This document shows, one piece after another, positions 1-64,000 of a stretch of DNA of 64,000 bases (its first letter is position 1; every line of letters begins with the position of its first letter). Where the stretch lies: positions 8,617 to 72,616 of the forward strand of contig CALFXR010000065.1 of NCBI GenBank assembly GCA_937958475.1, given 5' to 3'. Both the position numbers and the translations under genes were made by a program. Under the pieces are notes generated by a model. The model had not been told where the DNA came from. It ran no database searches and saw nothing but the letters and a program-made list of their open reading frames with translations. Source of the DNA: an uncultured Mesorhizobium sp. GTDB taxonomy: Bacteria > Pseudomonadota > Alphaproteobacteria > Rhizobiales > Rhizobiaceae.

Positions 1-840
1 GCAGCCGTCACGCACCGCCTCGTGCAGAGAGCGGCCGTTGGCCAGCGCGACGGCCATGGCGCCGTTGAAGGCGTCGCCCGCGCCGGCCGTGTCGACGACC
101 GCCGGCGGCGCGAAGGACTCGACGTATCCCTCCTCCTCGCCGGAGATGTAGGCGCCGCGCGCGCCGAGGGTGATGACGACGTTGCGGGCGCCCATCCCGC
201 GCAGGCGGGCCGCGGCGGCACGCACGCCCTCGTCCGTGGCGGTCGGGATGCCGGTGATCGAGGCAGCCTCGGTCTCGTTGGGCGAGACCAGGTCGCAGAG
301 CGCCAGCAGGTCGGCGTCGAGCGGCAGCGCGGGCGCCGGGTTGAGGATCGTCGTCACGCCGTGGGAGCGGGCGATGGCGAGGCCGGCCGCAGCCGTCCTG
401 AGCGGCTGTTCCAGCTGCGTGAGGAAGACGCGAGACTGGCGGATCTCGTGTTCCGCCATGCGCACGTCTTCCGGGGTCAGCGACTCGTTGGCGCCGGTAT
501 AGACGATGATGCGGTTCTGCCCGGTGAGGCTGTCGACGTGAATGAACGCCGCGCCCGTCGAGGCATTGCCGAAACGCTGCAGGTAGCGGGTGCCGATGCC
601 TTCCTGCTCCAGCACGTCTTCCGCGACCTTGGCGAGGTGGTCGGCGCCCACGGCGGTCAGCAGCGTCACGCGGCCGCCGCTGCGCTGCGCGGCGATCGCC
701 TGGTTGGTACCTTTGCCGCCGGGTCCCATGGCGAAGGCGTTGGACCGAATCGTCTCGCCCTCTTCAGGCAGCCCGGCGCAGCGGAACGCCAGGTCGACGA
801 CGAACGATCCGAGGACGAAGATGCGATTTTCCAATGTCAT
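1..840 (-). CDS. rbsK: ribokinase (PfkB family); C-terminal end cut by the window edge
   Basis: Reverse translation from ATG at 840-838 gives MTLENRIFVLGSFVVDLAF...AMGPGGKGTNQAIAAQRSG...VDTAGAGDAFNGAMAVALANG. It has the GG/NQA motif and the C-terminal DTxGAGDxF motif of ribokinases. It is the last gene of the sugar ABC operon. It is absent from the ORF track because it runs off the window. Confidence 0.8.
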   Translation of the reverse strand, partial: MTLENRIFVLGSFVVDLAFRCAGLPEEGETIRSNAFAMGPGGKGTNQAIAAQRSGGRVTLLTAVGADHLAKVAEDVLEQEGIGTRYLQRFGNASTGAAFIHVDSLTGQNRIIVYTGANESLTPEDVRMAEHEIRQSRVFLTQLEQPLRTAAAGLAIARSHGVTTILNPAPALPLDADLLALCDLVSPNETEAASITGIPTATDEGVRAAAARLRGMGARNVVITLGARGAYISGEEEGYVESFAPPAVVDTAGAGDAFNGAMAVALANGRSLHEAVRDGC

Positions 841-864
841 GGGACTACCGGTACCTGTCCTGTC

Positions 865-1707
865 TCACTTGAAGCCACTGTCGATGATCGTACGGATGTA
901 GTAGCGCTGAAGCGCCATGAACGGCAGGATGGCGAGCAGCGAGGCCACGGTCATGGCCGCGAACAGGCGGCCGAAGTCGGCCTGTTCGAACTGGAGGTAG
1001 CGGGCGATCGCCACCTGCACCATCGTCAGGTCCTGCGAGGTCGCGGCGACCAGCGGCCAGAAGAACGCGTCCCACTGGTGGATGAACATCATCAGCGCGC
1101 CGGCGACGACGGTCGGCCACGACAGCGGCAGCGCCACGTCCCAGTAGATCCGCCACCATGACGCGCCATCGACGCGCGCGGCTTCGAACAGCTCCCGGCT
1201 CACCTTCGCGAAGAACTGCCGGAAGAGGAAGATGATGAAGCCGCTCGCCACCTCCGGCATGATCAGCGCGAAGTAGGTGTCGTTCCAGTTGAGCCCGCGA
1301 ACCATGATGTACAGTGGCACGACGATCGACTCGAACGGCATGATGAAGGTGATGATCACCACGACGAACAGCGCGTTCTTGAACGGGAAGTCGAACACGG
1401 CGAAGGCGAAGCCGGCCGCCGAACATATCAGGATGCCGAGAGCGACGGTGACGAAGGCGACGAAGGCCGTGTTCAGGACCGCCTTCGGGAAGTCGCTGGC
1501 CAATAGCATCTCGTAGTTCGACCAGATGATCTTCTCCGGCACGAAGGTGCGCCAGGAGAGCTGCGGCGAATAGAGGAAAATCTCCTCGGGCGGCCGCAAG
1601 GACGAGATCGCGATCCAGACGATCGGGGCGATCATGACCACCGCGACGAGGGCGAGCACGGCGTAGCGCAGGAACGAGGCGGCTGCGCGCTTCTGGCGAT
1701 TGTTCAT
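865..1707 (-). CDS. carbohydrate ABC transporter permease (MalG/UgpE-like)
   Basis: The last 280 aa of ORF 865..2616, starting MNNRQKRAAASFLRYAVLALV. Multi-TM protein with the EAA-type loop (FEAARVDGASWWRIYWDVALP). The upstream part of the ORF is Arg-rich out-of-frame read-through of the neighbouring gene. Confidence 0.9.
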   Translation of the reverse strand: MNNRQKRAAASFLRYAVLALVAVVMIAPIVWIAISSLRPPEEIFLYSPQLSWRTFVPEKIIWSNYEMLLASDFPKAVLNTAFVAFVTVALGILICSAAGFAFAVFDFPFKNALFVVVIITFIMPFESIVVPLYIMVRGLNWNDTYFALIMPEVASGFIIFLFRQFFAKVSRELFEAARVDGASWWRIYWDVALPLSWPTVVAGALMMFIHQWDAFFWPLVAATSQDLTMVQVAIARYLQFEQADFGRLFAAMTVASLLAILPFMALQRYYIRTIIDSGFK

Positions 1708-1712
1708 GGCCG

Positions 1713-2564
1713 TCAGTCCTCGCTGCGCAGGAGCCGGAGTTCGACCAGGGCGACCAGCAGCACCACGACCAGCATCACGGTGGACATGGCCAGGGCGCGG
1801 CCGACGTCGATGTAGTTGAACGCCGTCTGGTAGATACGGAACATGATGAAGTCCGTCGCGCCGTTCGGGCCGCCCGCGGTGATCACGTAGACCGGAGCGA
1901 AGAACAGCATGTTGATGGCGGTCGCCGCGACGAGCACGAAGCCGATCGGCCTGCGCATCAGCGGCAGGGTGATGTGGCGGAAGCGCTGCCACCAGGATGC
2001 GCCGTCGATCTTGGCCGCCTCGTGCAGCGATTCGGGAATGGCGTAGAGACCCGCCAGCATGAACAGCATCCAGTAGCCGACGCCACGCCACGTCGCGAGC
2101 CAGACCATCGACCCCATCGCCTGCGCCTCGTCCTTGAAGAAGCCCTGCCGGCCGACGCCGACGGCCTCGAGGATGGCGTTGACCGGTCCGAGGAAAGGAT
2201 CGAACAGGAGGTTCCAGATGAGGGCCGTGAGCACCAGCGAAAGCGTCACCGGCACGAACAGGACCGAGCGGAACAGGCCGATCAACGGGCCTGGCCGGAA
2301 GACGAGCAGCGCCGCGGCGAGCGACAGCACGACCTGGAGAGGATTGGCGATCAGGTTGAACAGCAGCGTGATGCCGAGGGAGCTCAGCAGATCCGGATCG
2401 CTCAGGATCGACCGATAGTTCTCGATGCCGCGGAAGACGCTCTCGCCCATCAGCGACGTGCCGTAGAAGCTGCCGACGACGGCGATGCCGATCGGGATCA
2501 GCTTGAACACCGTCAGGCCGAGAACGGCTGGCGCCAGAAAGTAGTAGGCAGGATTGATTCTCAT
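1713..2564 (-). CDS. carbohydrate ABC transporter permease (MalF/UgpA-like)
   Basis: ORF 1713..2591. The likely start is the second Met (MRINPAYYFLAPAVLGL). It has the EAA loop (LHEAAKIDGASWWQRFRHITLP). There are 5 nt between its stop and the next permease start. Confidence 0.9.
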   Translation of the reverse strand: MRINPAYYFLAPAVLGLTVFKLIPIGIAVVGSFYGTSLMGESVFRGIENYRSILSDPDLLSSLGITLLFNLIANPLQVVLSLAAALLVFRPGPLIGLFRSVLFVPVTLSLVLTALIWNLLFDPFLGPVNAILEAVGVGRQGFFKDEAQAMGSMVWLATWRGVGYWMLFMLAGLYAIPESLHEAAKIDGASWWQRFRHITLPLMRRPIGFVLVAATAINMLFFAPVYVITAGGPNGATDFIMFRIYQTAFNYIDVGRALAMSTVMLVVVLLVALVELRLLRSED

Positions 2565-2675
2565 GTCGCGGGTCCATGGGTCGACCGGCACGGTCGACCG
2601 GTCCGGCGACGATCATCGCCGGGTCGGGCCGGGCGGCACAAGGGATTGGCCGCCCGGCGTCTCGGGAGAGAAGGG

Positions 2676-3947
2676 TTATTTATACTTGGCGAGTTCGCGA
2701 TCGATCTCGCGCGCCGCCTGGGTGAGGCGTTCCTTGGCGGGAGCGCCCTGCTGGATGTCGCGGAAGGCGAGCTTCAGGATTTCCTCGTATTCGCGGAAGC
2801 CCGGGATCGGAGGCCGCGGCATGGCGGTGTTCTGCAGTTCGTACCTGGCGATTTCCCAGGGCTGGCCGCTCAGCTTGTCGGACAGGTTGCCCCAGTTGGC
2901 CTTCAGCACCGGCGGATAGGGGCGCAGGTTGAACCACTTCACCTGCACGTCGTCGCGCATGAAGAAGTCCATGAACTTCAGCGCGGCTTCCGGGTTCTTG
3001 GTGCGCGGATTGATGCCGATCTGCCAGGAGCCCGTCGACGTCACCGGCGTGCCGCCCTCGAAGTAGGGATGCGGAACGGCGATCCACTCGAACTTCGCGC
3101 CCGCCTTCAGGCGGTCGAGGTTCCAGGTGCCGCCGACCATCATCGCGGCGCGGCCGGTATGGAACACTTCCTGCACGAGGTTCAGCTCGAACAGGCCGGG
3201 AGGGCTGACCTTGTTGGCGCCGAACAGATCGCCGTAGAACTGCGTCGCCTCGACGAACTTGTCGCCGTCGACATAGCCGGTCGCGGTCAGGCCGTCGTCG
3301 CTGACCACCTTGGCGCCCTTGGACTGCATGAGCGGCAGCAGCTGGTAGGGACGGTCGGACTGCTCGAGCAGGATGCCCCAGACATTGTCCTGCGGCTTGG
3401 CGATCTTCTTGGCCGCCTCCAGAACCTGCTCCCAGGTCCAGCGGTCCTTGATGTCGGTGCCGGGAAGCTCCACGCCGGCCGCCTTGAACAGGTCGACGTT
3501 GACGTACATGAGCTGGGTCGAGGTGGCGAAGGGGCCCGCGTACATCTTGCCCTGATAGGACGCCGCCTGGAGCGCCGCGCCGTCGAAGCGGTCGAGCTGG
3601 TCCTTGAAATGCGGGGTGAGGTCCATCAGGTGACCGCGCGCCGCGTAGGACGCCGTCAGCGAGGCGTCGGCCGAATAGATGTCCGGCTCCGGCGTGCGCG
3701 CGCCGAGACGAACCTCGAGCGAAGAGAGCAGTTCGTTGTAGGGGATGCGCTGGTAGTTCAGCTTGATGTCCGGGTTCTCCTGTTCGAACCAGTCCATCAG
3801 CGGCTTGACCATTTCCTCGGCCCAGCCCATCCACACGATATCGAGTTTGGTTTCGGCGCTTGCGGGAGCCGTGGACAGCACAGTTGCCGTCGCAAGACCC
3901 ATAGCCAGCCGGGCGCCGAAACGGCGCAAGGCCGTCAGCTTACTCAT
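2676..3947 (-). CDS. ABC transporter extracellular sugar-binding protein (family 1)
   Basis: Met 124 of ORF 2676..4316 (MSKLTALRRFGARLAMGLATATVLSTAPASAETKLD) gives a signal peptide and is preceded by GGAGGA. The body is typical of sugar SBPs. First gene of the operon SBP-permease-permease-ribokinase. Confidence 0.9.
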   Translation of the reverse strand: MSKLTALRRFGARLAMGLATATVLSTAPASAETKLDIVWMGWAEEMVKPLMDWFEQENPDIKLNYQRIPYNELLSSLEVRLGARTPEPDIYSADASLTASYAARGHLMDLTPHFKDQLDRFDGAALQAASYQGKMYAGPFATSTQLMYVNVDLFKAAGVELPGTDIKDRWTWEQVLEAAKKIAKPQDNVWGILLEQSDRPYQLLPLMQSKGAKVVSDDGLTATGYVDGDKFVEATQFYGDLFGANKVSPPGLFELNLVQEVFHTGRAAMMVGGTWNLDRLKAGAKFEWIAVPHPYFEGGTPVTSTGSWQIGINPRTKNPEAALKFMDFFMRDDVQVKWFNLRPYPPVLKANWGNLSDKLSGQPWEIARYELQNTAMPRPPIPGFREYEEILKLAFRDIQQGAPAKERLTQAAREIDRELAKYK

Positions 3948-4018
3948 TGAATTCCTCCCATAATCTGCGCCTCGCACCATACCGGCGTGTGCCGGCCGAG
4001 CACGCAATCGAAGCTTAC

Positions 4019-4047
4019 AAATCGATTTCATAATGGAATCGATTTCA
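4019..4047. promoter_or_regulatory. two copies of a palindromic AATCGATT core (AATCGATTTCA x2), candidate operator upstream of the sugar ABC operon
   Basis: acaAATCGATTTCAtaatggAATCGATTTCAatg. The copies start 17 bp apart and lie 70-100 bp upstream of the SBP start, in the most AT-rich patch of the intergenic region. No regulator gene is visible nearby. Confidence 0.35.
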
Positions 4048-4789
4048 ATGTCAATCGCCGTGCGCTTCTCCGGTGGAGGGGCTTGTCCGGACCGGCGTCG
4101 GCGGGCATGCAGTTTTCTGCTCCGGCTCGATCTTCCGGCGCCGAAACGCGTCAGCCGGAGCCGCCGATCGGGACCTGGAGCAGGCGGATCTTCTTCCCTG
4201 GCGTACATCGTGCCGAACATCTCGCAACGGGCCAGGCCCGTTGGCTCTTCGGTGCCGTCACCGGCCGGCACGGCGTCGCGATCGTCGAGACTCGACGCCG
4301 GCGGGATCATCGTCATGAGGTTCGGGCCGGCCCGCTTGCCCGGCCCTCGACCTTTGCCTCGCCGTTCCCCGTGCCGGGCCGCCCGGACCGGAACAGAGAA
4401 TGGCTCGCCGGTTCGGTGAACGCCCGCGCCCCCTCGCGCCTGGCGTCGCCGTATTCCCCGGCTATCGCGATCCCGAGATTGTCATGAAGCGCCGACACGG
4501 CGCAGCCTTCCACGGCAGACAGTCCGGGCCATTCCCGCCGGGATCAGCCGAACCGCCGGACGGATACTGGGCCGCCCGCAACGCCGTCACGGCGGCGCTT
4601 CATGGCCTGTTTCATCGCCGCCCGCATATTCACCTGATCGCCGGCCTCGATCGTCGCCTGATCGATCCGGGACGCGGCCAGCACTCGGCCCGGCAAACGC
4701 CTCGCCGGGCCCCGCGAGCACGGCGCCGTCGACGACCGGGTTTCGCCCCGGGCCGTGCCTTCGGCGGCCCGCCCAGGCGCGCTACCACG

Positions 4790-6235
4790 CTACTGAACGT
4801 AGATCTCGCCGCCGTTCAGTTCGCTGGTGACATCATAGAACTCGTTCGCCGGCATGCCGCCCTTGTGGACCGAGATCCTGTCGCCGATCCTGACGCTCAC
4901 CGTCTCGCGCTCGCCCTCGATGCTGAGCACGGCAAGCGAGGTCTCGTTGCCGCCGCCGTCGACCTTGTAGAGTTCGACCAGCATACCGGCGTTGTTGTAG
5001 AAGGTCACCGACGCGGGGTCTCCCGGATTGAGGAACTGGCCGACCTTGCCGAAACCCCCGTCGACCTCTTCCTTGAAGGTGTTCAGGCCTTCTCCGGTTT
5101 CCGTCACCGCGGTGTCGATGCCGTCCCGGACCGGCTCGACGGTCTCGTAGAGCACGAAGGTGGTGCCGGCCACGATGCCGACGGTCGTCACGCCGACGGC
5201 ACCGCCGATCATGACCTTGGCGGTCTTGGAAAGCCCCTTCTTGGCGGCCTTGGCCGCCGGCACGGTCACGGCGGGCACCGCCGCCTTCAAGGCGGGGGCG
5301 GCTGGGAGCTGGCGGACAGCCTTCACCGCCGTTTTCTGCACGCCGCCGATCTTGGTCATCGGCGGCTTCTTCGGCTTGGGCGGAGCCGCGCGGGCTACGC
5401 CGCCGAGGTCGTCGCCCAGGGACGCCGCCTTCCGGTTCAGGGCCTCGAGTTCGTCGATGCCGATGAACTGCTCCATGTAGATGTCGTTCTTCGGCTTGAT
5501 GATGTCATTGGCGTTGGCGTAGTTGGTGCGCGGCGTCGGATCGACATAGCGCGGTGCGTTGTCCAGGGCCTCGCGGTTCAGCTGCTCCAGCAGCTCTTGG
5601 CCGCCATAATGGGCGTTCGGATCGATTTCGGCGTTGCGCTTGAGCAGTTCCGACACGTCGTCGTACTGGCCGCCGCCGCGGTCGGCGAGGTTGTCGGCGT
5701 TTCGCCGCAGCAGTTCGTTGTAGTCGACATACTGCCCGGCCTGGTCGAGATTGCGCGGCGCGCCATCCCCGGCGGCGCCGAACTGCTTGGCGACAGCGTC
5801 GATGTCATCATAGCCGCTGAAAGCCGGCGCCTTGGGCGCCCCCGCTTTGTCGCCGAGCTGCTTCGCCAGGACGTCGATGTCGTCGTAGCCGCTGAAGCTG
5901 GGAGCCTTCGGTGGGTTGGCGCCGCGCACGGCGGCCTCGCCGATGTCGTCGAAGAGATTGTCGACGGGCGGCACTGCCCGGCCGGCGGCGCCGACGCCGC
6001 CCTGGACGATGTCGTCCGCCACGCCGTCCAGCTGGCGGCCGCCCTTGACCGCGCCCTGGACCGCGTCGTCGATGACGTTGTCGAGCCGCTTGCCGGCCTT
6101 GATGCCGCCCTCGATGACGTCGTCGGTGATGCCCCTGATGGCCTTGGAGATGCCACCCGTCTGCGCCTGCGCACCGGTGGCGAGCAGCACGGTCAGGACG
6201 ACGGCATGCGCCGTCGATGCGAGCAGGCGATGCAT
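4790..6235 (-). CDS. exported hypothetical protein (481 aa): signal peptide, internal repeats, late TM helix, C-terminal VHL-beta-like module
   Basis: Met 35 of ORF 4790..6337 gives MHRLLASTAHAVVLTVLLATGAQAQ. Repeats present: DDVIEGG/DDAVQGA/DDIVQGG and PKAP[SA]FSGYDDID x2. Hydrophobic helix VMIGGAVGVTTVGIVAGTTFVLY. The last 74 aa (ASVTFYNNAGMLVELYKVDGGGNE...) match the module found in the neighbouring genes. Confidence 0.85.
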   Translation of the reverse strand: MHRLLASTAHAVVLTVLLATGAQAQTGGISKAIRGITDDVIEGGIKAGKRLDNVIDDAVQGAVKGGRQLDGVADDIVQGGVGAAGRAVPPVDNLFDDIGEAAVRGANPPKAPSFSGYDDIDVLAKQLGDKAGAPKAPAFSGYDDIDAVAKQFGAAGDGAPRNLDQAGQYVDYNELLRRNADNLADRGGGQYDDVSELLKRNAEIDPNAHYGGQELLEQLNREALDNAPRYVDPTPRTNYANANDIIKPKNDIYMEQFIGIDELEALNRKAASLGDDLGGVARAAPPKPKKPPMTKIGGVQKTAVKAVRQLPAAPALKAAVPAVTVPAAKAAKKGLSKTAKVMIGGAVGVTTVGIVAGTTFVLYETVEPVRDGIDTAVTETGEGLNTFKEEVDGGFGKVGQFLNPGDPASVTFYNNAGMLVELYKVDGGGNETSLAVLSIEGERETVSVRIGDRISVHKGGMPANEFYDVTSELNGGEIYVQ

Positions 6236-6267
6236 CTTGATACCCTCGCTCTTCGAGATCTGCGGCG

Positions 6268-7752
6268 TCATAGCGGCGCCCCCGCGAACGTGACCCGCTG
6301 GTCGGCCTCTTCGTTCGGCACGAAGCCGCCCATCCACTGGTCGTCCTGGGCAAGTCGCCAGGCCTGGCCGACCTGGATCGGCTGGACCACCTGGAAGCCC
6401 GGATTGATCGTCATCACCCAGAGCGGTGCGCCGCCGTCCATCGGGTCGACGAAGACGTCGACCGGGGCTTCGGACACGTTCTGGAGGATGACGCGGACCA
6501 TGCCCGCCGGCAGCTGCTGCTGCACACGCGGCGCGTTGGGGTCCAGGACGACGACGTCGGCTTCCTCCTCGGCGGCGGGCTCGGCCGCCAGTTCGCCCTC
6601 CGCCGGTGGAAGCAGCTCGTCCTGCGTTGCCTCCGCCTCGTCCGGAGGCGCCGGGAGTTCGGTTTCAGCGGTGGCGGCGGCTTCATCGGCAGGCGGCAGG
6701 AGTTGGCCCTCGGCCGGAACGGCGGCATCGGCGGCAGCCTCTTCCTCCGCCGGCAGCAACTCCTCCTGAGGCGCACTCGCCTCGTCGGCGGCGGGGAGGA
6801 GTTCGGTCTCGGCGGGCGCCGCGGCTTCGTCCGTCGCCGGCAGCAACTCGGCTTCGGCCGGAACGGCGGCATCGGCAACCGCCTCCCCCTCCGCCGGCAG
6901 CAACTCCTCTTGGGCGCTGGCCTCGTCGGCGGCGGGGAGGAGTTCGGTCTCGGCGGGCGCGGCGGCTTCGTCCGTCGCCGGCAGCAACTCGGCTTCGGCC
7001 GGCACGGCGGCATCTGCGGCCGCGCCTTCCGTTTCCAAGGGAACGACTGGCTCACCTTCCGCGAGAGGAAGTTCGCTCTCGGCGCTTCCACTCTCCGTCG
7101 GCTGCTCGGCCGTCTCCTGTGGCTCGCCCTCGATAACCTGACCTTCGAGCGGTTGCTCCGCGATCAGGGCCTCGCCCTCAGTGACCTGTCCCTCGAGCGG
7201 CTGCTCCTCGATCACCTGCGGCTCGCCTTCGACAACCTGGCCCTCGGCCGGTTGTTCGGACGTCTCCTGCGGGTCGCCTTCGACAACTTGACCTTCGAGC
7301 GGCTGCTCCGCGATCTGTGGCTCGCCCTCCGTGGCCTGTCCCTCGAGCGGCTGATCGATCACCTGCGGCTCGCCTTCGACAGCCTGGCCGTCGGCCGGCT
7401 GTTCGGACGTCATCTGCGGGTCGCCCTCGGTAACCTGACCTTCGAGCGGCTGCTCGACGATCTGTGGCTCACCTTCGACGACCTGGCCTTCAGCCGGCTG
7501 CTCGGACGTCAACTGGGCTTCGCCTTCGGCCGCTTGCCCGTCAGCCGTCGCGGGATCGACCGCGGCGTTCGGATCGGGCGCGACGCTGCCGTCCTGCTGC
7601 ACGACCGCCTCGCCCTGTGCGGCCTCCTGGGCGGCAAGCGGGGCGACGCCGACGAGAAGGGCGGCGACGGCGACGGACGATGCCATCGACCGGATGCGCG
7701 CCGCGAAAACGGAACGTGCGGTCATGGGGATCATTCCTGCTGGCTGGCTCAT
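6268..7752 (-). CDS. exported hyper-acidic Glu/Pro/Gln repeat protein (494 aa) with C-terminal VHL-beta-like module
   Basis: The last 494 aa of ORF 6268..9960. The ATG at 7752-7750 overlaps the TGA of the upstream gene (ATGA). Signal peptide ...SSVAVAALLVGVAPLAAQE (alternative starts at Met7/Met10). It has 16-aa EGQxxEGEPQxxEQPL repeats and 46-aa repeats with E-L-L-P-A motifs. The C-terminus reads VRVILQNVSEAPVDVFVDPMDGGAPLWVMTINPGFQ...GQAWRL. Confidence 0.85.
   Translation of the reverse strand: MSQPAGMIPMTARSVFAARIRSMASSVAVAALLVGVAPLAAQEAAQGEAVVQQDGSVAPDPNAAVDPATADGQAAEGEAQLTSEQPAEGQVVEGEPQIVEQPLEGQVTEGDPQMTSEQPADGQAVEGEPQVIDQPLEGQATEGEPQIAEQPLEGQVVEGDPQETSEQPAEGQVVEGEPQVIEEQPLEGQVTEGEALIAEQPLEGQVIEGEPQETAEQPTESGSAESELPLAEGEPVVPLETEGAAADAAVPAEAELLPATDEAAAPAETELLPAADEASAQEELLPAEGEAVADAAVPAEAELLPATDEAAAPAETELLPAADEASAPQEELLPAEEEAAADAAVPAEGQLLPPADEAAATAETELPAPPDEAEATQDELLPPAEGELAAEPAAEEEADVVVLDPNAPRVQQQLPAGMVRVILQNVSEAPVDVFVDPMDGGAPLWVMTINPGFQVVQPIQVGQAWRLAQDDQWMGGFVPNEEADQRVTFAGAPL
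6583..7026 (-). repeat. coding tandem repeat, 138-bp / 46-aa unit (AADAAVPAEAELLPATDEAAAPAETELLPAADEASA(P)QEELLPAE), about 3 units
   Basis: Near-identical DNA blocks lie 138 bp apart (for example around 6789 and 6927). The protein carries eight LLP[AP] motifs in aa 243-390. Confidence 0.8.
7087..7539 (-). repeat. coding tandem repeat, about 16-aa unit (EGQvvEGEPQxxEQPL), roughly 9 units
   Basis: aa 72-222 of the 494-aa protein. The periodicity is visible in both the protein and the DNA. Confidence 0.8.
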
Positions 7753-10700
7753 TTCACGTCCCCGCAGACCGGGTAATTGTAGGCCATGACGATATCGGCG
7801 ATGCCGGTGGGGTCGAGCGACGACCACGGGAAGTCGGACGCGGGGTTCTGCGCCTCGGCGCCGGACATCATGGTCTCGACTATGGCGTTGATGCGCTCGT
7901 CCGAGATGGAGCCGACAACCTTGTTTCGGATCATCTCCTTCAGCGCGTCCTTCATCTTGACTTGCGACGCGATCTTGGTGCCGCCCCAGATGATCGAAGT
8001 CAGCGCCGTCCCGATCGCGGCGTCGACGATCAGTTCCTTGCCGATCGTCTTGAAGCCCGCCTTCAGGGCTTCCTTCACGCTCGCCTTGAGGCCTGCCTTG
8101 AAGGCTTCCTTCGCCCCCATCTTGGCGGCGACCGTGCCGGCCGTCTTGCCGGCGGTGCCGCCTGCCTTGGCGCCGGCGGTCGCGCCCGTCGAGCCGCCCG
8201 CGGTGACGACGGTCAGGGCGATGCTGCCCGCCGCGATGACCGGCGACAGCACCTGGTCGACGATCGCGCCGTCGCACGTCGCCTTGTCGATCGCGCAGCC
8301 GGCCCCGCAATTGTGGGGCAGCTTCGCCGGGCAGGCGTTCCAGCAGACCGGCCCGACGCCGGCGAAGCCCGCCTTGCAGCCGTCGTAGCACAGCCCGGCG
8401 TCGTTTACGGCGCCGGCGTCGCAGCTCATCAGGCTGGCCTCGCGCGTGTAGGTGTGCTTGGCGCAGAATATGCCGCCGTCGGTCATCGGCGCCGCGCAGC
8501 TCGGCGTGCACAGGTTGGTGATCACCGGCGCCTGCTCGTAACCCGCCTTGCAGGTCTCGTAGACGATGGTGTCGCCGTTGGCGGTGACGCAGTTGTCGCC
8601 GTGCGCCTCGCGGCAACGCCGGCGCGCGCCGTCGAGGCCGGTCTCTCCGGATGCCTCGTAGGTGCCGAAGGAGAAGAACCAGGCCAGCCCGTCGCCGACC
8701 GCCTTGGCGGCCTCCCCGGCGTTGACCGGGTATTCGTCGCGCTTGTAGGGCGCGGGCTTGAAGCAGGTCAGGCCGTCGTCGCGGTATCCCGCGGGGCAGG
8801 TGGCCTGCCTGCAGACGAAGAAGTCGCAGACGTAGCCCGGCCGGGCATCCGGCCAGCACAGGCCCGCGGTGTCCTCCGAGAAGCCTGGCTCGCAGTTGCG
8901 CGGCACGCTGCCGACGCCGCGGCCATAGCTGTCCTTCCAGCAGTACTGCGGCCCATCGGCCAGCGCCGACTGCTTGGCCTGTTCGGCGGCGAAGTCGGTG
9001 ATGATCTTGTCGATGCTGATGTTGGTCATCGCCAGTATCTGGTCGTCCGTCGGGTTCCACGGCAGGTCCACCGTCTGGCCGTTGGCGTCGCCGACGAAGT
9101 AGGGCATGTCCTGGCCGAGCTTCTCCTCGGTGTCGCCCTTGTAGAACCAGAGCACCGATTTCGGCAGGGCGCGCGTCGAGATCGAGTGCCCGGCCGGGAT
9201 CTTGACCAGCGTGACGTGTTGCTCGCTCTCGTTGACGACCGTCACCGCGGCGACCTCCTCGGAATAGTTGGAGAAGGTGACCTCGACGCTTCCGGGACCC
9301 ATCTGCGCCACGGCGGCTTCGTTCGGCCGGTACGGGATGTTGACGGCCGCGCCGTCGGCGTCCGGTACCACGAAGGCCTCGCCGACCGGTTCGTCGGCGA
9401 ACTGCTTCAGGAACCAGATGGTCGAGCCCGGCAGGAAATTGGCGTGCCGGCTCATGTTGCCGGTGCCTTCGCCCACGTCGAGGGCGAACAGGAGCGCCCG
9501 CTTGCCGTCCTTGTCGGCGGTGACGACGTCGAGCGGCTCGCCGCTGTCGTTCATCAGGCGGACCTTGACGCTGCCGGGGCCGGCCTGCTCGGCCTGGGTG
9601 GCGTTGAGCGGCAGGTCGACGCCGTAGAAGCCGTCCAGCACGGTGTAGTCGTCGCTGACACGCCTGTCGGTGCCGGCGCGCACGAAGGAGAGCACGGTGC
9701 CGGGAATGCCATGGCCCTGGACGCCCTTCGCACCCGATTCGATGTCCATCATGTCGACCCGCGATCCGTCGGGACGGTTGACCTGCACCGTGATGGGGAA
9801 TGGCAGGAGATTGGCGAAAAGCACCATGCTGCTGCCGGGACCCGACTGTTCGGCGACGACTGCGCCACGCGGGTCGAACGGAATCGAGACCGTCTCGGGG
9901 GCCGACGCCACCTTGTACGAATAGCGCAGCGCCTCGCTGGTGTCGGTGCGGTAGAACCACAGCTCCGTTCCCGGCCGGGCCCGCTGGGTGACGCTCTGCC
10001 CCGCCGGGATGCGCGCCAGCGGCACCGTCTTGCCGTCGTCGACAAGGGCCGCGATCACGTCGACCTCGAGCGTATTGGCGAAGGACAGCTCGACGCTGCC
10101 CTTGCCGTTCTGGACCCTCAGGATCCTGGCGACCGCCGGATCGGGGGCGGCGGCCTTGGCCGCCTCGATGCTGACCACCTCGCCGTCGAGGCCGGTCACG
10201 GCATAGGGGCCGCTGACCAGTTCGCCGCCGTCCTTGCGGTAGAAGTAGAGGCTCGCCTGCGGCAGGACGCGCTGCCTGACCGTCTGCCCGGCGGGAACGG
10301 CGAAGAGAGGATGCGCGGTCTTCGCTTCGTCCACCACCGCGGCGACGATATCGTGCTCGGTCGTGTTGACGAACTCCGCCTCGACGCTGCCTTCGCCCCG
10401 CTGGCGCTGCTGCATCTGGGAGAGCTCAGGCGCGGCGGCGCGTTGTTCGATGCTGACCACCTCACCGTCCAGGCCCGTCACGGCATAGGGGCCGCTGACC
10501 AGCTCGCCGCCGTCCTTGCGGTAGAAATAGAGGCTCGCCTGCGGCAGGACGCGCTGCCTGACCGTCTGCCCCGCGGCAACGGCGAAGAGCGGATGCGCGG
10601 TCTTCGCTTCGTCCACCACCGCGGCGACCACATCGTCCTGCGTGGTGTTGACGAACTCGGCTTCGACGCTGCCTTCGCCCTGCTGGCGCTGCTGCATCTC

Positions 10701-11702
10701 GGAGAGCGCAGCCGCGGCGGCGCGCTGCTCGATGGTGACCACCTCGCCGTCGAGCCCCGTCACGGCGTAGGGTCCGTTGACGACCTTCGTGCCGTTTTCG
10801 GCATAGAACCACAATTCCGCGCCCGGCAGCACGCGTTCCCTGGCCGATGCGCCGGCGGCGATGTCGAACAAGGGGACGGCGTCCTGGCCGTCGGTGACGG
10901 TCACCGTCACGACGTCGGCCGTCGTGTTGACGAACTCGGCCTCGATGCTGCCTTCGCCCTGCTGGCGCTGCCGTTGCGACAGGACGGGGTCGGCAGCGAC
11001 CGACGCCTGCGGGATCGTGACGACGTCGCCGTCTGCGCCGGCGACCGTGTAGGGTTCGCCGACCGCCGTGTTCGTGGCGACGTCGTAGAACCTGAGCGTC
11101 GTGCCCGGCAGGACGCGCTGCGCCGCCGTCTCGCCGGCCTTCACGCCGAACAGCGCATAGGCCTTGTCGGCGTCGTCGAAGACCACCGCGGCGACGAGGG
11201 CGGAAGTGGTGTTGGAGAAGCTGAGTTCGACGCTGCCCGAGCCGGACTGCTGCGCCCTGATCCGGGCCAGCGGCGAACTGTCGTCCTGCGCGGCGGGCGG
11301 AGCCTGCGCCTGCTGGGAATAGGGTACGCTCACGGCTTCTCCGGGCAGGCCGGCGACGGGGTAGACGTCGCCGAGCCAGTCGCCGTCCTGGGCGAAGCCG
11401 AGCGACACGGTGCCGGCGGGCGCGATGACGTCGATCGACTCGCCGGCCGAGAGCTCAGCCAGATCCTGCTGGTCCTCATTCGCGTCGATGGCGATGACGG
11501 TGACCGTGCCGGCGGAACCGTTCGAAACGGAGACGACGGTGTCGGTATCGGCGACACGGCACACGAACGGCGCATAGGCCGGCACCGGCATGCGGCTCAT
11601 CTGCGGGGCGCGAGGCAGTGCGGTTGCGGTGTCGACCAGGAGATTGAGGGACAGGAATACGGAAAGTATGCAGCGGAATGCCGCCGCGAATGCCCGCGCC
11701 AT
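7749..11702 (-). CDS. large exported protein (1317 aa): nine tandem beta-sandwich modules, Cys-rich region, hydrophobic/Lys-Ala-rich segment, small C-terminal domain
   Basis: Full ORF. Signal peptide MARAFAAAFRCILSVFLSLNLLVDTATA. Repeated GSVEaeFvNTT...aG....RvLPg..LwFY......Y.V.G.DGevV.I modules. 21 Cys fall in aa 921-1143. Hydrophobic stretches at aa 1151-1170 and 1223-1241. Confidence 0.9.
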   Translation of the reverse strand: MARAFAAAFRCILSVFLSLNLLVDTATALPRAPQMSRMPVPAYAPFVCRVADTDTVVSVSNGSAGTVTVIAIDANEDQQDLAELSAGESIDVIAPAGTVSLGFAQDGDWLGDVYPVAGLPGEAVSVPYSQQAQAPPAAQDDSSPLARIRAQQSGSGSVELSFSNTTSALVAAVVFDDADKAYALFGVKAGETAAQRVLPGTTLRFYDVATNTAVGEPYTVAGADGDVVTIPQASVAADPVLSQRQRQQGEGSIEAEFVNTTADVVTVTVTDGQDAVPLFDIAAGASARERVLPGAELWFYAENGTKVVNGPYAVTGLDGEVVTIEQRAAAAALSEMQQRQQGEGSVEAEFVNTTQDDVVAAVVDEAKTAHPLFAVAAGQTVRQRVLPQASLYFYRKDGGELVSGPYAVTGLDGEVVSIEQRAAAPELSQMQQRQRGEGSVEAEFVNTTEHDIVAAVVDEAKTAHPLFAVPAGQTVRQRVLPQASLYFYRKDGGELVSGPYAVTGLDGEVVSIEAAKAAAPDPAVARILRVQNGKGSVELSFANTLEVDVIAALVDDGKTVPLARIPAGQSVTQRARPGTELWFYRTDTSEALRYSYKVASAPETVSIPFDPRGAVVAEQSGPGSSMVLFANLLPFPITVQVNRPDGSRVDMMDIESGAKGVQGHGIPGTVLSFVRAGTDRRVSDDYTVLDGFYGVDLPLNATQAEQAGPGSVKVRLMNDSGEPLDVVTADKDGKRALLFALDVGEGTGNMSRHANFLPGSTIWFLKQFADEPVGEAFVVPDADGAAVNIPYRPNEAAVAQMGPGSVEVTFSNYSEEVAAVTVVNESEQHVTLVKIPAGHSISTRALPKSVLWFYKGDTEEKLGQDMPYFVGDANGQTVDLPWNPTDDQILAMTNISIDKIITDFAAEQAKQSALADGPQYCWKDSYGRGVGSVPRNCEPGFSEDTAGLCWPDARPGYVCDFFVCRQATCPAGYRDDGLTCFKPAPYKRDEYPVNAGEAAKAVGDGLAWFFSFGTYEASGETGLDGARRRCREAHGDNCVTANGDTIVYETCKAGYEQAPVITNLCTPSCAAPMTDGGIFCAKHTYTREASLMSCDAGAVNDAGLCYDGCKAGFAGVGPVCWNACPAKLPHNCGAGCAIDKATCDGAIVDQVLSPVIAAGSIALTVVTAGGSTGATAGAKAGGTAGKTAGTVAAKMGAKEAFKAGLKASVKEALKAGFKTIGKELIVDAAIGTALTSIIWGGTKIASQVKMKDALKEMIRNKVVGSISDERINAIVETMMSGAEAQNPASDFPWSSLDPTGIADIVMAYNYPVCGDVK
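8274..8942 (-). other. Cys-rich region with repeated C-x2-G-[FY]-x(n)-C units (aa 921-1143 of the 1317-aa protein)
   Basis: NCEPGFSEDTAGLC, TCPAGYRDDGLTC, TCKAGYEQAPVITNLC, SCDAGAVNDAGLC, GCKAGFAGVGPVC. I counted 21 cysteines by hand. Confidence 0.7.
9057..11549 (-). repeat. nine tandem ~85-100 aa protein modules (aa 52-882 of the 1317-aa protein)
   Basis: Hand alignment of module starts: VVSVSNGS, VELSFSNTT, IEAEFVNTT, VEAEFVNTT x2, VELSFANTL, SMVLFANLL, VKVRLMNDS, VEVTFSNYS. Each is followed by a conserved G and an aromatic pair (LWFY/LYFY/IWFL). Confidence 0.8.
10140..10703 (-). repeat. near-identical tandem DNA duplication, 2 x 282 bp (modules 4 and 5)
   Basis: The sequence at 10196 onward (cacggcataggggccgctgaccag...) recurs at 10478 onward with only a few mismatches. 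The protein copies, aa 334-427 and 428-521, are almost identical. Confidence 0.85.
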
Positions 11703-12076
11703 GGATCTTACCAGTAGTTGAGCGTGTCCCTGCGCAGCGACCGTGAACGGGTTTCCGGCGCCTGTCCATGGGGGGCGGGGACTTTATTTACGCAACGTCA
11801 GCCCTCGGCCCCGCCGCTTGTCGCCGGGACGGACAACTCGGCGTGACCAGCGGAAGGCGCCAACGATCACGCTTGACGCAGCGGAACCGGCGGCTGTAGC
11901 CTTCGCGCGCGCATTTGTCCGGGACGGGATGATCGCGGCGGAAATTGCAGGCGAGTGCGAGGCCACGGGGCACGCGCGTTGCCTGGTGCTTCCGCGCTGA
12001 AACGGTACCGTCCTGCGGCACCGTCTGGGTGGGAACGACCTCCGCATCCATTGCGGTGGGACTTGGGGCAGGGGGA

Positions 12077-13315
12077 ATGCGCATGACTCGCGTCGTAGGT
12101 TTCCTGGTGCTGGTTCTGTCGGCGCTGGCCGCGGGGCTGCCGGCTCTGGCGCAGAGCGGAGGCGTCCAGCTGCGCCTCACCAACCAGATGACCGAAAAGG
12201 TCGACTATTACGTGGTACCGCCTGGCGGCAAGCCGACCTTCGCCGGCTCGGTCGAAGCCGGGGCGGTGGTCGATGTCGAATCGAAGGCGGGCCAGGGATA
12301 TGTCTTCGCGGTCAACCGCGTACCCTTCCAGAAGTACACGACGCGCTCGGAGGTGTTCCAGGGCCTGACGCTCGCCCCACAGGGCCAGCAGAAGCCGCCG
12401 GTGGTCGCCAACTCCCGCCAGAAGCCTGCGTCGGGGGGCAAGACCGTCGATGCCGCGGCGGCCGACAGCGGCGGCGGCGGATCGGCGCCATCGAATGACG
12501 GACTGATATGGATGTTCTCCCAGTTCCAGGACGACAGGGGGATCGATACTTCGGTGCTCTACTTCTCGGTACCGGAGACCGACAACGTGCAGTTTTCCGC
12601 CGCATGCAGCGCGCAGGACGCGACGCCGCGAGTCATCCTGTCGGCGGATGTCTCGCGCCTGAAGAACGGGGCGGCGACCAGTGTGCGTTTCCTCGCCTCC
12701 GGCTTCGATGCCACCATCCGGGGCAAGGTACGGCTCAGCGAAAGCGGCGAGGGCCAGGACGGCATCGACATGGCGGTCGGCGCCGACGACCCGCTGTGGC
12801 AGGCGTTCGCCGCCCGCAACGCCGTGAACTACAGCGTGCAGGGACAGGCCCCGCTGCGGCTGCCGCTGTCCGGCGTGCAGGAGCCGCTCGGCAACTTCCT
12901 CCGCGACTGCGCGCAGTTCGCCGGCGGCGGCGGCGGCGGCAGCGGCGTGGCCGGCGACGCGACGCAGCTGTTCTCCGGCGGCACGAGCGGCGGTTCGGCG
13001 AACACGGCCGGCGCGACGGCCGATTCCTGCGCGGCGCTCGACGGCGTCGTCTCGAAGAATGGCGGCAAGAAGGTCGCGGTGGAGTTCGTCAACCGCACCG
13101 ACGAGTACCGCGTTCTCATGTGGATCGATTTCGAGGGTACGCCGGTCGAGTACACGCAGCTCGAAGGGGGCCAGGCGTACCAAGTCGAGACCAGTTCCAC
13201 GCATCCCTGGATGGTCACCGACGGCCCGGGCAACTGCATCGAGAAATTCATGCCGAAGCCCGGCCAGAGGCAGATCCTGATTTCCAGGAAGAGCCCCGGA
13301 TTCGGCGACGAGTAG
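12077..13315 (+). CDS. exported protein (412 aa) with C-terminal von Hippel-Lindau beta-domain-like module
   Basis: Met 45 of ORF 11945..13315 gives the signal peptide MRMTRVVGFLVLVLSALAAGLPALAQS, preceded by a G-rich SD. An N-terminal module (LRLTNQMTEKVDYYVVPPGGKP...) is followed by a Gly-rich linker. aa 335-382 (VEFVNRTDEYRVLMWIDFEGTPVEYTQLEGGQAYQVETSSTHPWMVTD) align without gaps to pVHL 74-121. Confidence 0.9.
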   Translation: MRMTRVVGFLVLVLSALAAGLPALAQSGGVQLRLTNQMTEKVDYYVVPPGGKPTFAGSVEAGAVVDVESKAGQGYVFAVNRVPFQKYTTRSEVFQGLTLAPQGQQKPPVVANSRQKPASGGKTVDAAAADSGGGGSAPSNDGLIWMFSQFQDDRGIDTSVLYFSVPETDNVQFSAACSAQDATPRVILSADVSRLKNGAATSVRFLASGFDATIRGKVRLSESGEGQDGIDMAVGADDPLWQAFAARNAVNYSVQGQAPLRLPLSGVQEPLGNFLRDCAQFAGGGGGGSGVAGDATQLFSGGTSGGSANTAGATADSCAALDGVVSKNGGKKVAVEFVNRTDEYRVLMWIDFEGTPVEYTQLEGGQAYQVETSSTHPWMVTDGPGNCIEKFMPKPGQRQILISRKSPGFGDE

Positions 13316-13361
13316 GAAGGCGCGGCTTCTTGGGTCCAACGTCCGTAAAGAGGAGTCCGGC

Positions 13362-14024
13362 ATGAGACGTCTGCCGTTGATCGCGGCCTGCAGCGCGGTA
13401 GGCCTGCTGGTGCTCGCCAGCCAGGCCGCCGCGCAGTCGAGAGAGTTCTTCTGCGGCGAAGACTATGTCGTGAAGCTGAAGGTCATCGACAAGAAGACCA
13501 TCTCGGCCGGGCCGATCGCGGGGCGGACGCTGGCGCTGATGCAGGTTCCGGGAAAGACGATGGTCTATGCGAACGGCAAGACCTCGCTGGAGATCGGTTC
13601 CGACCAGAAGCGGATCGCGGTCCGCGTCGTCGGCGAGGAGCCCCTCGTCTGCGTCTTCCCGGCCCCCGAGGGTACGGCCGAGCGCAGCGCAGACACCGAC
13701 GCCGGTCAGCCGGCCGGCGAAAAGCCGGTCGCGATCAAGCCGGTCGTGAAGAACCCCACGACGGCGACCGCCGATCCCGCTTCGAAGGGCTTCGCCGCGA
13801 AGTCCTGGGGCGGCGTCGTCCGATCCGGCCCCGGGATGGAATTCAAGCAGGTCGCAAGCCTCAAGGAAGGCGAAAATATCACGGTGATCGAGGACGCCGG
13901 CGTCGAGATGAACGGCTACCGCTGGTACAAGATCCGCTTCGGCGGCAACAGGACCGGCTTCCAGTGGGGCGGCATCCTCTGCCCGATCGGCAAGACGGTC
14001 GCCGGGGCGTTCCAGAGCTGCTAG
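13362..14024 (+). CDS. exported protein (220 aa) with C-terminal bacterial SH3-like domain
   Basis: Signal peptide MRRLPLIAACSAVGLLVLASQAAAQ. The C-terminus (AKSWGGVVRSGPGMEFKQVASLKEGENITVIEDAGVEMNGYRWYKIRF) matches the SH3b pattern (ALRSGPs...v..l..G..v.v......gW.kV). It starts 46 nt after the preceding gene on the same strand. Confidence 0.8.
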   Translation: MRRLPLIAACSAVGLLVLASQAAAQSREFFCGEDYVVKLKVIDKKTISAGPIAGRTLALMQVPGKTMVYANGKTSLEIGSDQKRIAVRVVGEEPLVCVFPAPEGTAERSADTDAGQPAGEKPVAIKPVVKNPTTATADPASKGFAAKSWGGVVRSGPGMEFKQVASLKEGENITVIEDAGVEMNGYRWYKIRFGGNRTGFQWGGILCPIGKTVAGAFQSC

Positions 14025-14249
14025 CCGATCGAGCAGACGGCGGGCGATCGGTTCGCCGGCCTTTAGGGGAAAAGTGGCGTGACGGCCCGCTCTCGGTCCG
14101 TAGACAGGCGCCGCCAGACAAGTCGGCTGTGCCCGACTTTCGCCGCCCGCTTGCGGGCGACGACATGTCCGGTCCGGTCGGGGGCCGCGCGAAACCAAGC
14201 CCCTGGAAGAAGCTGGAGCCGACGGGAAATCAAGAGGATAGATATCCGT

Positions 14250-14325
<76 letters not shown>

Positions 14326-14442
14326 GTCCAGCGGATGCGGCGGATTTAGGCTGCGTCCGTGATCCTGTCAAGCGAGCGATCGCGCGGGGCTTGCCGCATT
14401 CGCGCCCAGTGGCTACATGTCGCGCGACACGGAGAAAACCGC

Positions 14443-14733
14443 ATGCTCGCACTCATTCAGACGATCGTCCTCGCCCTGGACATCTACTGGTGGCTGCTGA
14501 TCGCTTCGGCGATCTTTTCGTGGCTCTATGCGTTCAACGTCGTCAACCCGCGCAACCAGGCGGTGGCGGCGATCGGCAACGCCCTGTTCCGGGTCACCGA
14601 GCCGGCGCTCCGGCCGATCCGCCGGCTGCTGCCAGACCTCGGCGGCATCGACATCTCGCCGATCATTTTGCTCCTTGTCATCTTCTTCGTCCGCCAGTTC
14701 ATCCTGACCACCATCGCCCCGCTCGTCGCCTGA
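14443..14733 (+). CDS. yggT: YggT family membrane protein
   Basis: Met 29 of ORF 14359..14733: [38 protein letters not shown]...[17 protein letters not shown], which is the typical YggT signature. Confidence 0.85.
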
Positions 14734-14737
14734 TCGG

Positions 14738-15067
14738 GTGGCGACCGGCGCGCACTATCGCCCGCGCACCGACGGCGCCGACCTCTTCGTCCGCCTGACG
14801 CCGAAATCGTCGCGCGACGCGCTCGAAGGCGTCGAGACGACCGCGGACGGCGCCTCGCATGTCCGCGCCCGGGTGCGCGCCGTGCCGGAGAAGGGGGCCG
14901 CCAACGCCGCGCTCGAGCGCCTGGTCGCCCGTGCGCTCGGCGTACCCGCCGGTTCGGTCTCGGTCGTCGCCGGAGGAACCTCGCGGCTGAAGACCGTTCG
15001 CATCGCCGGGGAGCCGGCCGCGCTCTCCCGGCTTCTCGACCGCCTTGCCGCCGGCGGCGGACCGTAG
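14738..15067 (+). CDS. DUF167 (YggU-like) protein
   Basis: GTG start 4 nt after yggT. LFVRLTPKSSRDALEGV...VRARVRAVPEKGAANAALERLVARALGVPAGSVSVVAGGTSRLKTVRI matches the DUF167 pattern. The yggT-yggU pairing is conserved. Confidence 0.8.
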   Translation: MATGAHYRPRTDGADLFVRLTPKSSRDALEGVETTADGASHVRARVRAVPEKGAANAALERLVARALGVPAGSVSVVAGGTSRLKTVRIAGEPAALSRLLDRLAAGGGP

Positions 15068-15213
15068 GATCGCGCCGCCGACCCGGCCATCGCGCCAAGG
15101 CCGGCGGTGGACGAAGGGCGGGGACCGGTGAGAGACGCCGCCCGGCGAACGGCGGTTTCCGTTTGGCGAAGGACGCGCTAGGCTGGAGAGATCCTCCATC
15201 AGGGTCCCCGCCG

Positions 15214-15816
15214 ATGCGCCTCCTCCCGCTTCTCGCCACCCTTGCCCTCGCCGCGACGCCCGCCGCTGCCGCCGAGTCGATCCTCAGCGCCTATACCGAC
15301 CTCGACGCGGAACGCGACTGCACCGTCATCGAGTTGGACGAGGAGGGCGGCGGCGTCGCCAACCTCGTCTGCAACGGCTACAAGGGCTATCCGGTGCTGA
15401 TCTTCGCCGGCGATCTCAGGGAAACGCTGTTCTACGGCTATCCGCCCGAGGGCGATCTGCCGCCGGCCTGGGAAAGCTTCGGCGCGTTCAACTCCACCGG
15501 ACCCAAGATCGAATGGCGGATCGCGAAGAACGGCGACGACGAGATCCCCTTCGCCACGATCCACCGCTGGTTCGTCAGTTCGGTCGACGATCCGGAAAAG
15601 CAGATCGAGGTGCTGGCGGTCGCCAAGGTCGCGCAGGTTTCGGCGCGCGAGGGCTGTACGGTCGGCCTGGTGGTGGCCAGCGGCAACGCCAAGGCCAACG
15701 AAACGGCGCGCAAGGTCGCCGACGAGAACGCGCGCGACTTCGCCTGCGGCGTCGACCAGCGCATCGAGATCGCCGGCAAGGTGCCGCTTCCGGACTTCTA
15801 TCGCCAGGAGCCGTAG
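15214..15816 (+). CDS. hypothetical exported protein
   Basis: Met 18 of ORF 15163..15816 gives the signal peptide MRLLPLLATLALAATPAAAAE. Codon usage looks coding. I do not recognise a family. Confidence 0.65.
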   Translation: MRLLPLLATLALAATPAAAAESILSAYTDLDAERDCTVIELDEEGGGVANLVCNGYKGYPVLIFAGDLRETLFYGYPPEGDLPPAWESFGAFNSTGPKIEWRIAKNGDDEIPFATIHRWFVSSVDDPEKQIEVLAVAKVAQVSAREGCTVGLVVASGNAKANETARKVADENARDFACGVDQRIEIAGKVPLPDFYRQEP

Positions 15817-15860
15817 GGAGCGCGGCTTCGCCGTCGGCGACGATCTCGCCGGTCTTGCGC

Positions 15861-16397
15861 TCAGCCCTTGACGGCCCTGGCGCGCTCGATCGCCTCGACG
15901 ATCATCTTCTTGGCATGGTCGGCGTCGTACCAGCCGTCGATCTTCACCCACTTGCCGGGCTCGAGATCCTTGTAGTGGGTGAAGAAGTGCGTGACCTGGT
16001 CGAGCGTGATCTGCGGCAGGTCGGTATAGTTGAAAACCTTCTCGTAGCGCATGGTCAGCTGCGGAGCCGGCACCGCCACCACCTTCTCGTCCTGGCCGGC
16101 ATTGTCCTCCATGATCAGCACGCCGATCGGGCGCACGTTGATGACGCAGCCGGGCACCAGCGCCCGCGTGTTGCAGACAAGGACGTCGATCGGGTCGCCG
16201 TCGCCCGACAGCGTGTGCGGGATGAAGCCGTAATTGCCGGGATAGCGCATCGGCGTGTGCAGGAAGCGGTCGACGAACAGCGTGCCCGCCTCCTTGTCCA
16301 TCTCGTACTTGATCGGCTCGCCGCCGACAGGAACCTCGATGATGACGTTGACGTCGTCCGGGGGATTCTTGCCGATGCTGATGGCGTCGATACGCAT
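15861..16397 (-). CDS. ppa: inorganic pyrophosphatase
   Basis: Met 59 of ORF 15861..16571: [74 protein letters not shown]. This is the family I PPase signature, and an SD (GAGGA) lies upstream. Confidence 0.95.
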
Positions 16398-16444
16398 GGG
16401 GGAGGTCCTCTTCGATCGCGAACCCGATAACGCCCGCGCAGCTA

Positions 16445-16459
16445 TTGTGCAATGCACAA
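16445..16459. promoter_or_regulatory. 15-bp palindrome TTGTGCAaTGCACAA upstream of ppa
   Basis: 7-bp perfect arms around one central base. It lies 48-62 bp upstream of the ppa start and 24 bp downstream of the GNAT stop. Confidence 0.25.
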
Positions 16460-16482
16460 AAAGACGAAGACGCCGGCCCCGC

Positions 16483-16989
16483 TCAATCCCAGACGAAGGC
16501 GACCTTGCGCAGCGCCCTCTGGTCGAACACCTCGACGCCCTCGGCGACGTCGCGGCCGCCCGTGCTCGCATAGAAGTCGAGCGCCCCTGCGTTCTCCTCC
16601 AGCGCCCAGACGACCAGGCCCTTCAGCCCGTGGCCGCGCAGGCGCTCGCGCGCCTCGGCGAAGAGCCGCGTGCCGAGCCCGATCCCCTGGTATTCGGGCC
16701 TCAGGTAAAGTTCGTAGATCTCGCCCTCCTGGCGCAGCTCGCGCGCCCGGTTGCGGCCGATCGTGGCATAGCCGGCCACTTCGCCGCCGACTTCGACGAC
16801 GAGCACGGAAGCCGCGCGGCGGATGGCGTTGGCCCACCACTCGCGGCCGCGCCGGCTGATCATCGCGCTCAGCGCCCGATGCGGGATGATGCCGGAATAG
16901 GCGCCGCGCCAGGCGTCGTGGTGCACCTCGGCGATGGCTTCGGCATCGTCGAGCTCGGCCTTGCGGATATCGATGGCGAGCGTCTTCAT
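16483..16989 (-). CDS. GNAT family N-acetyltransferase
   Basis: [27 protein letters not shown]...[20 protein letters not shown] contains the acetyl-CoA binding motif Q/RxxGxG. Confidence 0.85.
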
Positions 16990-17073
16990 GGTTCGTTAAC
17001 CATAAACGCTGGATCGGCGGCGGCGCAACCCGCCCGAGGCCGGCCGGGACGTTTCCGCACAGTTGGGAATGGA

Positions 17074-17712
17074 TCAGATCTCGACCACGTGGTCGTCGAG
17101 TTCGTTGACGTCCGTGGCGCCGACGGGGAAGTGCTCGGCGAGCAGCGCGCCGACCGATGCGACCGCCGCGACGAAGCCGTCCGCGATCGCGCCGCGCCGG
17201 GCGTGGTCGATCATGCCGCGCACCACCCCGTCCCAGGTCTCCTGCCCGACCCGACGGTTGATGCCGGCGTCGGCGATCACCTCGGCATAATGCTCGGCAA
17301 GCGAGACGAACAGGAGGACGCCGGTGCGTTCGGCCGTGACGTGGACGTTGCGCGCCAGGAACTGGCGCATCGCGTTGTCGTGGGCGCGGCGGTAGCGCAG
17401 GCGGCGCGGCACCATATGGATGCGCACTGCCGGGACGAGCCACAGCACGGCGAGCGCGCAGCCGATCGCGGCGATCTGCGCCGCCGCCAGCGTCGTCGGG
17501 CGGAGGTCGTACCAGGCGAGGTGCAGGATCCAGGCGACGGCGAGGCTGACCGCGACCATGCTGGCCGTGACGATGAAGGCGGCCGGGAAGAAATAGTCGT
17601 CGCTGCGCCTGGCTACCACGCAGAAGATCTCGCCCGATGTCTTGCGTTCGGCGGCGCGAACTGCCGCGGCGACCGTCTGGTGTTCCTCGTGCGTCATCGC
17701 CCGTGCAGCCAT
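17074..17712 (-). CDS. TPM-domain (DUF477/TLP18.3-like) membrane protein
   Basis: The last 212 aa of ORF 17074..18504 (MAARAMTHEEHQTVAAAVRAAERKTSGEIFCVVA...ERTGVLLFVSLAEHYAEVIADAGI). Third gene of the LemA operon. Confidence 0.8.
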   Translation of the reverse strand: MAARAMTHEEHQTVAAAVRAAERKTSGEIFCVVARRSDDYFFPAAFIVTASMVAVSLAVAWILHLAWYDLRPTTLAAAQIAAIGCALAVLWLVPAVRIHMVPRRLRYRRAHDNAMRQFLARNVHVTAERTGVLLFVSLAEHYAEVIADAGINRRVGQETWDGVVRGMIDHARRGAIADGFVAAVASVGALLAEHFPVGATDVNELDDHVVEI

Positions 17713-17717
17713 CGCTC

Positions 17718-18533
17718 TCACCAGCTCCCCGAGGAACCGCCGCCGCCGGACGATCCGCCGCCGCCCGAGAAGCCGCCGCCGGAGCTGCCCGACGACCAGC
17801 CGCCGCCGGACGAACTGCCCGACGACCAGCTGCCGCCGGAGGACGAGCCCGAGCCGCTGTAGGAAATGTCCATGCCCAGCCAGCGGTAGCGGCCAGGGCC
17901 GATCTTGCGTCCGAAAACGGGGGCGAGCAGCGCCATGGCGAAGCCGCCGAAGAACAGCACGACCCACAAGATGACGAACAGCGTGACGAACAGGTCTTCG
18001 GCGTCGAAACCGGTGCCGTCCTTCTGGTTGCGCTCGGCGCGCGCCTCGAGCTCCGCGGCATTGCCCTCGAGCACCATGACGATGTCGTCGACCGCGCGCG
18101 AGATGCCGCCGGAGAAATCGCCGGCGCGGAACGCCGGCACCATCGTGTTCTCGATGATCAGCTTGGAATGCAGGTCGGTGAGCGTGCCTTCCAGCCCGTA
18201 GCCGACCTCGATGCGCATCTTGCGGTCGTCCCGGGCGACCAGCAGCAGGATGCCGTTGTTCTCCCCGGCCTGGCCGAGCCCCCAGGCGCGGAACAGCCGG
18301 TTGGCGAAGGGCTCGATGGCTTCGCCGCCGAGGCTGGGAATCGTGGCGACCACGATCTGGTCGGACGACTTCGTCTCGAACGCCTCGAGCCGGGCCACCA
18401 GCGCGGCTTCCGTGGCGGCGTCGATCAGCTCGGCATTGTCCACGACCCGTCCCGTGAGCGCGGGCAGTTCGGCGGCCGGCGCGGCCGCGGCGGCGAAAAG
18501 GCAAAGCAGAAACCCCGCGAGCAACGCCCGCAT
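17718..18533 (-). CDS. TPM-domain protein (YgcG-like) with TM helix and Gly/Ser-rich tail
   Basis: MRALLAGFLLCLFAAAAAPAAELPALTGRVVDNAELI...ENNGILLLVARDDRKMRIEVGYGLEG, followed by the tail SGSGSSSGGSWSSGSSSGGGW. An alternative start at 18569 is possible. Confidence 0.85.
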   Translation of the reverse strand: MRALLAGFLLCLFAAAAAPAAELPALTGRVVDNAELIDAATEAALVARLEAFETKSSDQIVVATIPSLGGEAIEPFANRLFRAWGLGQAGENNGILLLVARDDRKMRIEVGYGLEGTLTDLHSKLIIENTMVPAFRAGDFSGGISRAVDDIVMVLEGNAAELEARAERNQKDGTGFDAEDLFVTLFVILWVVLFFGGFAMALLAPVFGRKIGPGRYRWLGMDISYSGSGSSSGGSWSSGSSSGGGWSSGSSGGGFSGGGGSSGGGGSSGSW

Positions 18534-18580
18534 GCCGCTTCCCTGGAAGGCGCTCGCCCGGTGCCGCATCGCCGGTCGGG

Positions 18581-19213
18581 TCAGCCGCCCTGCTTCGCGC
18601 CGAAGTCGACCTTCGGCGTCTCGATCTTGTCTTCGGCGACGGTGAAGTTCTGGTAGGGCTGGCTGTCGGTGAACCAGAACGTCGCCCACAGCACCGAGGG
18701 GAAGGTGCGCAGCGTCGTGTTGTACTCGCGCACCGCCTCGATGTAGTCGCGCCGCGCCACGGCGATGCGGTTCTCCGTGCCTTCGAGCTGCGCCTGCAGC
18801 GCGAGGAAGTTCTGGTTGGCCTTGAGGTCCGGATAGTTCTCGACGACGGCGAGCAGGCGCGACAGGGCGCTGGTCAGGCCGGACTGGCTTTCCTGGAAGG
18901 CCTTGAACGCCTCCGGGTCGGACAGCGCCTCGGGCGAGACGGTCACCTGGGTCGCCTTCGCCCTGGCCTCGACGACCGTCTCCAGCACCTCCTTCTCGTG
19001 GGCGGCGTAGCCCTTCACCGTCTCGACGAGGTTGGGGATCAGGTCTGCGCGGCGCTGGTACTGGTTGAGCACCTCGCTCCACGCCGCCTTCGCCTTCTCG
19101 TCGGCGGTGGGGATGGCGTTGTAGCCGCAGGCCGTCAGCAACGGCAGCAGCAGGCCGAGGAGGAGGAACGCCGGGAGGCGCCGGAAGCGGTTCGACAGCG
19201 CGGTCGCGTGCAT
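18581..19213 (-). CDS. lemA: LemA family lipoprotein
   Basis: Lipobox LLTAC. AWSEVLNQYQRRADLIPNLVETVKGYAAHEKEVLETV...ENRIAVARRDYIEAVREYNT is the LemA signature. Confidence 0.9.
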   Translation of the reverse strand: MHATALSNRFRRLPAFLLLGLLLPLLTACGYNAIPTADEKAKAAWSEVLNQYQRRADLIPNLVETVKGYAAHEKEVLETVVEARAKATQVTVSPEALSDPEAFKAFQESQSGLTSALSRLLAVVENYPDLKANQNFLALQAQLEGTENRIAVARRDYIEAVREYNTTLRTFPSVLWATFWFTDSQPYQNFTVAEDKIETPKVDFGAKQGG

Positions 19214-19420
19214 GGAAATCCCCTGATCGATGGTTCAGCCGGCGGACGATAGTCCGAATCGCTGCGGCGCGAAACGGGGAGCGATGTCGCTGCGCTACCG
19301 CCGGCATGCCGTGCAACCGGCAGGGAAAGTGTCAGCGCCGCCGCCGGCGGACCTGTGACTTGCGACGAGAACGCGCTATGTTCGTGGCGGACCGGTGGCA
19401 ATGCCGTCACCGGCGACGAG

Positions 19421-19696
19421 ATGGCATTGCGTATCGCGCCGATGGGCCAGAATCCTCCCGACCAGACCGAATCACGCCGCATTCTCGAGCGGGTCGCGCA
19501 CGACTCGCGGGGCGGGCTGGCCGGTACGTCGGTCATGGCGCGCGCCGTCGAGCGCTCGAAAAGCCACCTGGCGGCCGGCGACGCCGACCAGGAGGACCGG
19601 ATCGAGCTGTGGGGCACGCGGATCGGTCGCCTCCTCGGCCTCGCCTTCGTCGCCGGCCTTGCCGTCTGGCTCATCCTCTATCTCTCCCGCGGGTGA
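19421..19696 (+). CDS. small hypothetical protein with C-terminal TM helix
   Basis: Part of ORF 19355..19696, ending IGRLLGLAFVAGLAVWLILYLSRG. The start is uncertain (Met 23 or Met 30). It ends 5 nt before the kinase gene. Confidence 0.45.
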   Translation: MALRIAPMGQNPPDQTESRRILERVAHDSRGGLAGTSVMARAVERSKSHLAAGDADQEDRIELWGTRIGRLLGLAFVAGLAVWLILYLSRG

Positions 19697-19701
19697 ATCG
19701 C

Positions 19702-20586
19702 ATGGCCGCCGAGCAAGCAGACGCGCCGCGGGCCGTCATCGTCATCTCCAGCCACGTCGCGCGCGGTTCGGTCGGCAACCGGGCGGCGGTCTTCGCGCTG
19801 GAAACGCTCGGCCATCCGGTCTGGGCCGTGCCGACGGTGATCCTGCCCTGGCACCCGGGCCACGGCCGCGCCACGCGGATCGTTCCCGAGCCGAGCCAGT
19901 TCGCTGCGCTCATGAAGGATCTCGAGCGTTCGCCCTGGCTGGGCGAGGTCGCGGCAGTTCTGTCGGGCTATCTCGGCGACGCGAGCCAGGCCGACGCCGT
20001 CGCCTCGCTGGTCGCCGCCGTGAAGGCGCGCAACCCGAAGGCTCTCTACATCTGCGATCCGGTCATGGGCGACCTTGGCGGCCTCTACGTGCCGGAGGCG
20101 ACGGCGGTCGCGCTGCGCGACCGCCTCGTCCCGATCGCCGACATCGCCACGCCGAACCGCTACGAGCTGGCCTGGATGAGCGGGGCGCCGCTGGACGATC
20201 TGCGCTCGGCCATCGCCGCGGCGCTCGACGCCGGGCCATCCACCATGCTGGTGACCTCGGCGCCGTCGCTGATGTCGGGCGGAACGGGCAATCTCCTCCT
20301 CACCGCCACCGAGGCGCTGCTCGCCGAGCACCGCATGATCGAGCGGCCGCCGAACGGCCTCGGCGACCTGACCGGCGCGGTGTTCCTGGCGCGCCTGCTC
20401 GCCGGCCAGCCCGCCGCAAAGGCGCTACAGTCGACGACGGCCGCCGTGTTCGAGATCCTCGCCCGCACGGCGAAGCGCGGCGCCGACGAACTGACGCTCG
20501 AGACCGACGCCCAGAGCCTGTCGCACCCGATGGCGATGGTGCATCTGCGCCACCTCTCGCATCCGTCGAGGGACCGCCGGGCGTGA
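19702..20586 (+). CDS. pyridoxal/pyridoxamine kinase (PdxK/PdxY family)
   Basis: Met 133 of ORF 19306..20586: VIVISSHVARGSVGNRAAVFALETLGHPVWAVPTV...AVLSGYLGDASQ...YICDPVMGD...ATPNRYEL...GLGDLTGAVFLA. The whole length resembles E. coli PdxY. Confidence 0.85.
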   Translation: MAAEQADAPRAVIVISSHVARGSVGNRAAVFALETLGHPVWAVPTVILPWHPGHGRATRIVPEPSQFAALMKDLERSPWLGEVAAVLSGYLGDASQADAVASLVAAVKARNPKALYICDPVMGDLGGLYVPEATAVALRDRLVPIADIATPNRYELAWMSGAPLDDLRSAIAAALDAGPSTMLVTSAPSLMSGGTGNLLLTATEALLAEHRMIERPPNGLGDLTGAVFLARLLAGQPAAKALQSTTAAVFEILARTAKRGADELTLETDAQSLSHPMAMVHLRHLSHPSRDRRA

Positions 20587-21347
20587 CCGGCCGCGCCGTC
20601 GCCGGCGTCGACGGCTGCAAGGGCGGCTGGATCGCCGTCTTCCGCCTGCCGGGGGAACCCGCCGAGGTGCGCGTCTTCGCCCGCATCGTCGATCTCGTGG
20701 ATCGCCTGCCCGCCGACGCCGCCATTGCGGTCGACATGCCGATCGGCTTGCCGGAGCGCACCGGGCATGGCGGTCGCGGACCGGAAGCGCTGGTCCGGCG
20801 TTTCCTCGCGGCCCGCCAGTCGAGCGTCTTTTCCATCCCCGCCCGCGCCGCCGTCTATGCAGTGGAGGAGGATTTCACATCCGTGGAACGCTGGGTCGAG
20901 GCGCACCGCCTGGCGAGTGCCGTGGCGCGCGCAACCTCCGAGCCGCCGCGCGCCGTCTCCATCCAGGCCTTCGGTATCTTTTCCAGGATCCGCGAACTGG
21001 ACGGGCTGCTGCGGACCCGGCCCGCGCTACGCGACAGGATGATCGAATCGCATCCGGAGGCGGCGTTCTGGCGGCTCGCCGGGGAACGGCCGATGGCCCT
21101 GCCCAAGAAGGTCAAGGGGCGCGTCAATCCGCCGGGCATGGAGGAGCGCAAGGCGCTGCTCGCCGCCCGCGGCCACGACCGCGCCTTCCTCGACATGCCG
21201 GCGCCGCGCGGCGCGGCGGCCGACGACTTCCTTGACGCCGCCGTCATGATGCTGGTCGCCGAGCGCTTTTCGCGCGGCGAGGCGACGAGCTTCCCCGACC
21301 CTCCCGGCCGCGACGCTCACGGCCTGCCGATCGCGATCTGGACCTGA
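20583..21347 (+). CDS. DUF429 domain protein
   Basis: The GTG overlaps the kinase stop (GTGA). VAGVDGCKGGWIAVF...AIAVDMPIGLPE...DDFLDAAVMMLVAERF is the typical DUF429 pattern. Confidence 0.7.
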   Translation: MTGRAVAGVDGCKGGWIAVFRLPGEPAEVRVFARIVDLVDRLPADAAIAVDMPIGLPERTGHGGRGPEALVRRFLAARQSSVFSIPARAAVYAVEEDFTSVERWVEAHRLASAVARATSEPPRAVSIQAFGIFSRIRELDGLLRTRPALRDRMIESHPEAAFWRLAGERPMALPKKVKGRVNPPGMEERKALLAARGHDRAFLDMPAPRGAAADDFLDAAVMMLVAERFSRGEATSFPDPPGRDAHGLPIAIWT

Positions 21348-21411
21348 GGGGACGCCGAGAACGTCGAAAGCCGTTGATCACCGCGCCGGAATGTCGTTAG
21401 AGACTTGGTCC

Positions 21412-22056
21412 ATGGCGCATCTTCCCGAGATCCTCCTCAAAGGCTATCGCAACTTCATGAGCGGGCGCTACGCCTCGGAGAGCAGCCGCTATCGCTCGCT
21501 CGCCCGCGAGGGCCAGGCCCCGGAGACGATGGTGATCGCCTGCTGCGACTCGCGCGCCGCGCCCGAGGCGATCTTCGACGCCGGCCCCGGCGAATTGTTC
21601 GTCGTGCGCAACGTCGCCAACCTCGTGCCGCCCTATTCGCCGGACGGTGAGTACCACTCGACCTCGGCCGCGCTCGAATTCGCCGTGCAGAGCCTCAAGG
21701 TCAGCCACATCGTCGTCATGGGCCACGGGCGCTGCGGCGGCATCCGCGCCGCGCTCGATCCGGGCGCCGAACCGCTGTCGCCCGGCGACTTCATCGGCAA
21801 GTGGATGAGCCTCGTGGCGCCCGCGGCCGAAACCGTCTCCGGCAATTCGATGATGACGGCGGCGGAGCGCCAGACCGCGCTGGAGCGCATCTCGATCCGC
21901 TATTCTCTGGCGAATCTGCGCACCTTTCCCTGCGTGAGCATCCTCGAGCGCAAGGAGAGGCTCTCCCTGCATGGCGCCTGGTTCGACATCTCGAGCGGCG
22001 AACTCTGGATCATGAACCCCGAGACGGGGGACTTCGAGCGGCCGGACGTCGACTGA
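21412..22056 (+). CDS. beta-class carbonic anhydrase
   Basis: ORF 21391..22056. It carries the CCDSR and HGxCGG zinc-ligand motifs (VIACCDSRAAPE, VVMGHGRCGGI). The start could be 21391 or 21412. Confidence 0.9.
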   Translation: MAHLPEILLKGYRNFMSGRYASESSRYRSLAREGQAPETMVIACCDSRAAPEAIFDAGPGELFVVRNVANLVPPYSPDGEYHSTSAALEFAVQSLKVSHIVVMGHGRCGGIRAALDPGAEPLSPGDFIGKWMSLVAPAAETVSGNSMMTAAERQTALERISIRYSLANLRTFPCVSILERKERLSLHGAWFDISSGELWIMNPETGDFERPDVD

Positions 22057-22066
22057 CAGGGTCGGC

Positions 22067-23308
22067 CTACTCCCCGCCGAAGCGGTGCGTGAGCGGGATC
22101 TCCGGCTGCGGCAGGCTGCGCCACGCGAGCCAGCACAGGATCGCGAGAAGACCCATCGACGGGATGATGGTCGCCATGGCGAAGACCGGATCGCCTATCA
22201 TCGCGGAGATCGCGCCGCCGACCATTCCGCCGCCCATCTGGAAGAAGCCGCCCATGGAGGATGCCGCCCCGGCAATGTGCGGATAGGGCGCCAGCGAGGC
22301 GGTCAGCATGGCCGGCATGACGAAGGCGATGCCGAAGGCGAAGAATGCCACCGGCCCCATCACCGTCAGGAATGTCGGCGCCATGACGCGAAGGCCGACG
22401 GCGAGGCCGAGGCAGCCGATGGCGATGAAGACCAGTCCCGGAAGCACCAGGCGGAACGCGCCGTAGCGGCCGAGGAGCACGCGCACCACGAGCGCGCCGG
22501 CGAAGAACATGCCCGACTGCATCAGCATGCCGACGCCGAACTGGGCGGGCGTCAGCCCGACCCGGTCCATCAGGATGAACGGCAGGACGGTCGCCTGCGT
22601 GTAGAGGGCGCCGGTCGTCCCCGTCATGATCAGCGAGCAGAGCACGAAATAGCGGCTCGTCAGCAGCGCCGCATACGATTTCGCCAGGGCGCGGGGGCGG
22701 ATGCGCGAGAGGTCGCGCTCGACCGTCTCCACCATGGCGAAGTGCACCACCAGGATGATGACGACGGCGGCGGCGAACATGACCATGAAGATGGCGTGCC
22801 AGCCGGCGACCTGCATCGTCAGGCCGCCGATCGTCGGCGCGAAGGCGGGACCGACGCCGAGGATCAGGCCGATCAGGTTCATGATGCGGGCCGAGCGCTC
22901 GCTGGTGAACAGGTCGCGCACGATGGCGCGCGAGATCGCGATGCCGACCGCCGCGCCGACGCCTTGCAGGAAGCGGGCGGCGATCAGCAGTTCGATCGTC
23001 GGGGCGAGCAGCGCCAGCAGCGAGGCGACGAGATAGACGCTGAGGAAGGCGAAGGTGACCGGCTTGCGGCCGAAGCCGTCCGAAAGCGGACCGCAGACCA
23101 GCTGGGCGAGCGCGAAGCCGGCGAAATAGAGCGAGAGCGTCAGCTTCACCGCGGCCTCGGTCGTGCCGAAGGCGCGCACGATCTCCGGCATGGCCGGCGT
23201 GAACAGCGCCATGGTCACCGGCCCGATCGCCACCAGAAGCGCGCCGAGCAGGCTGACGCGGCGTTCGCTCATCACGGGTGACGTCGTCGTTGCCGTCTGC
23301 ATGTTCAT
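22067..23308 (-). CDS. MFS efflux transporter (Bcr/CflA subfamily)
   Basis: MNMQTATTTSP...LSLYFAGFALAQLVCGPLSDGFGRKPV, with 12 TM-like segments. Its ATG overlaps the marR stop (ATGA). Confidence 0.85.
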   Translation of the reverse strand: MNMQTATTTSPVMSERRVSLLGALLVAIGPVTMALFTPAMPEIVRAFGTTEAAVKLTLSLYFAGFALAQLVCGPLSDGFGRKPVTFAFLSVYLVASLLALLAPTIELLIAARFLQGVGAAVGIAISRAIVRDLFTSERSARIMNLIGLILGVGPAFAPTIGGLTMQVAGWHAIFMVMFAAAVVIILVVHFAMVETVERDLSRIRPRALAKSYAALLTSRYFVLCSLIMTGTTGALYTQATVLPFILMDRVGLTPAQFGVGMLMQSGMFFAGALVVRVLLGRYGAFRLVLPGLVFIAIGCLGLAVGLRVMAPTFLTVMGPVAFFAFGIAFVMPAMLTASLAPYPHIAGAASSMGGFFQMGGGMVGGAISAMIGDPVFAMATIIPSMGLLAILCWLAWRSLPQPEIPLTHRFGGE

Positions 23309-23781
23309 GAGGAGGCACCGTCCTTGCGGCAAGTGTCGGCGCGCAGCGCCGCGAGGTTGGCGCGGACCGTCTTCAGGACCTCGACGAAGCCGCGCCAGTC
23401 ATCCGCCGACACGGCGTTCGAGGCTTCGGCGCGCAGCGCCGCGGCGATCGGCTGGATCTGCTCGAGCATGGCCTCGCCGGCGGCGGTAAGGTGGACGGTC
23501 TTGGCACGGCGGTCGTCGGGATCGGTGCGGCGCTCGACAAGGCCGCGCGCCTCGAGGCGGTCGAGCGCACCGGACAGCGTCATCGCCTCGACGCCCATCC
23601 TTTCGGCGAGCACGTTCTGGCGCACTGCGCCGGCGCGGAAGGCGTGGGAAAGGGTTCGTCCCTCGCCCGGCGTCAGGCCGAGCCCCGCCTCGCCGGTGCG
23701 CCGGTCGAGCTCGGCGCGGATCATGCGCGTCACGTCCGTCAGCAGGAAGCCGAAGGAATCGGGATCGAAAGTGCTGGCCAT
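23305..23781 (-). CDS. MarR family transcriptional regulator
   Basis: LTPGEGRTLSHAFRAGAVRQNVLAERMGVEAMTLSGALDRLEARGLVERRTDPDDRRAKTVHLT is a winged-helix MarR core. Confidence 0.9.
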   Translation of the reverse strand: MASTFDPDSFGFLLTDVTRMIRAELDRRTGEAGLGLTPGEGRTLSHAFRAGAVRQNVLAERMGVEAMTLSGALDRLEARGLVERRTDPDDRRAKTVHLTAAGEAMLEQIQPIAAALRAEASNAVSADDWRGFVEVLKTVRANLAALRADTCRKDGASS

Positions 23782-23797
23782 TCCGTAAGTCGTCCTG

Positions 23798-23818
23798 ATA
23801 ATAAGGACGCCTTATTAT
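23798..23818. promoter_or_regulatory. perfect inverted repeat ATAATAAGG-acg-CCTTATTAT, probable MarR operator
   Basis: 9-bp arms with a 3-bp spacer. It lies 17-37 bp upstream of the marR start, in the AT-rich divergent marR/dcp intergenic region. Confidence 0.5.
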
Positions 23819-23904
23819 TCGCCGCGGACGCTGTCAAGGTTGCGCACGCGCGGCCCGCCGCCTACATGCTCGCGGCACCCATCCATGCTCCGAGCGGACC
23901 CTCC

Positions 23905-25959
23905 ATGCCCAGCACAGACAGCGTCGACCTCGCCAGCAGCCCCCTGACCGGCTGGACCGGCCCCCTCGGCCTTCCCGACTTCGCGGCGGTCGAGGACAAC
24001 GCCTTCGCCCCGGTCTTCGACGCCGCGCTCGCCGCGCACCAGGCCGAGATCGACGCGATCGCCGGCAATGCGGAGGCGCCGACGATCGCCAACACGCTGG
24101 CCGCGTTGGAACTCGCCGGCGAAGCGCTGGGCCGCGTCTCGGCGATCTTCTGGTGCAAGGCCGGCGCCCACACCAACGACGAGATCCAGGCGCTGGAGCG
24201 CGAGATCGCGCCGAAGATGGCGCGGCACTATTCGGGCATCGCCATGAACGCGCCCCTGTTCGCCCGGATCGACGCGCTCTACCGCGACCGCGCGGCGCTC
24301 GACCTCGACGCCGAGACGCTGCGCGTGCTCGAAAAGACCTGGAAGCGCTTCGTCCGTTCGGGCGCGCTGCTCGACGAGAAGGGCAAGGCGCGGCTCGCCG
24401 CCATCAACGAGGAACTGGCCGGCCTCGGGGCACGATTCGGCCAGAACGTGCTCGCCGACGAGCGCGACTGGGTGATGTTCCTCGAAGCCGGCGACCTCGC
24501 CGGCCTTCCCGAATTCCTCGTCGGCGCCATGGCGCAGGCGGCGGAAGCGCGCGGCCGCAAGGGCAGCTACGCGCTGACCCTGTCGCGCTCGATCTACGAG
24601 CCCTTCACCACCTTCTCCGAACGCCGCGACCTGCGCGAGGCCGCCTGGCGCGCCTTCACCATGCGCGGCCAGAACGGCGGCGCCACCGACAATGTCGACG
24701 TCGTGCGCAGGACGCTGGCGCTCCGCGCCGAGAAGGCGCGGCTGCTCGGCTACGACAGCTACGCCGCGCTGAAGCTGGACGACACGATGGCGAAGACGCC
24801 GGCCTCGGTGCTCGGCCTGCTCGACCCGGTGTGGGACAAGGCCCGCGAGAAGGCAGCGGCCGACCAGAAGGAACTGCAGCGTCTCGCGGCGACCGCCGGC
24901 GGCAACGACGACATCGCCGGCTGGGACTGGCGCTTCTGGCAGGAGAAGCTGCGCGCCGAGAGATACGCCTTCGACGAGGCCGAGCTGAAGCCCTACCTCC
25001 AGCTCGATCGCGTCATCGAGGCCTGCTTCGATGTCGCCTCCCGGCTGTTCGGCATCACCTTCGCCGAAAGGGAAGGCATCGCCGCCTGGCATCCGGACGT
25101 GCGCGTCTTCGCGGTGCGCAACGCCGACGGCTCGGCGCGCGGCACCTTCCTCGCCGACTATTTCGCGCGGCCCTCGAAGCGCTCCGGTGCCTGGATGAGC
25201 GCGTTGGAATCCGGCTATCGCCTCGGCGACGGCGCCATGCCGGTCATCTACAACGTGATGAATTTCGCCAAGCCGCAGCCCGGCGAGCCGGCGCTCCTGT
25301 CGATGGACGAGGCGCGCACGCTGTTCCACGAGTTCGGCCACGCGCTGCACGGCATGCTGACCGACGTCACCTGGCCTTCGGTTTCGGGAACTTCCGTCAG
25401 CCGCGATTTCGTCGAGCTGCCCTCGCAGCTCTACGAGCACTGGCTGACCGTGCCGCAGGTGCTGGAGAAGCACGCCCGCCACGCCGTGACCGGCGAGCCG
25501 ATGCCGCAGGCGCTGATCGCCAAGATGCTGGCGGCCCGCAATTTCGGCGCCGGCTTCGCCACGGTCGAGTTCACCGCTTCGGCGCTGATCGACATGGCCT
25601 ATCACGCTCGAAGCGAGGCGCCGGAGGATCCGATCGCCTTCGAGGCGGAGAAGCTGAAGGAACTCGGCATGCCCGCCGCGATCGCCATGCGCCACCGTAC
25701 CCCGCATTTCGGCCACGTCTTCGCCGGCGACGGCTATTCGGCCGGCTACTACTCCTACATGTGGTCGGAGGTGCTCGATGCCGACGCCTTCTCCGCCTTC
25801 GAGGAGACCGGCGATCCGTTCGATCCGGCGCTGGCGGAAAAACTGCGCGCCAACATCTACGCCGCCGGCGGCTCGAAGGATCCGGAAGAGCTCTACCTCG
25901 CCTTCCGCGGCAAGATGCCGACGGCCGCGGCGATGATGGCCAAGCGCGGCCTGGCATAG
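23905..25959 (+). CDS. dcp: peptidyl-dipeptidase Dcp (M3 family metallopeptidase)
   Basis: Inside ORF 23491..25959. The HEFGH zinc motif is present (TLFHEFGHALHGML). It is collinear with E. coli Dcp and of similar length (684 aa). An alternative start is at 23866. Confidence 0.9.
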   Translation: MPSTDSVDLASSPLTGWTGPLGLPDFAAVEDNAFAPVFDAALAAHQAEIDAIAGNAEAPTIANTLAALELAGEALGRVSAIFWCKAGAHTNDEIQALEREIAPKMARHYSGIAMNAPLFARIDALYRDRAALDLDAETLRVLEKTWKRFVRSGALLDEKGKARLAAINEELAGLGARFGQNVLADERDWVMFLEAGDLAGLPEFLVGAMAQAAEARGRKGSYALTLSRSIYEPFTTFSERRDLREAAWRAFTMRGQNGGATDNVDVVRRTLALRAEKARLLGYDSYAALKLDDTMAKTPASVLGLLDPVWDKAREKAAADQKELQRLAATAGGNDDIAGWDWRFWQEKLRAERYAFDEAELKPYLQLDRVIEACFDVASRLFGITFAEREGIAAWHPDVRVFAVRNADGSARGTFLADYFARPSKRSGAWMSALESGYRLGDGAMPVIYNVMNFAKPQPGEPALLSMDEARTLFHEFGHALHGMLTDVTWPSVSGTSVSRDFVELPSQLYEHWLTVPQVLEKHARHAVTGEPMPQALIAKMLAARNFGAGFATVEFTASALIDMAYHARSEAPEDPIAFEAEKLKELGMPAAIAMRHRTPHFGHVFAGDGYSAGYYSYMWSEVLDADAFSAFEETGDPFDPALAEKLRANIYAAGGSKDPEELYLAFRGKMPTAAAMMAKRGLA

Positions 25960-25970
25960 GAGTGCCGCCG

Positions 25971-26954
25971 ATGAAGCAGCGCAGACTCGGAAGTTCCGGT
26001 CCGCAGGTGGGCGCTGTCGCCCTCGGCTGCATGAGCTTCGGCGGCATCTACGGTGCCACGGACCGGGCCGAGAGCCTGCGCGCGCTGGCGAAGGCCGACG
26101 AGCTCGGCTTGACCCATCTCGACACCGCGCTCATCTACGGCGACGGCCTGTCCGAGGAGATCGTCGGCGAATATCTCCGCGACCACCCGAACCGCTTCAC
26201 CGTCGCCACCAAGGCCGGCATCGTCACCCGCCCGCACCGGCACTACAACAACCGTCCGCAATACCTTCGCGAATCGCTCGAAAGCTCGCTGAGGCGCCTC
26301 GGCCGCGATCATGTCGAGCTGTTCTACATCCACCGCCGCGACCGCGAGGTGCCCGTCGAGGACGTGATGGGAACGCTGGTCGGCTTCATGGAAGAGGGCA
26401 AGATCGGCGGCATCGGCCTCTCCGAGGTGTCGCCCGCGACGCTGGAGCGTGCCGCGGCTGTGCACCCGGTCATGGCCGTGCAGAGCGAGTATTCGCTGTG
26501 GACCCGCCTTCCCGAACTCGGGACGATCCAGGCCTGCGCCCGGCTCGGCACCGCCTTCGTCGCCTTCTCGCCTGTGGGGCGCGGCATCTTCGCCGACCGG
26601 CGGCTCGACCCCGCCGGCTTCGCGGAGCGCGACTTCCGCAAGGCCAACCCGCGCTTCATGGCGCCGAACTTCGCCGTGAACGACGCGCGCGTCGACCGCT
26701 TCCGCGCCTTCGCCCGCGAACGCGGCTGGTCGACGAGCGCCCTCGCGGTGGCATGGACGCTGCATCGCGGCGACCATGTCGTTCCCATCCCCGGCACCCG
26801 CAGCGCCGATCACGTCGCCGAACTGGCGACGGCGGCGGAGATCGTCCTCGACGCCGACGACATGGCGCGTATCGAATCGATCCTGCCGGCCGGCTTCGCC
26901 CATGGCGACCGCTATTCCGAGCAGCAGTCGACGGGCGCGGAACGCTACTGCTGA
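25971..26954 (+). CDS. aldo/keto reductase
   Basis: MKQRRLGSSGPQVGAVALGCMSFGG...LDTALIYGDGLSEEIVG...ATKAG...IPGTRSADHVAE is the AKR signature. Confidence 0.9.
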   Translation: MKQRRLGSSGPQVGAVALGCMSFGGIYGATDRAESLRALAKADELGLTHLDTALIYGDGLSEEIVGEYLRDHPNRFTVATKAGIVTRPHRHYNNRPQYLRESLESSLRRLGRDHVELFYIHRRDREVPVEDVMGTLVGFMEEGKIGGIGLSEVSPATLERAAAVHPVMAVQSEYSLWTRLPELGTIQACARLGTAFVAFSPVGRGIFADRRLDPAGFAERDFRKANPRFMAPNFAVNDARVDRFRAFARERGWSTSALAVAWTLHRGDHVVPIPGTRSADHVAELATAAEIVLDADDMARIESILPAGFAHGDRYSEQQSTGAERYC

Positions 26955-27018
26955 ACGTTGTCCGCACGGCCCAGCGGGGCTCGGCGCCGGAGCGGCGGCA
27001 GGTTATTCGGGTAGCAGT

Positions 27019-27306
27019 CTATTCGGGGTAGCAGGCCGCCGGCACGTTCGGCCAGACGGCGCGGTCGCAGCCGAAGACCTCCCGCGTCTGCCGGAACTCG
27101 GCGCTCACCGGGCCGGTGACGACCGGATCGACGCCATAGGGCGCGTCGGGAAAGAGGCTCGCCGCATCGACCGGCAAAGGGTTCTCCGGCGCGCTGCCGA
27201 TGCCGGCAAGCGGCGTCGCGCCCGATGCCATGGCCAGCATGGCCACCAGCGCGCCGGGCAGGGCGACGCGCAGCAGGGCGGAAGCGAGGGCGCGGTAACT
27301 GTTCAT
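27019..27306 (-). CDS. small hypothetical exported protein
   Basis: Met 49 of ORF 27019..27450 gives MNSYRALASALLRVALPGALVAMLAMASG. I do not recognise a family. Confidence 0.45.
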   Translation of the reverse strand: MNSYRALASALLRVALPGALVAMLAMASGATPLAGIGSAPENPLPVDAASLFPDAPYGVDPVVTGPVSAEFRQTREVFGCDRAVWPNVPAACYPE

Positions 27307-27507
27307 CGGGACGCTCAACGGCTGAACGGCGAAAGCGATCCACCGTTCGTTAACGATCTCCATTCGACACGAGATTGGTAAAGGAAGCGCTACGAAGAGC
27401 GCCCGGGCGGCCGCGCGCCGCCACCGCCGCATCGGATTGGCGCTCGTCACGGGCGACGGAAGCGCCTAAAGTCGTCGCCGCAGAGCCCGACGAGGAACAA
27501 CGACATC

Positions 27508-28590
27508 ATGCAATGGTCCTATCCGATCCTGCGTGTCGCCGGCACCGAGATCCGCATCCACCTGACCTTCCTGCTGCTGCTCGCCTGGATCGGCATCGCC
27601 TACTGGCAGGACGGCGGCGCGGCGGCGGCGATCGAAGGTGTGGGCTTCATCGTCGCGGTCTTCGCCTGCGTGGTGCTCCACGAGTTCGGCCATGCGACGG
27701 CGGCGCGGCGCTACGGCATCAGGACGCCGAAGATCACGCTCCTGCCGATCGGCGGCGTCGCCGAGCTCGAGCGCCTGCCGGAGAAACCGTCGGAAGAGAT
27801 CGTCGTCGCCCTCGCCGGGCCGCTGGTCAACGTCGTCATCGCCGGCTTCCTGATCCTTGGGCTCGGCGCGGCGGTCGGCACCGAGGCGCTGACCTCGATG
27901 GAGGATCCGAAGATCGGCTTCGTCGCCCGCCTCGCCGCGGTGAACGTCTGGCTGGTCCTGTTCAACCTGATCCCGGCCTTCCCGATGGACGGCGGCCGCG
28001 TCCTGAGGGCGCTGCTCGCCACCCGCTACAGCCGGGTCCGCGCCACCGAGATCGCCGGCACGATCGGCCAGTTCGCCGCCTTCGTCTTCGGTTTCCTCGG
28101 CCTCGTCGGCGGCAACGTGCTGCTGATCTTCGTCGGCATCTTCGTCTATCTGGCCGCCACCGCCGAGACCCAGGCCATCGGGCTGCAGGACGCGGCGCGC
28201 GCCGTCGACGTGCGCGACGCCATGATCACCCGCTTCGAGAGCCTGCCGACCACGGCCAGCCTCGACGACGCCGCGCAGGCGCTTCTGCGCACCACCCAGC
28301 ACGAGTTCCCGGTCGTCGACGGCGGCGGCAAGCTGCGCGGGGTGCTGACCCGCGCGCATCTCGTCGCCGGACTGCAGCAGCGCGGTGAGAAGACGCCGGC
28401 CGCGGAACTGATGGCGACCGACATCCCCCTCGTCGGCGACCGGGAGAAGCTGAGCGCCGCGCTCGAGCACCTGCAGAAGGGCGCCGCACCAGCCGTCGGC
28501 GTCGTCGATGCCGGCGGCCGGCTGGTCGGCTACGTCACCATCGAGAACATCGGCGAGCTGATGATGCTGCGCGGCGCAGCGGCCCGCTGA
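27508..28590 (+). CDS. M50 family (site-2 protease-like) metalloprotease with C-terminal CBS pair
   Basis: The HExxH motif sits in a TM helix ([12 protein letters not shown]), and the [12 protein letters not shown] motif is present. The C-terminal half is CBS-like ([33 protein letters not shown]). Confidence 0.85.
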
Positions 28591-28702
28591 AGGACTCCGT
28601 CGGCGCGTCCCCCTTTCGCATTTGCGAAAAAGCCTGTAAGAGCGCGGCCGACCGAAGATGCCGCGCGCGACCTCGCGCGCCGAAAACCCCCGAGTACCCG
28701 AG

Positions 28703-30529
28703 ATGCAGATCCGCAACATCGCGATCATCGCGCACGTTGACCATGGCAAGACCACGCTGGTCGACCAGCTTCTGAGACAGTCCGGTTCCTTCCGCGAGAA
28801 CCAGCGCGTCGCCGAGCGCGCCATGGACTCCAACGACCTCGAGAAGGAGCGCGGCATCACCATCCTCGCCAAGGCGACCTCGGTCGACTGGAAGGACACG
28901 CGCATCAACATCGTCGACACGCCCGGCCACGCCGACTTCGGCGGCGAGGTCGAGCGCATCCTGTCGATGGTGGACTCGGCCATCGTGCTGGTCGACGCCG
29001 CCGAAGGGCCGATGCCGCAGACCAAGTTCGTCGTCGGCAAGGCGCTGAAGGTCGGCCTGAGGCCGATCGTGGTCATCAACAAGATCGACCGGCCCGACGC
29101 GCGCCATGTCGAGGTGGTCAACGAGGTGTTCGACCTGTTCGCCGCGCTCGACGCCACCGACGAGCAGCTCGACTTCCCGATCCTCTACGGCTCCGGCCGC
29201 GACGGCTGGGTTTCGGAGAAGCCCGAAGGTCCGAAGGACCAGGGCCTGGCGCCGCTGTTCGACCTCGTGCTCAAGCACGTGCCGGCGCCGACCGTGCATC
29301 CCGGACCGTTCCGCATGATCGGGACGATCCTCGAGGCCAATCCGTTCCTCGGCCGCATCATCACCGGCCGCATCTACTCCGGCTCGCTGAAGCCGAACCA
29401 GGCGGTCAAGGTGCTGCATCACGACGGCACGCTGCTGGAGACCGGGCGCATCACCAAGATCCTCGCCTTCCGCGGCCTGGAGCGCCAGCCCATCGACGAG
29501 GCGCAGGCGGGCGACATCGTCGCCATCGCCGGCCTGCAGAAAGGCACCGTCGCCGACACGTTCTGCGATCCGTCGATCAGCGAGCCGCTGAAGGCGCAGC
29601 CGATCGATCCGCCGACCGTCACCATGTCCTTCCTCGTCAACGATTCGCCGCTGGCCGGCACCGAGGGCGACAAGGTCACCAGCCGCGTCATCCGCGACCG
29701 CCTGCTCAAGGAGGCGGAAGGCAACGTCGCGCTGAAGATCGAGGAATCGGCCGACAAGGATTCGTTCTTCGTCTCCGGCCGCGGCGAGTTGCAGCTCGCC
29801 GTGCTGATCGAGACCATGCGCCGCGAGGGCTTCGAGATCGCGGTGTCGCGGCCGCGCGTCGTCATGCAGAAGGACGAGCACGGCCACCTGCTCGAGCCGG
29901 TCGAGGAAGTCGTCATCGACGTCGACGAGGAGCACGCCGGAATCGTCGTGCAGAAGATGAGCGAGCGCAAGGCCGAGATGGTCGAGCTGCGTCCGTCCGG
30001 CGGCAACCGCCAGCGGCTGGTCTTCCACGCGCCGACGCGCGGCCTGATCGGCTACCAGTCGGAACTGCTGACCGACACGCGCGGCACCGCCGTGATGAAC
30101 CGGCTGTTCCATGCCTACCAACCCTACAAGGGCGAGCTGCCCGGCCGCACCAACGGCGTGCTGATCTCCAACGAGCAGGGCGAAGCGGTCGCCTACGCCA
30201 TGTGGAACCTCGAGGACCGCGGCCCGATGGTCATCGATCCCGGCGTCAAGGTCTACCAGGGCATGATCATCGGCATCCACTCGAGGGACAACGACCTCGA
30301 GGTCAACGTGCTGAAGGGCAAGAAGCTGACCAACATCCGTGCCGCCGGCAAGGACGAGGCGGTGCGGCTGACCCCGCCGATCCGCATGACGCTGGAGCGC
30401 GCGCTGGCCTGGATCCAGGACGACGAACTCGTCGAGGTAACGCCGAAGACCATCCGCCTGAGAAAGCTCTACCTCGACCCGAACGAGCGCAAGCGCTTCG
30501 AGAAGACGAAGACCGCCGGCGCCGCCTGA
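28703..30529 (+). CDS. typA: translational GTPase TypA/BipA
   Basis: [24 protein letters not shown]...[13 protein letters not shown]...[14 protein letters not shown], 608 aa. Confidence 0.95.
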
Positions 30530-30607
30530 CGCGCCGGCCGCCGGGCGATTGCCTCGCCCGGCCCCGGTGTCCTATCCTCGCGTTTGCAAGGCCGATCGGG
30601 GGATGAA

Positions 30608-31069
30608 ATGCGCGTTGCAGGCAGAACCCTTCTTGCCCTCGTGTTCGGCTTCTTCGGCGGCTGGGCGTTCGCGACCTCGGCGTCCTTCCGCTACATGGAC
30701 GCCTTCGACATCTTCGACCGCGACGGCGGCGGCGCGATGGGTGCCTTCTTCATCATCGGTCCGTTCTTCGGCGTGATCGCGGCGATCGTGCTTGCCGGCA
30801 TGGTCCTGGTGCGCGGTCTCGCCGCCGGCCAGCCGAAGCCCGCCGGCTGGCAGCCGCCCTCGGCGGAATCGCGGCGGCTGCGGACCTGGATCCTGGCCGT
30901 GCTGGTCGTGGTCGTGGTCTACATGATCGGCTGGGCGTTCATCGACCTCTCCGGGCCGTGGGCGCCGAAGAGCGCCGTGCGTTCGCTGTTCTACAACGGT
31001 ATCCCGCTGGCGGCCGGCCTTCTGTGCGCGCTCTTCGTCGTCCGCAGGCGCGCAAGAAGCACCGCCTGA
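30608..31069 (+). CDS. hypothetical membrane protein
   Basis: ORF 30584..31069 with four hydrophobic segments. I do not recognise a family. Confidence 0.5.
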   Translation: MRVAGRTLLALVFGFFGGWAFATSASFRYMDAFDIFDRDGGGAMGAFFIIGPFFGVIAAIVLAGMVLVRGLAAGQPKPAGWQPPSAESRRLRTWILAVLVVVVVYMIGWAFIDLSGPWAPKSAVRSLFYNGIPLAAGLLCALFVVRRRARSTA

Positions 31070-31382
31070 CCTTCCTGCCCGAGCCGCTCGAGCCGCTCGA
31101 GCCTTGCGGACATGGTGCTCCTGCTCTAAGGAGCCGTCTCCCGAGGCGATCCGGATACCCCGCACCTTGCCGCAGTAACGACCGGTCTCATCGTCAGTCC
31201 CCATCGGGCGCGCTCGCGCCCATGAGATCGTCTTCGTTCGAAGGGGCGGCGGTTCGAGACCGGTATGGCACGCCTGCCTCCGGACATCCCGTCCCGATCG
31301 ACCCTAGCGCCGCCGCACCGAGCCTCCTCCGAGGCGTCTCGACCTGCATGTCCCGCCGGACCCTTTGCAAGGGCAAGCGCAC

Positions 31383-32024
31383 ATGTCGGGCACGCTCCGC
31401 GTCCTCTGGACCATCCGTATCTCCATCTCCACCACCCCGAAACCCATCCTCCGCTGCAGCCGCTGCGACCAGCCGCGCGCCTTCGAGCCGAGCGGCAGGT
31501 TCCGCCTCAACGCCAACGGCAAGCGCCTCGACGCCTGGCTGATCTATCGCTGCACCGCATGCGGCGCGACGTGGAACCGCACGATCTTCGAGCGCCGGCA
31601 GCGAAGCGAGATCGACGACGCCGTGCTCGAGGCGCTGCAAGGCAACGATCCGGTTCTTGCCGAGCAGGTCGCGCAGGACGCCGCGGGGCTGCGGCGCTGG
31701 ACGACCCGCTTCGCCGAGGGCGATGGCGGCACGATCGCCGTCGACAAGGCCGTCCTGGCGCATGGCGATGGCGATGTGGAACGGCTGGCGATCGAGCTCC
31801 TGATGCCGGCCGCCGCGACGATCCGCTGCGACCGCCTGCTGGCGGCCGGACTGGGTCTCTCGCGCGGCGGCGTAGCGGCGCTCTCGGACGCGGGGCGCAT
31901 TGCCGTAGACGGCTCCGGCAGGAGGCCGCCGGCGCGGCCGCTGCACCAGGGATCCTTCGTTACGATCGATGTCTCCGGCCTGGCTGACGCGGCCGCACTC
32001 GCCGGGCGCGCGACCGGGAGATGA
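31383..32024 (+). CDS. zinc-ribbon protein (DUF1062-like)
   Basis: CSRCDQ...18 aa...YRCTACG is a four-Cys ribbon. The C-terminal part looks S4-like (RCDRLLAAGLGLSRGGVAAL...GRIAVDG). The family assignment is from memory only. Confidence 0.55.
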   Translation: MSGTLRVLWTIRISISTTPKPILRCSRCDQPRAFEPSGRFRLNANGKRLDAWLIYRCTACGATWNRTIFERRQRSEIDDAVLEALQGNDPVLAEQVAQDAAGLRRWTTRFAEGDGGTIAVDKAVLAHGDGDVERLAIELLMPAAATIRCDRLLAAGLGLSRGGVAALSDAGRIAVDGSGRRPPARPLHQGSFVTIDVSGLADAAALAGRATGR

Positions 32025-32105
32025 CGGCAGGATGGTCGCGACGGGGCGATTGACTCCCCGTAGATCGGCGGGAAGATGCGGGCCGATCGCATGGAGGATG
32101 CACCG

Positions 32106-32720
32106 ATGTCGCTGGCTTCGCTTCTCATCTTCGCCGCAGCGCTGTTCGTCGCGGCCGGCTCGCCCGGCCCGTCGATCGCGGCGCTCGTCGCCCGCGTCAT
32201 TGCCGGCGGCGTGCGCGGGGTGCTTCCCTTCCTGCTCGCCATGTGGATCGGCGAGGCGATCTGGCTGTCGTTTGCCGTGTTCGGCCTCGTGATGGTGGCG
32301 CAGACCTTCCACCTCGCCTTCGTCGCGCTGAAATGGGCCGGCGTCGCCTATCTCGCCTGGCTGGCGTGGAAGATGTGGACGGCGCCGGTCGAGACGAAGG
32401 AGGGCGCGCTGCCGTCGGCGGATTCGCCGCTGCGCCTGTTCCTCGCCGGCATGGCGGTCACCCTCGGCAATCCGAAGATCATGGTCTTCTACCTGGCGCT
32501 GCTGCCCACCCTCGTCGACCTCGGCTCGGTCACCGTGCTCGGCTGGGCCGAGCTCGTCGCCACAATGGCGCTGGTGCTGGTCGCCATCGACCTGACCTGG
32601 GTCGCCGCCGCGGTTCAGGCGAAGAAGATGCTGAAGAGCCCGCGCGCCGTCAGGATCGCCAACCGCGCCGGCGCCACCGCGATGGCCGGCGCGGCGGCGG
32701 CCATCGCCACGCGCTCGTAA
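32106..32720 (+). CDS. LysE/RhtB family amino-acid exporter
   Basis: MSLASLLIFAAALFVAAGSPGPSIAALVARV...GNPKIMVFYLALLP is the LysE signature. The start could be 32091 or 32106. Confidence 0.85.
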   Translation: MSLASLLIFAAALFVAAGSPGPSIAALVARVIAGGVRGVLPFLLAMWIGEAIWLSFAVFGLVMVAQTFHLAFVALKWAGVAYLAWLAWKMWTAPVETKEGALPSADSPLRLFLAGMAVTLGNPKIMVFYLALLPTLVDLGSVTVLGWAELVATMALVLVAIDLTWVAAAVQAKKMLKSPRAVRIANRAGATAMAGAAAAIATRS

Positions 32721-32756
32721 ACGCTGGCGGTGCCGGGGAAGGCTGCGGCGCGACGC

Positions 32757-33074
32757 TCAGCCCATCTCGATGATCGGTGCGACCTCGATGGTCCCGCCGG
32801 CGTCGAGATGCGGGCAGCCCTTCGCCATGGCGACCGCGGCGTCGGCGTCGGCGGCCTTGAGGACCGAATAGCCGGCGGTGGGGTTCGGCCCGCCGTCGTT
32901 GGTCACCTTGCCGCCGGAATGGACGGTCATCGACTTGCCGACCGGGTTGCCCCCGTCAACCACGGCGTCGCCCAGCGTGCCGAACCACGCCATCCACGCC
33001 GCCATGACCTTCTGCCCTTCCTCCTCGGAAGCCGGCATCGTGCCGCCGTGGTATACCAGCAGGAAATTCGGCAT
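32757..33074 (-). CDS. YCII-like / dimeric alpha-beta barrel small protein
   Basis: MPNFLLVYHGGTMPASEEEGQKVMAAWMAWF...GYSVLKAADADAAVAMAKGCPHL. The pattern recalls the YCII/DGPF families; the assignment is tentative. Confidence 0.55.
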   Translation of the reverse strand: MPNFLLVYHGGTMPASEEEGQKVMAAWMAWFGTLGDAVVDGGNPVGKSMTVHSGGKVTNDGGPNPTAGYSVLKAADADAAVAMAKGCPHLDAGGTIEVAPIIEMG

Positions 33075-33214
33075 TTCGTCCCTCCTTCGTTGCGGCGTTC
33101 AACCGCGTTGCGTTGATATCAACATAGTCTGCCGCGTTCCGCCACCCGGGCGACCGGCCGATCGTCGTCACGCTTGCGTGAAGGCGGATGCGGCGGAGAG
33201 CGTCGGCGACGGTC

Positions 33215-33781
33215 TCAGCGCGCCATGGCGTGGTATTCGGGGTTCGGCCGCATGTCGACCGCCGCGGCGACGCGATTGGACATGTTGAAGAAGGCCGCGG
33301 TCGAGGCGATGTCCCAGATGTCGCGCTCGGAGAAGCCGGCGGCGCGCAGGCCGGCCCGATCGGCTTCCTCGATCTTCGCAGGCGTCTCGGTCAGCTTCAC
33401 GGCGAAGTCGAGCATGGCCTTCTGCCGCGCCGACAGCGCCGCGGCGCGGTAGTTCATCACCATCATCTCGCCGAGCGCCGGGTCGCCCGACAGCTGGCGC
33501 ACCGCCGCGCCGTGCGCGGTGAGGCAGTAGTAGCAATGGTTCACCGACGACACCGCCACCGCGATCATCTCGCGCTCGAGCTTCGACAGGCCGGAGGCGC
33601 CGAGCATCAGGTCGTTGTACATGTCGGTGAAGGCGCGCAGCTTCTTCTCGTCGAAGGCATAGGCCTGCAGCACGTTCGGCACGAGGCCGAGCTTTTCCCG
33701 GCATTTTTCGAAATATGCCTCGGTCGCCTCGCTCAGCGGTCCGGCCGGCTCGATGGCGAGCGCGACGATGGGTTCGCTCAT
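33215..33781 (-). CDS. AhpD-like peroxidase-related (carboxymuconolactone decarboxylase family) protein
   Basis: The last 188 aa of ORF 33215..36889 (MSEPIVALAIEP...), with the CxxC-type motif SVNHCYYCLTAHG. The remainder of that ORF is antisense to the GDH gene. Confidence 0.8.
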   Translation of the reverse strand: MSEPIVALAIEPAGPLSEATEAYFEKCREKLGLVPNVLQAYAFDEKKLRAFTDMYNDLMLGASGLSKLEREMIAVAVSSVNHCYYCLTAHGAAVRQLSGDPALGEMMVMNYRAAALSARQKAMLDFAVKLTETPAKIEEADRAGLRAAGFSERDIWDIASTAAFFNMSNRVAAAVDMRPNPEYHAMAR

Positions 33782-33901
33782 TCGGTATCCTCCTCGACGA
33801 ATTCTGTGCTTCCCGGCGGAACGGGACCGATCCGCAATCGTAAAAGCATCATCATCTGCTAGCATAAGCACAATGCGCCGGCGGTGGGAGGACAAAGCGC
33901 C

Positions 33902-36900
33902 ATGGTGGACAGCCAGAAGGGCCGCAAGGCCGGAAATGTCGCAGGGGCAGAGGAAGACGGCGGAGGGTCGCAGAAACTGGCGTCCTTCCTCCTGACGCGG
34001 GCACCGGCGGAGGACGTTTCCTGCTATGAGCCCGGCGAGCTGGAAAAGGCCGCCCGCCGCGCCTGGGCCGCACTGAGCCGGCACCGCCGGGGCGAAAGCG
34101 TCGTCGACATCGACAATGGCGGCGAGGTCCGCCGCCAGGGCCGGCCGGTGACCGTGATCACCGTCGTCAACGACAACATGCCGTTCCTCTTCGATTCGAT
34201 CCTCTCGGAGATCAGCGAGAGCGCCGGCGAGGCGTCTCTCGTCATGCATCCGGTGTTCGCCGTGCGCCACGACGGCACCGGCGTCGCCGAACTGCTCGGC
34301 GAGCCGGGCGCGGCGAAGACCGATGCCGCCGCCGACCGCGTCAGCCTGATCCATGTCCACGTCGCGCCGCTGAGCGACCGCGAGGCCGAGGGCCTGGCGG
34401 AGCGTCTCGGCAGGATCCTCGTCCAGGTGCGCGCGGCGGTGGCCGACTGGAGGCCGATGCTCGCACGCCTCGACCAGGCGATCACCCAATTCCGCTACTC
34501 GCCGGTGCCGCTCGACAAGGACGACGTCGCCGAGGCGATCGCCTTCCTCGAATGGCTGCGCGACGACAACTTCACCTTCCTCGGCATGCGCGAGTTCGTC
34601 TATACCGGCGGCGAGAAGAGCGGAACGCTGGAACGCTCCGACAAGCGCGGCCTCGGCATCCTCGCCGACCCGGACGTGCTCGTGCTGCGCCGCGGCTCCG
34701 AGGCGGTCTCGACCACGCCGGAGATCCGCGCCTTCCTGCATGGGCCCGATCCGCTGATCGTCACCAAGGCCAACGCCAAGTCGGTGGTCCACCGGCGCAT
34801 CTATCTCGACTACGTCGGCATCAAGACCTACGACGACAATGGCGGCCTGTCGGGCGAACTGCGCGTGGTCGGCCTGTTCACCTCGACGGCCTACACGCGC
34901 TCGGTGATGAAGATCCCCTATCTGCGCTCGAAGGTGCAGGCCGTCATCGCCAGGTCCGGCTTCGACCCGAACGACCATTCCGGCAAGGCGCTCATCAACG
35001 TGCTGGAATCCTATCCGCGCGACGAACTGTTCCAGATCGCCGTGCCGACGCTGAGGAGGCACGCCGAATCGATCCTGGCGCTGGGCGAACGGCCGCGGGT
35101 GCGGGCGCTGGTGCGGGCCGATCAGTTCGACCGCTTCGTCTCGGTGATCGTCTTCGTCCCGCGCGACCGCTACGACAGCGGCGTGCGCGAGAAAATCGGC
35201 GCCTACCTCAAGACGATCTTCGAGGGCCGGGTCTCGGCCTTCTATCCCGCCTTCCCGGAAGGCTCGCTGGCGCGCGTCCACTTCATCATCGGCCGTTCCG
35301 GCGGAAAGACGCCGAAGGTCGAACCGGAGACCATCGAGGCCGGCATCCGCGACATCATCCGCACCTGGGACGACGGCCTGCGCGAGGCGGCCGCGGACGC
35401 CGGCGCCGATGCCTCGCTCGCCGCGATCGCCGGGCGATTGCCGGAGAGCTACCGCGGGTCCTTCTCGCCTGGGGAGGCGCTGGCGGACGCCGGCCGCATC
35501 GCCCGCCTCGACGTCGGACGGACGATCGCCATCGACTACTACCGCCATGCCGGCCAGGCCGAAACGCAGGCCGCGCTGAAGATCTACCATTTCGGCGAGC
35601 CGGTCTCGCTGTCGCGACGCGTGCCGGTGCTGGAGAACATCGGCTTCCGCGTCATCAGCGAACGCACCTTCGAGGTACCCGACGGCGAAAGGCCGACCGT
35701 CTTCATCCACGACATGGAGCTGGAGAGCGCTTTTGGCCAGCCGATCGACCTTTCCGACGGCGGTGCGCTGTTCGAGGACGTCTTCCTCTCGGTCTGGCGC
35801 GGCGACAGCGACAATGACGGCTACAATTCGCTCGCCTCGACCGCCGGGCTCAATTCCGCGGAAATCCGCGTGCTGCGCGCCTACGGCCGCTACCTGCAGC
35901 AGGCCGGCATCCCGCAGAGCCAGGACTTCATCGCCGGCACGCTCAACCGCTACCCGCAGATCGCGCGCGGCCTGCACCAGCTGTTCGTCGCGCTGTTCGA
36001 TCCGGCGCAGGCAGAAGGCGAGGTCACGGCACGCCACCTCAAGGCCAAGATCAAGGACGAGCTCGACGCCGTCCCCAGCATCGACGACGACACCATCATC
36101 CGCCGCTTCCTCAACCTGATCGAGGCGACGCTGCGCACCAACCATTTCGTGCCCGACCGGCCGGAGGGCGTCTCGTTCGCGTTCAAGCTCGATTCCAGGG
36201 CAGTCACCGGCCTGCCGGAGCCGCGACCCTGGCGCGAGATCTTCGTCTACGGCCCCGAGGTCGAGGGCGTGCACCTGCGCTTCGGCCCGGTCGCGCGCGG
36301 CGGGCTGCGCTGGTCCGACCGCGCCCAGGACTACCGCACCGAGGTGCTCGGCCTGGTCAAGGCGCAGCAGGTGAAGAACGCCGTCATCGTGCCGGTCGGC
36401 GCCAAGGGCGGCTTCTATCCGAAGAAGCTGCCCGCCGGCGGCAGCCGCGACGCGGTGTTCGAGGCCGGGCGGCAGGCCTATGTCAACTTCGTCTCCAGCC
36501 TGCTCTCGATCACCGACAATCTCGACGCCGGCGCGGTCGTCCCGCCTGCCCATGTCGTGCGCCGCGACGCCGACGACCCCTATTTCGTCGTCGCCGCCGA
36601 CAAGGGCACCGCGACCTTCTCCGACACCGCCAATTCGATCAGCCAGGCGCACGGCTTCTGGCTCGACGACGCCTTCGCCTCCGGCGGCTCGGCCGGCTAC
36701 GACCACAAGAAGATGGGCATCACCGCCCGGGGCGCCTGGGAAGCGGTCAAGCGCCATTTCCGCGAGATGAACCGCGACATCCAGACGACGCCCTTCACCT
36801 GCGTCGGCGTCGGCGACATGTCGGGCGACGTGTTCGGCAACGGCATGCTTCTCTCGGAAGAGACGCGGCTCATCGCCGCCTTCGACCACCGCGACATCTT

Positions 36901-38683
36901 CATCGACCCCGATCCGGATCCGGCTGCGACGATGGATGAGCGCCGGCGCCTGTTCGCCCTGCCGCGCTCGTCCTGGCAGGACTACGACAAGACGAAGCTC
37001 TCCGCCGGCGGCATGATCGTGCCGCGCACGCTAAAGTCGGTGACGCTGACGGCCGAGGCGGCCGCCGCGATCGGCATCGGCAAGACCGTGGCGACGCCCG
37101 GCGAGATCATGAGCGCCATCCTCAGGGCGCCGGTCGACCTGCTCTGGTTCGGCGGCATCGGCACCTATGTGCGCGCCACGGGCGAGAGCAACGCCGACGT
37201 CGGCGACCGCGCCAATGACGGCATCCGCGTCACCGCCTCCGAAGTTCGGGCGAAGGTGATCGGCGAGGGCGCCAATCTCGGCGTCACCCAGCGCGCCCGC
37301 ATCGAGTTCGGCCTCGCCGGCGGCGCCTGCAACTCCGACGCGATCGACAACTCCGGCGGCGTCAACTCCTCCGACGTCGAGGTCAACATCAAGATCGCGC
37401 TGGCCCAGGCCATGCGCTCGGGATCGCTCACCCGCGCCGATCGCAACGTGCTGCTGGCCGAGATGACCGACGAGGTGGGCAGGCTGGTGCTGGCCAACAA
37501 CTACGAACAGACACTCGCGCTTTCCGTGGTGCAGCGCCGCGGCATCGCCGACCTCGCCCACCAGACGCGCTTCATGACCATGCTCGAGGCGCGCGGCCTG
37601 CTCGACCGCGCTGTCGAGTACCTGCCGTCGCCGGCGGCGCTGGCGGAGCGGCAGGTCCGCGGAGAGCCGCTGACCCGGGCCGAGATCGGCGTGCTGCTCG
37701 CCTACGCCAAGATCGTGCTGTTCTCCGACATCGTCGCCAGCCCGTTGCCGGATGACCCGCATTTCGAGGCGGACCTGTTCGGCTACTTCCCCGGGCGCAT
37801 GCGCGAGCGCTACGCCGGCGAGATCCGCGGCCACCGGCTGCGCCGCGAGATCGTCGCCACCGTCGTCGCCAACGACCTCGTCAACCGCGGCGGACCGTCC
37901 TTCGTCAGCCGCCTGCAGGATGCGACCGGCCGCGGCCCGGCAGAGGTGGTGCGCGCCTACGAGGTGGCGCGCGGCGGCTTCGCGCTGCCGGCGCTCCATG
38001 CCGAGATCGACGCGCTCGACAACCGCGTCGACGGAAAGGCGCAGCTCGGCTTCTACGAGTCCGTCGTGCGCCTGCTGCGCGCGGCCACCGCCTGGCTGCT
38101 CAAGCACGGCGATCCGTCGCTGCCGGTCGGCGACGAGATCCAGGCGCTCGGCAATGCGCGCGCCGCGGTCGAGCCGGTGCTGATGGCGATCCTGCCTCCA
38201 TTCATGCGCGACAGGCACGAGGCGCGGCGCGCGGGCTTTGCCGCGGCGGGGGCGCCGGCGAAGCTCGCCGAACACCTCGCCGCGCTCGACGTCTACGAGC
38301 TGATCCCCGACATCGCCCTGGTCGGCCGCCAGGCCGGCGTGGCGGCGGAGACCGCGGCACGCGCCTTCTTCGGCGTCAGCGAGGCGTTCCGCATCGGCCG
38401 CATCGAGGACGCCGCCCGCGCCATCCAGCCGTCGGACTACTATGACGGCCTTGCGCTTTCGCGGGCGAATGACATGATCGGCGCCGCACGACGCGGCATC
38501 GCGATTTCGGCCCTGGCCTCGTTCGGCACGGCCGCGGATCCGGTGGCGGCATGGATCGAGGCGGGCGGCGAGCGCATCGCAAGGGCGCGCGAGCGCCTGC
38601 AGGCGCTGACGGAGGGCGGGGACATCACCGTCTCGCGCCTGTCGGTGGCCGCCGGGCTGATGGGCGACCTGACCGGTCTGTAG
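33902..38683 (+). CDS. gdhB: NAD-specific glutamate dehydrogenase, large (about 1600 aa) class
   Basis: 1593 aa from the ATG at 33902, which is preceded by GGGAGGA. The catalytic core reads LRFGPVARGGLRWSDR...VKNAVIVPVGAKGGF...VVAADKGTATFSD...GVGDMSGDVFGNGML. Confidence 0.9.
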   Translation: MVDSQKGRKAGNVAGAEEDGGGSQKLASFLLTRAPAEDVSCYEPGELEKAARRAWAALSRHRRGESVVDIDNGGEVRRQGRPVTVITVVNDNMPFLFDSILSEISESAGEASLVMHPVFAVRHDGTGVAELLGEPGAAKTDAAADRVSLIHVHVAPLSDREAEGLAERLGRILVQVRAAVADWRPMLARLDQAITQFRYSPVPLDKDDVAEAIAFLEWLRDDNFTFLGMREFVYTGGEKSGTLERSDKRGLGILADPDVLVLRRGSEAVSTTPEIRAFLHGPDPLIVTKANAKSVVHRRIYLDYVGIKTYDDNGGLSGELRVVGLFTSTAYTRSVMKIPYLRSKVQAVIARSGFDPNDHSGKALINVLESYPRDELFQIAVPTLRRHAESILALGERPRVRALVRADQFDRFVSVIVFVPRDRYDSGVREKIGAYLKTIFEGRVSAFYPAFPEGSLARVHFIIGRSGGKTPKVEPETIEAGIRDIIRTWDDGLREAAADAGADASLAAIAGRLPESYRGSFSPGEALADAGRIARLDVGRTIAIDYYRHAGQAETQAALKIYHFGEPVSLSRRVPVLENIGFRVISERTFEVPDGERPTVFIHDMELESAFGQPIDLSDGGALFEDVFLSVWRGDSDNDGYNSLASTAGLNSAEIRVLRAYGRYLQQAGIPQSQDFIAGTLNRYPQIARGLHQLFVALFDPAQAEGEVTARHLKAKIKDELDAVPSIDDDTIIRRFLNLIEATLRTNHFVPDRPEGVSFAFKLDSRAVTGLPEPRPWREIFVYGPEVEGVHLRFGPVARGGLRWSDRAQDYRTEVLGLVKAQQVKNAVIVPVGAKGGFYPKKLPAGGSRDAVFEAGRQAYVNFVSSLLSITDNLDAGAVVPPAHVVRRDADDPYFVVAADKGTATFSDTANSISQAHGFWLDDAFASGGSAGYDHKKMGITARGAWEAVKRHFREMNRDIQTTPFTCVGVGDMSGDVFGNGMLLSEETRLIAAFDHRDIFIDPDPDPAATMDERRRLFALPRSSWQDYDKTKLSAGGMIVPRTLKSVTLTAEAAAAIGIGKTVATPGEIMSAILRAPVDLLWFGGIGTYVRATGESNADVGDRANDGIRVTASEVRAKVIGEGANLGVTQRARIEFGLAGGACNSDAIDNSGGVNSSDVEVNIKIALAQAMRSGSLTRADRNVLLAEMTDEVGRLVLANNYEQTLALSVVQRRGIADLAHQTRFMTMLEARGLLDRAVEYLPSPAALAERQVRGEPLTRAEIGVLLAYAKIVLFSDIVASPLPDDPHFEADLFGYFPGRMRERYAGEIRGHRLRREIVATVVANDLVNRGGPSFVSRLQDATGRGPAEVVRAYEVARGGFALPALHAEIDALDNRVDGKAQLGFYESVVRLLRAATAWLLKHGDPSLPVGDEIQALGNARAAVEPVLMAILPPFMRDRHEARRAGFAAAGAPAKLAEHLAALDVYELIPDIALVGRQAGVAAETAARAFFGVSEAFRIGRIEDAARAIQPSDYYDGLALSRANDMIGAARRGIAISALASFGTAADPVAAWIEAGGERIARARERLQALTEGGDITVSRLSVAAGLMGDLTGL

Positions 38684-38713
38684 GCATTTGGATTGAGGGG
38701 ACCGGGGGACGAC

Positions 38714-40108
38714 ATGGCCGAAGCAGAGTTCAAGCGCGCGCCGAAGCGCGGCATCTGGGGATGGATGCTGTTCGATTGGGCGCAGCAGCCGTTCCACACG
38801 CTGATCATCACCTTCGTCTTCGCCCCCTACTTTGCCGCCGCCGTGGCGCCCGATCCGACCAAGGGCCAGGAATTGTGGGGCTACGCCACCGGCATCGGCG
38901 GCCTGATCATCGCGCTGTCGTCGCCGGTGCTCGGCGCCATCGCCGACGCGTCCGGTCCGCGCAAGCCGTGGATCCTGCTGTTCTCGATCGTCGGCATCAT
39001 CGGCTGCTGGATGCTGTGGTTCGCCGTGCCCGGATCGCAGGAGATGGCCTTCGTCATGCTCGCCATCGTGCTGGCGCTGATCGGCATGGAGTTCGCGGCG
39101 GTGTTCAACAACGCCATGATGCCCGACCTGGTGCCCCGCTCCGAGCTCGGCCGCCTGTCCGGATCGGCGTGGGGGCTGGGCTATGTCGGCGGCATCATCT
39201 CGCTGGTCATCGTGCTCGGCCTGCTCTCGGGATCGCCGACCACGGGCAAGACGCTGCTCGGGCTCGATCCGCTGTTCGGCTTCGACCCCGCCATGCGCGA
39301 GGGCGACCGCGCCTCGGGCCCGCTGACCGCGATGTGGTACGCGATCTTCATCCTGCCGATGTTCCTGTTCACGCCGGACGTCGTGCGTCGCGCGGCGTCC
39401 AAGGGCGCCGTGCGCCGAGGCCTTGCGCAGCTCGGCGCGACGCTGCGCGGCCTGCCGTCGGACCGCAGCTACTTCAGCTTCCTGCTCTCCTCGATGTTCT
39501 ACCGCGATGCGCTGAACGCGCTCTATTCGTTCGGCGGCATCTACGCCGCTGGCGTGCTCGGCTGGTCGATCATCCAGATCGGCGTGTTCGGCATCCTCGC
39601 CAACCTGACCGGCGCCATTGGCGCCTGGCTCGGCGGCCGCGCCGACCAGGCCTGGGGGCCGAAGCCGGTGGTCAGCATCTCCATCCTGGTCCTGTCGCTG
39701 TGCTGCCTGCTGGTGATCTCGACGACCAAGACAGAGGTCCTGTTCATGACGGTCGCGGCTGAAGGCGCGGACAGCACCATCCCCGACATCATGTTCTACA
39801 TCGCCGGGGCCCTGATCGGCGCCGCCGGCGGCTCGATCCAGGCTTCGTCGCGCACGCTGCTCGTCGACCAGGTCGACCGCGACCGCGTCACCGAGGCTTT
39901 CGGCCTCTACGCGCTGTCGGGCAAGGCGACGACCTTCATCGGCCCGCTGGCGATCGCCTTCGCCACCGCCTTCTTCGCCTCGGAATCGTTCGGCCTGTCG
40001 CCGGTCGACGCACAGCGGCTCGGCGTGACGCCGATCATCGTATTGTTCGTCGTCGGCCTCGCCCTGCTGCCGGTGGTGCGGACCAGGGCCTACCAGAAGC
40101 CGGCGTGA
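38714..40108 (+). CDS. MFS transporter, UMF1 (Atg22-like) family
   Basis: MAEAEFKRAPKRGIWGWMLFDWAQQPFHTLIITFVFAPYF is the typical UMF1 N-terminus. About 12 TM segments. Confidence 0.8.
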   Translation: MAEAEFKRAPKRGIWGWMLFDWAQQPFHTLIITFVFAPYFAAAVAPDPTKGQELWGYATGIGGLIIALSSPVLGAIADASGPRKPWILLFSIVGIIGCWMLWFAVPGSQEMAFVMLAIVLALIGMEFAAVFNNAMMPDLVPRSELGRLSGSAWGLGYVGGIISLVIVLGLLSGSPTTGKTLLGLDPLFGFDPAMREGDRASGPLTAMWYAIFILPMFLFTPDVVRRAASKGAVRRGLAQLGATLRGLPSDRSYFSFLLSSMFYRDALNALYSFGGIYAAGVLGWSIIQIGVFGILANLTGAIGAWLGGRADQAWGPKPVVSISILVLSLCCLLVISTTKTEVLFMTVAAEGADSTIPDIMFYIAGALIGAAGGSIQASSRTLLVDQVDRDRVTEAFGLYALSGKATTFIGPLAIAFATAFFASESFGLSPVDAQRLGVTPIIVLFVVGLALLPVVRTRAYQKPA

Positions 40109-40121
40109 GCCGGCTTCGCCG

Positions 40122-40388
40122 TCAGAAGTCGGCGGTGAGGCCCTTCACCTCCCAGTCGCCGTAGCGACCGGGCTCGTGGCCGCCGCGGCCGCCGATCTCC
40201 CTCGGGCGCGACGCCTCGACGCGGCGGTACTCCTCGCGCCGCGCCTCTGCCTCCGCGAGCGCCCGCTCGGCGGCGGGGCTGAGCGTCTTCGCCGGCGCGG
40301 CCGAGGGTCGGCCTTCGTCCGGAGAACCGGCCGGGGGAGCGGCCGCGGACGTCGGGAGCGGCGGGGTCGGGGCGGTGTCGTCGGTCAT
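40122..40388 (-). CDS. DUF1674 (SDHAF4-like) protein
   Basis: The C-terminus [25 protein letters not shown] is the DUF1674 hallmark. Confidence 0.8.
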
Positions 40389-40500
40389 GGCACAGGTTCC
40401 GGAGGGCGCGAGGATTGAAAGGCCTCGCGGTTCTTCCCATCATATAGTCCGACTGCGATCGGGGATCGACCCCGGCCGGTACCGAACACGGGAAAGAGGA

Positions 40501-41556
40501 ATGAACACGATCCGCACTGCGATGCTCCTGGCGGCGATGACCGCGCTCTTCATGGGCGTCGGCTACCTCATCGGCGGCTCGGGCGGCATGACGATCGCAT
40601 TCCTGATCGCCGCCGCGATGAACCTGTTCAGCTACTGGAACGCCGACAAGATGGTGCTGCGCATGCACCATGCGGTCGAGGTCGACGAAAGAAGCGCGCC
40701 GGAGTTCTACGGCATCGTGCGCGACCTCGCAGCGCGCGCCGGCCTGCCGATGCCGAAGGTCTACCTGATCGACAGCCCGCAGCCCAACGCCTTCGCCACC
40801 GGCCGCAACCCGGAAAACGCCGCCGTCGCCGCTACCACCGGCCTGCTCCAGCGCCTCTCCTACGAGGAGGCCGCCGGCGTGATGGCGCACGAGTTGGCGC
40901 ATGTGAAGAACCGCGACACGCTGACCATGACGGTGACGGCAACGCTCGCCGGCGCCATCTCCATGCTCGGCAACTTCGCCTTCTTCTTCGGCGGCAACCG
41001 CGACAACAACAATCCGCTCGGCTTCGTCGGCGTGCTCGTGGCGATGATCGTCGCCCCTCTCGCCGCGGCCATGGTGCAGATGGCGATCAGCCGCACGCGT
41101 GAATATTCCGCCGACCGGCTCGGCGCCGAGATCTGCGGCCATCCGCTCTGGCTCGCCTCGGCGCTCGACAAGATCGCCGCCGCGTCGGGACGCATCCGCA
41201 ACGAGGACGCCGAGCGCAACCCGGCGACGGCGCACATGTTCATCGTCAACCCGCTGTCGGGCGAACGCATGGACAACCTGTTCTCGACGCACCCGGCGAC
41301 CGAGAATCGAATCGCCGCGCTGGAGCAGCTCGCCCAGCAGTGGCAGGCGGATGCGCGCGGCGGTCCGGCGCGGCCCCGCGCCGCGGAACGCCGTGCACCC
41401 CCTCCCGAGCCCGCGGAACCCTCCGCAGCGCCGAAGGCCGGTCCTTGGGGAACTCCCGAGGCTGCCGAGGCGCCTCCGGTGCCGACCCCGCCGCAGAAGA
41501 AGCCTTCGGGACGCTGGGGCCGCAGCCCGACCGGACCGAAGGGTCCGTGGTCGTGA
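40501..41556 (+). CDS. htpX: zinc metalloprotease HtpX
   Basis: [26 protein letters not shown]...[23 protein letters not shown]...[13 protein letters not shown]. The C-terminal tail is Pro-rich. Confidence 0.9.
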
Positions 41557-42947
41557 CCGAGGCGGCTGCCCAGCCGGGCCGGGGCAGGGCCGATCGCAGG
41601 CAGGAACCGGACGAAGGCGTCGCCGGCCTCGCGGCGCGCCAGGTGGCGGCGCGGCTGCTCGGCGCCGTCATCGACGCGAAGACGCCGCTCGACGCGCTGA
41701 CCGACGCCGAGCACGGCCACCCGCAGTTCCGCGCGCTCTCGCCGCGCGACCGTTCGCTGGTCAAGGCGATCCTCGCCACGGCATTGCGCTACCGCATCAC
41801 CGTCGGTGCCCTGATCGCGCGGCGGCTCGACCGCCCGCTGCCGCAGAACGCGCGCTCGCTCGAGCACATCCTCCACGTCGCCGCCGCGCAGATGCTGTTC
41901 CTCGACGTGCCCGACCGCGCGGCGGTCGACATGGCCGTCGCCCACGCCAAGTCCGACCCCCGGACCGTCCGTTTCTCCGGCCTCGTCAACGCCGTGCTGC
42001 GCGCACTCGGCCGGGTGAAGGAACGCGCGCTTCCCGCCGCGCTCGCGGCAAGCGACGACGCTCCCGACTGGTTCTCGCGACGCCTGAAATCGGCCTATGG
42101 CGAGGAGCGAGCTGCGGCGATCCTCGCAGCGCACCGCGCCGAGCCGCCGATCGATTTCACCGTGAAGTCGGACGCGCACGGCTGGGCGGAGCGCTTCGGC
42201 GGCATCGTCCTGCCGACGGGAAGCGTTCGCGTCGCCAGGCTTCCCGGGCCGGTCCAGGACCTGCCGGGCTTCGCCGAGGGCGAATGGTGGGTGCAGGATG
42301 CCGCCGCGGCGCTGCCCGCGCGCCTTCTCGGCGACGTGCGCGGCCTTGCCGTCGCCGACCTCTGCGCCGCGCCCGGCGGCAAGACGGCGCAACTCGCGGC
42401 CGCCGGCGCACGGGTCACCGCGATCGACCAGTCGCGCAGCCGCCTCAGGCGGCTCACCGCCAATCTCGACAGGTTGAAGCTCGCAGCGGACATCGTCGAG
42501 GCCGACCTTCTCACCTACGTTCCGCCCACGCTCTTCGACGCCGTGCTGCTCGACGCACCGTGCTCCTCGACCGGCACCGTGCGCCGGCATCCCGACGTCC
42601 CGTGGACGAAAGGACCGGCCGACATCGCCAAGCTCGCCGGCCTGCAACGGCGGCTTCTCGAACGCGCCGTCGGCATGGTCAGGCCCGGCGGTCTCGTCGT
42701 CTTCTCCAACTGTTCGCTCGATCCGGAGGAGGGCGAGGCCCTGCGCGCCGCCTTCCTGTCGTCGGACCCCGGAGCCGTCGCCGATCCGATCCGCGCGGAC
42801 GAACTTCCCGGGACCGCCGCGTTCGTCACGCCGGAAGGAACGTTGCGCACGACGCCCGCCGACCTCGTCGGCGAGAACATTTCGCTGTCGGGCATGGACG
42901 GCTTCTTCGCGGCGCGCTTCCGCCGTGCCGGTTCCGGCTCGGGATAA
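41547..42947 (+). CDS. rsmB: 16S rRNA (cytosine-C5) methyltransferase RsmB/Sun family
   Basis: A NusB-like N-terminal half is followed by a SAM methyltransferase ([27 protein letters not shown]). A GTG start at 41547 or 41553 overlaps the end of htpX. Confidence 0.8.
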
Positions 42948-43023
42948 CCGAATTTAGGCTCTCCCGCATCGCCATTAATCCACTAAGTTGGCGCGGGTGG
43001 CTACAACCGGTGGAGGTAGGAGT

Positions 43024-44745
43024 TTGGGACGTGCGGGGAGCGGCACGCAGCGTTTGTGGGCGCTGGTCGCGCGCGAGACGTGGCATCGCGCGTGCCGCCG
43101 CATCCGCTCGGGACCCGTCTACCGCTGGCGCTATGCCGGCCGCACGCCCGAACGCGTGCTCGTCGCGCCGCCCGATCTCCGTCTCGCCGACCCGCAGATT
43201 GCGCTGGAGATCTACTACGGCCGGTTCCCGCTGTCGGGACACCTCGTCGAGACCGGCGGCCGCTCCCCCTTCCAGATCGAAGTCGCCGACCGCCGCTGGA
43301 ACCGCTCCCTGCACGGCTTTCGCTGGCTCAGGCACATGCGGGCGGCGGGCTCGGACCTCGCCGCGGCGAACGCCAGGGCCCTGGTCTCCGACTGGATCGC
43401 GATTCACGGCAACCGCATCTCGGGCGTCGCCTGGGACCCGGCGGTCACCGCCCGGCGCATCATCGCCTGGTTGCAGCACTCCTCCGTCGTCCTCCAGGGC
43501 GCGGAGTACGCCTTCTATCGCTCCTTCCTCCGCTCGCTGGCGGTGCAGATACGCTATCTGCGCTCGATGGCCCGCGACATGGACGACGGCAAGCACAGGC
43601 TGCGCGCGCGTATCGCGCTCGCCTACGCCGCCCTGGCGCTGCCTGCCTCCCCCTCGACCGCGCGGACCGCCAGCCGCAACCTGTCGCAGGAACTCGAAAG
43701 CCAGATACTGCCCGACGGCGGCCATATCTCGCGCAATCCGATGGTCATGATGGAGTTGCTCGCCGACCTCCTTCCGCTCCGCCAGACCTTCGCCAACCAG
43801 GCCGAGGCGCCACCGCAGGCCCTGATCGGCGCCGTCGAGCGCATGCTGCCGGCCCTGCGCTTCTTCCGCCACCAGGACGGCGGGCTCGCCCGCTTCAACG
43901 GAATGGGCGTGACCATTCCCGACCGCATCGTGTCGATCCTGCGGCACGACGACACGGAAGGCGCGCCGCTGCTGCATGCGCCCTATTCCGGATACGAGCG
44001 CCTTTCGCTGGGCGACGTCACGGTCCTCGCCGACACCGGGGCGCCGCCGCCGGCGGCCGTTTCGGGAGCCGCCCATGCCGGCTGCCTGTCATTCGAGCTC
44101 TCCTCCGGCCGCCAGTGCTTCATCGTCAACTGCGGCGTCGACACGTTCGGCTCGGAGGATTTCAGGCCGCTGGCGCGGGCCACCGCGGCGCACTCGACGC
44201 TCACCCTCAACGACACCTCCTCGGCCCGGTTCAGCTATCCGCCGCGCATCAGCCGGGTGATCGGATGGCCGCTGATCGACGGGCCCCATGCGCCCCGGTG
44301 CGAACGCACCGATCGGGAGGGCGCCCAGGGGTTCGTCGCCTCCCATGACGGTTATGCGTCGCGCTTCGGCCTCTATCACGAGCGCGAGCTTTACCTGACG
44401 GCGAACGGCAGCCTTCTCGAAGGGCGCGACCGCATCTTTCGCGCCGGCGGGGAGCCGCCGAGGGACAACGGGCGCGACCAGGCAACGCTGCGCTTCCACA
44501 TCCATCCCGACGTGAATGTGCTCCGGGCCGAGGACGGCCGCCTTCTCCTCGGTGCGCAGGGGACCGATGTCTGGGCCTTCTCCGCCGACGGTTTCGAACC
44601 TGCGGTGGAGGAATCGATCTTCTTCGCCGCGATCGTCGGGCCGCGACGCTCGCGTCAGATCGTCGTTGCCTGGAAGGCATCGCAGGCGCCGCAGATCCGC
44701 TGGCGGCTGGAGCGGATCCGCGCCGCGGCGACGACGAAGAACTGA
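43024..44745 (+). CDS. heparinase II/III family protein
   Basis: ORF 42988..44745. It sits between rsmB and purH, as is common in Rhizobiales. It carries the motif HGFRWLRHM...ARRIIAWL...[10 protein letters not shown] favour the TTG at 43024, downstream of GGAGGTAGGAG; the start is uncertain. Confidence 0.75.
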
Positions 44746-44845
44746 CCGCCGCAATTGCGGCGCTGCGGCTCGTTCGCGCAGTTCCTCTCTCCTGCTTTGT
44801 GTGTTAGGCGGCGGCGCATCCGCCAGAAGATACAGGAGACGCCGC

Positions 44846-46462
44846 ATGGCCGTCGCTTCCAGCAAGTTCCCCGCGCCGGACCTCGTGCCGGTCCGCCGCG
44901 CCCTGATCTCGGTGTCGGACAAGACCGGCCTCGTCGACTTCGCTGCGGCGCTGTCGAAGGCCGGCGTCGAGATCGTCTCCACCGGCGGCACGGCGAAGGC
45001 GCTCGCCGCCGCCGGGCTCGCCGTGCGCGACGTCTCCGAACTGACCGGCTTCCCCGAGATCATGGACGGCAGGGTCAAGACCCTGCATCCGTCCGTGCAC
45101 GGCGCGCTGCTCGGCGTGCGTGACGATCCGGCCCATGCCGAGGCCATGGCCGAGCACGGCATCGAGCCGATCGACCTGGTCGTGGTCAACCTCTACCCGT
45201 TCGAGGAGGTCCGCCGCGGCGGCGGCGACTACGCGGCGATCGTCGAGAACATCGACATCGGCGGCCCCGCCATGGTGCGCGCCTCGGCCAAGAACCACGC
45301 CTATGTCGCGGTCGTCACCGACCCGGAGGACTACGCGCCGCTCGTCAACGCGCTGGAACTCAACTTCGGCTCGCTCTCCCTCGATTTCCGCAAGCGGCTG
45401 GCGGCGAAGGCCTTCGCCCGCACCGCCGCCTACGACGCCGCCATCTCCGGCTGGTTCGCCGAGGCGCTCGAGGTCGAGCATCCGAACTGGCGCGCCTTCG
45501 GCGGCAGGCTGGAAACGGTGATGCGCTACGGCGAGAACCCGCACCAGTCGGCCGGCTTCTACGTCTCCGGCGACCGCCGTCCCGGCGTCGCCACGGCCCG
45601 CCAGCTGCAGGGCAAGCAGCTCTCCTACAACAACATCAACGACACCGACGCCGCCTTCGAGCTCGCCGGCGAGTTCGATCCGGCCCGCTCGGCCGCCGTC
45701 GTCATCGTCAAGCATGCCAATCCCTGTGGCGTCGCCGAGGGCGGTTCGCTGAAGGACGCCTATCTCGCGGCGCTGCGCTGCGACCCGGTCTCGGCCTTCG
45801 GCGGCATCGTCGCCGTCAACCGGCTGCTCGACGCCGAGGCGGCCGAGGAGATCGTCAAGGTGTTCACCGAGGTGATCATCGCGCCCGAGGCGACCGACGA
45901 GGCGGTCGCCATCGTCGCGGCGAAGAAGAACCTTCGGCTGCTGGTGACCGGCGGACTGCCCGATCCGCGCGCCGGCGGCTTCGCCTTCAAGTCGGTCGCC
46001 GGCGGCTTCCTCGTCCAGTCGCGCGACAACGCCGTCGTCGACGACCTGGCGCTGAAGGTGGTGACGAAACGCGCACCGACCGAGGCCGAGACGGCCGACC
46101 TGCGCTTCGCCTTCCGCGTGGCCAAGCACGTCAAGTCGAACGCCATCGTCTATGCGCGCGGCGGCGCCACGGTCGGCATCGGCGCCGGCCAGATGAGCCG
46201 CGTCGATTCCTCGCGCATTGCCGCACGCAAGGCCGAGGACGCCGCGGCCGCGGCCGGCCTCGCCGAGAGCCTGGCAAAGGGTTCGGTCGTCGCCTCCGAC
46301 GCCTTCTTCCCCTTCGCAGACGGGCTTCTCTCGGCCGTCGAGGCCGGCGCCACCGCGGTCATCCAGCCGGGCGGTTCGATGCGCGACGACGAGGTGATCG
46401 CCGCCGCCGACGCGCACGGCATCGCCATGGTGTTCACCGGGGCGCGCCACTTTCGCCACTGA
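44846..46462 (+). CDS. purH: bifunctional AICAR transformylase / IMP cyclohydrolase
   Basis: Met 111 of ORF 44516..46462: [37 protein letters not shown]...[17 protein letters not shown], 538 aa. Confidence 0.95.
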
Positions 46463-46556
46463 GCGCGCGGCGCCGCGCGGGCGGCGATGGTGAAGGAACC
46501 GCCCGCGGCGGCTTCGCGTTGAAGAGGGGTTCCACTCTAACGCGAGGCAGCCGCCC

Positions 46557-47429
46557 ATGCTCATCCGTCTCGGCTACGAGATCGCCATCGACTGTCCCCA
46601 GCGGACGCCGCTGATCTCGGTGCTGGAAATCCACCCCGAACGGCAGAAAGACATCCAGCGGCAGACGCGCGTCCTGACCTCGCCGTCGGTTCCGAGCACC
46701 GTCTACACCGACCGCTACGGAAACCTGTGCCGGCGCTTCCTCGCACCGGCCGGCGGCCTGCGCATCCTCTACGACGCCGTCGTCGAGGACAGCGGCGCCA
46801 CCGACGAGATCAACAGGCTCGCCGGAGAGACCCCGGTCGACAATCTCCCCGACGACTGCCTCGGCTATCTGCTCGGCAGCCGCTACTGCGAGACAGACCA
46901 CCTGAGCAACCTGGCCTGGCAGCTGTTCGGCCATCTGCCGCCGGGCTGGGCGCGGGTCCAGGCGATCGTCGATTATGTCCATACCAGACTGTCGTTCGGA
47001 TACGGCTACGCCCGGTCCACGCGAACGGCGGCGCAGGCCCACGAGGAGCGAGTCGGGGTGTGCCGCGACTTCGCCCATCTGGCCATCGCCTTCTGCCGCT
47101 GCATGAACATCCCGGCCCGCTACGTGAACGGCTATCTCGGCGACATCGGCGTGCCCGCCGATCCGGCGCCGATGGATTTCTCGGCCTGGTTCGAGGCCTA
47201 TCTCGACGGCAAGTGGTATCCATTCGATGCAAGGCACAACAGGTCGCGCGTCGGCCGGGTCGTCATCGCCCGCGGCCGCGACGCCACCGACGTGCCGCTG
47301 CTGCACAGCTTTGGCCCGCACAGCCTGTCCACGTTCCGCGTCTGGACGTACGAGCAGAAAGAGGACGGCGACACCCTGCCGCCGCGCCACGGCATCGACC
47401 GCACGCTGACCGCCCAGATCCTCGCCTGA
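46557..47429 (+). CDS. transglutaminase-like cysteine peptidase family protein
   Basis: The transglutaminase core is present: Cys (RVGVCRDFAHLAIAFCRCMNIPARYVNGY) and the downstream W..FDARH. Confidence 0.85.
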   Translation: MLIRLGYEIAIDCPQRTPLISVLEIHPERQKDIQRQTRVLTSPSVPSTVYTDRYGNLCRRFLAPAGGLRILYDAVVEDSGATDEINRLAGETPVDNLPDDCLGYLLGSRYCETDHLSNLAWQLFGHLPPGWARVQAIVDYVHTRLSFGYGYARSTRTAAQAHEERVGVCRDFAHLAIAFCRCMNIPARYVNGYLGDIGVPADPAPMDFSAWFEAYLDGKWYPFDARHNRSRVGRVVIARGRDATDVPLLHSFGPHSLSTFRVWTYEQKEDGDTLPPRHGIDRTLTAQILA

Positions 47430-47456
47430 GACAAGGGCGGCCCGTCTTTCGAGTTG

Positions 47457-47492
47457 CATGGCGGAGAAAATAGGAATATTTTCTCCGCCATG
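47457..47492 (+). promoter_or_regulatory. perfect 16-bp inverted repeat with 4-nt loop (CATGGCGGAGAAAATA-ggaa-TATTTTCTCCGCCATG)
   Basis: Verified base by base. It lies 28 nt after the transglutaminase-like stop. The right arm contains the ATG (47490-47492) of the nuclease gene. It may act as a terminator, a translational occluder or a protein-binding site. Confidence 0.5.
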
Positions 47493-47945
47493 TTTCGTGA
47501 TATCCCTTTCGTCGCCTCGGCGTCGGCGGCCGCTCTCGCCGCAAGCCTTCTCGCCGCCGACCCCGCAGGCGGCGAGCGGCTGCTCGGCGGGCCCGTCGAA
47601 GCGCGGGTGATCTCGATCGTCGACGGCGACACGCTGCGTGCCGCAGCCTTCATCTGGCCCGGCCACGAAGTCAGCGTCAGCGTGCGCATTCGCGGCATCG
47701 ACGCGCCGGAGATGAAGGGCCGTTGCGAAGCCGAGCGGAGCGCCGCCGAGCGCGCCAGGTCTGCCCTCGAAGGCCTCGTCGGCCTCGGCCCGGTGCGGCT
47801 CCGCGACGTCGGCGGCGGCAAGTATTACGGCCGCGTGCTGGCCGACGTCGAGGCCGCCGACGGCACTGCGGTCGGCGCCGCTCTCCTCTCGCTCGATCTC
47901 GTGCGCCCCTATGGCGGCGGCCGCCGCGGATCCTGGTGCGGCTGA
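47490..47945 (+). CDS. thermonuclease (SNase-like) family exported protein
   Basis: MFRDIPFVASASAAALAASLLAA is the signal peptide. IVDGDTLR...VRIRGIDAPEMKG...ARSAL...YYGRVLADV is the SNase pattern. Confidence 0.8.
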   Translation: MFRDIPFVASASAAALAASLLAADPAGGERLLGGPVEARVISIVDGDTLRAAAFIWPGHEVSVSVRIRGIDAPEMKGRCEAERSAAERARSALEGLVGLGPVRLRDVGGGKYYGRVLADVEAADGTAVGAALLSLDLVRPYGGGRRGSWCG

Positions 47946-48206
47946 ACCGAACCGGGACGGGTCGATCGTTCCGTTTCGGCACGCGGCCGGCGCCACGTGC
48001 CGCCTCGTCGCTGCGATGGTGAACGAGCGGTAAACGCCGCTGCGGCCGCACCTCCAATTTTCTACCGCCCGTCAACCACGCTGCAGCGCCGCGTCCCACG
48101 AAATCAACCGCTTGCCGACTCCGGCCCGCGCTTTCCCGGTTCGCCCGCCGGTCCGGCCGGGATCGTGCATGAAGCTCTCCGAGAAGCTCGGCGGATGGAG
48201 GATTGG

Positions 48207-49508
48207 ATGGCGACGACCCGTTTCCGGCATTTCGGCCGCGACACCCGCGGCAACTTTGCCGTGATGACCGCGGCCATCGCCTCGGTGCTCGCGCTCGGCA
48301 TCGGCTACGGCGTCAACGTCGCCCAGATGACCAAGGTCCGCTCCAACCTCGTCAACGCGCTCGACGCCGCCGTCACATCGACGGCCCGCGACCTGACGAC
48401 CGGCAGGATTGCCGAGAAGGACGCGCACGCAAGCGTCGAGGCCTTCCTGATGGCAAACGGCAGCGCCGATTTCACGCGGCCGGGCACGCTCGCACTGGAA
48501 AACCTGGTGATCGACACGTCCGCGAGCACGGTCGCGGCGCGCGCCCATGTCGATGTCGACCTGCTCTTCCCCGTCTTCGCCACCGGCAATTCGCGACGCA
48601 TCGCGGTGGAATCGGCGGCGCTCTACTCCGACAAGCGGATCGAGGTGGCAATGATGCTCGACATCACCGGTTCGATGGCCGGGCAGAAGATCAAGGACCT
48701 GAAGACCGCGGCCCTTGCGGCGCTCGACGCCTTCCTCGCCGGCCAGGACCCGGCCAAGGCGCGCGTCCGCGTCGCCATCGTCCCCTATGCCGACGCCGTC
48801 AACACCGGCGCGCTTTCGAACGTCGTCCACGTCGAGAAAAGCTTCACCGCCGGCGAGCCGCCGAAGCTGGACGATCCCGTCGCCGCCGCCACCGCGCCGG
48901 ACAAATGTGCGACCGAGCGCAAGGGCGCCAACCAGTTCACCGATGCCAGCCCCTATACGGCCAAGGTCAACCGCGACTACCGCCTCGCCTTCTGCCCGTC
49001 GACGGCGCTGGCGCCGCTCTCGGCCGACCTTCCGGCGCTGAAGAAGGCGGTCGGCGCCTTCGCCGCCGACGGCTACACCGGCGGCCACACCGGTATCCAG
49101 TGGAGCTGGTACATGCTGTCGCCGAAATGGCGCGACGTGCTGCCGAAGGCGGCGGCGCCCGCCGACCACGACCCGAAGAAGGTCGCCAAGATCGCCATCC
49201 TGATGACGGACGGCGAGTTCAACACCGCCTTCGCCGGCGTCGCCAAGGGCAAGGACACGCGCAACCAGGCCGCCCTGTCGCGCAGCCACGCCGAGACGCT
49301 CTGCGCGGCGATGCGCAAGGACGGCATCGAGGTGTTCACGATTGGCTTCATGCTCAAGGAGGCCGGCGCCAAGGCCGTGATGAAGGCCTGCGCCTCGCCC
49401 GACAGCGGCTCGTCCACGCACTATTTCGAGACGAGTTCCGGCGCCGAGCTGACCGACGCCTTCCTGTCGATCGCCCGCAACGTCGAACGGCTGGCGGTGA
49501 CGAAGTAG
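48207..49508 (+). CDS. TadE/TadG-like N-terminal domain protein with vWA domain
   Basis: RDTRGNFAVMTAAIASVLALGIGYGVNVA is the pilus-assembly TadG-type N-terminus. The MIDAS-like motif MMLDITGSM is present, and MTDGEFN lies later. An alternative start is at 48195. Confidence 0.8.
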   Translation: MATTRFRHFGRDTRGNFAVMTAAIASVLALGIGYGVNVAQMTKVRSNLVNALDAAVTSTARDLTTGRIAEKDAHASVEAFLMANGSADFTRPGTLALENLVIDTSASTVAARAHVDVDLLFPVFATGNSRRIAVESAALYSDKRIEVAMMLDITGSMAGQKIKDLKTAALAALDAFLAGQDPAKARVRVAIVPYADAVNTGALSNVVHVEKSFTAGEPPKLDDPVAAATAPDKCATERKGANQFTDASPYTAKVNRDYRLAFCPSTALAPLSADLPALKKAVGAFAADGYTGGHTGIQWSWYMLSPKWRDVLPKAAAPADHDPKKVAKIAILMTDGEFNTAFAGVAKGKDTRNQAALSRSHAETLCAAMRKDGIEVFTIGFMLKEAGAKAVMKACASPDSGSSTHYFETSSGAELTDAFLSIARNVERLAVTK

Positions 49509-49597
49509 CGCGCGGCCCCGCCGGCGCCGGTAAAGTAAGTCCGGGGCGATCCGCGGTGCCGGTCCGCACCCGTACCCGACGGCGCAAGACGATGTCC

Positions 49598-49640
49598 AAA
49601 CGAAAAAGGCCGCCGCTCGCGAGGAGCCGGCGGCCTTTCC
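49598..49640 (-). terminator. rho-independent terminator (minus-strand orientation)
   Basis: On the minus strand an 11-bp stem AAAGGCCGCCG...CGGCGGCCTTT is followed by TTCGTTT, giving a TTTTTCGTTT run. It lies about 60 nt downstream of the small ORF and about 90 nt after the convergent TadG-like gene. Confidence 0.6.
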
Positions 49641-49702
49641 CGTGTCTGTCGTCCAGCGCGGATCCGTGGCCGGCAAGGGCCCGGCCGCGCGTCATGCCGT
49701 CG

Positions 49703-49771
49703 TCAGGAAGGCTGCTTCCCGAAAAGGCAATCCGCCGGAGCCACACGCTGGGTAACGAAGTCACTCGACAT
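49703..49771 (-). CDS. candidate 22-aa small protein (MSSDFVTQRVAPADCLFGKQPS)
   Basis: It is too short for the ORF track. Its ATG is preceded, at 7-nt spacing, by GAAAGGAGGTGATCC, a 15-nt perfect complement of the 16S rRNA 3' end. A stop and an intrinsic terminator follow. I recognise no homology. Confidence 0.35.
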   Translation of the reverse strand: MSSDFVTQRVAPADCLFGKQPS

Positions 49772-50014
49772 CGGATCACCTCCTTTCAGTTCGTTGAACA
49801 CGAAACCAATGTGGGGGCATTTCCCCTTTCGCGCAAGGCGCGGCCGTTTTCATTCCGCACTGCTTCCGCTATCTTCCGATTCCGGCGCCGCCTGCGCCTC
49901 CCCCCTCCGTCGGGAAAGCATCGATCGTGCCGGGCACTTCTTTCATCGAACCGACTGTTCGGGCGCCGGCATGAGGAGGGGTTGCGGACCAAGCCCGCAA
50001 TAGGAGGTTTGCCC

Positions 50015-50725
50015 GTGAAGTCCGACACCCCGATCTACGTATTGAAACGCAACGCCAAACGCCTGTCCCGCGAGAACGGCATTCCCCGTCACGAGGCGCT
50101 ACGCCGCGTCGCGGCGAGCCAGGGCTTCCAGAGCTGGAGCCTGCTCGCCGCGCGCCGGCCGGCCGCGGAGTCGACAGGCCTGTTGCCGCTTCTCGCGCCC
50201 GGCGACCTCGTCCTGGTCGGCGCACGGCCGGGACAGGGCAAGACGCTGCTTTGCCTGCGGCTCGCGGCCGAGGCCGTGGCGGCGGGCCGTGCCGCGGCCT
50301 TCTTCACGCTGGAGTACACGGAGCGCGACGTCGTCGAGCGTTTTCGCGCCATCGGCGTCGATCCGTCCCGCCTCGACGGCGGGTTCCGCTTCGACAGTTC
50401 GGATGCGATCAGCGCCGGCTACATCGCTGCCGCTCTCGCGACCGCCGGACCCGGAACCGTGGCGATCGTCGACTATCTCCAGCTGCTCGACCAGAAGCGG
50501 AACAAGCCCGATCTCGCCGCGCAGGTCGCGGCGTTGAAGGCGTTCGCCCGCGAGAAGGGGATCGTGCTTGTCTGCATCGCGCAGATCGATCGGGCCTACG
50601 ACCCGTCGGCGAAGCCGTTTCCCGACCTGGCCGACGTGCGGTTGCCGAATCCGCTGGATCTAGGCCTGTTCGACAAGGCGATCTTCCTCAGCGGCGGCGA
50701 GGCACGCTTCCACGCCGCCGGATAG
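50015..50725 (+). CDS. stand-alone DnaB-C-terminal-like (RecA-fold) ATPase
   Basis: GTG start 7 nt after TAGGAGG. Walker A is GARPGQGKT. The DnaB-type Walker B/linker is VAIVDYLQLLD. The CIAQIDR motif is present. There is no DnaB N-terminal domain; it has a short helical N-terminus instead. Confidence 0.7.
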   Translation: MKSDTPIYVLKRNAKRLSRENGIPRHEALRRVAASQGFQSWSLLAARRPAAESTGLLPLLAPGDLVLVGARPGQGKTLLCLRLAAEAVAAGRAAAFFTLEYTERDVVERFRAIGVDPSRLDGGFRFDSSDAISAGYIAAALATAGPGTVAIVDYLQLLDQKRNKPDLAAQVAALKAFAREKGIVLVCIAQIDRAYDPSAKPFPDLADVRLPNPLDLGLFDKAIFLSGGEARFHAAG

Positions 50726-50797
50726 GCTTCGCTGTCCGGACCGACCGTCCGGGAGGCTCGGCCGGAGCCATGCGCTCCGGCCACCCGTTCGCAAGCC

Positions 50798-52753
<1,956 letters not shown>

Positions 52754-53055
52754 TCTCTACCTCCCCCTGATCATCGGCGTGCGCGGTCTCTTCCGCTTCG
52801 GCGGGCCGCGACTTTCGCCGCATTATTATCAATTCGTCGCGCCCGACAACATTAGACATTGGATTTGCGCGGCGGGTTGACGCAGCGTCGCCCGGCTGGC
52901 GCGGGACGGCTCTGTCAGCACTCGATATGCAGGGCTGCTAGCATGTTGTTTTCGTTGCAGAAACCTATTGCGTATCGCCGCGTTTCAAGGAACCGTTAAC
53001 GAAGCCGGCGCACGATGCCGGCTTGGAGGATCATCACGGACCCTGGAAGGAAGTC

Positions 53056-53328
53056 ATGGCGAACGCTTCTGAGATGGAACTGATGCTCAACGGATACGGC
53101 CTCACCACGGCGCGCATCCTCTACCACTATCCCGACCATCCGCACCTGCTGCAGACCTATGTCTGGCAGGACTACGACCTGGCGCCGAAGTTCCCGGTAC
53201 TGCTCGCCTTCATCGAATTCTGGAAGCAGAAGCTCGAGGGCCCGCTGCACTCGGTCGCCTACACCCACCGCCGCCTGATCGCGCCGAACGAGTGGCGCAA
53301 GGTCGACGGCGAGTTCGTGCTGCACTGA
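53056..53328 (+). CDS. usg: Usg family protein
   Basis: LNGYGLTTARILYHYPDHPHLLQTYVWQDYDLAPKFPVLLAFIEFWKQKLEGPLHSV is the Usg (PF06233-type) signature. The ATG at 53056 follows GGAAGGAAG. Confidence 0.8.
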   Translation: MANASEMELMLNGYGLTTARILYHYPDHPHLLQTYVWQDYDLAPKFPVLLAFIEFWKQKLEGPLHSVAYTHRRLIAPNEWRKVDGEFVLH

Positions 53329-53335
53329 ACCTCGG

Positions 53336-53737
53336 TCACAAGGCCCAGGGATCGAGGATCCCAACCTCTGCGTCGGTGAAATCGGCGACGTTGCGGGTCG
53401 CCACTATCAGTCCGTGGACCTTTGCCGTCGCTAGGATGAGACCATCCGCCTCGCCGCGCCGTCGGCGGGCCGACAGCCTGCCCCATTCGATCGCCACCTG
53501 TTCCGTGACAGGCAGGATGCGATCGCTGTTTTCCTCCCGCATGATCTGGAGCCATGCTTCGAGTTCCCGCGCTTTCGGTGGCCGGGAAGCCCGGATCAGT
53601 TCGATGCCGCGTTCGATTTCACCGATCGTGATCACGCTTATGTAAACTGTCTCCGGATCGACGGAGGCCAACCACCGCCTTGGCTCCGGCACGCCCTTGT
53701 GCGCGTCGGAAAACGTGTTCGTATCGATGAGGTACAT
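53336..53737 (-). CDS. vapC: type II toxin VapC (PIN domain ribonuclease)
   Basis: MYLIDTNTFSD...VITIGEIERG...ILPVTEQVAIEWG...DGLILATAKVHGLIVATRNVADF carries the PIN acidic residues (D5, E40, D98, N116-D-F region). Its start overlaps the upstream stop (TGATG). Confidence 0.9.
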   Translation of the reverse strand: MYLIDTNTFSDAHKGVPEPRRWLASVDPETVYISVITIGEIERGIELIRASRPPKARELEAWLQIMREENSDRILPVTEQVAIEWGRLSARRRRGEADGLILATAKVHGLIVATRNVADFTDAEVGILDPWAL

Positions 53738-54102
53738 CAGAATTCGACCGGCGGGCGGCTGGGTTCTTTCGAGCGCCTGTTCACTTCGTCATACATCTCG
53801 TCCGGCCACGCGGGCCCCGAAAGTATGTGATCGACGAGGGACGACTTCCTGCGTCCGATGCTGGCCGTACCCGCGCCACGCCGGACGCTCTCGACGGCGT
53901 CGACGGCCTCCTGCCTCGATTCATATCCGCCCGCGGATGTGAACACGACCCTTTCCGATGGTGAAATAAAACGAAAGCGGAAACGGCCGCTCTTGTCGCG
54001 GAAGATCTCGAAGCGAACGGCTCCGCCGAGCGACTCCGCTTGAGTTGGTCTCGTTGCTTCCGCTTTCGTGCCCACTGTCGATGTTCCGATTTGAACTTGC
54101 AC
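53737..54102 (-). CDS. putative chimeric antitoxin: YegP/DUF1508 domain plus VapB-like C-terminal tail
   Basis: aa 29-77 (VRFEIFRDKSGRFRFRFISPSERVVFTSAGGYESRQEAVDAVESVRRGA) match the YegP repeat pattern (FEiykDk.GefRFrLkA.NGeiI..SegY.sk..a..gIesVk). The tail (SLVDHILSGPAWPDEMYDEVNRRSKEPSRPPVEF) resembles the toxin-binding tails of PIN-associated antitoxins. The start is uncertain. Confidence 0.65.
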   Translation of the reverse strand: MQVQIGTSTVGTKAEATRPTQAESLGGAVRFEIFRDKSGRFRFRFISPSERVVFTSAGGYESRQEAVDAVESVRRGAGTASIGRRKSSLVDHILSGPAWPDEMYDEVNRRSKEPSRPPVEF

Positions 54103-54150
54103 TCGGATGAATATAGCAGCGTTGACACGTCGGCTCCAGAACGCCGAGCC

Positions 54151-54813
54151 TCACCTCGTTCCGAAGATCGCGCTCCCGACGCGCACGCTCGTCGCGCCGA
54201 AGCGCACGGCCAGCTCGTAGTCGCCCGACATGCCCATCGACAGGCGCCCGACGCCGGTCTCGCGCGCGAGTTTCTCCAGCAGGGCGAAATGCGGACCGGG
54301 GTTCTCGTCTGCCGGCGGAATGCACATCAGCCCGTCGATGGTCAGGCCATGGACGGTCCTGCACCGCGTGACGAAATCGACGGCCTCGCGCGGGTCGATG
54401 CCGGCCTTCTGCGGCTCGGAACCCGTGTTGACCTGGACGTAGAGATGCGGCCGCCGGCCCTGGCGGGCGATCTCTCTGGCCAGCTCCGCCGCGATCTTGT
54501 CGCGGTCGACGGTCTCGATGACGTCGAACAGCGCCACCGCCTCGCGCGCCTTGTTCGATTGCAGCGGCCCGATCAGGTGGAGCTCGATGTCGGGATAGTC
54601 GGCCTTCAGAGCCGGCCATTTCTGCGCCGCCTCCTGCACGCGGTTCTCGCCGAAGACGCGCTGCCCGGCATGGATGGCCGGCAGGATGTGCTCGCGGTCG
54701 AAGGTCTTCGACACCGCCACCAGCGTCACCGATCCGGCCGGCCGCCCCGCCTCGCGCTCCGTCTGGGCGATCCGCTCGCGGACCGCGTCGAGACGAACTT
54801 CCACCTCTTCCAT
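54151..54813 (-). CDS. yggS: YggS family pyridoxal-phosphate homeostasis protein
   Basis: Met 47 of ORF 54151..54951: [34 protein letters not shown]...[10 protein letters not shown]...[13 protein letters not shown]...VRVGSAIFG. Confidence 0.9.
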
Positions 54814-54974
54814 GCCGTTCCTGCTCCTCGCGGCGAAGCCCCGTGCCGCCGCCCTTTTTGCCGCCGCGAAGGCCCCTGCGGTTGACGGTTCCGGCAAAGC
54901 GTGGTGAAGACCCGGACCGAGCCGAAAGAGCCGCGCCCCGCGGCAACCCACGTCTTTTAAGTGAAATCCCGGTC

Positions 54975-57608
54975 ATGGCAACCGAACGATACAATCCCCG
55001 CGCTTCCGAACCTCGCTGGCAGGCGGCCTGGGACGAGGCGAAGCTGTTCGAGACGAAGAACGACGACCCGCGGCCGAAATACTACGTGCTCGAGATGTTC
55101 CCCTATCCGTCGGGGCGCATCCACATGGGCCACGTGCGCAACTACACGATGGGCGACGTGGTCGCACGCTGGCGCCGCGCCATGGGCCACAACGTGCTGC
55201 ACCCGATGGGCTGGGACGCCTTCGGCCTGCCGGCCGAGAACGCCGCGCGCGACAACCGCGTCAATCCGCGCGACTGGACCTACAAGAACATCGAGACGAT
55301 GAAGGGCCAGCTGAAGACGATGGGCCTGTCGCTCGACTGGGCTCGCGAACTTGCCACCTGCGATCCCTCCTACTATCGCCACCAGCAGAAGATGTTCCTC
55401 GACTTCTGGAAGGCCGGCCTGGCCGAGCGCAAGTCGGCCAAGGTCAACTGGGATCCGGTCGACATGACCGTGCTCGCCAACGAGCAGGTCATCGACGGCA
55501 AGGGCTGGCGCTCGGGTGCCGCGGTCGAGCTGCGCGACCTGACCCAGTGGTTCTTCAAGATCACCTCGATGAGCCAGGATCTGCTCGACGGCCTCGACAG
55601 GCTTGACCGCTGGCCCGACAAGGTCAAGCTGATGCAGGCCAACTGGATCGGCCGCTCCGAGGGCCTGCTGATCCGCTGGCCGCTCGCGGCCGGCACCGCG
55701 CCCGCGGGCGAGACCGAGCTCGAGGTCTACACGACGCGCCCCGACACGATCTTCGGCGCCTCCTTCATGGCGATCGCCGCCGACCATCCGCTGGCCCGGG
55801 CGGCCGCGGAGAAGAACGCGGCGCTGCAGGCCTTCATCGACGACCTCAAGAGGCGCGGCACCTCGGCGGCCGAGATCGAGACCGCCGAGAAGATGGGTTT
55901 CGATACCGGGATCCGCGTCGTCCATCCCTTCGACGACGGCTGGACGATGCCGGTCTACGTCGCCAACTTCGTGCTGATGGACTACGGCACCGGCGCCATC
56001 TTCGGCTGCCCGTCGGGCGACCAGCGCGACCTCGACTTCGCCAACAAGTACGGCCTGCCGGTCGTGCCGGTGGTCATGCCGGAAGGCGGGGATGCCGCGA
56101 CGTTCCGCATCACGGAAGTGGCCTATGTCGACGACGGCGTGATGATCAACTCGCGTTTCCTCGACGGCATGAAGCCGAAGGAGGCCTTCGACCGCGTCGC
56201 CGACCTGCTCGGCGGGAAGGAGATCGGCGGCCGGCCGATGGGCGAGCGCAAGGTGCAGTTCCGCCTGCGCGACTGGCTGATCTCGCGCCAGCGCTACTGG
56301 GGCTGCCCGATCCCGGTCATCCATTGCGATTCCTGCGGCTCGGTGCCCGTGCCGGACGACCAGCTGCCGGTCGAGCTGCCGGCCGACGTCTCCTTCGACA
56401 AGCCCGGCAATCCGCTCGACCACCATCCCACGTGGAAGCACGCGGCCTGCCCGAAATGCGGCAAGCCGGCGCGACGCGACACCGACACGATGGACACGTT
56501 CGTCGATTCGTCCTGGTATTTCGCCCGCTTCACCGATCCTTGGAACGAGGAACGTCCGACCGACCTCGCCCATGTCGACGGTCCCGGCGGCTGGCTGCCG
56601 GTCAACCAGTACATCGGCGGCATCGAGCACGCGATTTTGCACCTGCTCTACTCGCGCTTCTTCGCCCGCGCCATGAAGGCGACGGGGCATCTCAACGCCG
56701 TCGAGGAGCCGTTCGAGGGCCTTTTTACCCAAGGGATGGTGGTCCACGAGACCTATCGCGGCCCGAACGGCTGGGTGACGCCGGCGGAGGTCAGGATCAC
56801 GGAATCCGACGGCAAGCGGAGCGCCGCTCTCGCCGTCGACGGCACACCGGTCGAAATCGGCTCGATCGAGAAGATGTCGAAGTCGAAGAAGAACGTGGTC
56901 GACCCCGACGACATCATCGCCTCCTACGGCGCCGACACCGCGCGCTGGTTCGTGCTTTCGGATTCGCCGCCCGAGCGCGACGTCATCTGGACCGAGGCCG
57001 GCGTCGAGGGCGCCCACCGCTTCGTCCAGCGCGTCTGGCGCCTGGTCTCGGAGGCCGCCGAAGCCCTGGCCGCCGCCAGCCCCGCCGCCGCCCGCGAAGG
57101 TGTCGCCGGCGAGGTGTCGAAGGCCGCGCACAAGACGCTGAAGGCCGTCGGCGAGGAGATCGCCCGTCTCGGCTTCAACAAGGCGGTCGCGCGCCTCTAC
57201 GAACTGGTCAACGCGCTTCAGGCGCCCCTGTCCGACATGGCCGCCGGCAAGGCCGACGCGGCGACGGCGGGCGCGGTCCGCCAGTCCATCGACTTTCTCA
57301 TCGCCATGATCGCGCCGATGACGCCGCATCTGGCCGAGGAGTGCTGGGCGGCGATCGGCGGCAAGGGTCTTGCGGCCGAGCGCCCCTGGCCGGACTTCGA
57401 CCCTTCGCTGGTCGTCGACACCGAGATCACCTACCCGGTCCAGGTCAACGGCAAGAAGCGCGGGGATTTGACAATCGCGCGCGACGCGGATCAAGTTGCG
57501 GTGGAGAAGGCGGCGCTGGCGCTCGAGGCGGTGCAGAAGGCTCTCGACGGCAAGCCGCCGCGCAAAGTCATCGTGGTGCCGCAGAGAATCGTCAATGTGG
57601 TCGCCTGA
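54975..57608 (+). CDS. leuS: leucine--tRNA ligase
   Basis: [26 protein letters not shown]...[21 protein letters not shown] (HIGH motif)...KMSKSKKN (KMSKS motif), 877 aa. Confidence 0.97.
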
Positions 57609-57623
57609 TCGGAGGATCTGCGC

Positions 57624-58160
57624 GTGAATCGAATCGCCCGACCGGCACTGGCCCTAGGCCTCCTCGCGGCTCTCGCGGCCTTTCCGGCATGCACGGCGCG
57701 CCCGCTCTACTCCAGCGCGCCGGCGACCTCGGGCGGCACCGCCACGATGAGCGAGGAACTGGCCTCGATCGCCATCAAGCCGGTGACGACGCGCGAGGCC
57801 CAGCAGGTCCGCAACCACCTGATGTTCCTTTTCTACGGCGGCGCGGCCCAGCCGGCCAGCCCGGCCTACTCGCTGTCGCTCGTCGTTTCGTCGCGGGTCG
57901 AGGTGACCGCATCGATCCAGCGGACGACGGAGGACGAGGAACCGACGGCCAAGACCGTCACCATGACAGGCCGATACGGGCTCCTCGCGGCCGACGGCAC
58001 GGAGGTCGCCTCCGGACGCCGGCAGATCGCCTCGTCCTACGACGTCCCGAGCCAGGAATTCGCCGCGCTGCGCGCCGAGCGCGACGCACAGGACCGCTCG
58101 GCCCGCGAACTCGCTGAGCTGCTGCGCCTCGCCATCGCCCAGGACATCGCGGCCCGGTAG
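57624..58160 (+). CDS. lptE: LPS-assembly lipoprotein LptE
   Basis: It starts 15 nt after the leuS stop (the conserved leuS-lptE pairing). GTG start, lipobox LAAFPAC, size about 180 aa. Sequence similarity itself is weak, as is usual for LptE. Confidence 0.7.
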   Translation: MNRIARPALALGLLAALAAFPACTARPLYSSAPATSGGTATMSEELASIAIKPVTTREAQQVRNHLMFLFYGGAAQPASPAYSLSLVVSSRVEVTASIQRTTEDEEPTAKTVTMTGRYGLLAADGTEVASGRRQIASSYDVPSQEFAALRAERDAQDRSARELAELLRLAIAQDIAAR

Positions 58161-58254
58161 TCTGGAAGGAACTGTTCCGCGCCGCCGCAGTTACGATTGA
58201 ACGCATTCCCCCAAGTCTACCTCCTCCTCTAAGACGGGAACGGAGTTTGACCGC

Positions 58255-59148
58255 ATGGTTTCGACGTCGGGTTCCCCCCTTCCGGCGGGCACGGCAGCCG
58301 GACATGCCGCGGATCGGCGCGTGGATCCGCATATCGTCGACCAGCTGATCGACGAACGTTCCGTCCGCCTCTCGCGACATCGGCTCTGGCCTCTCGTCAG
58401 GCCGGCCCTTCTCCGCTTCTTCCACTACCGCGAGGCGTTGCGCATGTGCGACGACATCTCGCGCCTGTCGGGCCGGGACGCGCTGGCCCATCTCAGCGGG
58501 CTGCTCGAGCTCGACCTTTCCGTCGAGGGCGCCGAGAATATCCCGGCCTCGGGCGGCTTCATCCTCGCGCCCAACCATCCGACCGGTATCGCCGACGGCA
58601 TCGCCGTCTTCGACCTGCTGAAGGACCGCCGCCCCGACATGGCGATCTTCGCCAATCGCGACGCCATCCGCGCCGCGCCGGGTTTCCGCGACGTGCTCAT
58701 CCCGGTCGAGTGGCGGGCGGGCGAAAAGAGCCACGCCAAGAGCAGGGACACGCTGGAAGAGACGGCGCGCGCCTTCGCCCAGCAGAAGGCCGTCGTCCTG
58801 TTCCCCTCCGGCCGCATCGCCTACTGGAACGACGGTGCGCTGACCGAGCGGCCGTGGCAGAACTCCGTCGTCGCGCTGGCCAGGCGCTACGGCTTCCCGA
58901 TCGTCCCGGCGAACATGACCGCGCGCAATTCCGGGCTGTTCTATCTCCTGTCGCGCTTTTCCACGGAACTGCGCGACATCACCATCTTCCACGAGTTCCT
59001 CAACAAGAAGCGGCAGCCCTTCTCGATCGTCGTCGGCCGCCCGATCCCGCCCCAGGCGCTCGCCGGCGACGCCGCTTCCGTCACCGCCAGGCTCCAGCAT
59101 CACACCGTGGCGCGCCTGCGCCATGATCGGCACGCCGAGTTCGCCTGA
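58255..59148 (+). CDS. acyltransferase (PlsC/lysophospholipid acyltransferase-like)
   Basis: FILAPNHPTGIADGIAVF resembles the NHxxxxD acyltransferase box (spacing differs by one residue). VVLFPSGRIA resembles the downstream PEG-type box. The exact substrate is unknown. Confidence 0.6.
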   Translation: MVSTSGSPLPAGTAAGHAADRRVDPHIVDQLIDERSVRLSRHRLWPLVRPALLRFFHYREALRMCDDISRLSGRDALAHLSGLLELDLSVEGAENIPASGGFILAPNHPTGIADGIAVFDLLKDRRPDMAIFANRDAIRAAPGFRDVLIPVEWRAGEKSHAKSRDTLEETARAFAQQKAVVLFPSGRIAYWNDGALTERPWQNSVVALARRYGFPIVPANMTARNSGLFYLLSRFSTELRDITIFHEFLNKKRQPFSIVVGRPIPPQALAGDAASVTARLQHHTVARLRHDRHAEFA

Positions 59149-59187
59149 AGCGTCAGGCTTTGCGGCCGGGCACGCGCGGCCGGCCGC

Positions 59188-60000
59188 TCAGCGCAGCGTC
59201 ACGGACAGTCCGGGAAGCGGGTAGTTCTCGATCGCGGTCGCCCAGGTCTCGCCGGCACGGACGGGAAAGGCCCGGGTCATCGTGCCCGTCGTCACCATCT
59301 CGCCGGCGGCGAGCGGCGGGTTGAACGGGTCGTCGGCAAGCACCGCGACGAGGTGCGCCAGCGCCTGGACCGGTCCGTCGAGCACGTTGGCGCCCGATCC
59401 GCCGTCGACCGTCGCGCCATTGCGAAGAAGCGTCACGCGAAGCGCGGAAAGGTCCGCCGCAAGGGTCGCCCGCTCCGCGTCGGAAAGGCGATGCCGCGGC
59501 CCGACCAGCAGCGCACCGTGCAATCCGCCGTCGGCGATGCAGTCGGCGGCGGCGAAAGTCCAGCCGGGATAGATCGACTGGACGATCTCGAAGCCGTGCG
59601 CCACCCAGTCGATGGCGCCGGCGATAGCCGCGAGGTCCATGCCCGGATGAAGATCGCGGCCGATGCCGAGCACGATTTCCGGCTCGATGCGCGGCTCCGG
59701 AAGGTGGGATATCCGGATCGTCTCGCCCGGCGACACGTCGCGCACGGTCGTGTCGTACATATGGCCCCAGATCGGCGCGTAGACGCCGTACTCGTCCCAG
59801 ATGCCGCGGTTGGTGAAGCCGATCTTGCGGCCGACGGGCGTTTCGCCGCGAGCGACGCGGAGGGCGCGCAGCGCGGCGATCACCGGCCGCGCCGTGTCGA
59901 CGTCGAAGGCCGCATCGCTGGCGACGAACGGGGCGATCTGCCGTCCCGCGTCGAGCGCGGCGAGGGTCTCGGCCGCGATCTCCGACGGCGACGCCGGCAT
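59188..60000 (-). CDS. 2-oxopent-4-enoate hydratase-like (MhpD/HpcG, FAH superfamily) protein
   Basis: The last 270 aa of ORF 59188..60378 (MPASPSEIAAETLAALDAGRQIAPF...GRKIGFTNRGIWDEYGV...PRIEPEIV...GEMVTTGT). The start is 2 nt after the tal stop. Confidence 0.75.
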   Translation of the reverse strand: MPASPSEIAAETLAALDAGRQIAPFVASDAAFDVDTARPVIAALRALRVARGETPVGRKIGFTNRGIWDEYGVYAPIWGHMYDTTVRDVSPGETIRISHLPEPRIEPEIVLGIGRDLHPGMDLAAIAGAIDWVAHGFEIVQSIYPGWTFAAADCIADGGLHGALLVGPRHRLSDAERATLAADLSALRVTLLRNGATVDGGSGANVLDGPVQALAHLVAVLADDPFNPPLAAGEMVTTGTMTRAFPVRAGETWATAIENYPLPGLSVTLR

Positions 60001-60002
60001 GG

Positions 60003-60656
60003 TCAGCCGATCTTCTGCCCGGTCTTCGCCCAGTCGGCGAGGAACATCTCCAGGCCCTTGTCGGTCAGCGGATGCTTGACCAGCGCGCGCAGCGTCGCCG
60101 GGGGCGCTGTCACGACATGCGCGCCAATCATCGCGGCCTGCTTGACGTGGTTCACGGTGCGCACCGACGCGACGAGGATCTCGGTGGCGAAATCGTAGTT
60201 CTCGTAGATCTGCTTGATCTCGGCAATCAGGTCCATGCCCTCGCTGCCGGTGTCGTCGACGCGGCCGACGAAGGGCGAGATGAAGCTGGCGCCGGCCTTG
60301 GCGGCGAGCAGCGCCTGGTTGGCGGAGAAGCACAGCGTCACGTTGACCTGGCGGCCGTCGGAACGGATCGCCTTGCATGCCTTCAACCCGTCGAGGGTCA
60401 GCGGCACCTTGATGCAGACATTGTCGGCGATCTTGGCGAGGATCTTGGCTTCCCGCATCATCTCCGTGTAGTCGGTCGCCACCACCTCGGCCGAAACCGG
60501 CCCGTCGACGATGTCGCAGATCTGCTTCGTCACCTCGGCGATGTTGCCGCCGGACTTCAGGATCAGGGACGGGTTCGTCGTGACCCCGTCGAGCAGGCCG
60601 AGATCGTTGAGTTCGCGGATTTCCTTGACGTCCGCCGTGTCGACGAAGAATTTCAT
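60003..60656 (-). CDS. tal: transaldolase, short (Fsa/TalC-like) type
   Basis: [32 protein letters not shown]...KVPLT..GL.A...L...[27 protein letters not shown], 217 aa. Confidence 0.92.
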
Positions 60657-60744
60657 CGTATTCTCCCTGAGGATGGCCGGCGGCCGGGGCCGCTCCGCTT
60701 TGTGGACTTTGCTCTAGCGGAAGTTCGGGGCAAGGTCACGCCCG

Positions 60745-62928
60745 ATGAAACCAGATTCGCCGAAAAGGAAGGCGGTGCCGGTACTCGTGCCGATGCCGGC
60801 CGACCGTCCCTATTCCTATGCCGTGCCCGAGGGCGAGACCGCCGTCGCGGGCGCGATCGTGCGCGTGCCACTCGGACCGCGCGAAGTCGCCGGCGTCGTC
60901 TGGGACGGCGCGGCGGAGACCGTCGACGCGAGGAAACTGCGGCCGATCTCGCAGATCTTCGACTGCCCGCCGATCGACGAGCCGACGCGGCGCTTCATCG
61001 ACTGGGTCGCCGCCTACACGCTGTCGCCGCCCGGCATGGTGGCGCGCATGCTGCTGCGTGCGCCGGAGGCCTTCGATCCCGAGCCCCCCATAGAGGGCAT
61101 CGTCATGACCGATCAGGCGCCGGACCGCGTCACGCCGGCTCGGCGGCGCGTGCTGGAACTCGCCGGCGACCGCCTCGCCTGGACGCGCTCCGGTCTCGCC
61201 CATGCCGCCGGCGTGTCGCTGACCGTCGTCGACGGCCTGAAAGCCCAGGGCGTGTTCGAGGCGACGCTGATCCCGCCCCGCCCCGTGGTCGCCCCGCCCG
61301 ACCCCGACTACGCCGTCCCCGAACTGACGCCCGATCAGCGCGGCGCCGCCGATGCGCTGCGCGCGAGCGCGGGGAAGGGCGGCTTCGGCGTGACACTGGT
61401 CGACGGCGTCACCGGCTCGGGCAAGACCGAGGTCTATTTCGAGGCCGTCGCCGCGGCGTTGCGAGCCGGCCGGCAAGTGCTCATCCTCTTGCCCGAGATT
61501 GCGCTGACGCAGGTCTTTCTCGAGCGGTTTCATGCCCGCTTCGGGACGAAGCCCGCCGAATGGCACTCCGACCTGCCGCCGAAGATGCGCGAGCGGGTCT
61601 GGCGGCAGGTCGCCGAGGGCGGGGTGCGGGTGGTCGCCGGCGCCCGTTCGGCACTGTTCCTGCCGTTCCGCGATCTCGGCCTGATCGTCGTCGACGAGGA
61701 GCACGACCCCGCCTACAAGCAGGAGGACCGCGTCTTCTACAACGCCCGCGACATGGCCGTCGTGCGCGCCCGCATCGGCGGCTTCCCCGTCGTGCTCGCC
61801 TCGGCGACGCCGTCGTTGGAGAGCCGGGTCAACGCGCTGCAGGGCCGCTACGAGCGCATCGTGCTGCCAGGCCGCTATGCCGATGCGGCACTCCCCGACA
61901 TCCGCGCCGTCGACCTGCGGCGCGCGCCGCCCCTGCGCGGCGGCTTCCTGTCGCCGGTGCTCCTCAAGGCGGTCGGTGACACGCTTGCCCGCGGCGAGCA
62001 GTCGCTGCTCTTCCTCAACCGGCGCGGCTACGCGCCGCTGACGCTTTGCCGGGTCTGCGGCCACCGCTTCCAGTGCCCCTCCTGCTCGGCCTGGCTGGTC
62101 GAGCACCGCTTCCGCGGCCAGCTCGTCTGCCACCATTGCGGCCATTCCGAGCCGCGGCCGGAGGCCTGCCCGGAATGCGGCACGCTCGACCATCTCGTCG
62201 CCTGCGGGCCCGGCGTCGAGCGCATCGCCGAGGAGGTCGTCGGCCACTTCCCCGACGCGCGCACGATCGTGCTCTCCTCCGACATGCTCGGCGGCGTGCG
62301 CCGCCTCAGGCTCGAGCTCGAGGCCATCGCCAAGGGCGACGTCGACATCGTCATCGGCACGCAGCTCGTCGCCAAGGGTCACAACTTCCCCAACATGACC
62401 CTGGTCGGCGTCGTCGACGCCGATCTCGGCCTCGCCAACGGCGATCCGCGCGCCGCCGAGCGCACCTTCCAGCTGCTGTCGCAGGTCACCGGGCGCGCGG
62501 GGCGCACCGGCAAGAAGAGCGTCGGCCTCCTGCAGACCTACCAGCCCGACCATCCGGTCATGCAGGCGATCGTCTCCGGCGATGCCGAGGCCTTCTACGA
62601 GCGCGAGACGGCGGAACGCGAGAAGTCGCACCTGCCGCCCTTCGGCCGGCTCGCCGGCATCATCGTCAGCGCGGCGACCCGCGCCGAGGCCGAAGGCCAT
62701 GCGCGGGGCCTGCGCCGCGCCGCGCCGCCGTCGACCGACATCCAGGTGCTGGGGCCGGCGGAGGCGCCGCTCGCCATGGTCGGCGGCCGCCATCGCTTCC
62801 GCCTGCTCGTCCACGGCGAGCGCCGCTCGGACATGCAGGCCTTCCTGCGCGCCCTGCTCGCGGCCGGGCCGAAACCGCGCGGTTCGGTCAGGGTGCAGGT
62901 CGACATCGATCCGCAGAGCTTCCTCTAG
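60745..62928 (+). CDS. priA: primosomal protein N' (replication restart helicase PriA)
   Basis: Walker A is GVTGSGKTEVY. DEEH box IVVDEEHD. Cys-rich zinc region CRVCGHRFQCPSCSAWLVEH...CHHCGHSEPRPEACPECG. 727 aa. Confidence 0.95.
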   Translation: MKPDSPKRKAVPVLVPMPADRPYSYAVPEGETAVAGAIVRVPLGPREVAGVVWDGAAETVDARKLRPISQIFDCPPIDEPTRRFIDWVAAYTLSPPGMVARMLLRAPEAFDPEPPIEGIVMTDQAPDRVTPARRRVLELAGDRLAWTRSGLAHAAGVSLTVVDGLKAQGVFEATLIPPRPVVAPPDPDYAVPELTPDQRGAADALRASAGKGGFGVTLVDGVTGSGKTEVYFEAVAAALRAGRQVLILLPEIALTQVFLERFHARFGTKPAEWHSDLPPKMRERVWRQVAEGGVRVVAGARSALFLPFRDLGLIVVDEEHDPAYKQEDRVFYNARDMAVVRARIGGFPVVLASATPSLESRVNALQGRYERIVLPGRYADAALPDIRAVDLRRAPPLRGGFLSPVLLKAVGDTLARGEQSLLFLNRRGYAPLTLCRVCGHRFQCPSCSAWLVEHRFRGQLVCHHCGHSEPRPEACPECGTLDHLVACGPGVERIAEEVVGHFPDARTIVLSSDMLGGVRRLRLELEAIAKGDVDIVIGTQLVAKGHNFPNMTLVGVVDADLGLANGDPRAAERTFQLLSQVTGRAGRTGKKSVGLLQTYQPDHPVMQAIVSGDAEAFYERETAEREKSHLPPFGRLAGIIVSAATRAEAEGHARGLRRAAPPSTDIQVLGPAEAPLAMVGGRHRFRLLVHGERRSDMQAFLRALLAAGPKPRGSVRVQVDIDPQSFL

Positions 62929-63029
62929 CCCCCGCCCGGCATGATGGTTTCCGCTTGCGGAAACTTTTTCTTGCCGGCCCGATCCTGTCGCGTTAGTTTC
63001 CCTCGAAGGAAACTATTCGGAGGTGCGAC

Positions 63030-63710
63030 ATGACGCTCACCCTCTACGTGCATCCGCTCGCCTCCTTCTGCCACAAGGTGCTGATCGCGCTCTACGAGAA
63101 CGATGTGCCGTTCCGCGCCGTGACCGTCGACTTCGGCGATCCCGATTCGGCCGCGGAGGTCTTCGCGCATTGGCCGGTCGGCAAGATCCCGGTTCTCCAC
63201 GACCGCGAGCCCGACAGGCACCTCGCCGAGACGTCGATCATCATCGAGTACCTGCAGGCACGGCATCCCGGCCCGCTCCGGCTTCTGCCCGACGCCGAGG
63301 AACTGCGGCTCGACGCGCGGCTGTGGGACCGCTTCTTCGACCTCTATGTCAGCCAGCCGATGCAGAAGATCGTCACCGACCGCATCCGCCCCGAAGGTAG
63401 CGCGGATCCCTTCGGCGTCGACGAGGCGCGCGGCATGCTCGACACCGCCTACGCCATGATCGAGCGGCGCATGGCCGGCCGGACCTGGGCCTGCGGCGAC
63501 GACTTCACCATTGCCGACTGCGCCGCCGCGCCCGGCCTGTTCTTCGCCTCGATCGTGCACCCGTTCGCCGTCGACCAGGAGAACCTCGCGGCCTATCTCC
63601 AGCGGCTTCTCGCCCGCCCTTCCATGCAGCGCGTGCTCGCCGAAGCGCGGCCCTTCTTCTCCCTGTTTCCCTACCGCGACGCCATGCCGCCGCAATATCT
63701 CGAGGGGTGA
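63030..63710 (+). CDS. glutathione S-transferase
   Basis: MTLTLYVHPLASFCHKVLIALYENDVPFR...GKIPVLHD...ETSIIIEYL is the thioredoxin-like GST N-domain; a helical C-domain follows. Confidence 0.85.
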   Translation: MTLTLYVHPLASFCHKVLIALYENDVPFRAVTVDFGDPDSAAEVFAHWPVGKIPVLHDREPDRHLAETSIIIEYLQARHPGPLRLLPDAEELRLDARLWDRFFDLYVSQPMQKIVTDRIRPEGSADPFGVDEARGMLDTAYAMIERRMAGRTWACGDDFTIADCAAAPGLFFASIVHPFAVDQENLAAYLQRLLARPSMQRVLAEARPFFSLFPYRDAMPPQYLEG

Positions 63711-63715
63711 GCGGC

Positions 63716-64000
63716 ATGGAGATCCAGCCTCTCGACCGCATCTTCACCGCCCTCGCCGATCCGGCTCGGCGCGGCATGATCGAGCAGCTGAGCCGCGGCC
63801 AGGCCACCGTCAAGGAACTCGCCGCGCCGGCCGGCATGCGCCTGCCATCGGCGCTGAAGCATCTGAGGGTGCTGGAGGAGGGTGGCCTGGTCGTCTCGCG
63901 CAAGGTCGGCCGCACGCGCACCTACGCGATGCGCCGCGAAACGCTCGGCCTGCTCGACGACTGGCTTGAGCGGCGCAAGGCCGCCCACGACGCCGCCTTC
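63716..64000 (+). CDS. ArsR/SmtB family transcriptional regulator (3' end beyond the window)
   Basis: MEIQPLDRIFTALADPARRGMIEQLSRGQATVKELAAPAGMRLPSALKHLRVLEEGGLVVSRKVGRTRTY is the canonical ArsR wHTH. It runs off the window, so it is absent from the ORF track. Confidence 0.85.
   Translation, partial: MEIQPLDRIFTALADPARRGMIEQLSRGQATVKELAAPAGMRLPSALKHLRVLEEGGLVVSRKVGRTRTYAMRRETLGLLDDWLERRKAAHDAAF

Follow-up and report, generated by a model that had tools for sequence, protein, structure and literature searches.

A five-gene cluster of exported, probable envelope proteins built from a repeated VHL-beta-fold module in a Mesorhizobium-like bacterium

In a Mesorhizobium-like bacterium, five adjacent genes (P1 to P5) encode exported, probable cell-envelope proteins sharing a repeated beta-sandwich module. 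They are best read as a chromosomal, Sec-exported envelope set of Hyphomicrobiales, built from one VHL-beta-fold module. The comparisons described below, made on a 64,000-nucleotide stretch of DNA (the window), establish the gene structure, the homology of the modules, their VHL fold, the conservation of a pocket in one of them and the co-conservation of genes. It is tentatively proposed that the products form a periplasmic scaffold anchored in the inner membrane, with Pro-rich partner proteins, an adaptor whose pocket is of pVHL type and an SH3b protein that would bind peptidoglycan.

The genes form two divergent units (Table 1). The ATG of P2 overlaps the TGA of P1 (ATGA at 7749-7752), P3 starts 32 nt after the P2 stop and 46 nt separate P4 from P5. 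These ORFs, their sizes, the divergent units, the overlap and both gaps reproduce the original prediction, made earlier from the same DNA. The spacer between P1 and P4 is 86% identical to the orthologous spacer of a Mesorhizobium MAG; neither a match to the sigma-70 consensus nor an Rfam family was found in it. Many long spurious ORFs occur on both strands of the region, such as 7464-11717(+), of 1417 aa. In the frames of P1, P3, P4 and P5, GC3 is 0.86-0.91 (0.91 for P1). At the P2 locus, the GC3 filter chose an antisense ORF instead; P2 is taken as a real gene on the strength of orthologues that share its C-terminal module. Orthologues of P2 occur in L002, L008, L010, L013 and L019. Housekeeping genes lie on both flanks of the cluster. 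Since the left flank is unlike that of the closest relative, the five genes behave as a discrete unit.

Table 1. Genes, spacer and protein domains of the cluster (window coordinates)
Feature	Residues (aa)	Position (nt)	Strand	Size or content	Basis
P1 gene		7749-11702	-	1317 aa	ORF and translation
P2 gene		6268-7752	-	494 aa	translation
P3 gene		4790-6235	-	481 aa	translation
P4 gene		12077-13315	+	412 aa	
P5 gene		13362-14024	+	220 aa	
Divergent P1/P4 spacer, presumed promoters		11703-12076		374 bp	
P1 nine tandem pocket-less VHL-like modules	57-884	9051-11534	-		eight-copy HMM finds nine
P1 Cys-rich domain	921-1143	8274-8942	-	21 Cys	
P1 helix, Lys/Ala-rich loop, second helix, tail	1147-1317	7752-8264	-	loop of ~55 aa	
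P2 C-terminal module	about 413-494	6271-6516	-		hhalign
P3 Gly-zipper-like hydrophobic helix	341-362	5150-5215	-		hydropathy
P3 C-terminal module	about 403-481	4793-5029	-		hhalign
P4 N-terminal pocket-less module	27-112	12155-12412	+		
P4 conserved middle domain	about 140-285	12494-12931	+		
P4 canonical VHL beta domain	about 318-405	13028-13291	+		
P5 SH3b domain	about 147-212	13800-13997	+		

Hydropathy and manual inspection support the predicted Sec-type signal on all five products: each has a positive n-region, a hydrophobic core of 12-20 aa and an AxA-type cleavage site (ATA↓L, LAA↓Q, AQA↓Q, ALA↓Q and AAA↓Q). Signal peptides are kept in P4 and P5 orthologues. Invariant Cys number 20 in P1, four in P4 and four in mature P5. 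Together, the signals, the disulfide-rich domains and the SH3b domain suggest, at the level of sequence, that the five proteins belong to an extracytoplasmic envelope system. No catalytic, transport or DNA-binding family was found in P1 to P5 at curated cutoff (Pfam, NCBIfam). The earlier statement that enzymatic domains are absent thus holds at that cutoff, but has to be qualified by a whole-protein score of P1 for PLipase_C_C (29.2 bits), the sole above-cutoff Pfam match besides VHL and SH3_3; no single domain passed, and the match is unsupported at domain level. PADLOC gave no match. From this absence of matches, the cluster can provisionally be regarded as categorically new among described bacterial systems.

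Thirteen modules were counted: nine in P1, one each in P2 and P3, and two in P4. Those of P1 span residues 57-129, 154-233, 249-327, 342-421, 436-515, 533-611, 621-700, 708-793 and 802-884. The first, withheld from an HMM of the other eight, was recovered by it (23.9 bits, E 9e-9), in agreement with the nine tandem copies originally predicted; in a six-frame translation of the window, this HMM found nothing else even at E 0.5. The single-genome HMM links the P1 repeat weakly to the P2, P3 and P4 modules (E 0.003-0.5). Family profiles were compared by hhalign, with the P4 middle domain as control. The P1 repeat matches the C-termini of P2 (96.3%, E 1.6e-9) and P3 (96.1%, E 3.3e-9), as well as the N-terminus (95.5%, E 1.6e-8) and C-terminus (93.9%, E 1.6e-7) of P4, and the P4 N-terminus matches the P2 C-terminus (96.7%). 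The control reaches at most 0.7% against any module profile. The proposed presence of the module in four of the five proteins, once at the end of P2 and P3 and twice in P4, is thus borne out with hhalign probabilities of 94-97%.

The module has the VHL beta fold, as had been suggested; Pfam, a PDB profile search and Foldseek on two independently built models agree on this point. Residues 325-383 of P4 match PF01847 VHL with 33.8 bits (Pfam threshold 21), and the PDB profile search aligns P4 with human pVHL over 62 ungapped residues (E 1e-4). The AF2 model of P4 (pLDDT 83) has three confident domains, and its top 50 Foldseek matches are all pVHL (E 2e-5). For P1 modules (AF2 pLDDT 70-87), pVHL accounts for the top 45 PDB matches (E 3e-5). 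An adhesin or Ig-like family, which the original prediction had kept in view, was not recovered: the best fold match in PDB is pVHL, and Pfam gives no Big, FN3 or cadherin match.

The pocket residues of pVHL are Trp88, Tyr98, His110, Ser111, His115 and Trp117 (PMC9528729). They were counted, in pVHL numbering, in 83 distinct bacterial domains related to the C-terminal one of P4. W occupies position 88 in 81 of the 83, and H position 115 in equally many; position 98 is Y in 56 and F in 6, position 111 is T in 73 and S in 9, and position 117 is W in 75 and F in 7. N is found at position 78 in 82 of 83. The aromatic, hydroxyl-bonding pocket that holds hydroxyproline in pVHL is preserved in the P4 domain. 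P4 has neither an alpha domain nor an elongin-binding box. The near-invariance of five pocket residues indicates, as far as can be judged from sequences, a ligand-binding function for at least P4. The other twelve modules lack the pocket residues and are divergent, pocket-less relatives of the P4 C-terminal copy. No prolyl hydroxylase or other 2OG oxygenase occurs in the ~35 window ORFs scanned, a set leaving aside about six shorter ORFs of the GC3 list.

In P2, the signal peptide is followed by acidic Pro-rich repeats, with about ten E-L-L-P-A-type motifs, and by the C-terminal module. The acidic, Pro-rich repeat character attributed to it is evident from a net charge of -99 and from repeats that are tandem in the DNA too (6634-7020 and 7099-7547). 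P3 consists of a signal peptide, a disordered region with YDD[IV]D / Y-x-D-x-x-x-L-L-K motifs, the Gly-zipper-like helix and the module. P3-type proteins are Lys-rich before the late hydrophobic helix and acidic after it, which contradicts a simple "signal peptide plus type-I anchor" topology. Short motif arrays (E-[LM]-L-P-[PAD] in P2; Y-x-x-[LVA]-P or YDD[VI]D in P3-type proteins) are present again in orthologues with otherwise unrelated repeat units; shuffle statistics for these motifs are weak because the patterns were defined post hoc and sit in internal repeats. P5 comprises a signal peptide, a two-Cys domain (aa 25-100), a linker and the SH3b domain that had been predicted, which matches Pfam SH3_3 at residues 153-200 (29.9 bits, threshold 27) and, by profile, the bacterial SH3 structures 2krs and 2kq8.

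The Cys-rich region noted earlier in P1 matches nothing in Pfam, NCBIfam or PDB. Its 20 invariant Cys (invariant columns in A2 and A4) presumably form about 10 disulfides. Hydropathy shows late hydrophobic helices, as anticipated, in P1 and P3, those of P1 at 1147-1170 and about 1226-1247; the hairpin and tail are modelled by AF2 as long helices with low confidence. The tail has a conserved motif, DFPWSSLDPTGIADIV.AYN.P.C. Both ends of the hairpin are probably outside, because of the positive-inside rule and of the lectin domains following the tail in relatives. The C-terminal unit is part of an extensive, unnamed family (3,212 representative clusters), with relatives in which it is joined to ricin, tectonin, tachylectin, discoidin, fascin, hemopexin or PAN domains. 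Such varied fusions suggest that the variable part of the family is typically a ligand binder. One family member comes from a diatom.

P1 orthologues show 33-89% identity, with an architecture conserved down to 33%. P1, P2 and full-length P4 occur together in every sufficiently long locus, in five Hyphomicrobiales lineages. With the N-module on P4, this trio is found in the window and the Mesorhizobium MAG, in L008 and L010, and in Hoeflea alexandrii and Mongoliimonas terrestris; in Mongoliimonas, the genes make up a single co-directional operon. P4-like proteins lacking the N-module, about 65 in number, are never accompanied by P1 or P2. The middle and VHL beta domains are the constant part of P4, a family broad in free-living Alphaproteobacteria. 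The P3 architecture recurs in positional equivalents of L008, L010, L013 and L019, and P5 has orthologues in L002, L005, L010 and L086. The N-module travels with the cluster: the protein in the P5 slot combines the module with SH3b in Hoeflea and with an LprI lysozyme-inhibitor domain in L011. Co-conservation, suggested as a check on the prediction, therefore holds for P1, P2 and P4, but less so for P3 and P5.

Could the modules be rigid spacers of a passive structural or adhesin-like fibre, with P2 and P3 as Pro-rich spacers and no specific peptide recognition, so that the cluster would form or decorate a structure of the envelope or surface? Membrane-anchored arrays of tandem beta-sandwiches, accompanied by acidic Pro-rich partners, are typical of structural envelope proteins, and the modules can be likened to Ig-like repeats of adhesins and S-layer-associated proteins. 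That 12 of 13 modules lack the pocket and that the cluster holds no enzyme (Pfam, NCBIfam) also fit. This explanation is nevertheless doubtful: it leaves aside the near-invariant P4 pocket, no adhesin family was matched in Pfam, signals for an outer-membrane anchor, an autotransporter, T1SS or sortase are absent, and the hairpin predicts anchoring in the inner membrane, not surface display.

It is rather improbable that P1, released like the lectin-fused members of its C-terminal family, is a membrane-active toxin inserting its hairpin into a target membrane, with P4 and P5 as helper or protective proteins. A cholesterol-dependent-cytolysin-like protein (Thiol_cytolysin, 229 bits) and another protein, with a sandwich resembling CDC domain 4, are encoded immediately upstream of the P4+P5 pair in L005; this link to CDCs is seen in a single genome. 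A disulfide-rich unit with varied lectin "targeting" domains is a common architecture of secreted pore-formers, and SH3b or LprI domains in P5-slot proteins would suit such a role. However, the strongly Lys-rich interhelix loop of ~55 residues is what one would expect on the cytoplasmic side of a resident membrane protein, and its passage across a target membrane would be difficult. Moreover, no pore-forming family was matched in Pfam, NCBIfam or PDB, and no secretion system or lysis gene lies nearby.

Mimicry of eukaryotic signalling, by delivery of a VHL-like reader and Tyr/Pro motif arrays into a host or algal cell, is very improbable. The domain is otherwise known from eukaryotic pVHL, repeated motifs such as YDVP or YxxLP recall the YxxP ligands of eukaryotic SH2/SH3 domains, Hoeflea alexandrii and several other carriers are associated with marine algae, and the diatom protein could be counted on the same side. 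Against this, the signals are of Sec type only, the cluster has no T3SS, T4SS or T6SS genes, the bacterium's own envelope is the likelier setting for so many disulfides and an SH3b domain, the alpha domain and elongin-binding box are missing, and the P4 family is widespread in free-living Alphaproteobacteria. Finally, the spurious ORFs and the weak single-genome links to P2 and P3 could suggest chance ORFs or a chance module in high-GC sequence. Conservation effectively refutes this reading, and the GC3 values, the hhalign contrast (94-97% vs <1% for the control) and the confident AF2 folds also speak against it.

As to location, topology, binding partners and physiological role, we infer the following for the proposed periplasmic scaffold. 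P1 would be held in the inner membrane by its C-terminal hairpin and would show to the periplasm a ten-disulfide domain and nine pocket-less VHL-like modules, in the slot filled in its relatives by lectin-type binding domains. P2 and P3 would be exported, largely disordered carriers of Pro-rich motifs, usually with one terminal module copy. P4 may act as a soluble adaptor whose lineage-specific N-terminal module is the same as in P1, P2 and P3. Module-module and module-motif contacts could then build a multivalent scaffold on P1, which the P4 pocket would link to a proline- or hydroxyproline-containing peptide or another small hydroxylated ring ligand. The nearest candidate ligands would be the Pro motifs of neighbouring P2 and P3; since most P4-like proteins have no P2 or P3 nearby, the ligand is probably a general envelope component rather than specifically these motifs. 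P5, with its peptidoglycan-type SH3b domain, would tie the assembly to the cell wall.

Residues 325-383 of P4, one of five neighbouring genes for exported proteins (P1 to P3 in a minus-strand unit, P4 and P5 in a plus-strand unit), match the Pfam VHL family PF01847 with 33.8 bits, for a gathering cutoff of 21. A profile of the P4 family matches human pVHL, a tumour suppressor, in the PDB (E 1e-4, 62 residues ungapped). The AlphaFold2 model of P4 has a mean pLDDT of 83, with three confident domains, and its 50 best PDB matches in Foldseek are all pVHL chains (E ~2e-5, ~94 columns, 23% identity, TM(target) ~0.5); because pVHL entries saturate this list, it gives no indication of the fold of the middle domain. 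A second model, covering aa 701-1317 of P1 and obtained from P1 homologues only, contains two copies of the beta-sandwich module that recurs in the cluster, at pLDDT 70-87. Its 45 best PDB matches are pVHL (E ~3e-5), and the only other structure among the best 50 is the PepT2 ectodomain. The modules are predicted, from models and not from solved structures, to have the pVHL beta-sandwich fold.

In pVHL, the hydroxyproline site comprises Trp88, Tyr98, His110, Ser111, His115 and Trp117; two of these, Ser111 and His115, form the bonds to the hydroxyl, and the contribution of His110 is limited to its backbone (PMC9528729). Alignment to human pVHL of 83 distinct bacterial P4-type domains, taken from the fetched loci, shows Trp at the position of W88 in 81 domains, Tyr (56) or Phe (6) at Y98, Thr (73) or Ser (9) at S111, His at H115 in 81, and Trp (75) or Phe (7) at W117; N78 is Asn in 82 of the 83. 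P4 itself keeps W88, Y98, S111 (as Thr372), H115 (His376, the His of 'HPW') and W117 (Trp378). To judge from these alignments, the ligand pocket, beyond the fold alone, is under selection in exported bacterial proteins, and this is the strongest single result of the analysis. Sequence, predicted fold and pocket all place the C-terminal domain of P4 in the VHL beta family.

P4 differs from the human and metazoan proteins (1VCB, 1LM8) in several respects. It has a Sec signal peptide for export and conserved disulfide Cys residues, its VHL domain is embedded in a three-domain protein outside any elongin/cullin E3 context, and a prolyl hydroxylase is not seen near P4. Neither an alpha domain nor a BC-box is found in P4, which ends ~10 residues past the last beta strand. 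The AlphaFold2 model has no helices after residue 320, the Pfam match covers the beta domain only, and the alignment ends at PGFGDE. Therefore, P4 is not an E3-ligase subunit, and not a receptor of the pVHL type (VCB-CUL2). Among prokaryotic proteins, the accessory protein of type X retrons carries a C-terminal VHL beta domain (PF01847), and the authors describe the function of prokaryotic VHL domains as unknown (Mestre et al. 2020, PMC7736814). The retron protein, an IHF-like DNA binder encoded next to a reverse transcriptase, has a single TM helix and its VHL domain is in the cytoplasm, whereas P1 to P5 are exported and come with neither a reverse transcriptase nor an msr/msd RNA. None of the five matches any defence-system model in PADLOC. 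Besides this study, the literature on prokaryotic VHL domains yielded only one more item, an in-silico description of a Litorilituus protein (PMC9002001); for a multi-gene system of exported VHL modules, or for the Cys-rich hairpin family represented by the P1 C-terminus, no description was found.

The original prediction counted nine modules in P1, one at each of the C-termini of P2 and P3, and two in P4. BLASTP self-comparison gave full-length self-matches only, with no internal repeats, and an HMM was used instead. Seeded with eight obvious copies of P1, the divergent first copy being kept out, it recovers all nine (the left-out copy with 23.9 bits), and no other part of the 64-kb window, translated in six frames, reaches E 0.5. 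This single-genome HMM links the P1 repeat to P2, P3 and P4 only suggestively. Family profiles were therefore built from 130 repeats of 18 P1 homologues, 19 N-termini and 26 C-termini of P4, and the C-termini of six P2 and five P3-type proteins. In hhalign, the P1 repeat matches the N-terminus of P4 (95.5%, E 1.6e-8), its C-terminus (93.9%, E 1.6e-7), and the C-termini of P2 (96.3%, E 1.6e-9) and P3 (96.1%, E 3.3e-9); the P4 N-terminus matches the P2 C-terminus (96.7%, E 3.7e-10). As a control, the P4 middle domain stays at or below 0.7% with any module profile. Separate module HMMs also cross-detect one another inside orthologous loci, and the count of modules is backed by both approaches. 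PF01847 itself matches none of P1, P2, P3 and the P4 N-terminus, which are tied to the family by hhalign only. These twelve other modules share with pVHL the fold and the core, seen as F-x-N-x-[ST], a central Gly and a W/Y-F pair, but not the pocket: equivalents of W88, S111 and H115 are absent from the P1 repeats, the P2 and P3 C-termini and the P4 N-terminus.

Membership of an adhesin or Ig-like family, raised as the outcome that would tell against the prediction, was not found, since Big, FN3, cadherin and similar domains are absent among Pfam matches at E up to 1. The sole Pfam family touched by the P1 repeats is PLipase_C_C (PF05506), likewise a beta-sandwich, which has no assigned function and which exported proteins carry in tandem. 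P1 reaches 29.2 bits as a whole protein (cutoff 24.4), no single stretch passes, and precomputed annotations mark the match as 'faint'. P1 differs from the proteins of that family in having no phosphoesterase domain (8 bits with the PC-PLC equivalog, for a cutoff of 580).

At ~68% GC, the window contains many long spurious ORFs on both strands. Coding-type codon bias (GC3 0.86-0.91) is seen in P1, P3, P4 and P5, and all five ORFs have orthologues; that the cluster is an artefact is effectively excluded. The ATGA overlap of P1 and P2 and the gaps of 32 nt (P2-P3) and 46 nt (P4-P5) proved exact in ORF calls and translations. The proposed signal peptides also stood, each of the five proteins having a positive n-region, a hydrophobic core and an AxA-type cleavage motif (hydropathy, judged manually), and the N-terminal signals are kept in alignments of P4 and P5 orthologues. 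Signal peptides, conserved Cys and an SH3b domain together give the cluster an extracytoplasmic signature. Two antisense ORFs that mirror P2 and P1 are high-GC by-products; the GC3 filter favoured the one facing P2 over P2 itself, and a naive ORF caller would be misled.

Coordinates of the features discussed, in the window unless a locus is named
Feature	Position	Strand	Size or remark
P1	7749-11702	-	1317 aa
P2	6268-7752	-	494 aa
P3	4790-6235	-	481 aa
P4	12077-13315	+	412 aa
P5	13362-14024	+	220 aa
P1 C-terminal unit	7752-9050	-	aa 885-1317
P3 late hydrophobic helix with the stretch before it	5150-5260	-	aa ~325-362
Antisense ORF mirroring P2	6703-7776	+	357 aa
Antisense ORF mirroring P1	7464-11717	+	1417 aa
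Left boundary of cluster	~4317-4789		
tRNA-Ala(CGC)	14250-14325	-	
ORF, coding-type GC3, no Pfam match	15163-15813	+	
ORF, coding-type GC3, no Pfam match	27022-27450	-	
ORF, coding-type GC3, no Pfam match	30584-31066	+	
ORF, coding-type GC3, no Pfam match	40863-42647	-	
Neur_chan_memb gene	L060:1432-2658		upstream of P4-like gene
Module-LprI fusion gene	L011:3311-4102		after P4
Co-directional set with cytolysin-like gene	L005:4920-11945		JGI 3300058929
Domain X	L005:4920-6089		
Domain X	L005:7856-9988		
Domain X	L035:8348-9280		
Domain X	L021:9207-9908		
Domain X	L031:9028-9921		
Domain X	L030:4837-5598		

The cluster lies among ordinary chromosomal genes, with an ABC transporter on the left and tRNA-Ala, YggT, DUF167, a pyrophosphatase, GNAT and LemA on the right. 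No integrase, secretion system, prolyl hydroxylase/2OG oxygenase or defence gene was found among the ~35 window ORFs scanned, and promoter/terminator and Rfam scans gave nothing except the flanking tRNA. The tRNA-Ala gene directly follows P5, as it does in a Mesorhizobium MAG that is 86% identical. At the left boundary, the ABC transporter of the window is replaced in that MAG by amidase/RpiR, so that the cluster edge is a synteny break between the two; no integrase is seen there. The remaining window is housekeeping (a 1599-aa NAD-GDH, BipA, LeuRS, PurH, PriA, Acs), with a heparinase II/III-like protein, a transglutaminase and VWA pair, and four ORFs of coding-type GC3 that have no Pfam match.

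The P4 family makes up 41 clusters in a set of 5.8 billion proteins, nearly all with a precomputed PF01847 tag and none named. Public databases already list the proteins of the five-gene cluster as hypothetical and without names, with automatic PF01847 tags on some of them. Scanning one genome per species gave ~100 P4 relatives, in Hyphomicrobiales and Rhodobacterales. The N-terminal module is present in only a minority of them, exactly those that adjoin P1 and P2. Besides the window, the 86%-identical MAG has all five genes in the same layout, a metagenomic locus (L008) has P1 to P4, and a Hyphomicrobiales MAG (L010) has P1 and P2 convergent with P4 and P5. Hoeflea alexandrii has P1, P2 and a full-length P4, and Mongoliimonas terrestris has P1, P2, two P3-type genes and P4, all co-directional. 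The co-conservation on which the original prediction depended is thus observed for P1, P2 and P4 with its N-module. Two further full-length P4 genes (L007, L011) are on contigs too short to judge the presence of P1 and P2. Near the ~65 P4-like proteins without the N-module, P1, P2 and P3 never occur. Across 80 loci, no neighbour is common to the P4-like genes; the synteny found is confined to single lineages (adenylosuccinate lyase, LysR, a pLGIC-like gene). In the Methyloceanibacter-type group, the P4-like gene is directly preceded by one that matches Neur_chan_memb, the TM region of pentameric ligand-gated ion channels, with 31 bits (L060 and the syntenic L023, L025, L026, L045, L046, L057, L077 and L085), which may be lineage synteny only. 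In a closely related assembly (96% identity, 715-kb NCBI contig), the P1 orthologue is split into proteins of 910 aa (P0047) and 427 aa (P0303), for which a frameshift, a pseudogene or an assembly error may account.

The best-conserved part of P1 is not the repeat array but its C-terminal unit. In order, this unit has 20 invariant Cys, a hydrophobic helix, a ~55-residue Lys/Ala-rich loop, a second hydrophobic helix, and an invariant tail (LDPTGI...AYN.P.C) ending in Cys. An exhaustive HMMER search with its profile retrieved 3,212 representative clusters at E <= 1e-3, 661 of them at E <= 1e-30. The P1 unit is a full-length member of this family, with the same 20 Cys, hairpin and tail and E down to 1e-205; the region gave no Pfam, NCBIfam or PDB match in relatives. 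Members (P0055-P0298) consist of the unit alone (~335-360 aa) or of the unit fused to other domains, usually of lectin type (ricin, tectonin, tachylectin, discoidin, fascin, hemopexin, PAN and crystallin-type domains are found). The family is spread over many bacterial phyla (Gamma- and Betaproteobacteria, Myxococcota, Bacteroidota) and reaches at least one diatom. In the lectin-fused 'RICIN domain-containing protein' of Nevskia ramosa, a lectin fills the variable slot that in P1 is filled by nine VHL-like modules. In some relatives, the lectin domain is placed after the tail, and therefore the two ends of the hairpin would share one, outer side. Being Lys-rich, the loop between the helices suits the cytoplasmic side. 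We infer that the unit is a hairpin membrane anchor presenting a disulfide-rich domain and a variable, putatively ligand-binding array, which in P1 would be the nine modules; AlphaFold2 confidence is low in the region from which this topology is deduced.

P2 and P3 are less constrained. The repeat units of P2 orthologues are unrelated, yet each protein has 7-16 acidic motifs of the type E-[LM]-L-P-[PAD] (a P2 peptide is AEAELLPATDEA). In P3, the architecture is conserved and the sequence is not: behind a signal peptide come a long disordered region, rich in Pro and with Tyr motifs, then a late hydrophobic helix rich in Gly/Ala/Val/Thr and, in some proteins, a C-terminal module. Almost all Tyr residues of the disordered region belong to a motif [GNH]-Y-x-x-[LVA]-P or YDD[VI]D (P3-type peptides LNYGALPSDPP and SGYDDIDVLAKQ). 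These motifs are leads, as candidate ligands of the modules; the patterns were set after inspection and lie inside internal repeats, so that shuffle tests overstate their significance. The late helix of P3-type proteins is preceded by Lys/Arg-rich and followed by acidic residues (the window, L008, L010, L013, L019), the opposite of what is expected for a signal peptide followed by a type-I anchor. By eye, the N-termini of P2 from Hoeflea and Mongoliimonas have a ricin/beta-trefoil look, with no Pfam match.

In P5, aa 153-200 match SH3_3 (PF08239) with 29.9 bits (cutoff 27), and the P5 profile matches the bacterial SH3 structure 2krs (E 0.0095), the match to 2kq8 (E 0.74) being below significance. 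At this position, the window, L002 and L010 have an N-terminal two-Cys domain followed by SH3b, and Hoeflea alexandrii (L013) has a module followed by SH3b. In a Hyphomicrobiaceae MAG (L011), the module is joined to an LprI lysozyme-inhibitor domain (PF07007, 82 bits), and the gene is absent from L008. The LprI fusion and the SH3b domain of P5 hint at a cell-wall connection. A likeness of the P5 N-terminal domain to the MliC lysozyme inhibitor, noticed by eye, had no Pfam or PDB support and was dropped. PDB sequence searches with the P1 C-terminus, P3, P5 and profiles A4 and A5 gave nothing significant beyond pVHL and SH3.

It can be proposed that P1 is a periplasmic scaffold anchored in the inner membrane, that P2 and P3 would be its multivalent Pro-rich partners, and that P5 would connect to peptidoglycan. 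P4 would act as an adaptor, its constant middle and VHL part recognising a proline/hydroxyproline peptide or another small hydroxylated ring, and its N-module docking on module-bearing proteins of the same cluster. The main argument for module-mediated docking is that the presence of the N-module strictly tracks that of P1 and P2. The main argument against P2 and P3 as ligands of the pocket is that most P4-like proteins occur without them. In its most specific form, the proposal makes exported bacterial VHL domains readers of proline/hydroxyproline. P4 would bind prolyl-hydroxylated (O2-dependent) Phi-L-P motifs on envelope proteins of the P2/P3 type, and the cluster would be an extracytoplasmic, modification-dependent assembly switch, the prokaryotic counterpart or source of the pVHL-HIF recognition module; we hold this to be quite improbable. 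That recognition module is usually held to be an animal invention.

Several other explanations compete with the adaptor and scaffold proposal. The cluster may form a passive structural fibre; as an ordinary structural envelope component, it would be of smaller yet real value, several 'hypothetical protein' families being annotated. Alternatively, it may encode a membrane-active toxin together with proteins that assist it or confer immunity. This reading is prompted by a single operon, on a 6.8-Mb contig (L005), in which P4 and P5 homologues follow a cytolysin-like gene; the Thiol_cytolysin domain is absent from P1 to P5 in Pfam searches. The P4 and P5 homologues are there the last two genes of a co-directional set that also encodes a cholesterol-dependent-cytolysin-like protein (Thiol_cytolysin, 229 bits), a sandwich protein resembling CDC domain 4 and a 547-aa unknown. 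A functional link between VHL/SH3b pairs and membrane-active proteins is possible from this locus only. Host mimicry is a further rival.

A domain of ~90 aa, termed X (...G.Y/F...G.W.E....G...F.E..R....V.L.D..R.....LDL....I.Y...), recurs in three settings. The cytolysin-like proteins have it at their N-termini, small ORFs immediately preceding P4-like genes encode it, and some P4-like proteins (those of L078, L080, L082 and L083) contain it. By hhalign, domain X is not VHL-like (<=1% to the modules).

Scaffoldin-type assemblies, such as the cohesin arrays of the cellulosome, offer a functional analogy for P1 only. An anchored P1 with about nine tandem beta-sandwiches, and neighbouring genes for putative partners that carry a matching interaction element, would resemble them. 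The cluster differs in that P1 to P5 are unrelated to cohesin and dockerin in sequence or fold, the partners include no enzymes, and the location would be periplasmic and not at the cell surface. NCBIfam searches gave no useful matches, and Foldseek against viral structures gave only low-TM matches to uncharacterised giant-virus proteins. At the level of a system, nothing known matches the five-gene set, which on this absence of matches would be categorically new.

The hydroxyproline pocket of pVHL is the recognition element of animal oxygen sensing and the handle for most PROTAC drugs. That over 80 Sec-exported proteins of Alphaproteobacteria conserve it strongly, a subset of them in a conserved five-gene cluster with thirteen copies of the fold, would surprise specialists. 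Such a pocket in bacterial periplasmic proteins can be tested in cultured carriers, Hoeflea alexandrii and Mongoliimonas terrestris being culturable carriers of the cluster. A second outcome is the exposure of a very large unnamed family, that of the P1 C-terminal unit. The conservation of the pocket opens the question of the role that the fold and its pocket played before, or play outside, the HIF system.

Follow-up and report, generated by a model that had tools for sequence, protein, structure and literature searches.

The exported protein encoded at 12077–13315 on the forward strand of the window, that is, of the whole 64,000-nucleotide stretch of Mesorhizobium DNA analyzed here, ends in a genuine member of the VHL beta-domain family (PF01847), and most of the residues that form the hydroxyproline site of human pVHL are identical in it. 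The whole protein matched PF01847 with 33.8 bits against a gathering cut-off of 21 (E 3.6e-8), and the domain alone did so with 37.1 bits (E 3.3e-9), with aa 325–383 aligned on HMM positions 2–60 of 82. When the single sequence was searched against the PDB with phmmer, pVHL appeared at only E ~0.01; when a profile of 20 orthologs was used against PDB sequences, pVHL was the sole match, at E 7.6e-6 over 59 gapless columns. The preliminary description had aligned the protein with a string given as residues 74–121 of pVHL. This string agrees letter for letter with the pVHL chains of the PDB in the phmmer alignment, and its numbering is right: residue 11 of the query lies opposite residue 67 of chain 8qvu_F (213 aa), making V335 equivalent to V74. 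Our recount gave the same 14 identities in 48 gapless positions (29%), with an ungapped BLOSUM62 score of 74. None of 200,000 shuffled sequences reached the observed score or identity count. The AF2 model of the domain (pLDDT 90.4, pTM 0.81) consists of seven strands, and its top 50 Foldseek matches in the PDB were all pVHL, with E values of 6e-7 to 5e-6, query-normalized TM scores of 0.64–0.73, and rmsd values of 2.3–4 Å over ~95 aligned columns, so the predicted structure appears to match the pVHL beta sandwich. Profile, sequence, and fold searches therefore all bear out the proposed homology. The protein terminates, as had been claimed, 30 aa past D382, and these residues comprise two beta strands and a PGFGDE tail, with no alpha domain or BC-box; the VHL C-terminal (alpha) domain gave no match, and PF01847 was the sole Pfam family found in the protein.

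The domain is the last of three modules in the gene product. The ORF at 11945–13315 (+) contains 13028–13285, whose translation, CAALDGVVSKNGGKKVAVEFVNRTDEYRVLMWIDFEGTPVEYTQLEGGQAYQVETSSTHPWMVTDGPGNCIEKFMPKPGQRQILIS, includes the 48 residues aligned in the preliminary description, and translation from the ATG at 12077 to the stop codon at 13315 gives 412 aa. A Shine-Dalgarno-like run, GGGGGA, abuts this ATG and lies ~7 nt upstream of a second ATG at 12083, and a 100% identical database twin (P0001), which carries a precomputed PF01847 label, is 410 aa long; therefore, the true start is probably ATG 12083, giving 410 aa. Such a start would move the residue numbers of the preliminary description by −2. 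The export proposed there agrees with a Sec-type signal peptide visible at aa 1–26 (12077–12154, +), which reads MRMTRVVGFLVLVLSALAAGLPALA with cleavage after ALA and before QS; a helix is predicted at aa 4–19, and direct reading of the signal peptide revealed no lipobox cysteine. It is followed by a small, seven-strand beta module at aa 27–100 (QLRLTN to KVDYY; 12155–12376, +; AF2 pLDDT ~90), whose profile (A3) matches the C terminus of the neighboring LLP-repeat protein (ELLP; iE 6e-8) and also repeats in orthologs of a giant neighboring protein, and whose hhalign comparison with the VHL-like domain gave a probability of only 25%. The middle domain at aa ~140–285 (12494–12931, +) is marked by W145, P166-E-T-D169, C177, W241, and C278, which are invariant in the ortholog alignment A1; searches of Pfam, NCBIfam, and PDB sequences gave no relative of this domain, and a weak match to an IalB-like (phage protein) fold was found in BFVD. 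A Gly-rich disordered linker at aa 286–316 (12932–13024, +; pLDDT <50 over aa 285–314) leads to the VHL-beta-family domain itself, the seven-strand sandwich at aa 317–412 (13025–13312, +) supported by the PF01847 match, the domain model, and Foldseek. In alignment A1, the loop D382-G-P-G-N-C387 (13220–13237, +) is invariant in 29 of 29 orthologs and C318 (codon 13028–13030) is likewise invariant; because both cysteines are invariant and the protein is exported, C387 and C318 probably form a disulfide.

The five residues previously assigned to the hydroxyproline pocket hold their places in the gapless alignments. Their codons span 13121–13210 (+), where W349 (13121–13123) corresponds to W88 of pVHL, Y359 (13151–13153) to Y98, T372 (13190–13192) to S111, H376 (13202–13204) to H115, and W378 (13208–13210) to W117. 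With the hydroxyproline-site residues of pVHL taken from the list in PMC9528729, W88, Y98, H115, W117, F76, F91, L101, and N67 are identical in the window protein, and the substitutions are T for S111 and V for I109. N78 and G93 of pVHL are also identical, and the secondary HIF contacts R107, H110, Y112, and P99 are changed. Hydroxyproline binding by the domain is plausible, and the label “hydroxyproline reader” for the protein is an inference.

The occurrence of such a domain here had been described as unexpected, which is too strong because the domain is abundant in bacteria, already labeled in public databases, and described once in print. Our profile search found it in 3,925 protein clusters, and family members were found in the genomes of 141 alphaproteobacterial species, including several cultured environmental isolates. 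Carriers of the family include Aurantimonas manganoxydans SI85-9A1, Mongoliimonas terrestris, and Ahrensia kielensis. UniRef and JGI already use the names “VHL beta domain-containing protein” and “VHL beta domain,” and an in-silico description of one bacterial VHL-domain protein, Litorilituus EMK97_00595, has been published (PMC9002001); its “tumour suppressor” conclusion does not amount to evidence of function. In full-text literature searches, this in-silico report was the only item on bacterial VHL domains, and no study of their function, or of that of any bacterial hydroxyproline-reading protein, came up. The family takes the forms of stand-alone, ~123-aa exported proteins, fusions, and tandem arrays such as P0049, in which up to 10 copies are reached. 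One top profile match, the Fn3-repeat protein P0054, was set aside as a likely repeat-driven false positive. Among 295 domain copies from the best 186 family representatives, each of the five pocket positions is kept in 82–97%, and 221 copies (~75%) retain the complete set. The positions of T/S111 and H115, kept in 97% and 92%, respectively, are the best-conserved polar positions of the family. Losses co-occur, as 33 copies retain three or fewer of the residues against 16 expected under independence. Because about three quarters of the copies keep all five residues and the losses cluster, the family pocket looks functional at the level of sequence conservation. For the short form, the ORFs lying within ±6 kb in 80 loci were clustered all against all; no neighbor was common to more than ~10 of these loci, alternative frames of the gene itself excepted. 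Three stand-alone members that were checked lie after lutABC, before LysE, and near Amidoligase_2, contexts that give no functional hint.

The long form represented by the window protein, whose closest match (86% identity) is from a Mesorhizobium metagenome-assembled genome, differs from the short form in having conserved neighbors. A giant, exported protein of 1317 aa is encoded at 7749–11702 (−), and its gene is linked to that of the VHL-like protein in loci L002, L003, and L010; it combines at least eight ~95-aa repeats (VEAEFVNTT...) with a Cys-rich region and a hydrophobic C-terminal part rich in Gly and Ala, and it gave eight periodic, weak matches to the VHL-like profile (full-sequence E 5e-13 in a 13-protein set). 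The gene at 6268–7752 (−), which starts with an ATG overlapping the upstream stop codon (ATGA), encodes the LLP-repeat protein, an acidic, proline-rich polypeptide of 494 aa that has the shared beta module at its C-terminal end and contains repeats of the type ..AELLPATDE.., for example AEAELLPATDE and PAETELLPAADE; its orthologs carry PLLPDP repeats in L010 and PLLDAP or LLPAP repeats in L003. Linkage of these two genes to the VHL-like gene was found in three genomes, at 86%, 44%, and 31% identity and with rearranged gene order. The product of a third gene on the same strand (4790–6235, −) is 481 aa long and combines a signal peptide with a single transmembrane segment and, at its C terminus, a small beta module; it had no match in Pfam or NCBIfam, and membrane-anchored, Pro-rich proteins analogous to it occur in L010 and L003. 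An exported SH3 protein of 220 aa (13362–14024, +; PF08239 SH3_3, E 6.6e-7) is encoded 47 bp downstream of the VHL-like gene, a position kept in L001, L002, and L003. NCBIfam provided no names for the five proteins of the cluster. In the same orthologous group, the pocket is sometimes lost: the ortholog in L003 (P0021) has E in place of W, P0020, P0022, and P0025 have M, F, T, T/E, and W at the five positions, and the Mongoliimonas ortholog (L010) has W, I, A, H, and F. DGPGNC, C318, N339, G354, and T372 are, in contrast to the pocket, invariant among the long-form orthologs in alignment A1. Because several close orthologs carry degenerate pockets, an intact pocket is inessential to the long-form group.

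The explanation that we regard as the best, and on balance as probable, is that the exported VHL-beta protein recognizes a ligand or peptide at the site corresponding to the hydroxyproline site of pVHL and acts together with partners in the envelope. The protein is Sec-exported, either into the periplasm or out of the cell, and probably stabilized by a disulfide, with its three modules in one chain. It is no ubiquitin-ligase subunit: it is without an alpha domain or BC-box, it is not cytoplasmic, and the family to which it belongs is bacterial and very large. Recognition of a ligand or peptide would be the most likely function: W349, Y359, and W378 could form an aromatic cage, complemented by T372 and H376 as a hydroxyl/imidazole hydrogen-bond pair, and the cage might hold the proline-type ring (Hyp or Pro) of a peptide in extended form or of a comparable small ligand. 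The partners in this lineage would be the giant multi-beta-sandwich protein, the acidic, Pro-rich LLP-repeat protein, and the SH3 protein, and this conserved set of exported partners points to a possible role in cell-envelope or surface assembly, or in adhesion.

A more specific version, the one proposed in the preliminary description, is that the protein is a dedicated hydroxyproline reader that binds peptide 4-hydroxyproline, either in a bacterial protein such as the LLP-repeat protein, hydroxylated by a P4H whose gene lies elsewhere in the genome, or in Hyp-rich polymers of the environment or a host, for example collagen or the HRGPs of plants or algae. This appears rather unlikely. Both residues that hydrogen-bond with the hydroxyl group of hydroxyproline in pVHL are kept here, S111 as T and H115 unchanged, and these positions are conserved at 97% and 92% in the family; tandem arrays with as many as 10 copies, as in P0049, would suit polymeric ligands. 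HIF presents its hydroxyproline in an acidic LxxLAP context, which the acidic repeats with Leu-Leu-Pro or Leu-x-Ala-Pro cores in all three linked partners resemble. Against these points, the pocket is damaged in the orthologs of two of the three linked clusters, and no gene-linked hydroxylase was found. As in the preliminary description, no prolyl hydroxylase was seen in the window: a Pfam scan of ~45 window ORFs, with gaps and small ORFs at ~19.7–21.2, 26.0–27.4, 33.1–33.9, 49.5–50.8, and 53.3–54.2 kb lying outside it, detected no 2OG/Fe(II) oxygenase. Nor did phmmer find any match to the PHD2 catalytic domain at E ≤ 10 among 5,771 ORFs of at least 100 aa from the window and ~80 related loci (±10 kb), and no prolyl hydroxylase gene adjoins the three stand-alone VHL-beta members. 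The PHD2-query search is a weak negative, since P4Hs of the collagen type could escape it. PHD-like hydroxylases are known in bacteria. The known bacterial P4Hs are cytoplasmic, in conflict with the export of the VHL-like protein.

An extension of the preferred reading, unlikely in our judgment, is that the protein belongs to a large and ancient bacterial family of exported readers of Pro/Hyp peptides, of which the pVHL pocket would be a eukaryotic offshoot, or which would have been acquired early from eukaryotes; the member studied here would dock on the LLP repeats, hydroxylated or not, or on Hyp-rich plant, algal, or animal polymers, as a reader without a linked writer. Quite unlikely is the idea that the five residues are a signature of the fold, a buried or semi-buried aromatic cluster in a generic module that serves structure, spacing, or adhesion in the manner of Ig or Fn3 domains and has no specific small ligand in the pocket. 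In pVHL, the aromatic core includes W117 and F76, N78 is structural, and the N78S mutation is destabilizing (PMC3688787); because these residues are structural, part of the conservation of the pocket positions may merely reflect the fold. Long tandem arrays, the pocket-less repeats of similar pattern in the giant neighbor, and the tolerance of pocket loss among orthologs would also suit such a module. The orthologs that lost W88, Y98, or H115 are, however, otherwise well conserved in the domain, and therefore these residues are not required for folding; Y98H leaves the modeled structure of pVHL virtually unaltered (PMC3688787), and thus Y98 is dispensable for the fold. Moreover, the losses are correlated rather than independent, and a conserved Thr/His pair with three aromatic residues typifies a binding site, not a core. 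The likelihood of a chance or compositional resemblance, or of a recently transferred eukaryotic VHL acting as a host-mimicking effector, is negligible despite the mere 29% identity over 48 residues and the single-sequence E value of ~0.01, because the shuffling, Pfam, profile-to-PDB, and fold searches concordantly rule out chance, and the family comprises thousands of clusters, occurs in 141 alphaproteobacterial species genomes, and bears Sec rather than effector signals.

In the literature searched, VHL is treated only as the animal part of the PHD-HIF-VHL oxygen-sensing triad. The VHL-beta module is nevertheless common in exported bacterial proteins, and the hydroxyproline-site residues are its most conserved feature across differing architectures, a point that we did not meet in that literature. 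Should Hyp or Pro peptides prove to bind in the pocket, an origin, whether in bacteria or by transfer in the distant past, could be assigned to the recognition half of the oxygen-sensing switch of animals, and surface recognition modules of a new kind would be defined in bacteria. Single-domain scaffolds that are stable, carry a disulfide, and are related to the PROTAC target site would then also be available; if the exported proteins indeed read Pro or Hyp, they would form a novel class of modules for adhesion or recognition. If the pocket binds no such peptides, the family would be one more beta-sandwich module without known function.

Among known systems, bacterial Ig-like or prealbumin-like adhesin repeats (Big, Fn3-like) are likewise small, exported beta sandwiches that occur singly or in tandem in large surface proteins, but these families have no significant Pfam match to the VHL-like domain and are without the aromatic/Thr/His site. 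The 1317-aa giant neighbor behaves like a repeat protein of this adhesin type. The beta domain of human and other metazoan pVHL (PF01847; PDB 1LM8, 1LQB, and 1VCB) shares the same seven-strand sandwich, gapless over pVHL 63–121. Unlike pVHL, the window protein is without the alpha domain, BC-box, and Cul2 box and hence without an Elongin/cullin partner; it is exported, with a probable disulfide and a fusion to two unrelated N-terminal modules, is accompanied by neither HIF nor PHD, and has a DGPGNC loop specific to its subfamily. Its lack of an alpha domain, its Sec signal with a conserved Cys pair, and its alphaproteobacterial host set it apart from pVHL orthologs in the sense of CRL2 receptors. 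The bacterial “VHL beta domain-containing proteins,” for example those of Aurantimonas (P0216) and Bradyrhizobium (P0287), have the same domain, a signal peptide, the C...DGPGNC features of the subfamily, and the five pocket residues. They are mostly stand-alone proteins of ~123 aa or combinations of the middle and VHL domains, whereas the window protein, as the long form, carries an additional beta module at its N terminus and is encoded in a conserved cluster that includes the giant and LLP-repeat proteins. It is a genuine new addition to a family that is catalogued but functionally unstudied.

The VHL-like domain (CAALDGVVSKNGGKKVAVEFVNRTDEYRVLMWIDFEGTPVEYTQLEGGQAYQVETSSTHPWMVTDGPGNCIEKFMPKPGQRQILIS, the direct translation of 13028-13285 on the plus strand) lies within an ORF spanning 11945-13315. 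Initiation at ATG 12077 gives the 412-residue product whose numbering was used in the preliminary description and is retained here, while ATG 12083 is more probably the start because a GGGGGA run lies ~7 nt upstream of this second ATG and because P0001, a database protein with 100% identity, has 410 residues. The antisense frames over the gene are ordinary artefacts of high GC content, which is 68.6% in the window. The N-terminus carries a Sec-type signal peptide, ending in ALA before QS and containing no lipobox, and the full-length AF2 model (mean pLDDT 80) comprises three well-predicted modules with two disordered linkers between them. The middle domain (aa ~140-285; 12494-12931, plus strand; W..PETDNVQ..C....C) has no relatives in Pfam or among PDB sequences. 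Two phage proteins were weak fold matches of the full model: a "putative adhesin" and, at E 1e-3 with TM 0.55 on the target over 153 columns, an "Invasion associated locus B" (IalB) protein from Sphingobium phage Lacusarx. In BFVD, part of the model was matched by two Pandoravirus proteins of 94 aa each, S4W4E3 and S4VX01 (TM 0.51-0.63 on the target, ~94 columns), which are possibly giant-virus sandwiches of the VHL-beta type.

The similarity of the C-terminal domain to pVHL is real, as four independent lines of evidence indicate. PF01847 (VHL beta domain) was the sole Pfam match; the whole protein scored 33.8 bits and the isolated domain 37.1 bits, where the gathering score is 21. A single-sequence phmmer search of PDB sequences reached pVHL at E ~0.01. 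None of 200,000 shuffles attained the score of the 48-residue alignment. Finally, with a profile of 20 orthologous domains, pVHL was the only PDB match (E 7.6e-6), aligned without gaps across 59 columns, pVHL 63-121. The domain-only model (pLDDT 90.4, pTM 0.81) has seven strands, and for both this and the full-length model all of the top 50 Foldseek matches in the PDB were pVHL chains (E 6e-7 to 5e-6, probability 1.00, query-normalised TM 0.64-0.73, ~95 columns). The homology proposed in the preliminary description is thus borne out by both Pfam and fold; the human sequence and numbering given there proved correct, as the phmmer alignment is the same gapless one, and a recount again gave 14 identities in 48 positions. 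Its sequence, its predicted fold and its site residues all make the protein a member of PF01847. An orthologue of pVHL it is not, having neither the alpha domain with its BC-box, as had been pointed out, nor the cellular context.

The hydroxyproline (Hyp) site of pVHL is formed by Trp88, Tyr98, His110 (through its backbone), Ser111, His115 and Trp117; Ser111 and His115 hydrogen-bond the Hyp hydroxyl and Tyr98 the Hyp carbonyl, and the flanking pockets are formed on one side by Phe91, Tyr112, Asn67 and Arg69 and on the other by Phe76, Ile109, Pro86, Pro99, Leu101 and Arg107 (PMC9528729). The five-residue mapping reported earlier was reproduced: W88, Y98, H115 and W117 are identical in W349, Y359, H376 and W378, and S111 corresponds to T372, which keeps the hydroxyl. 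Identity extends to F76 (F337), F91 (F352), L101 (L362) and N67 (N328), and I109 is conservatively replaced by V370, whereas R107 (Y368), H110 (E371), Y112 (S373), P99 (T360) and R69 (G330) are changed. Conservation therefore covers the core of the Hyp site but not its peptide-specific periphery.

With both residues that bind the hydroxyl present, the domain might bind hydroxyproline specifically, but we regard this as unlikely since no prolyl hydroxylase gene was found in the window or the related loci searched and the pocket is not constant among orthologues. In line with the earlier remark that the window shows no prolyl hydroxylase gene, no 2OG/Fe(II) oxygenase occurs among the ~45 window ORFs scanned. 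These encode ordinary housekeeping functions (PfkB kinase, ABC transporter parts, pyrophosphatase, GNAT, LemA/TPM, carbonic anhydrase, M3/M48/M50 peptidases, BipA, NAD-GDH, RsmB, PurH, LeuRS and PriA among them). A phmmer search with the PHD2 catalytic domain as query, run on 5,771 ORFs from the window together with 81 related loci, gave no match, and no hydroxylase adjoins the three stand-alone family members examined. Among the closest relatives, 29 full-length or nearly full-length proteins, C318, N339, G354, T372 and D382-G-P-G-N-C387 are invariant, and several members carry other residues in place of W349, Y359 and H376. The five positions read M,F,T,T/E,W in P0020, P0022 and P0025 and W,M,T,H,F in P0035, W is replaced by E in P0021 (locus L003), and the Mongoliimonas terrestris orthologue has W,I,A,H,F; such loss in linked orthologues weakens the case for hydroxyproline further.

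Across the family, the same pentad is widely conserved. Among 295 copies of the domain, taken from the 186 best representatives of the family, W was found at pVHL position 88 in 95%, Y or F at 98 in 82%, T or S at 111 in 97%, H at 115 in 92% and W at 117 in 93%, with the full pentad in 221 copies. Losses are clustered, three or fewer positions being kept in 33 copies (16 expected under independence) and exactly one lost in 41 (89 expected), a correlation that is suggestive rather than proof, the copies being mutually related. The pentad is kept in both the disulfide/DGPGNC and the Cys-less tandem-repeat subfamilies. In pVHL, W117 belongs to the aromatic core with F76, F119 and F136, and a Y98H model is virtually identical to the wild type (PMC3688787). 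Taken together, the frequencies, the clustered losses, the presence in both subfamilies and the Y98H modelling favor a functional site rather than a pure fold signature, and that the domain is a purely structural module seems unlikely. Chance similarity was rejected on the Pfam, profile, fold and shuffle evidence. A reading of the protein as a eukaryote-mimicking effector was also rejected.

The long form occurs with the same partner genes, in differing order and orientation, in three other genomes of decreasing relatedness, represented by loci L002 (86% identity), L003 (44%) and L010 from Mongoliimonas (31%). The largest partner (7749-11702, minus strand) is an exported protein of 1317 aa and no known family, with orthologues in L003 and L010, for which Pfam gave a weak PLipase_C_C match alone (29 bits). 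At least eight repeats of ~95 aa (GEGSVEAEFVNTT...) are followed by a Cys-rich block (CWKDSYGRGVGSVPRNCEPGF...) and, in the C-terminal part, by a long hydrophobic Gly/Ala/Lys-rich stretch and a tail that is conserved (FPWSSLDPTGIADIV..PVCGDVK). Its stop is overlapped by the start of an acidic, proline-rich LLP-repeat protein (6268-7752, minus strand), whose coding strand GC3 leaves ambiguous (0.81 versus 0.85) and which is assigned to the minus strand because of its signal peptide and orthologues (L010, ~6040-7524, plus; L003, 14143-15426, minus). The repeat unit varies by genome (AELLPATDE in the window, EPLLPDPAQPP in L010, QPLLDAPVDQA and LLPAP in L003), while a Leu-Leu-Pro or Leu-x-Ala-Pro core, possibly a short linear motif that a partner domain binds, and a C-terminal beta module are common to all. 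The cluster also includes one or two membrane-anchored proteins ending in a small beta module (4790-6235 in the window) and, directly downstream in loci L001, L002 and L003, an exported SH3_3 protein (13362-14024 in the window). A tRNA-Ala (CGC) gene (14250-14325, minus strand) lies between the gene for the latter and a yggT/DUF167 pair and bounds the cluster on this side. A profile of the N-terminal beta module of the VHL-like protein matched the C-terminal modules of the LLP-repeat proteins (iE 6e-8, 3e-9 and 8e-8), and the giant-protein orthologues have repeats homologous to this module at their N-terminal end. The VHL-domain profile gave eight weak, evenly spaced, in-register matches on the window giant protein (summed E 5e-13, 13-protein set), and hhalign of the two profiles gave 25% probability. 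From these sequence comparisons, the exported proteins of the cluster seem to be assembled from small beta sandwiches that are related to one another, and a single one of these sandwiches has the VHL pocket.

The protein is exported, has the VHL-beta fold and belongs to that family; its site residues and its linkage to Pro-rich and multi-sandwich partners are conserved. We favor, with some reserve, a role in which the C-terminal domain would be a recognition module whose VHL-type cage holds a ligand, and the protein would act in an assembly at the envelope or cell surface and have no part in ubiquitylation.

Such domains are widespread. When the domain profile was searched against 1.84 billion representative proteins, 3,925 clusters passed E<=1e-3, and 899 of them also passed E<=1e-10. 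Stand-alone exported proteins of ~123 aa are commonest; others pair the middle and VHL domains (~270-300 aa), take the long form of the window or carry tandem arrays, as in P0049, of 2000 aa, with ten VHL copies and a long C-terminal membrane region. Unexpected fusions among P0147, P0160 and P0162 are SAM-SAM-TIR with three VHL domains, patatin phospholipase with VHL, and VHL with beta/gamma-crystallin. When one genome for each GTDB species was scanned with a sequence pattern, relatives of the window subfamily turned up in 141 of them; the 80 loci retrieved all come from Alphaproteobacteria, mainly Hyphomicrobiales and Rhodobacterales, or unclassified Pseudomonadota MAGs, the closest being a Mesorhizobium MAG (86% identity). 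Of these 80 loci, 77 carry the short form, which has no conserved neighbor among them. In L085, on a 1.78-Mb contig, two VHL-beta genes (5308-6069, 253 aa; 8001-8372, 123 aa) lie 2 kb apart near an Amidoligase_2 gene, and in L082 and L086 a stand-alone gene has a lutABC-like operon on one side and a LysE exporter on the other. Elsewhere in the window, downstream of purH, 46494-49508 (plus strand) holds a transglutaminase-like gene, a 171-aa ORF and a VWA-domain gene, unrelated to the VHL-like gene.

The preliminary description called a hydroxyproline-reader pocket in an exported bacterial protein, with no hydroxylase gene in the window, unexpected; the existence of a bacterial VHL domain is in itself no surprise, as databases already label such proteins: UniRef names Aurantimonas and Bradyrhizobium members "VHL beta domain-containing protein", JGI uses "VHL beta domain" and even "von Hippel-Lindau disease tumor suppressor protein", and a Litorilituus protein has been described in silico (PMC9002001). 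Their existence is catalogued knowledge, but their function is not, and a full-text literature search found no functional study of bacterial VHL domains. Two points appear to be new: that the Hyp-site pentad is conserved throughout the family, and the conserved cluster around the long form. The protein offers a testable lead for work on the origin of the PHD-HIF-VHL system or on bacterial surface recognition. In its action, the likeness of the window protein to pVHL probably lies in the use of the same site for recognition, and in nothing further.
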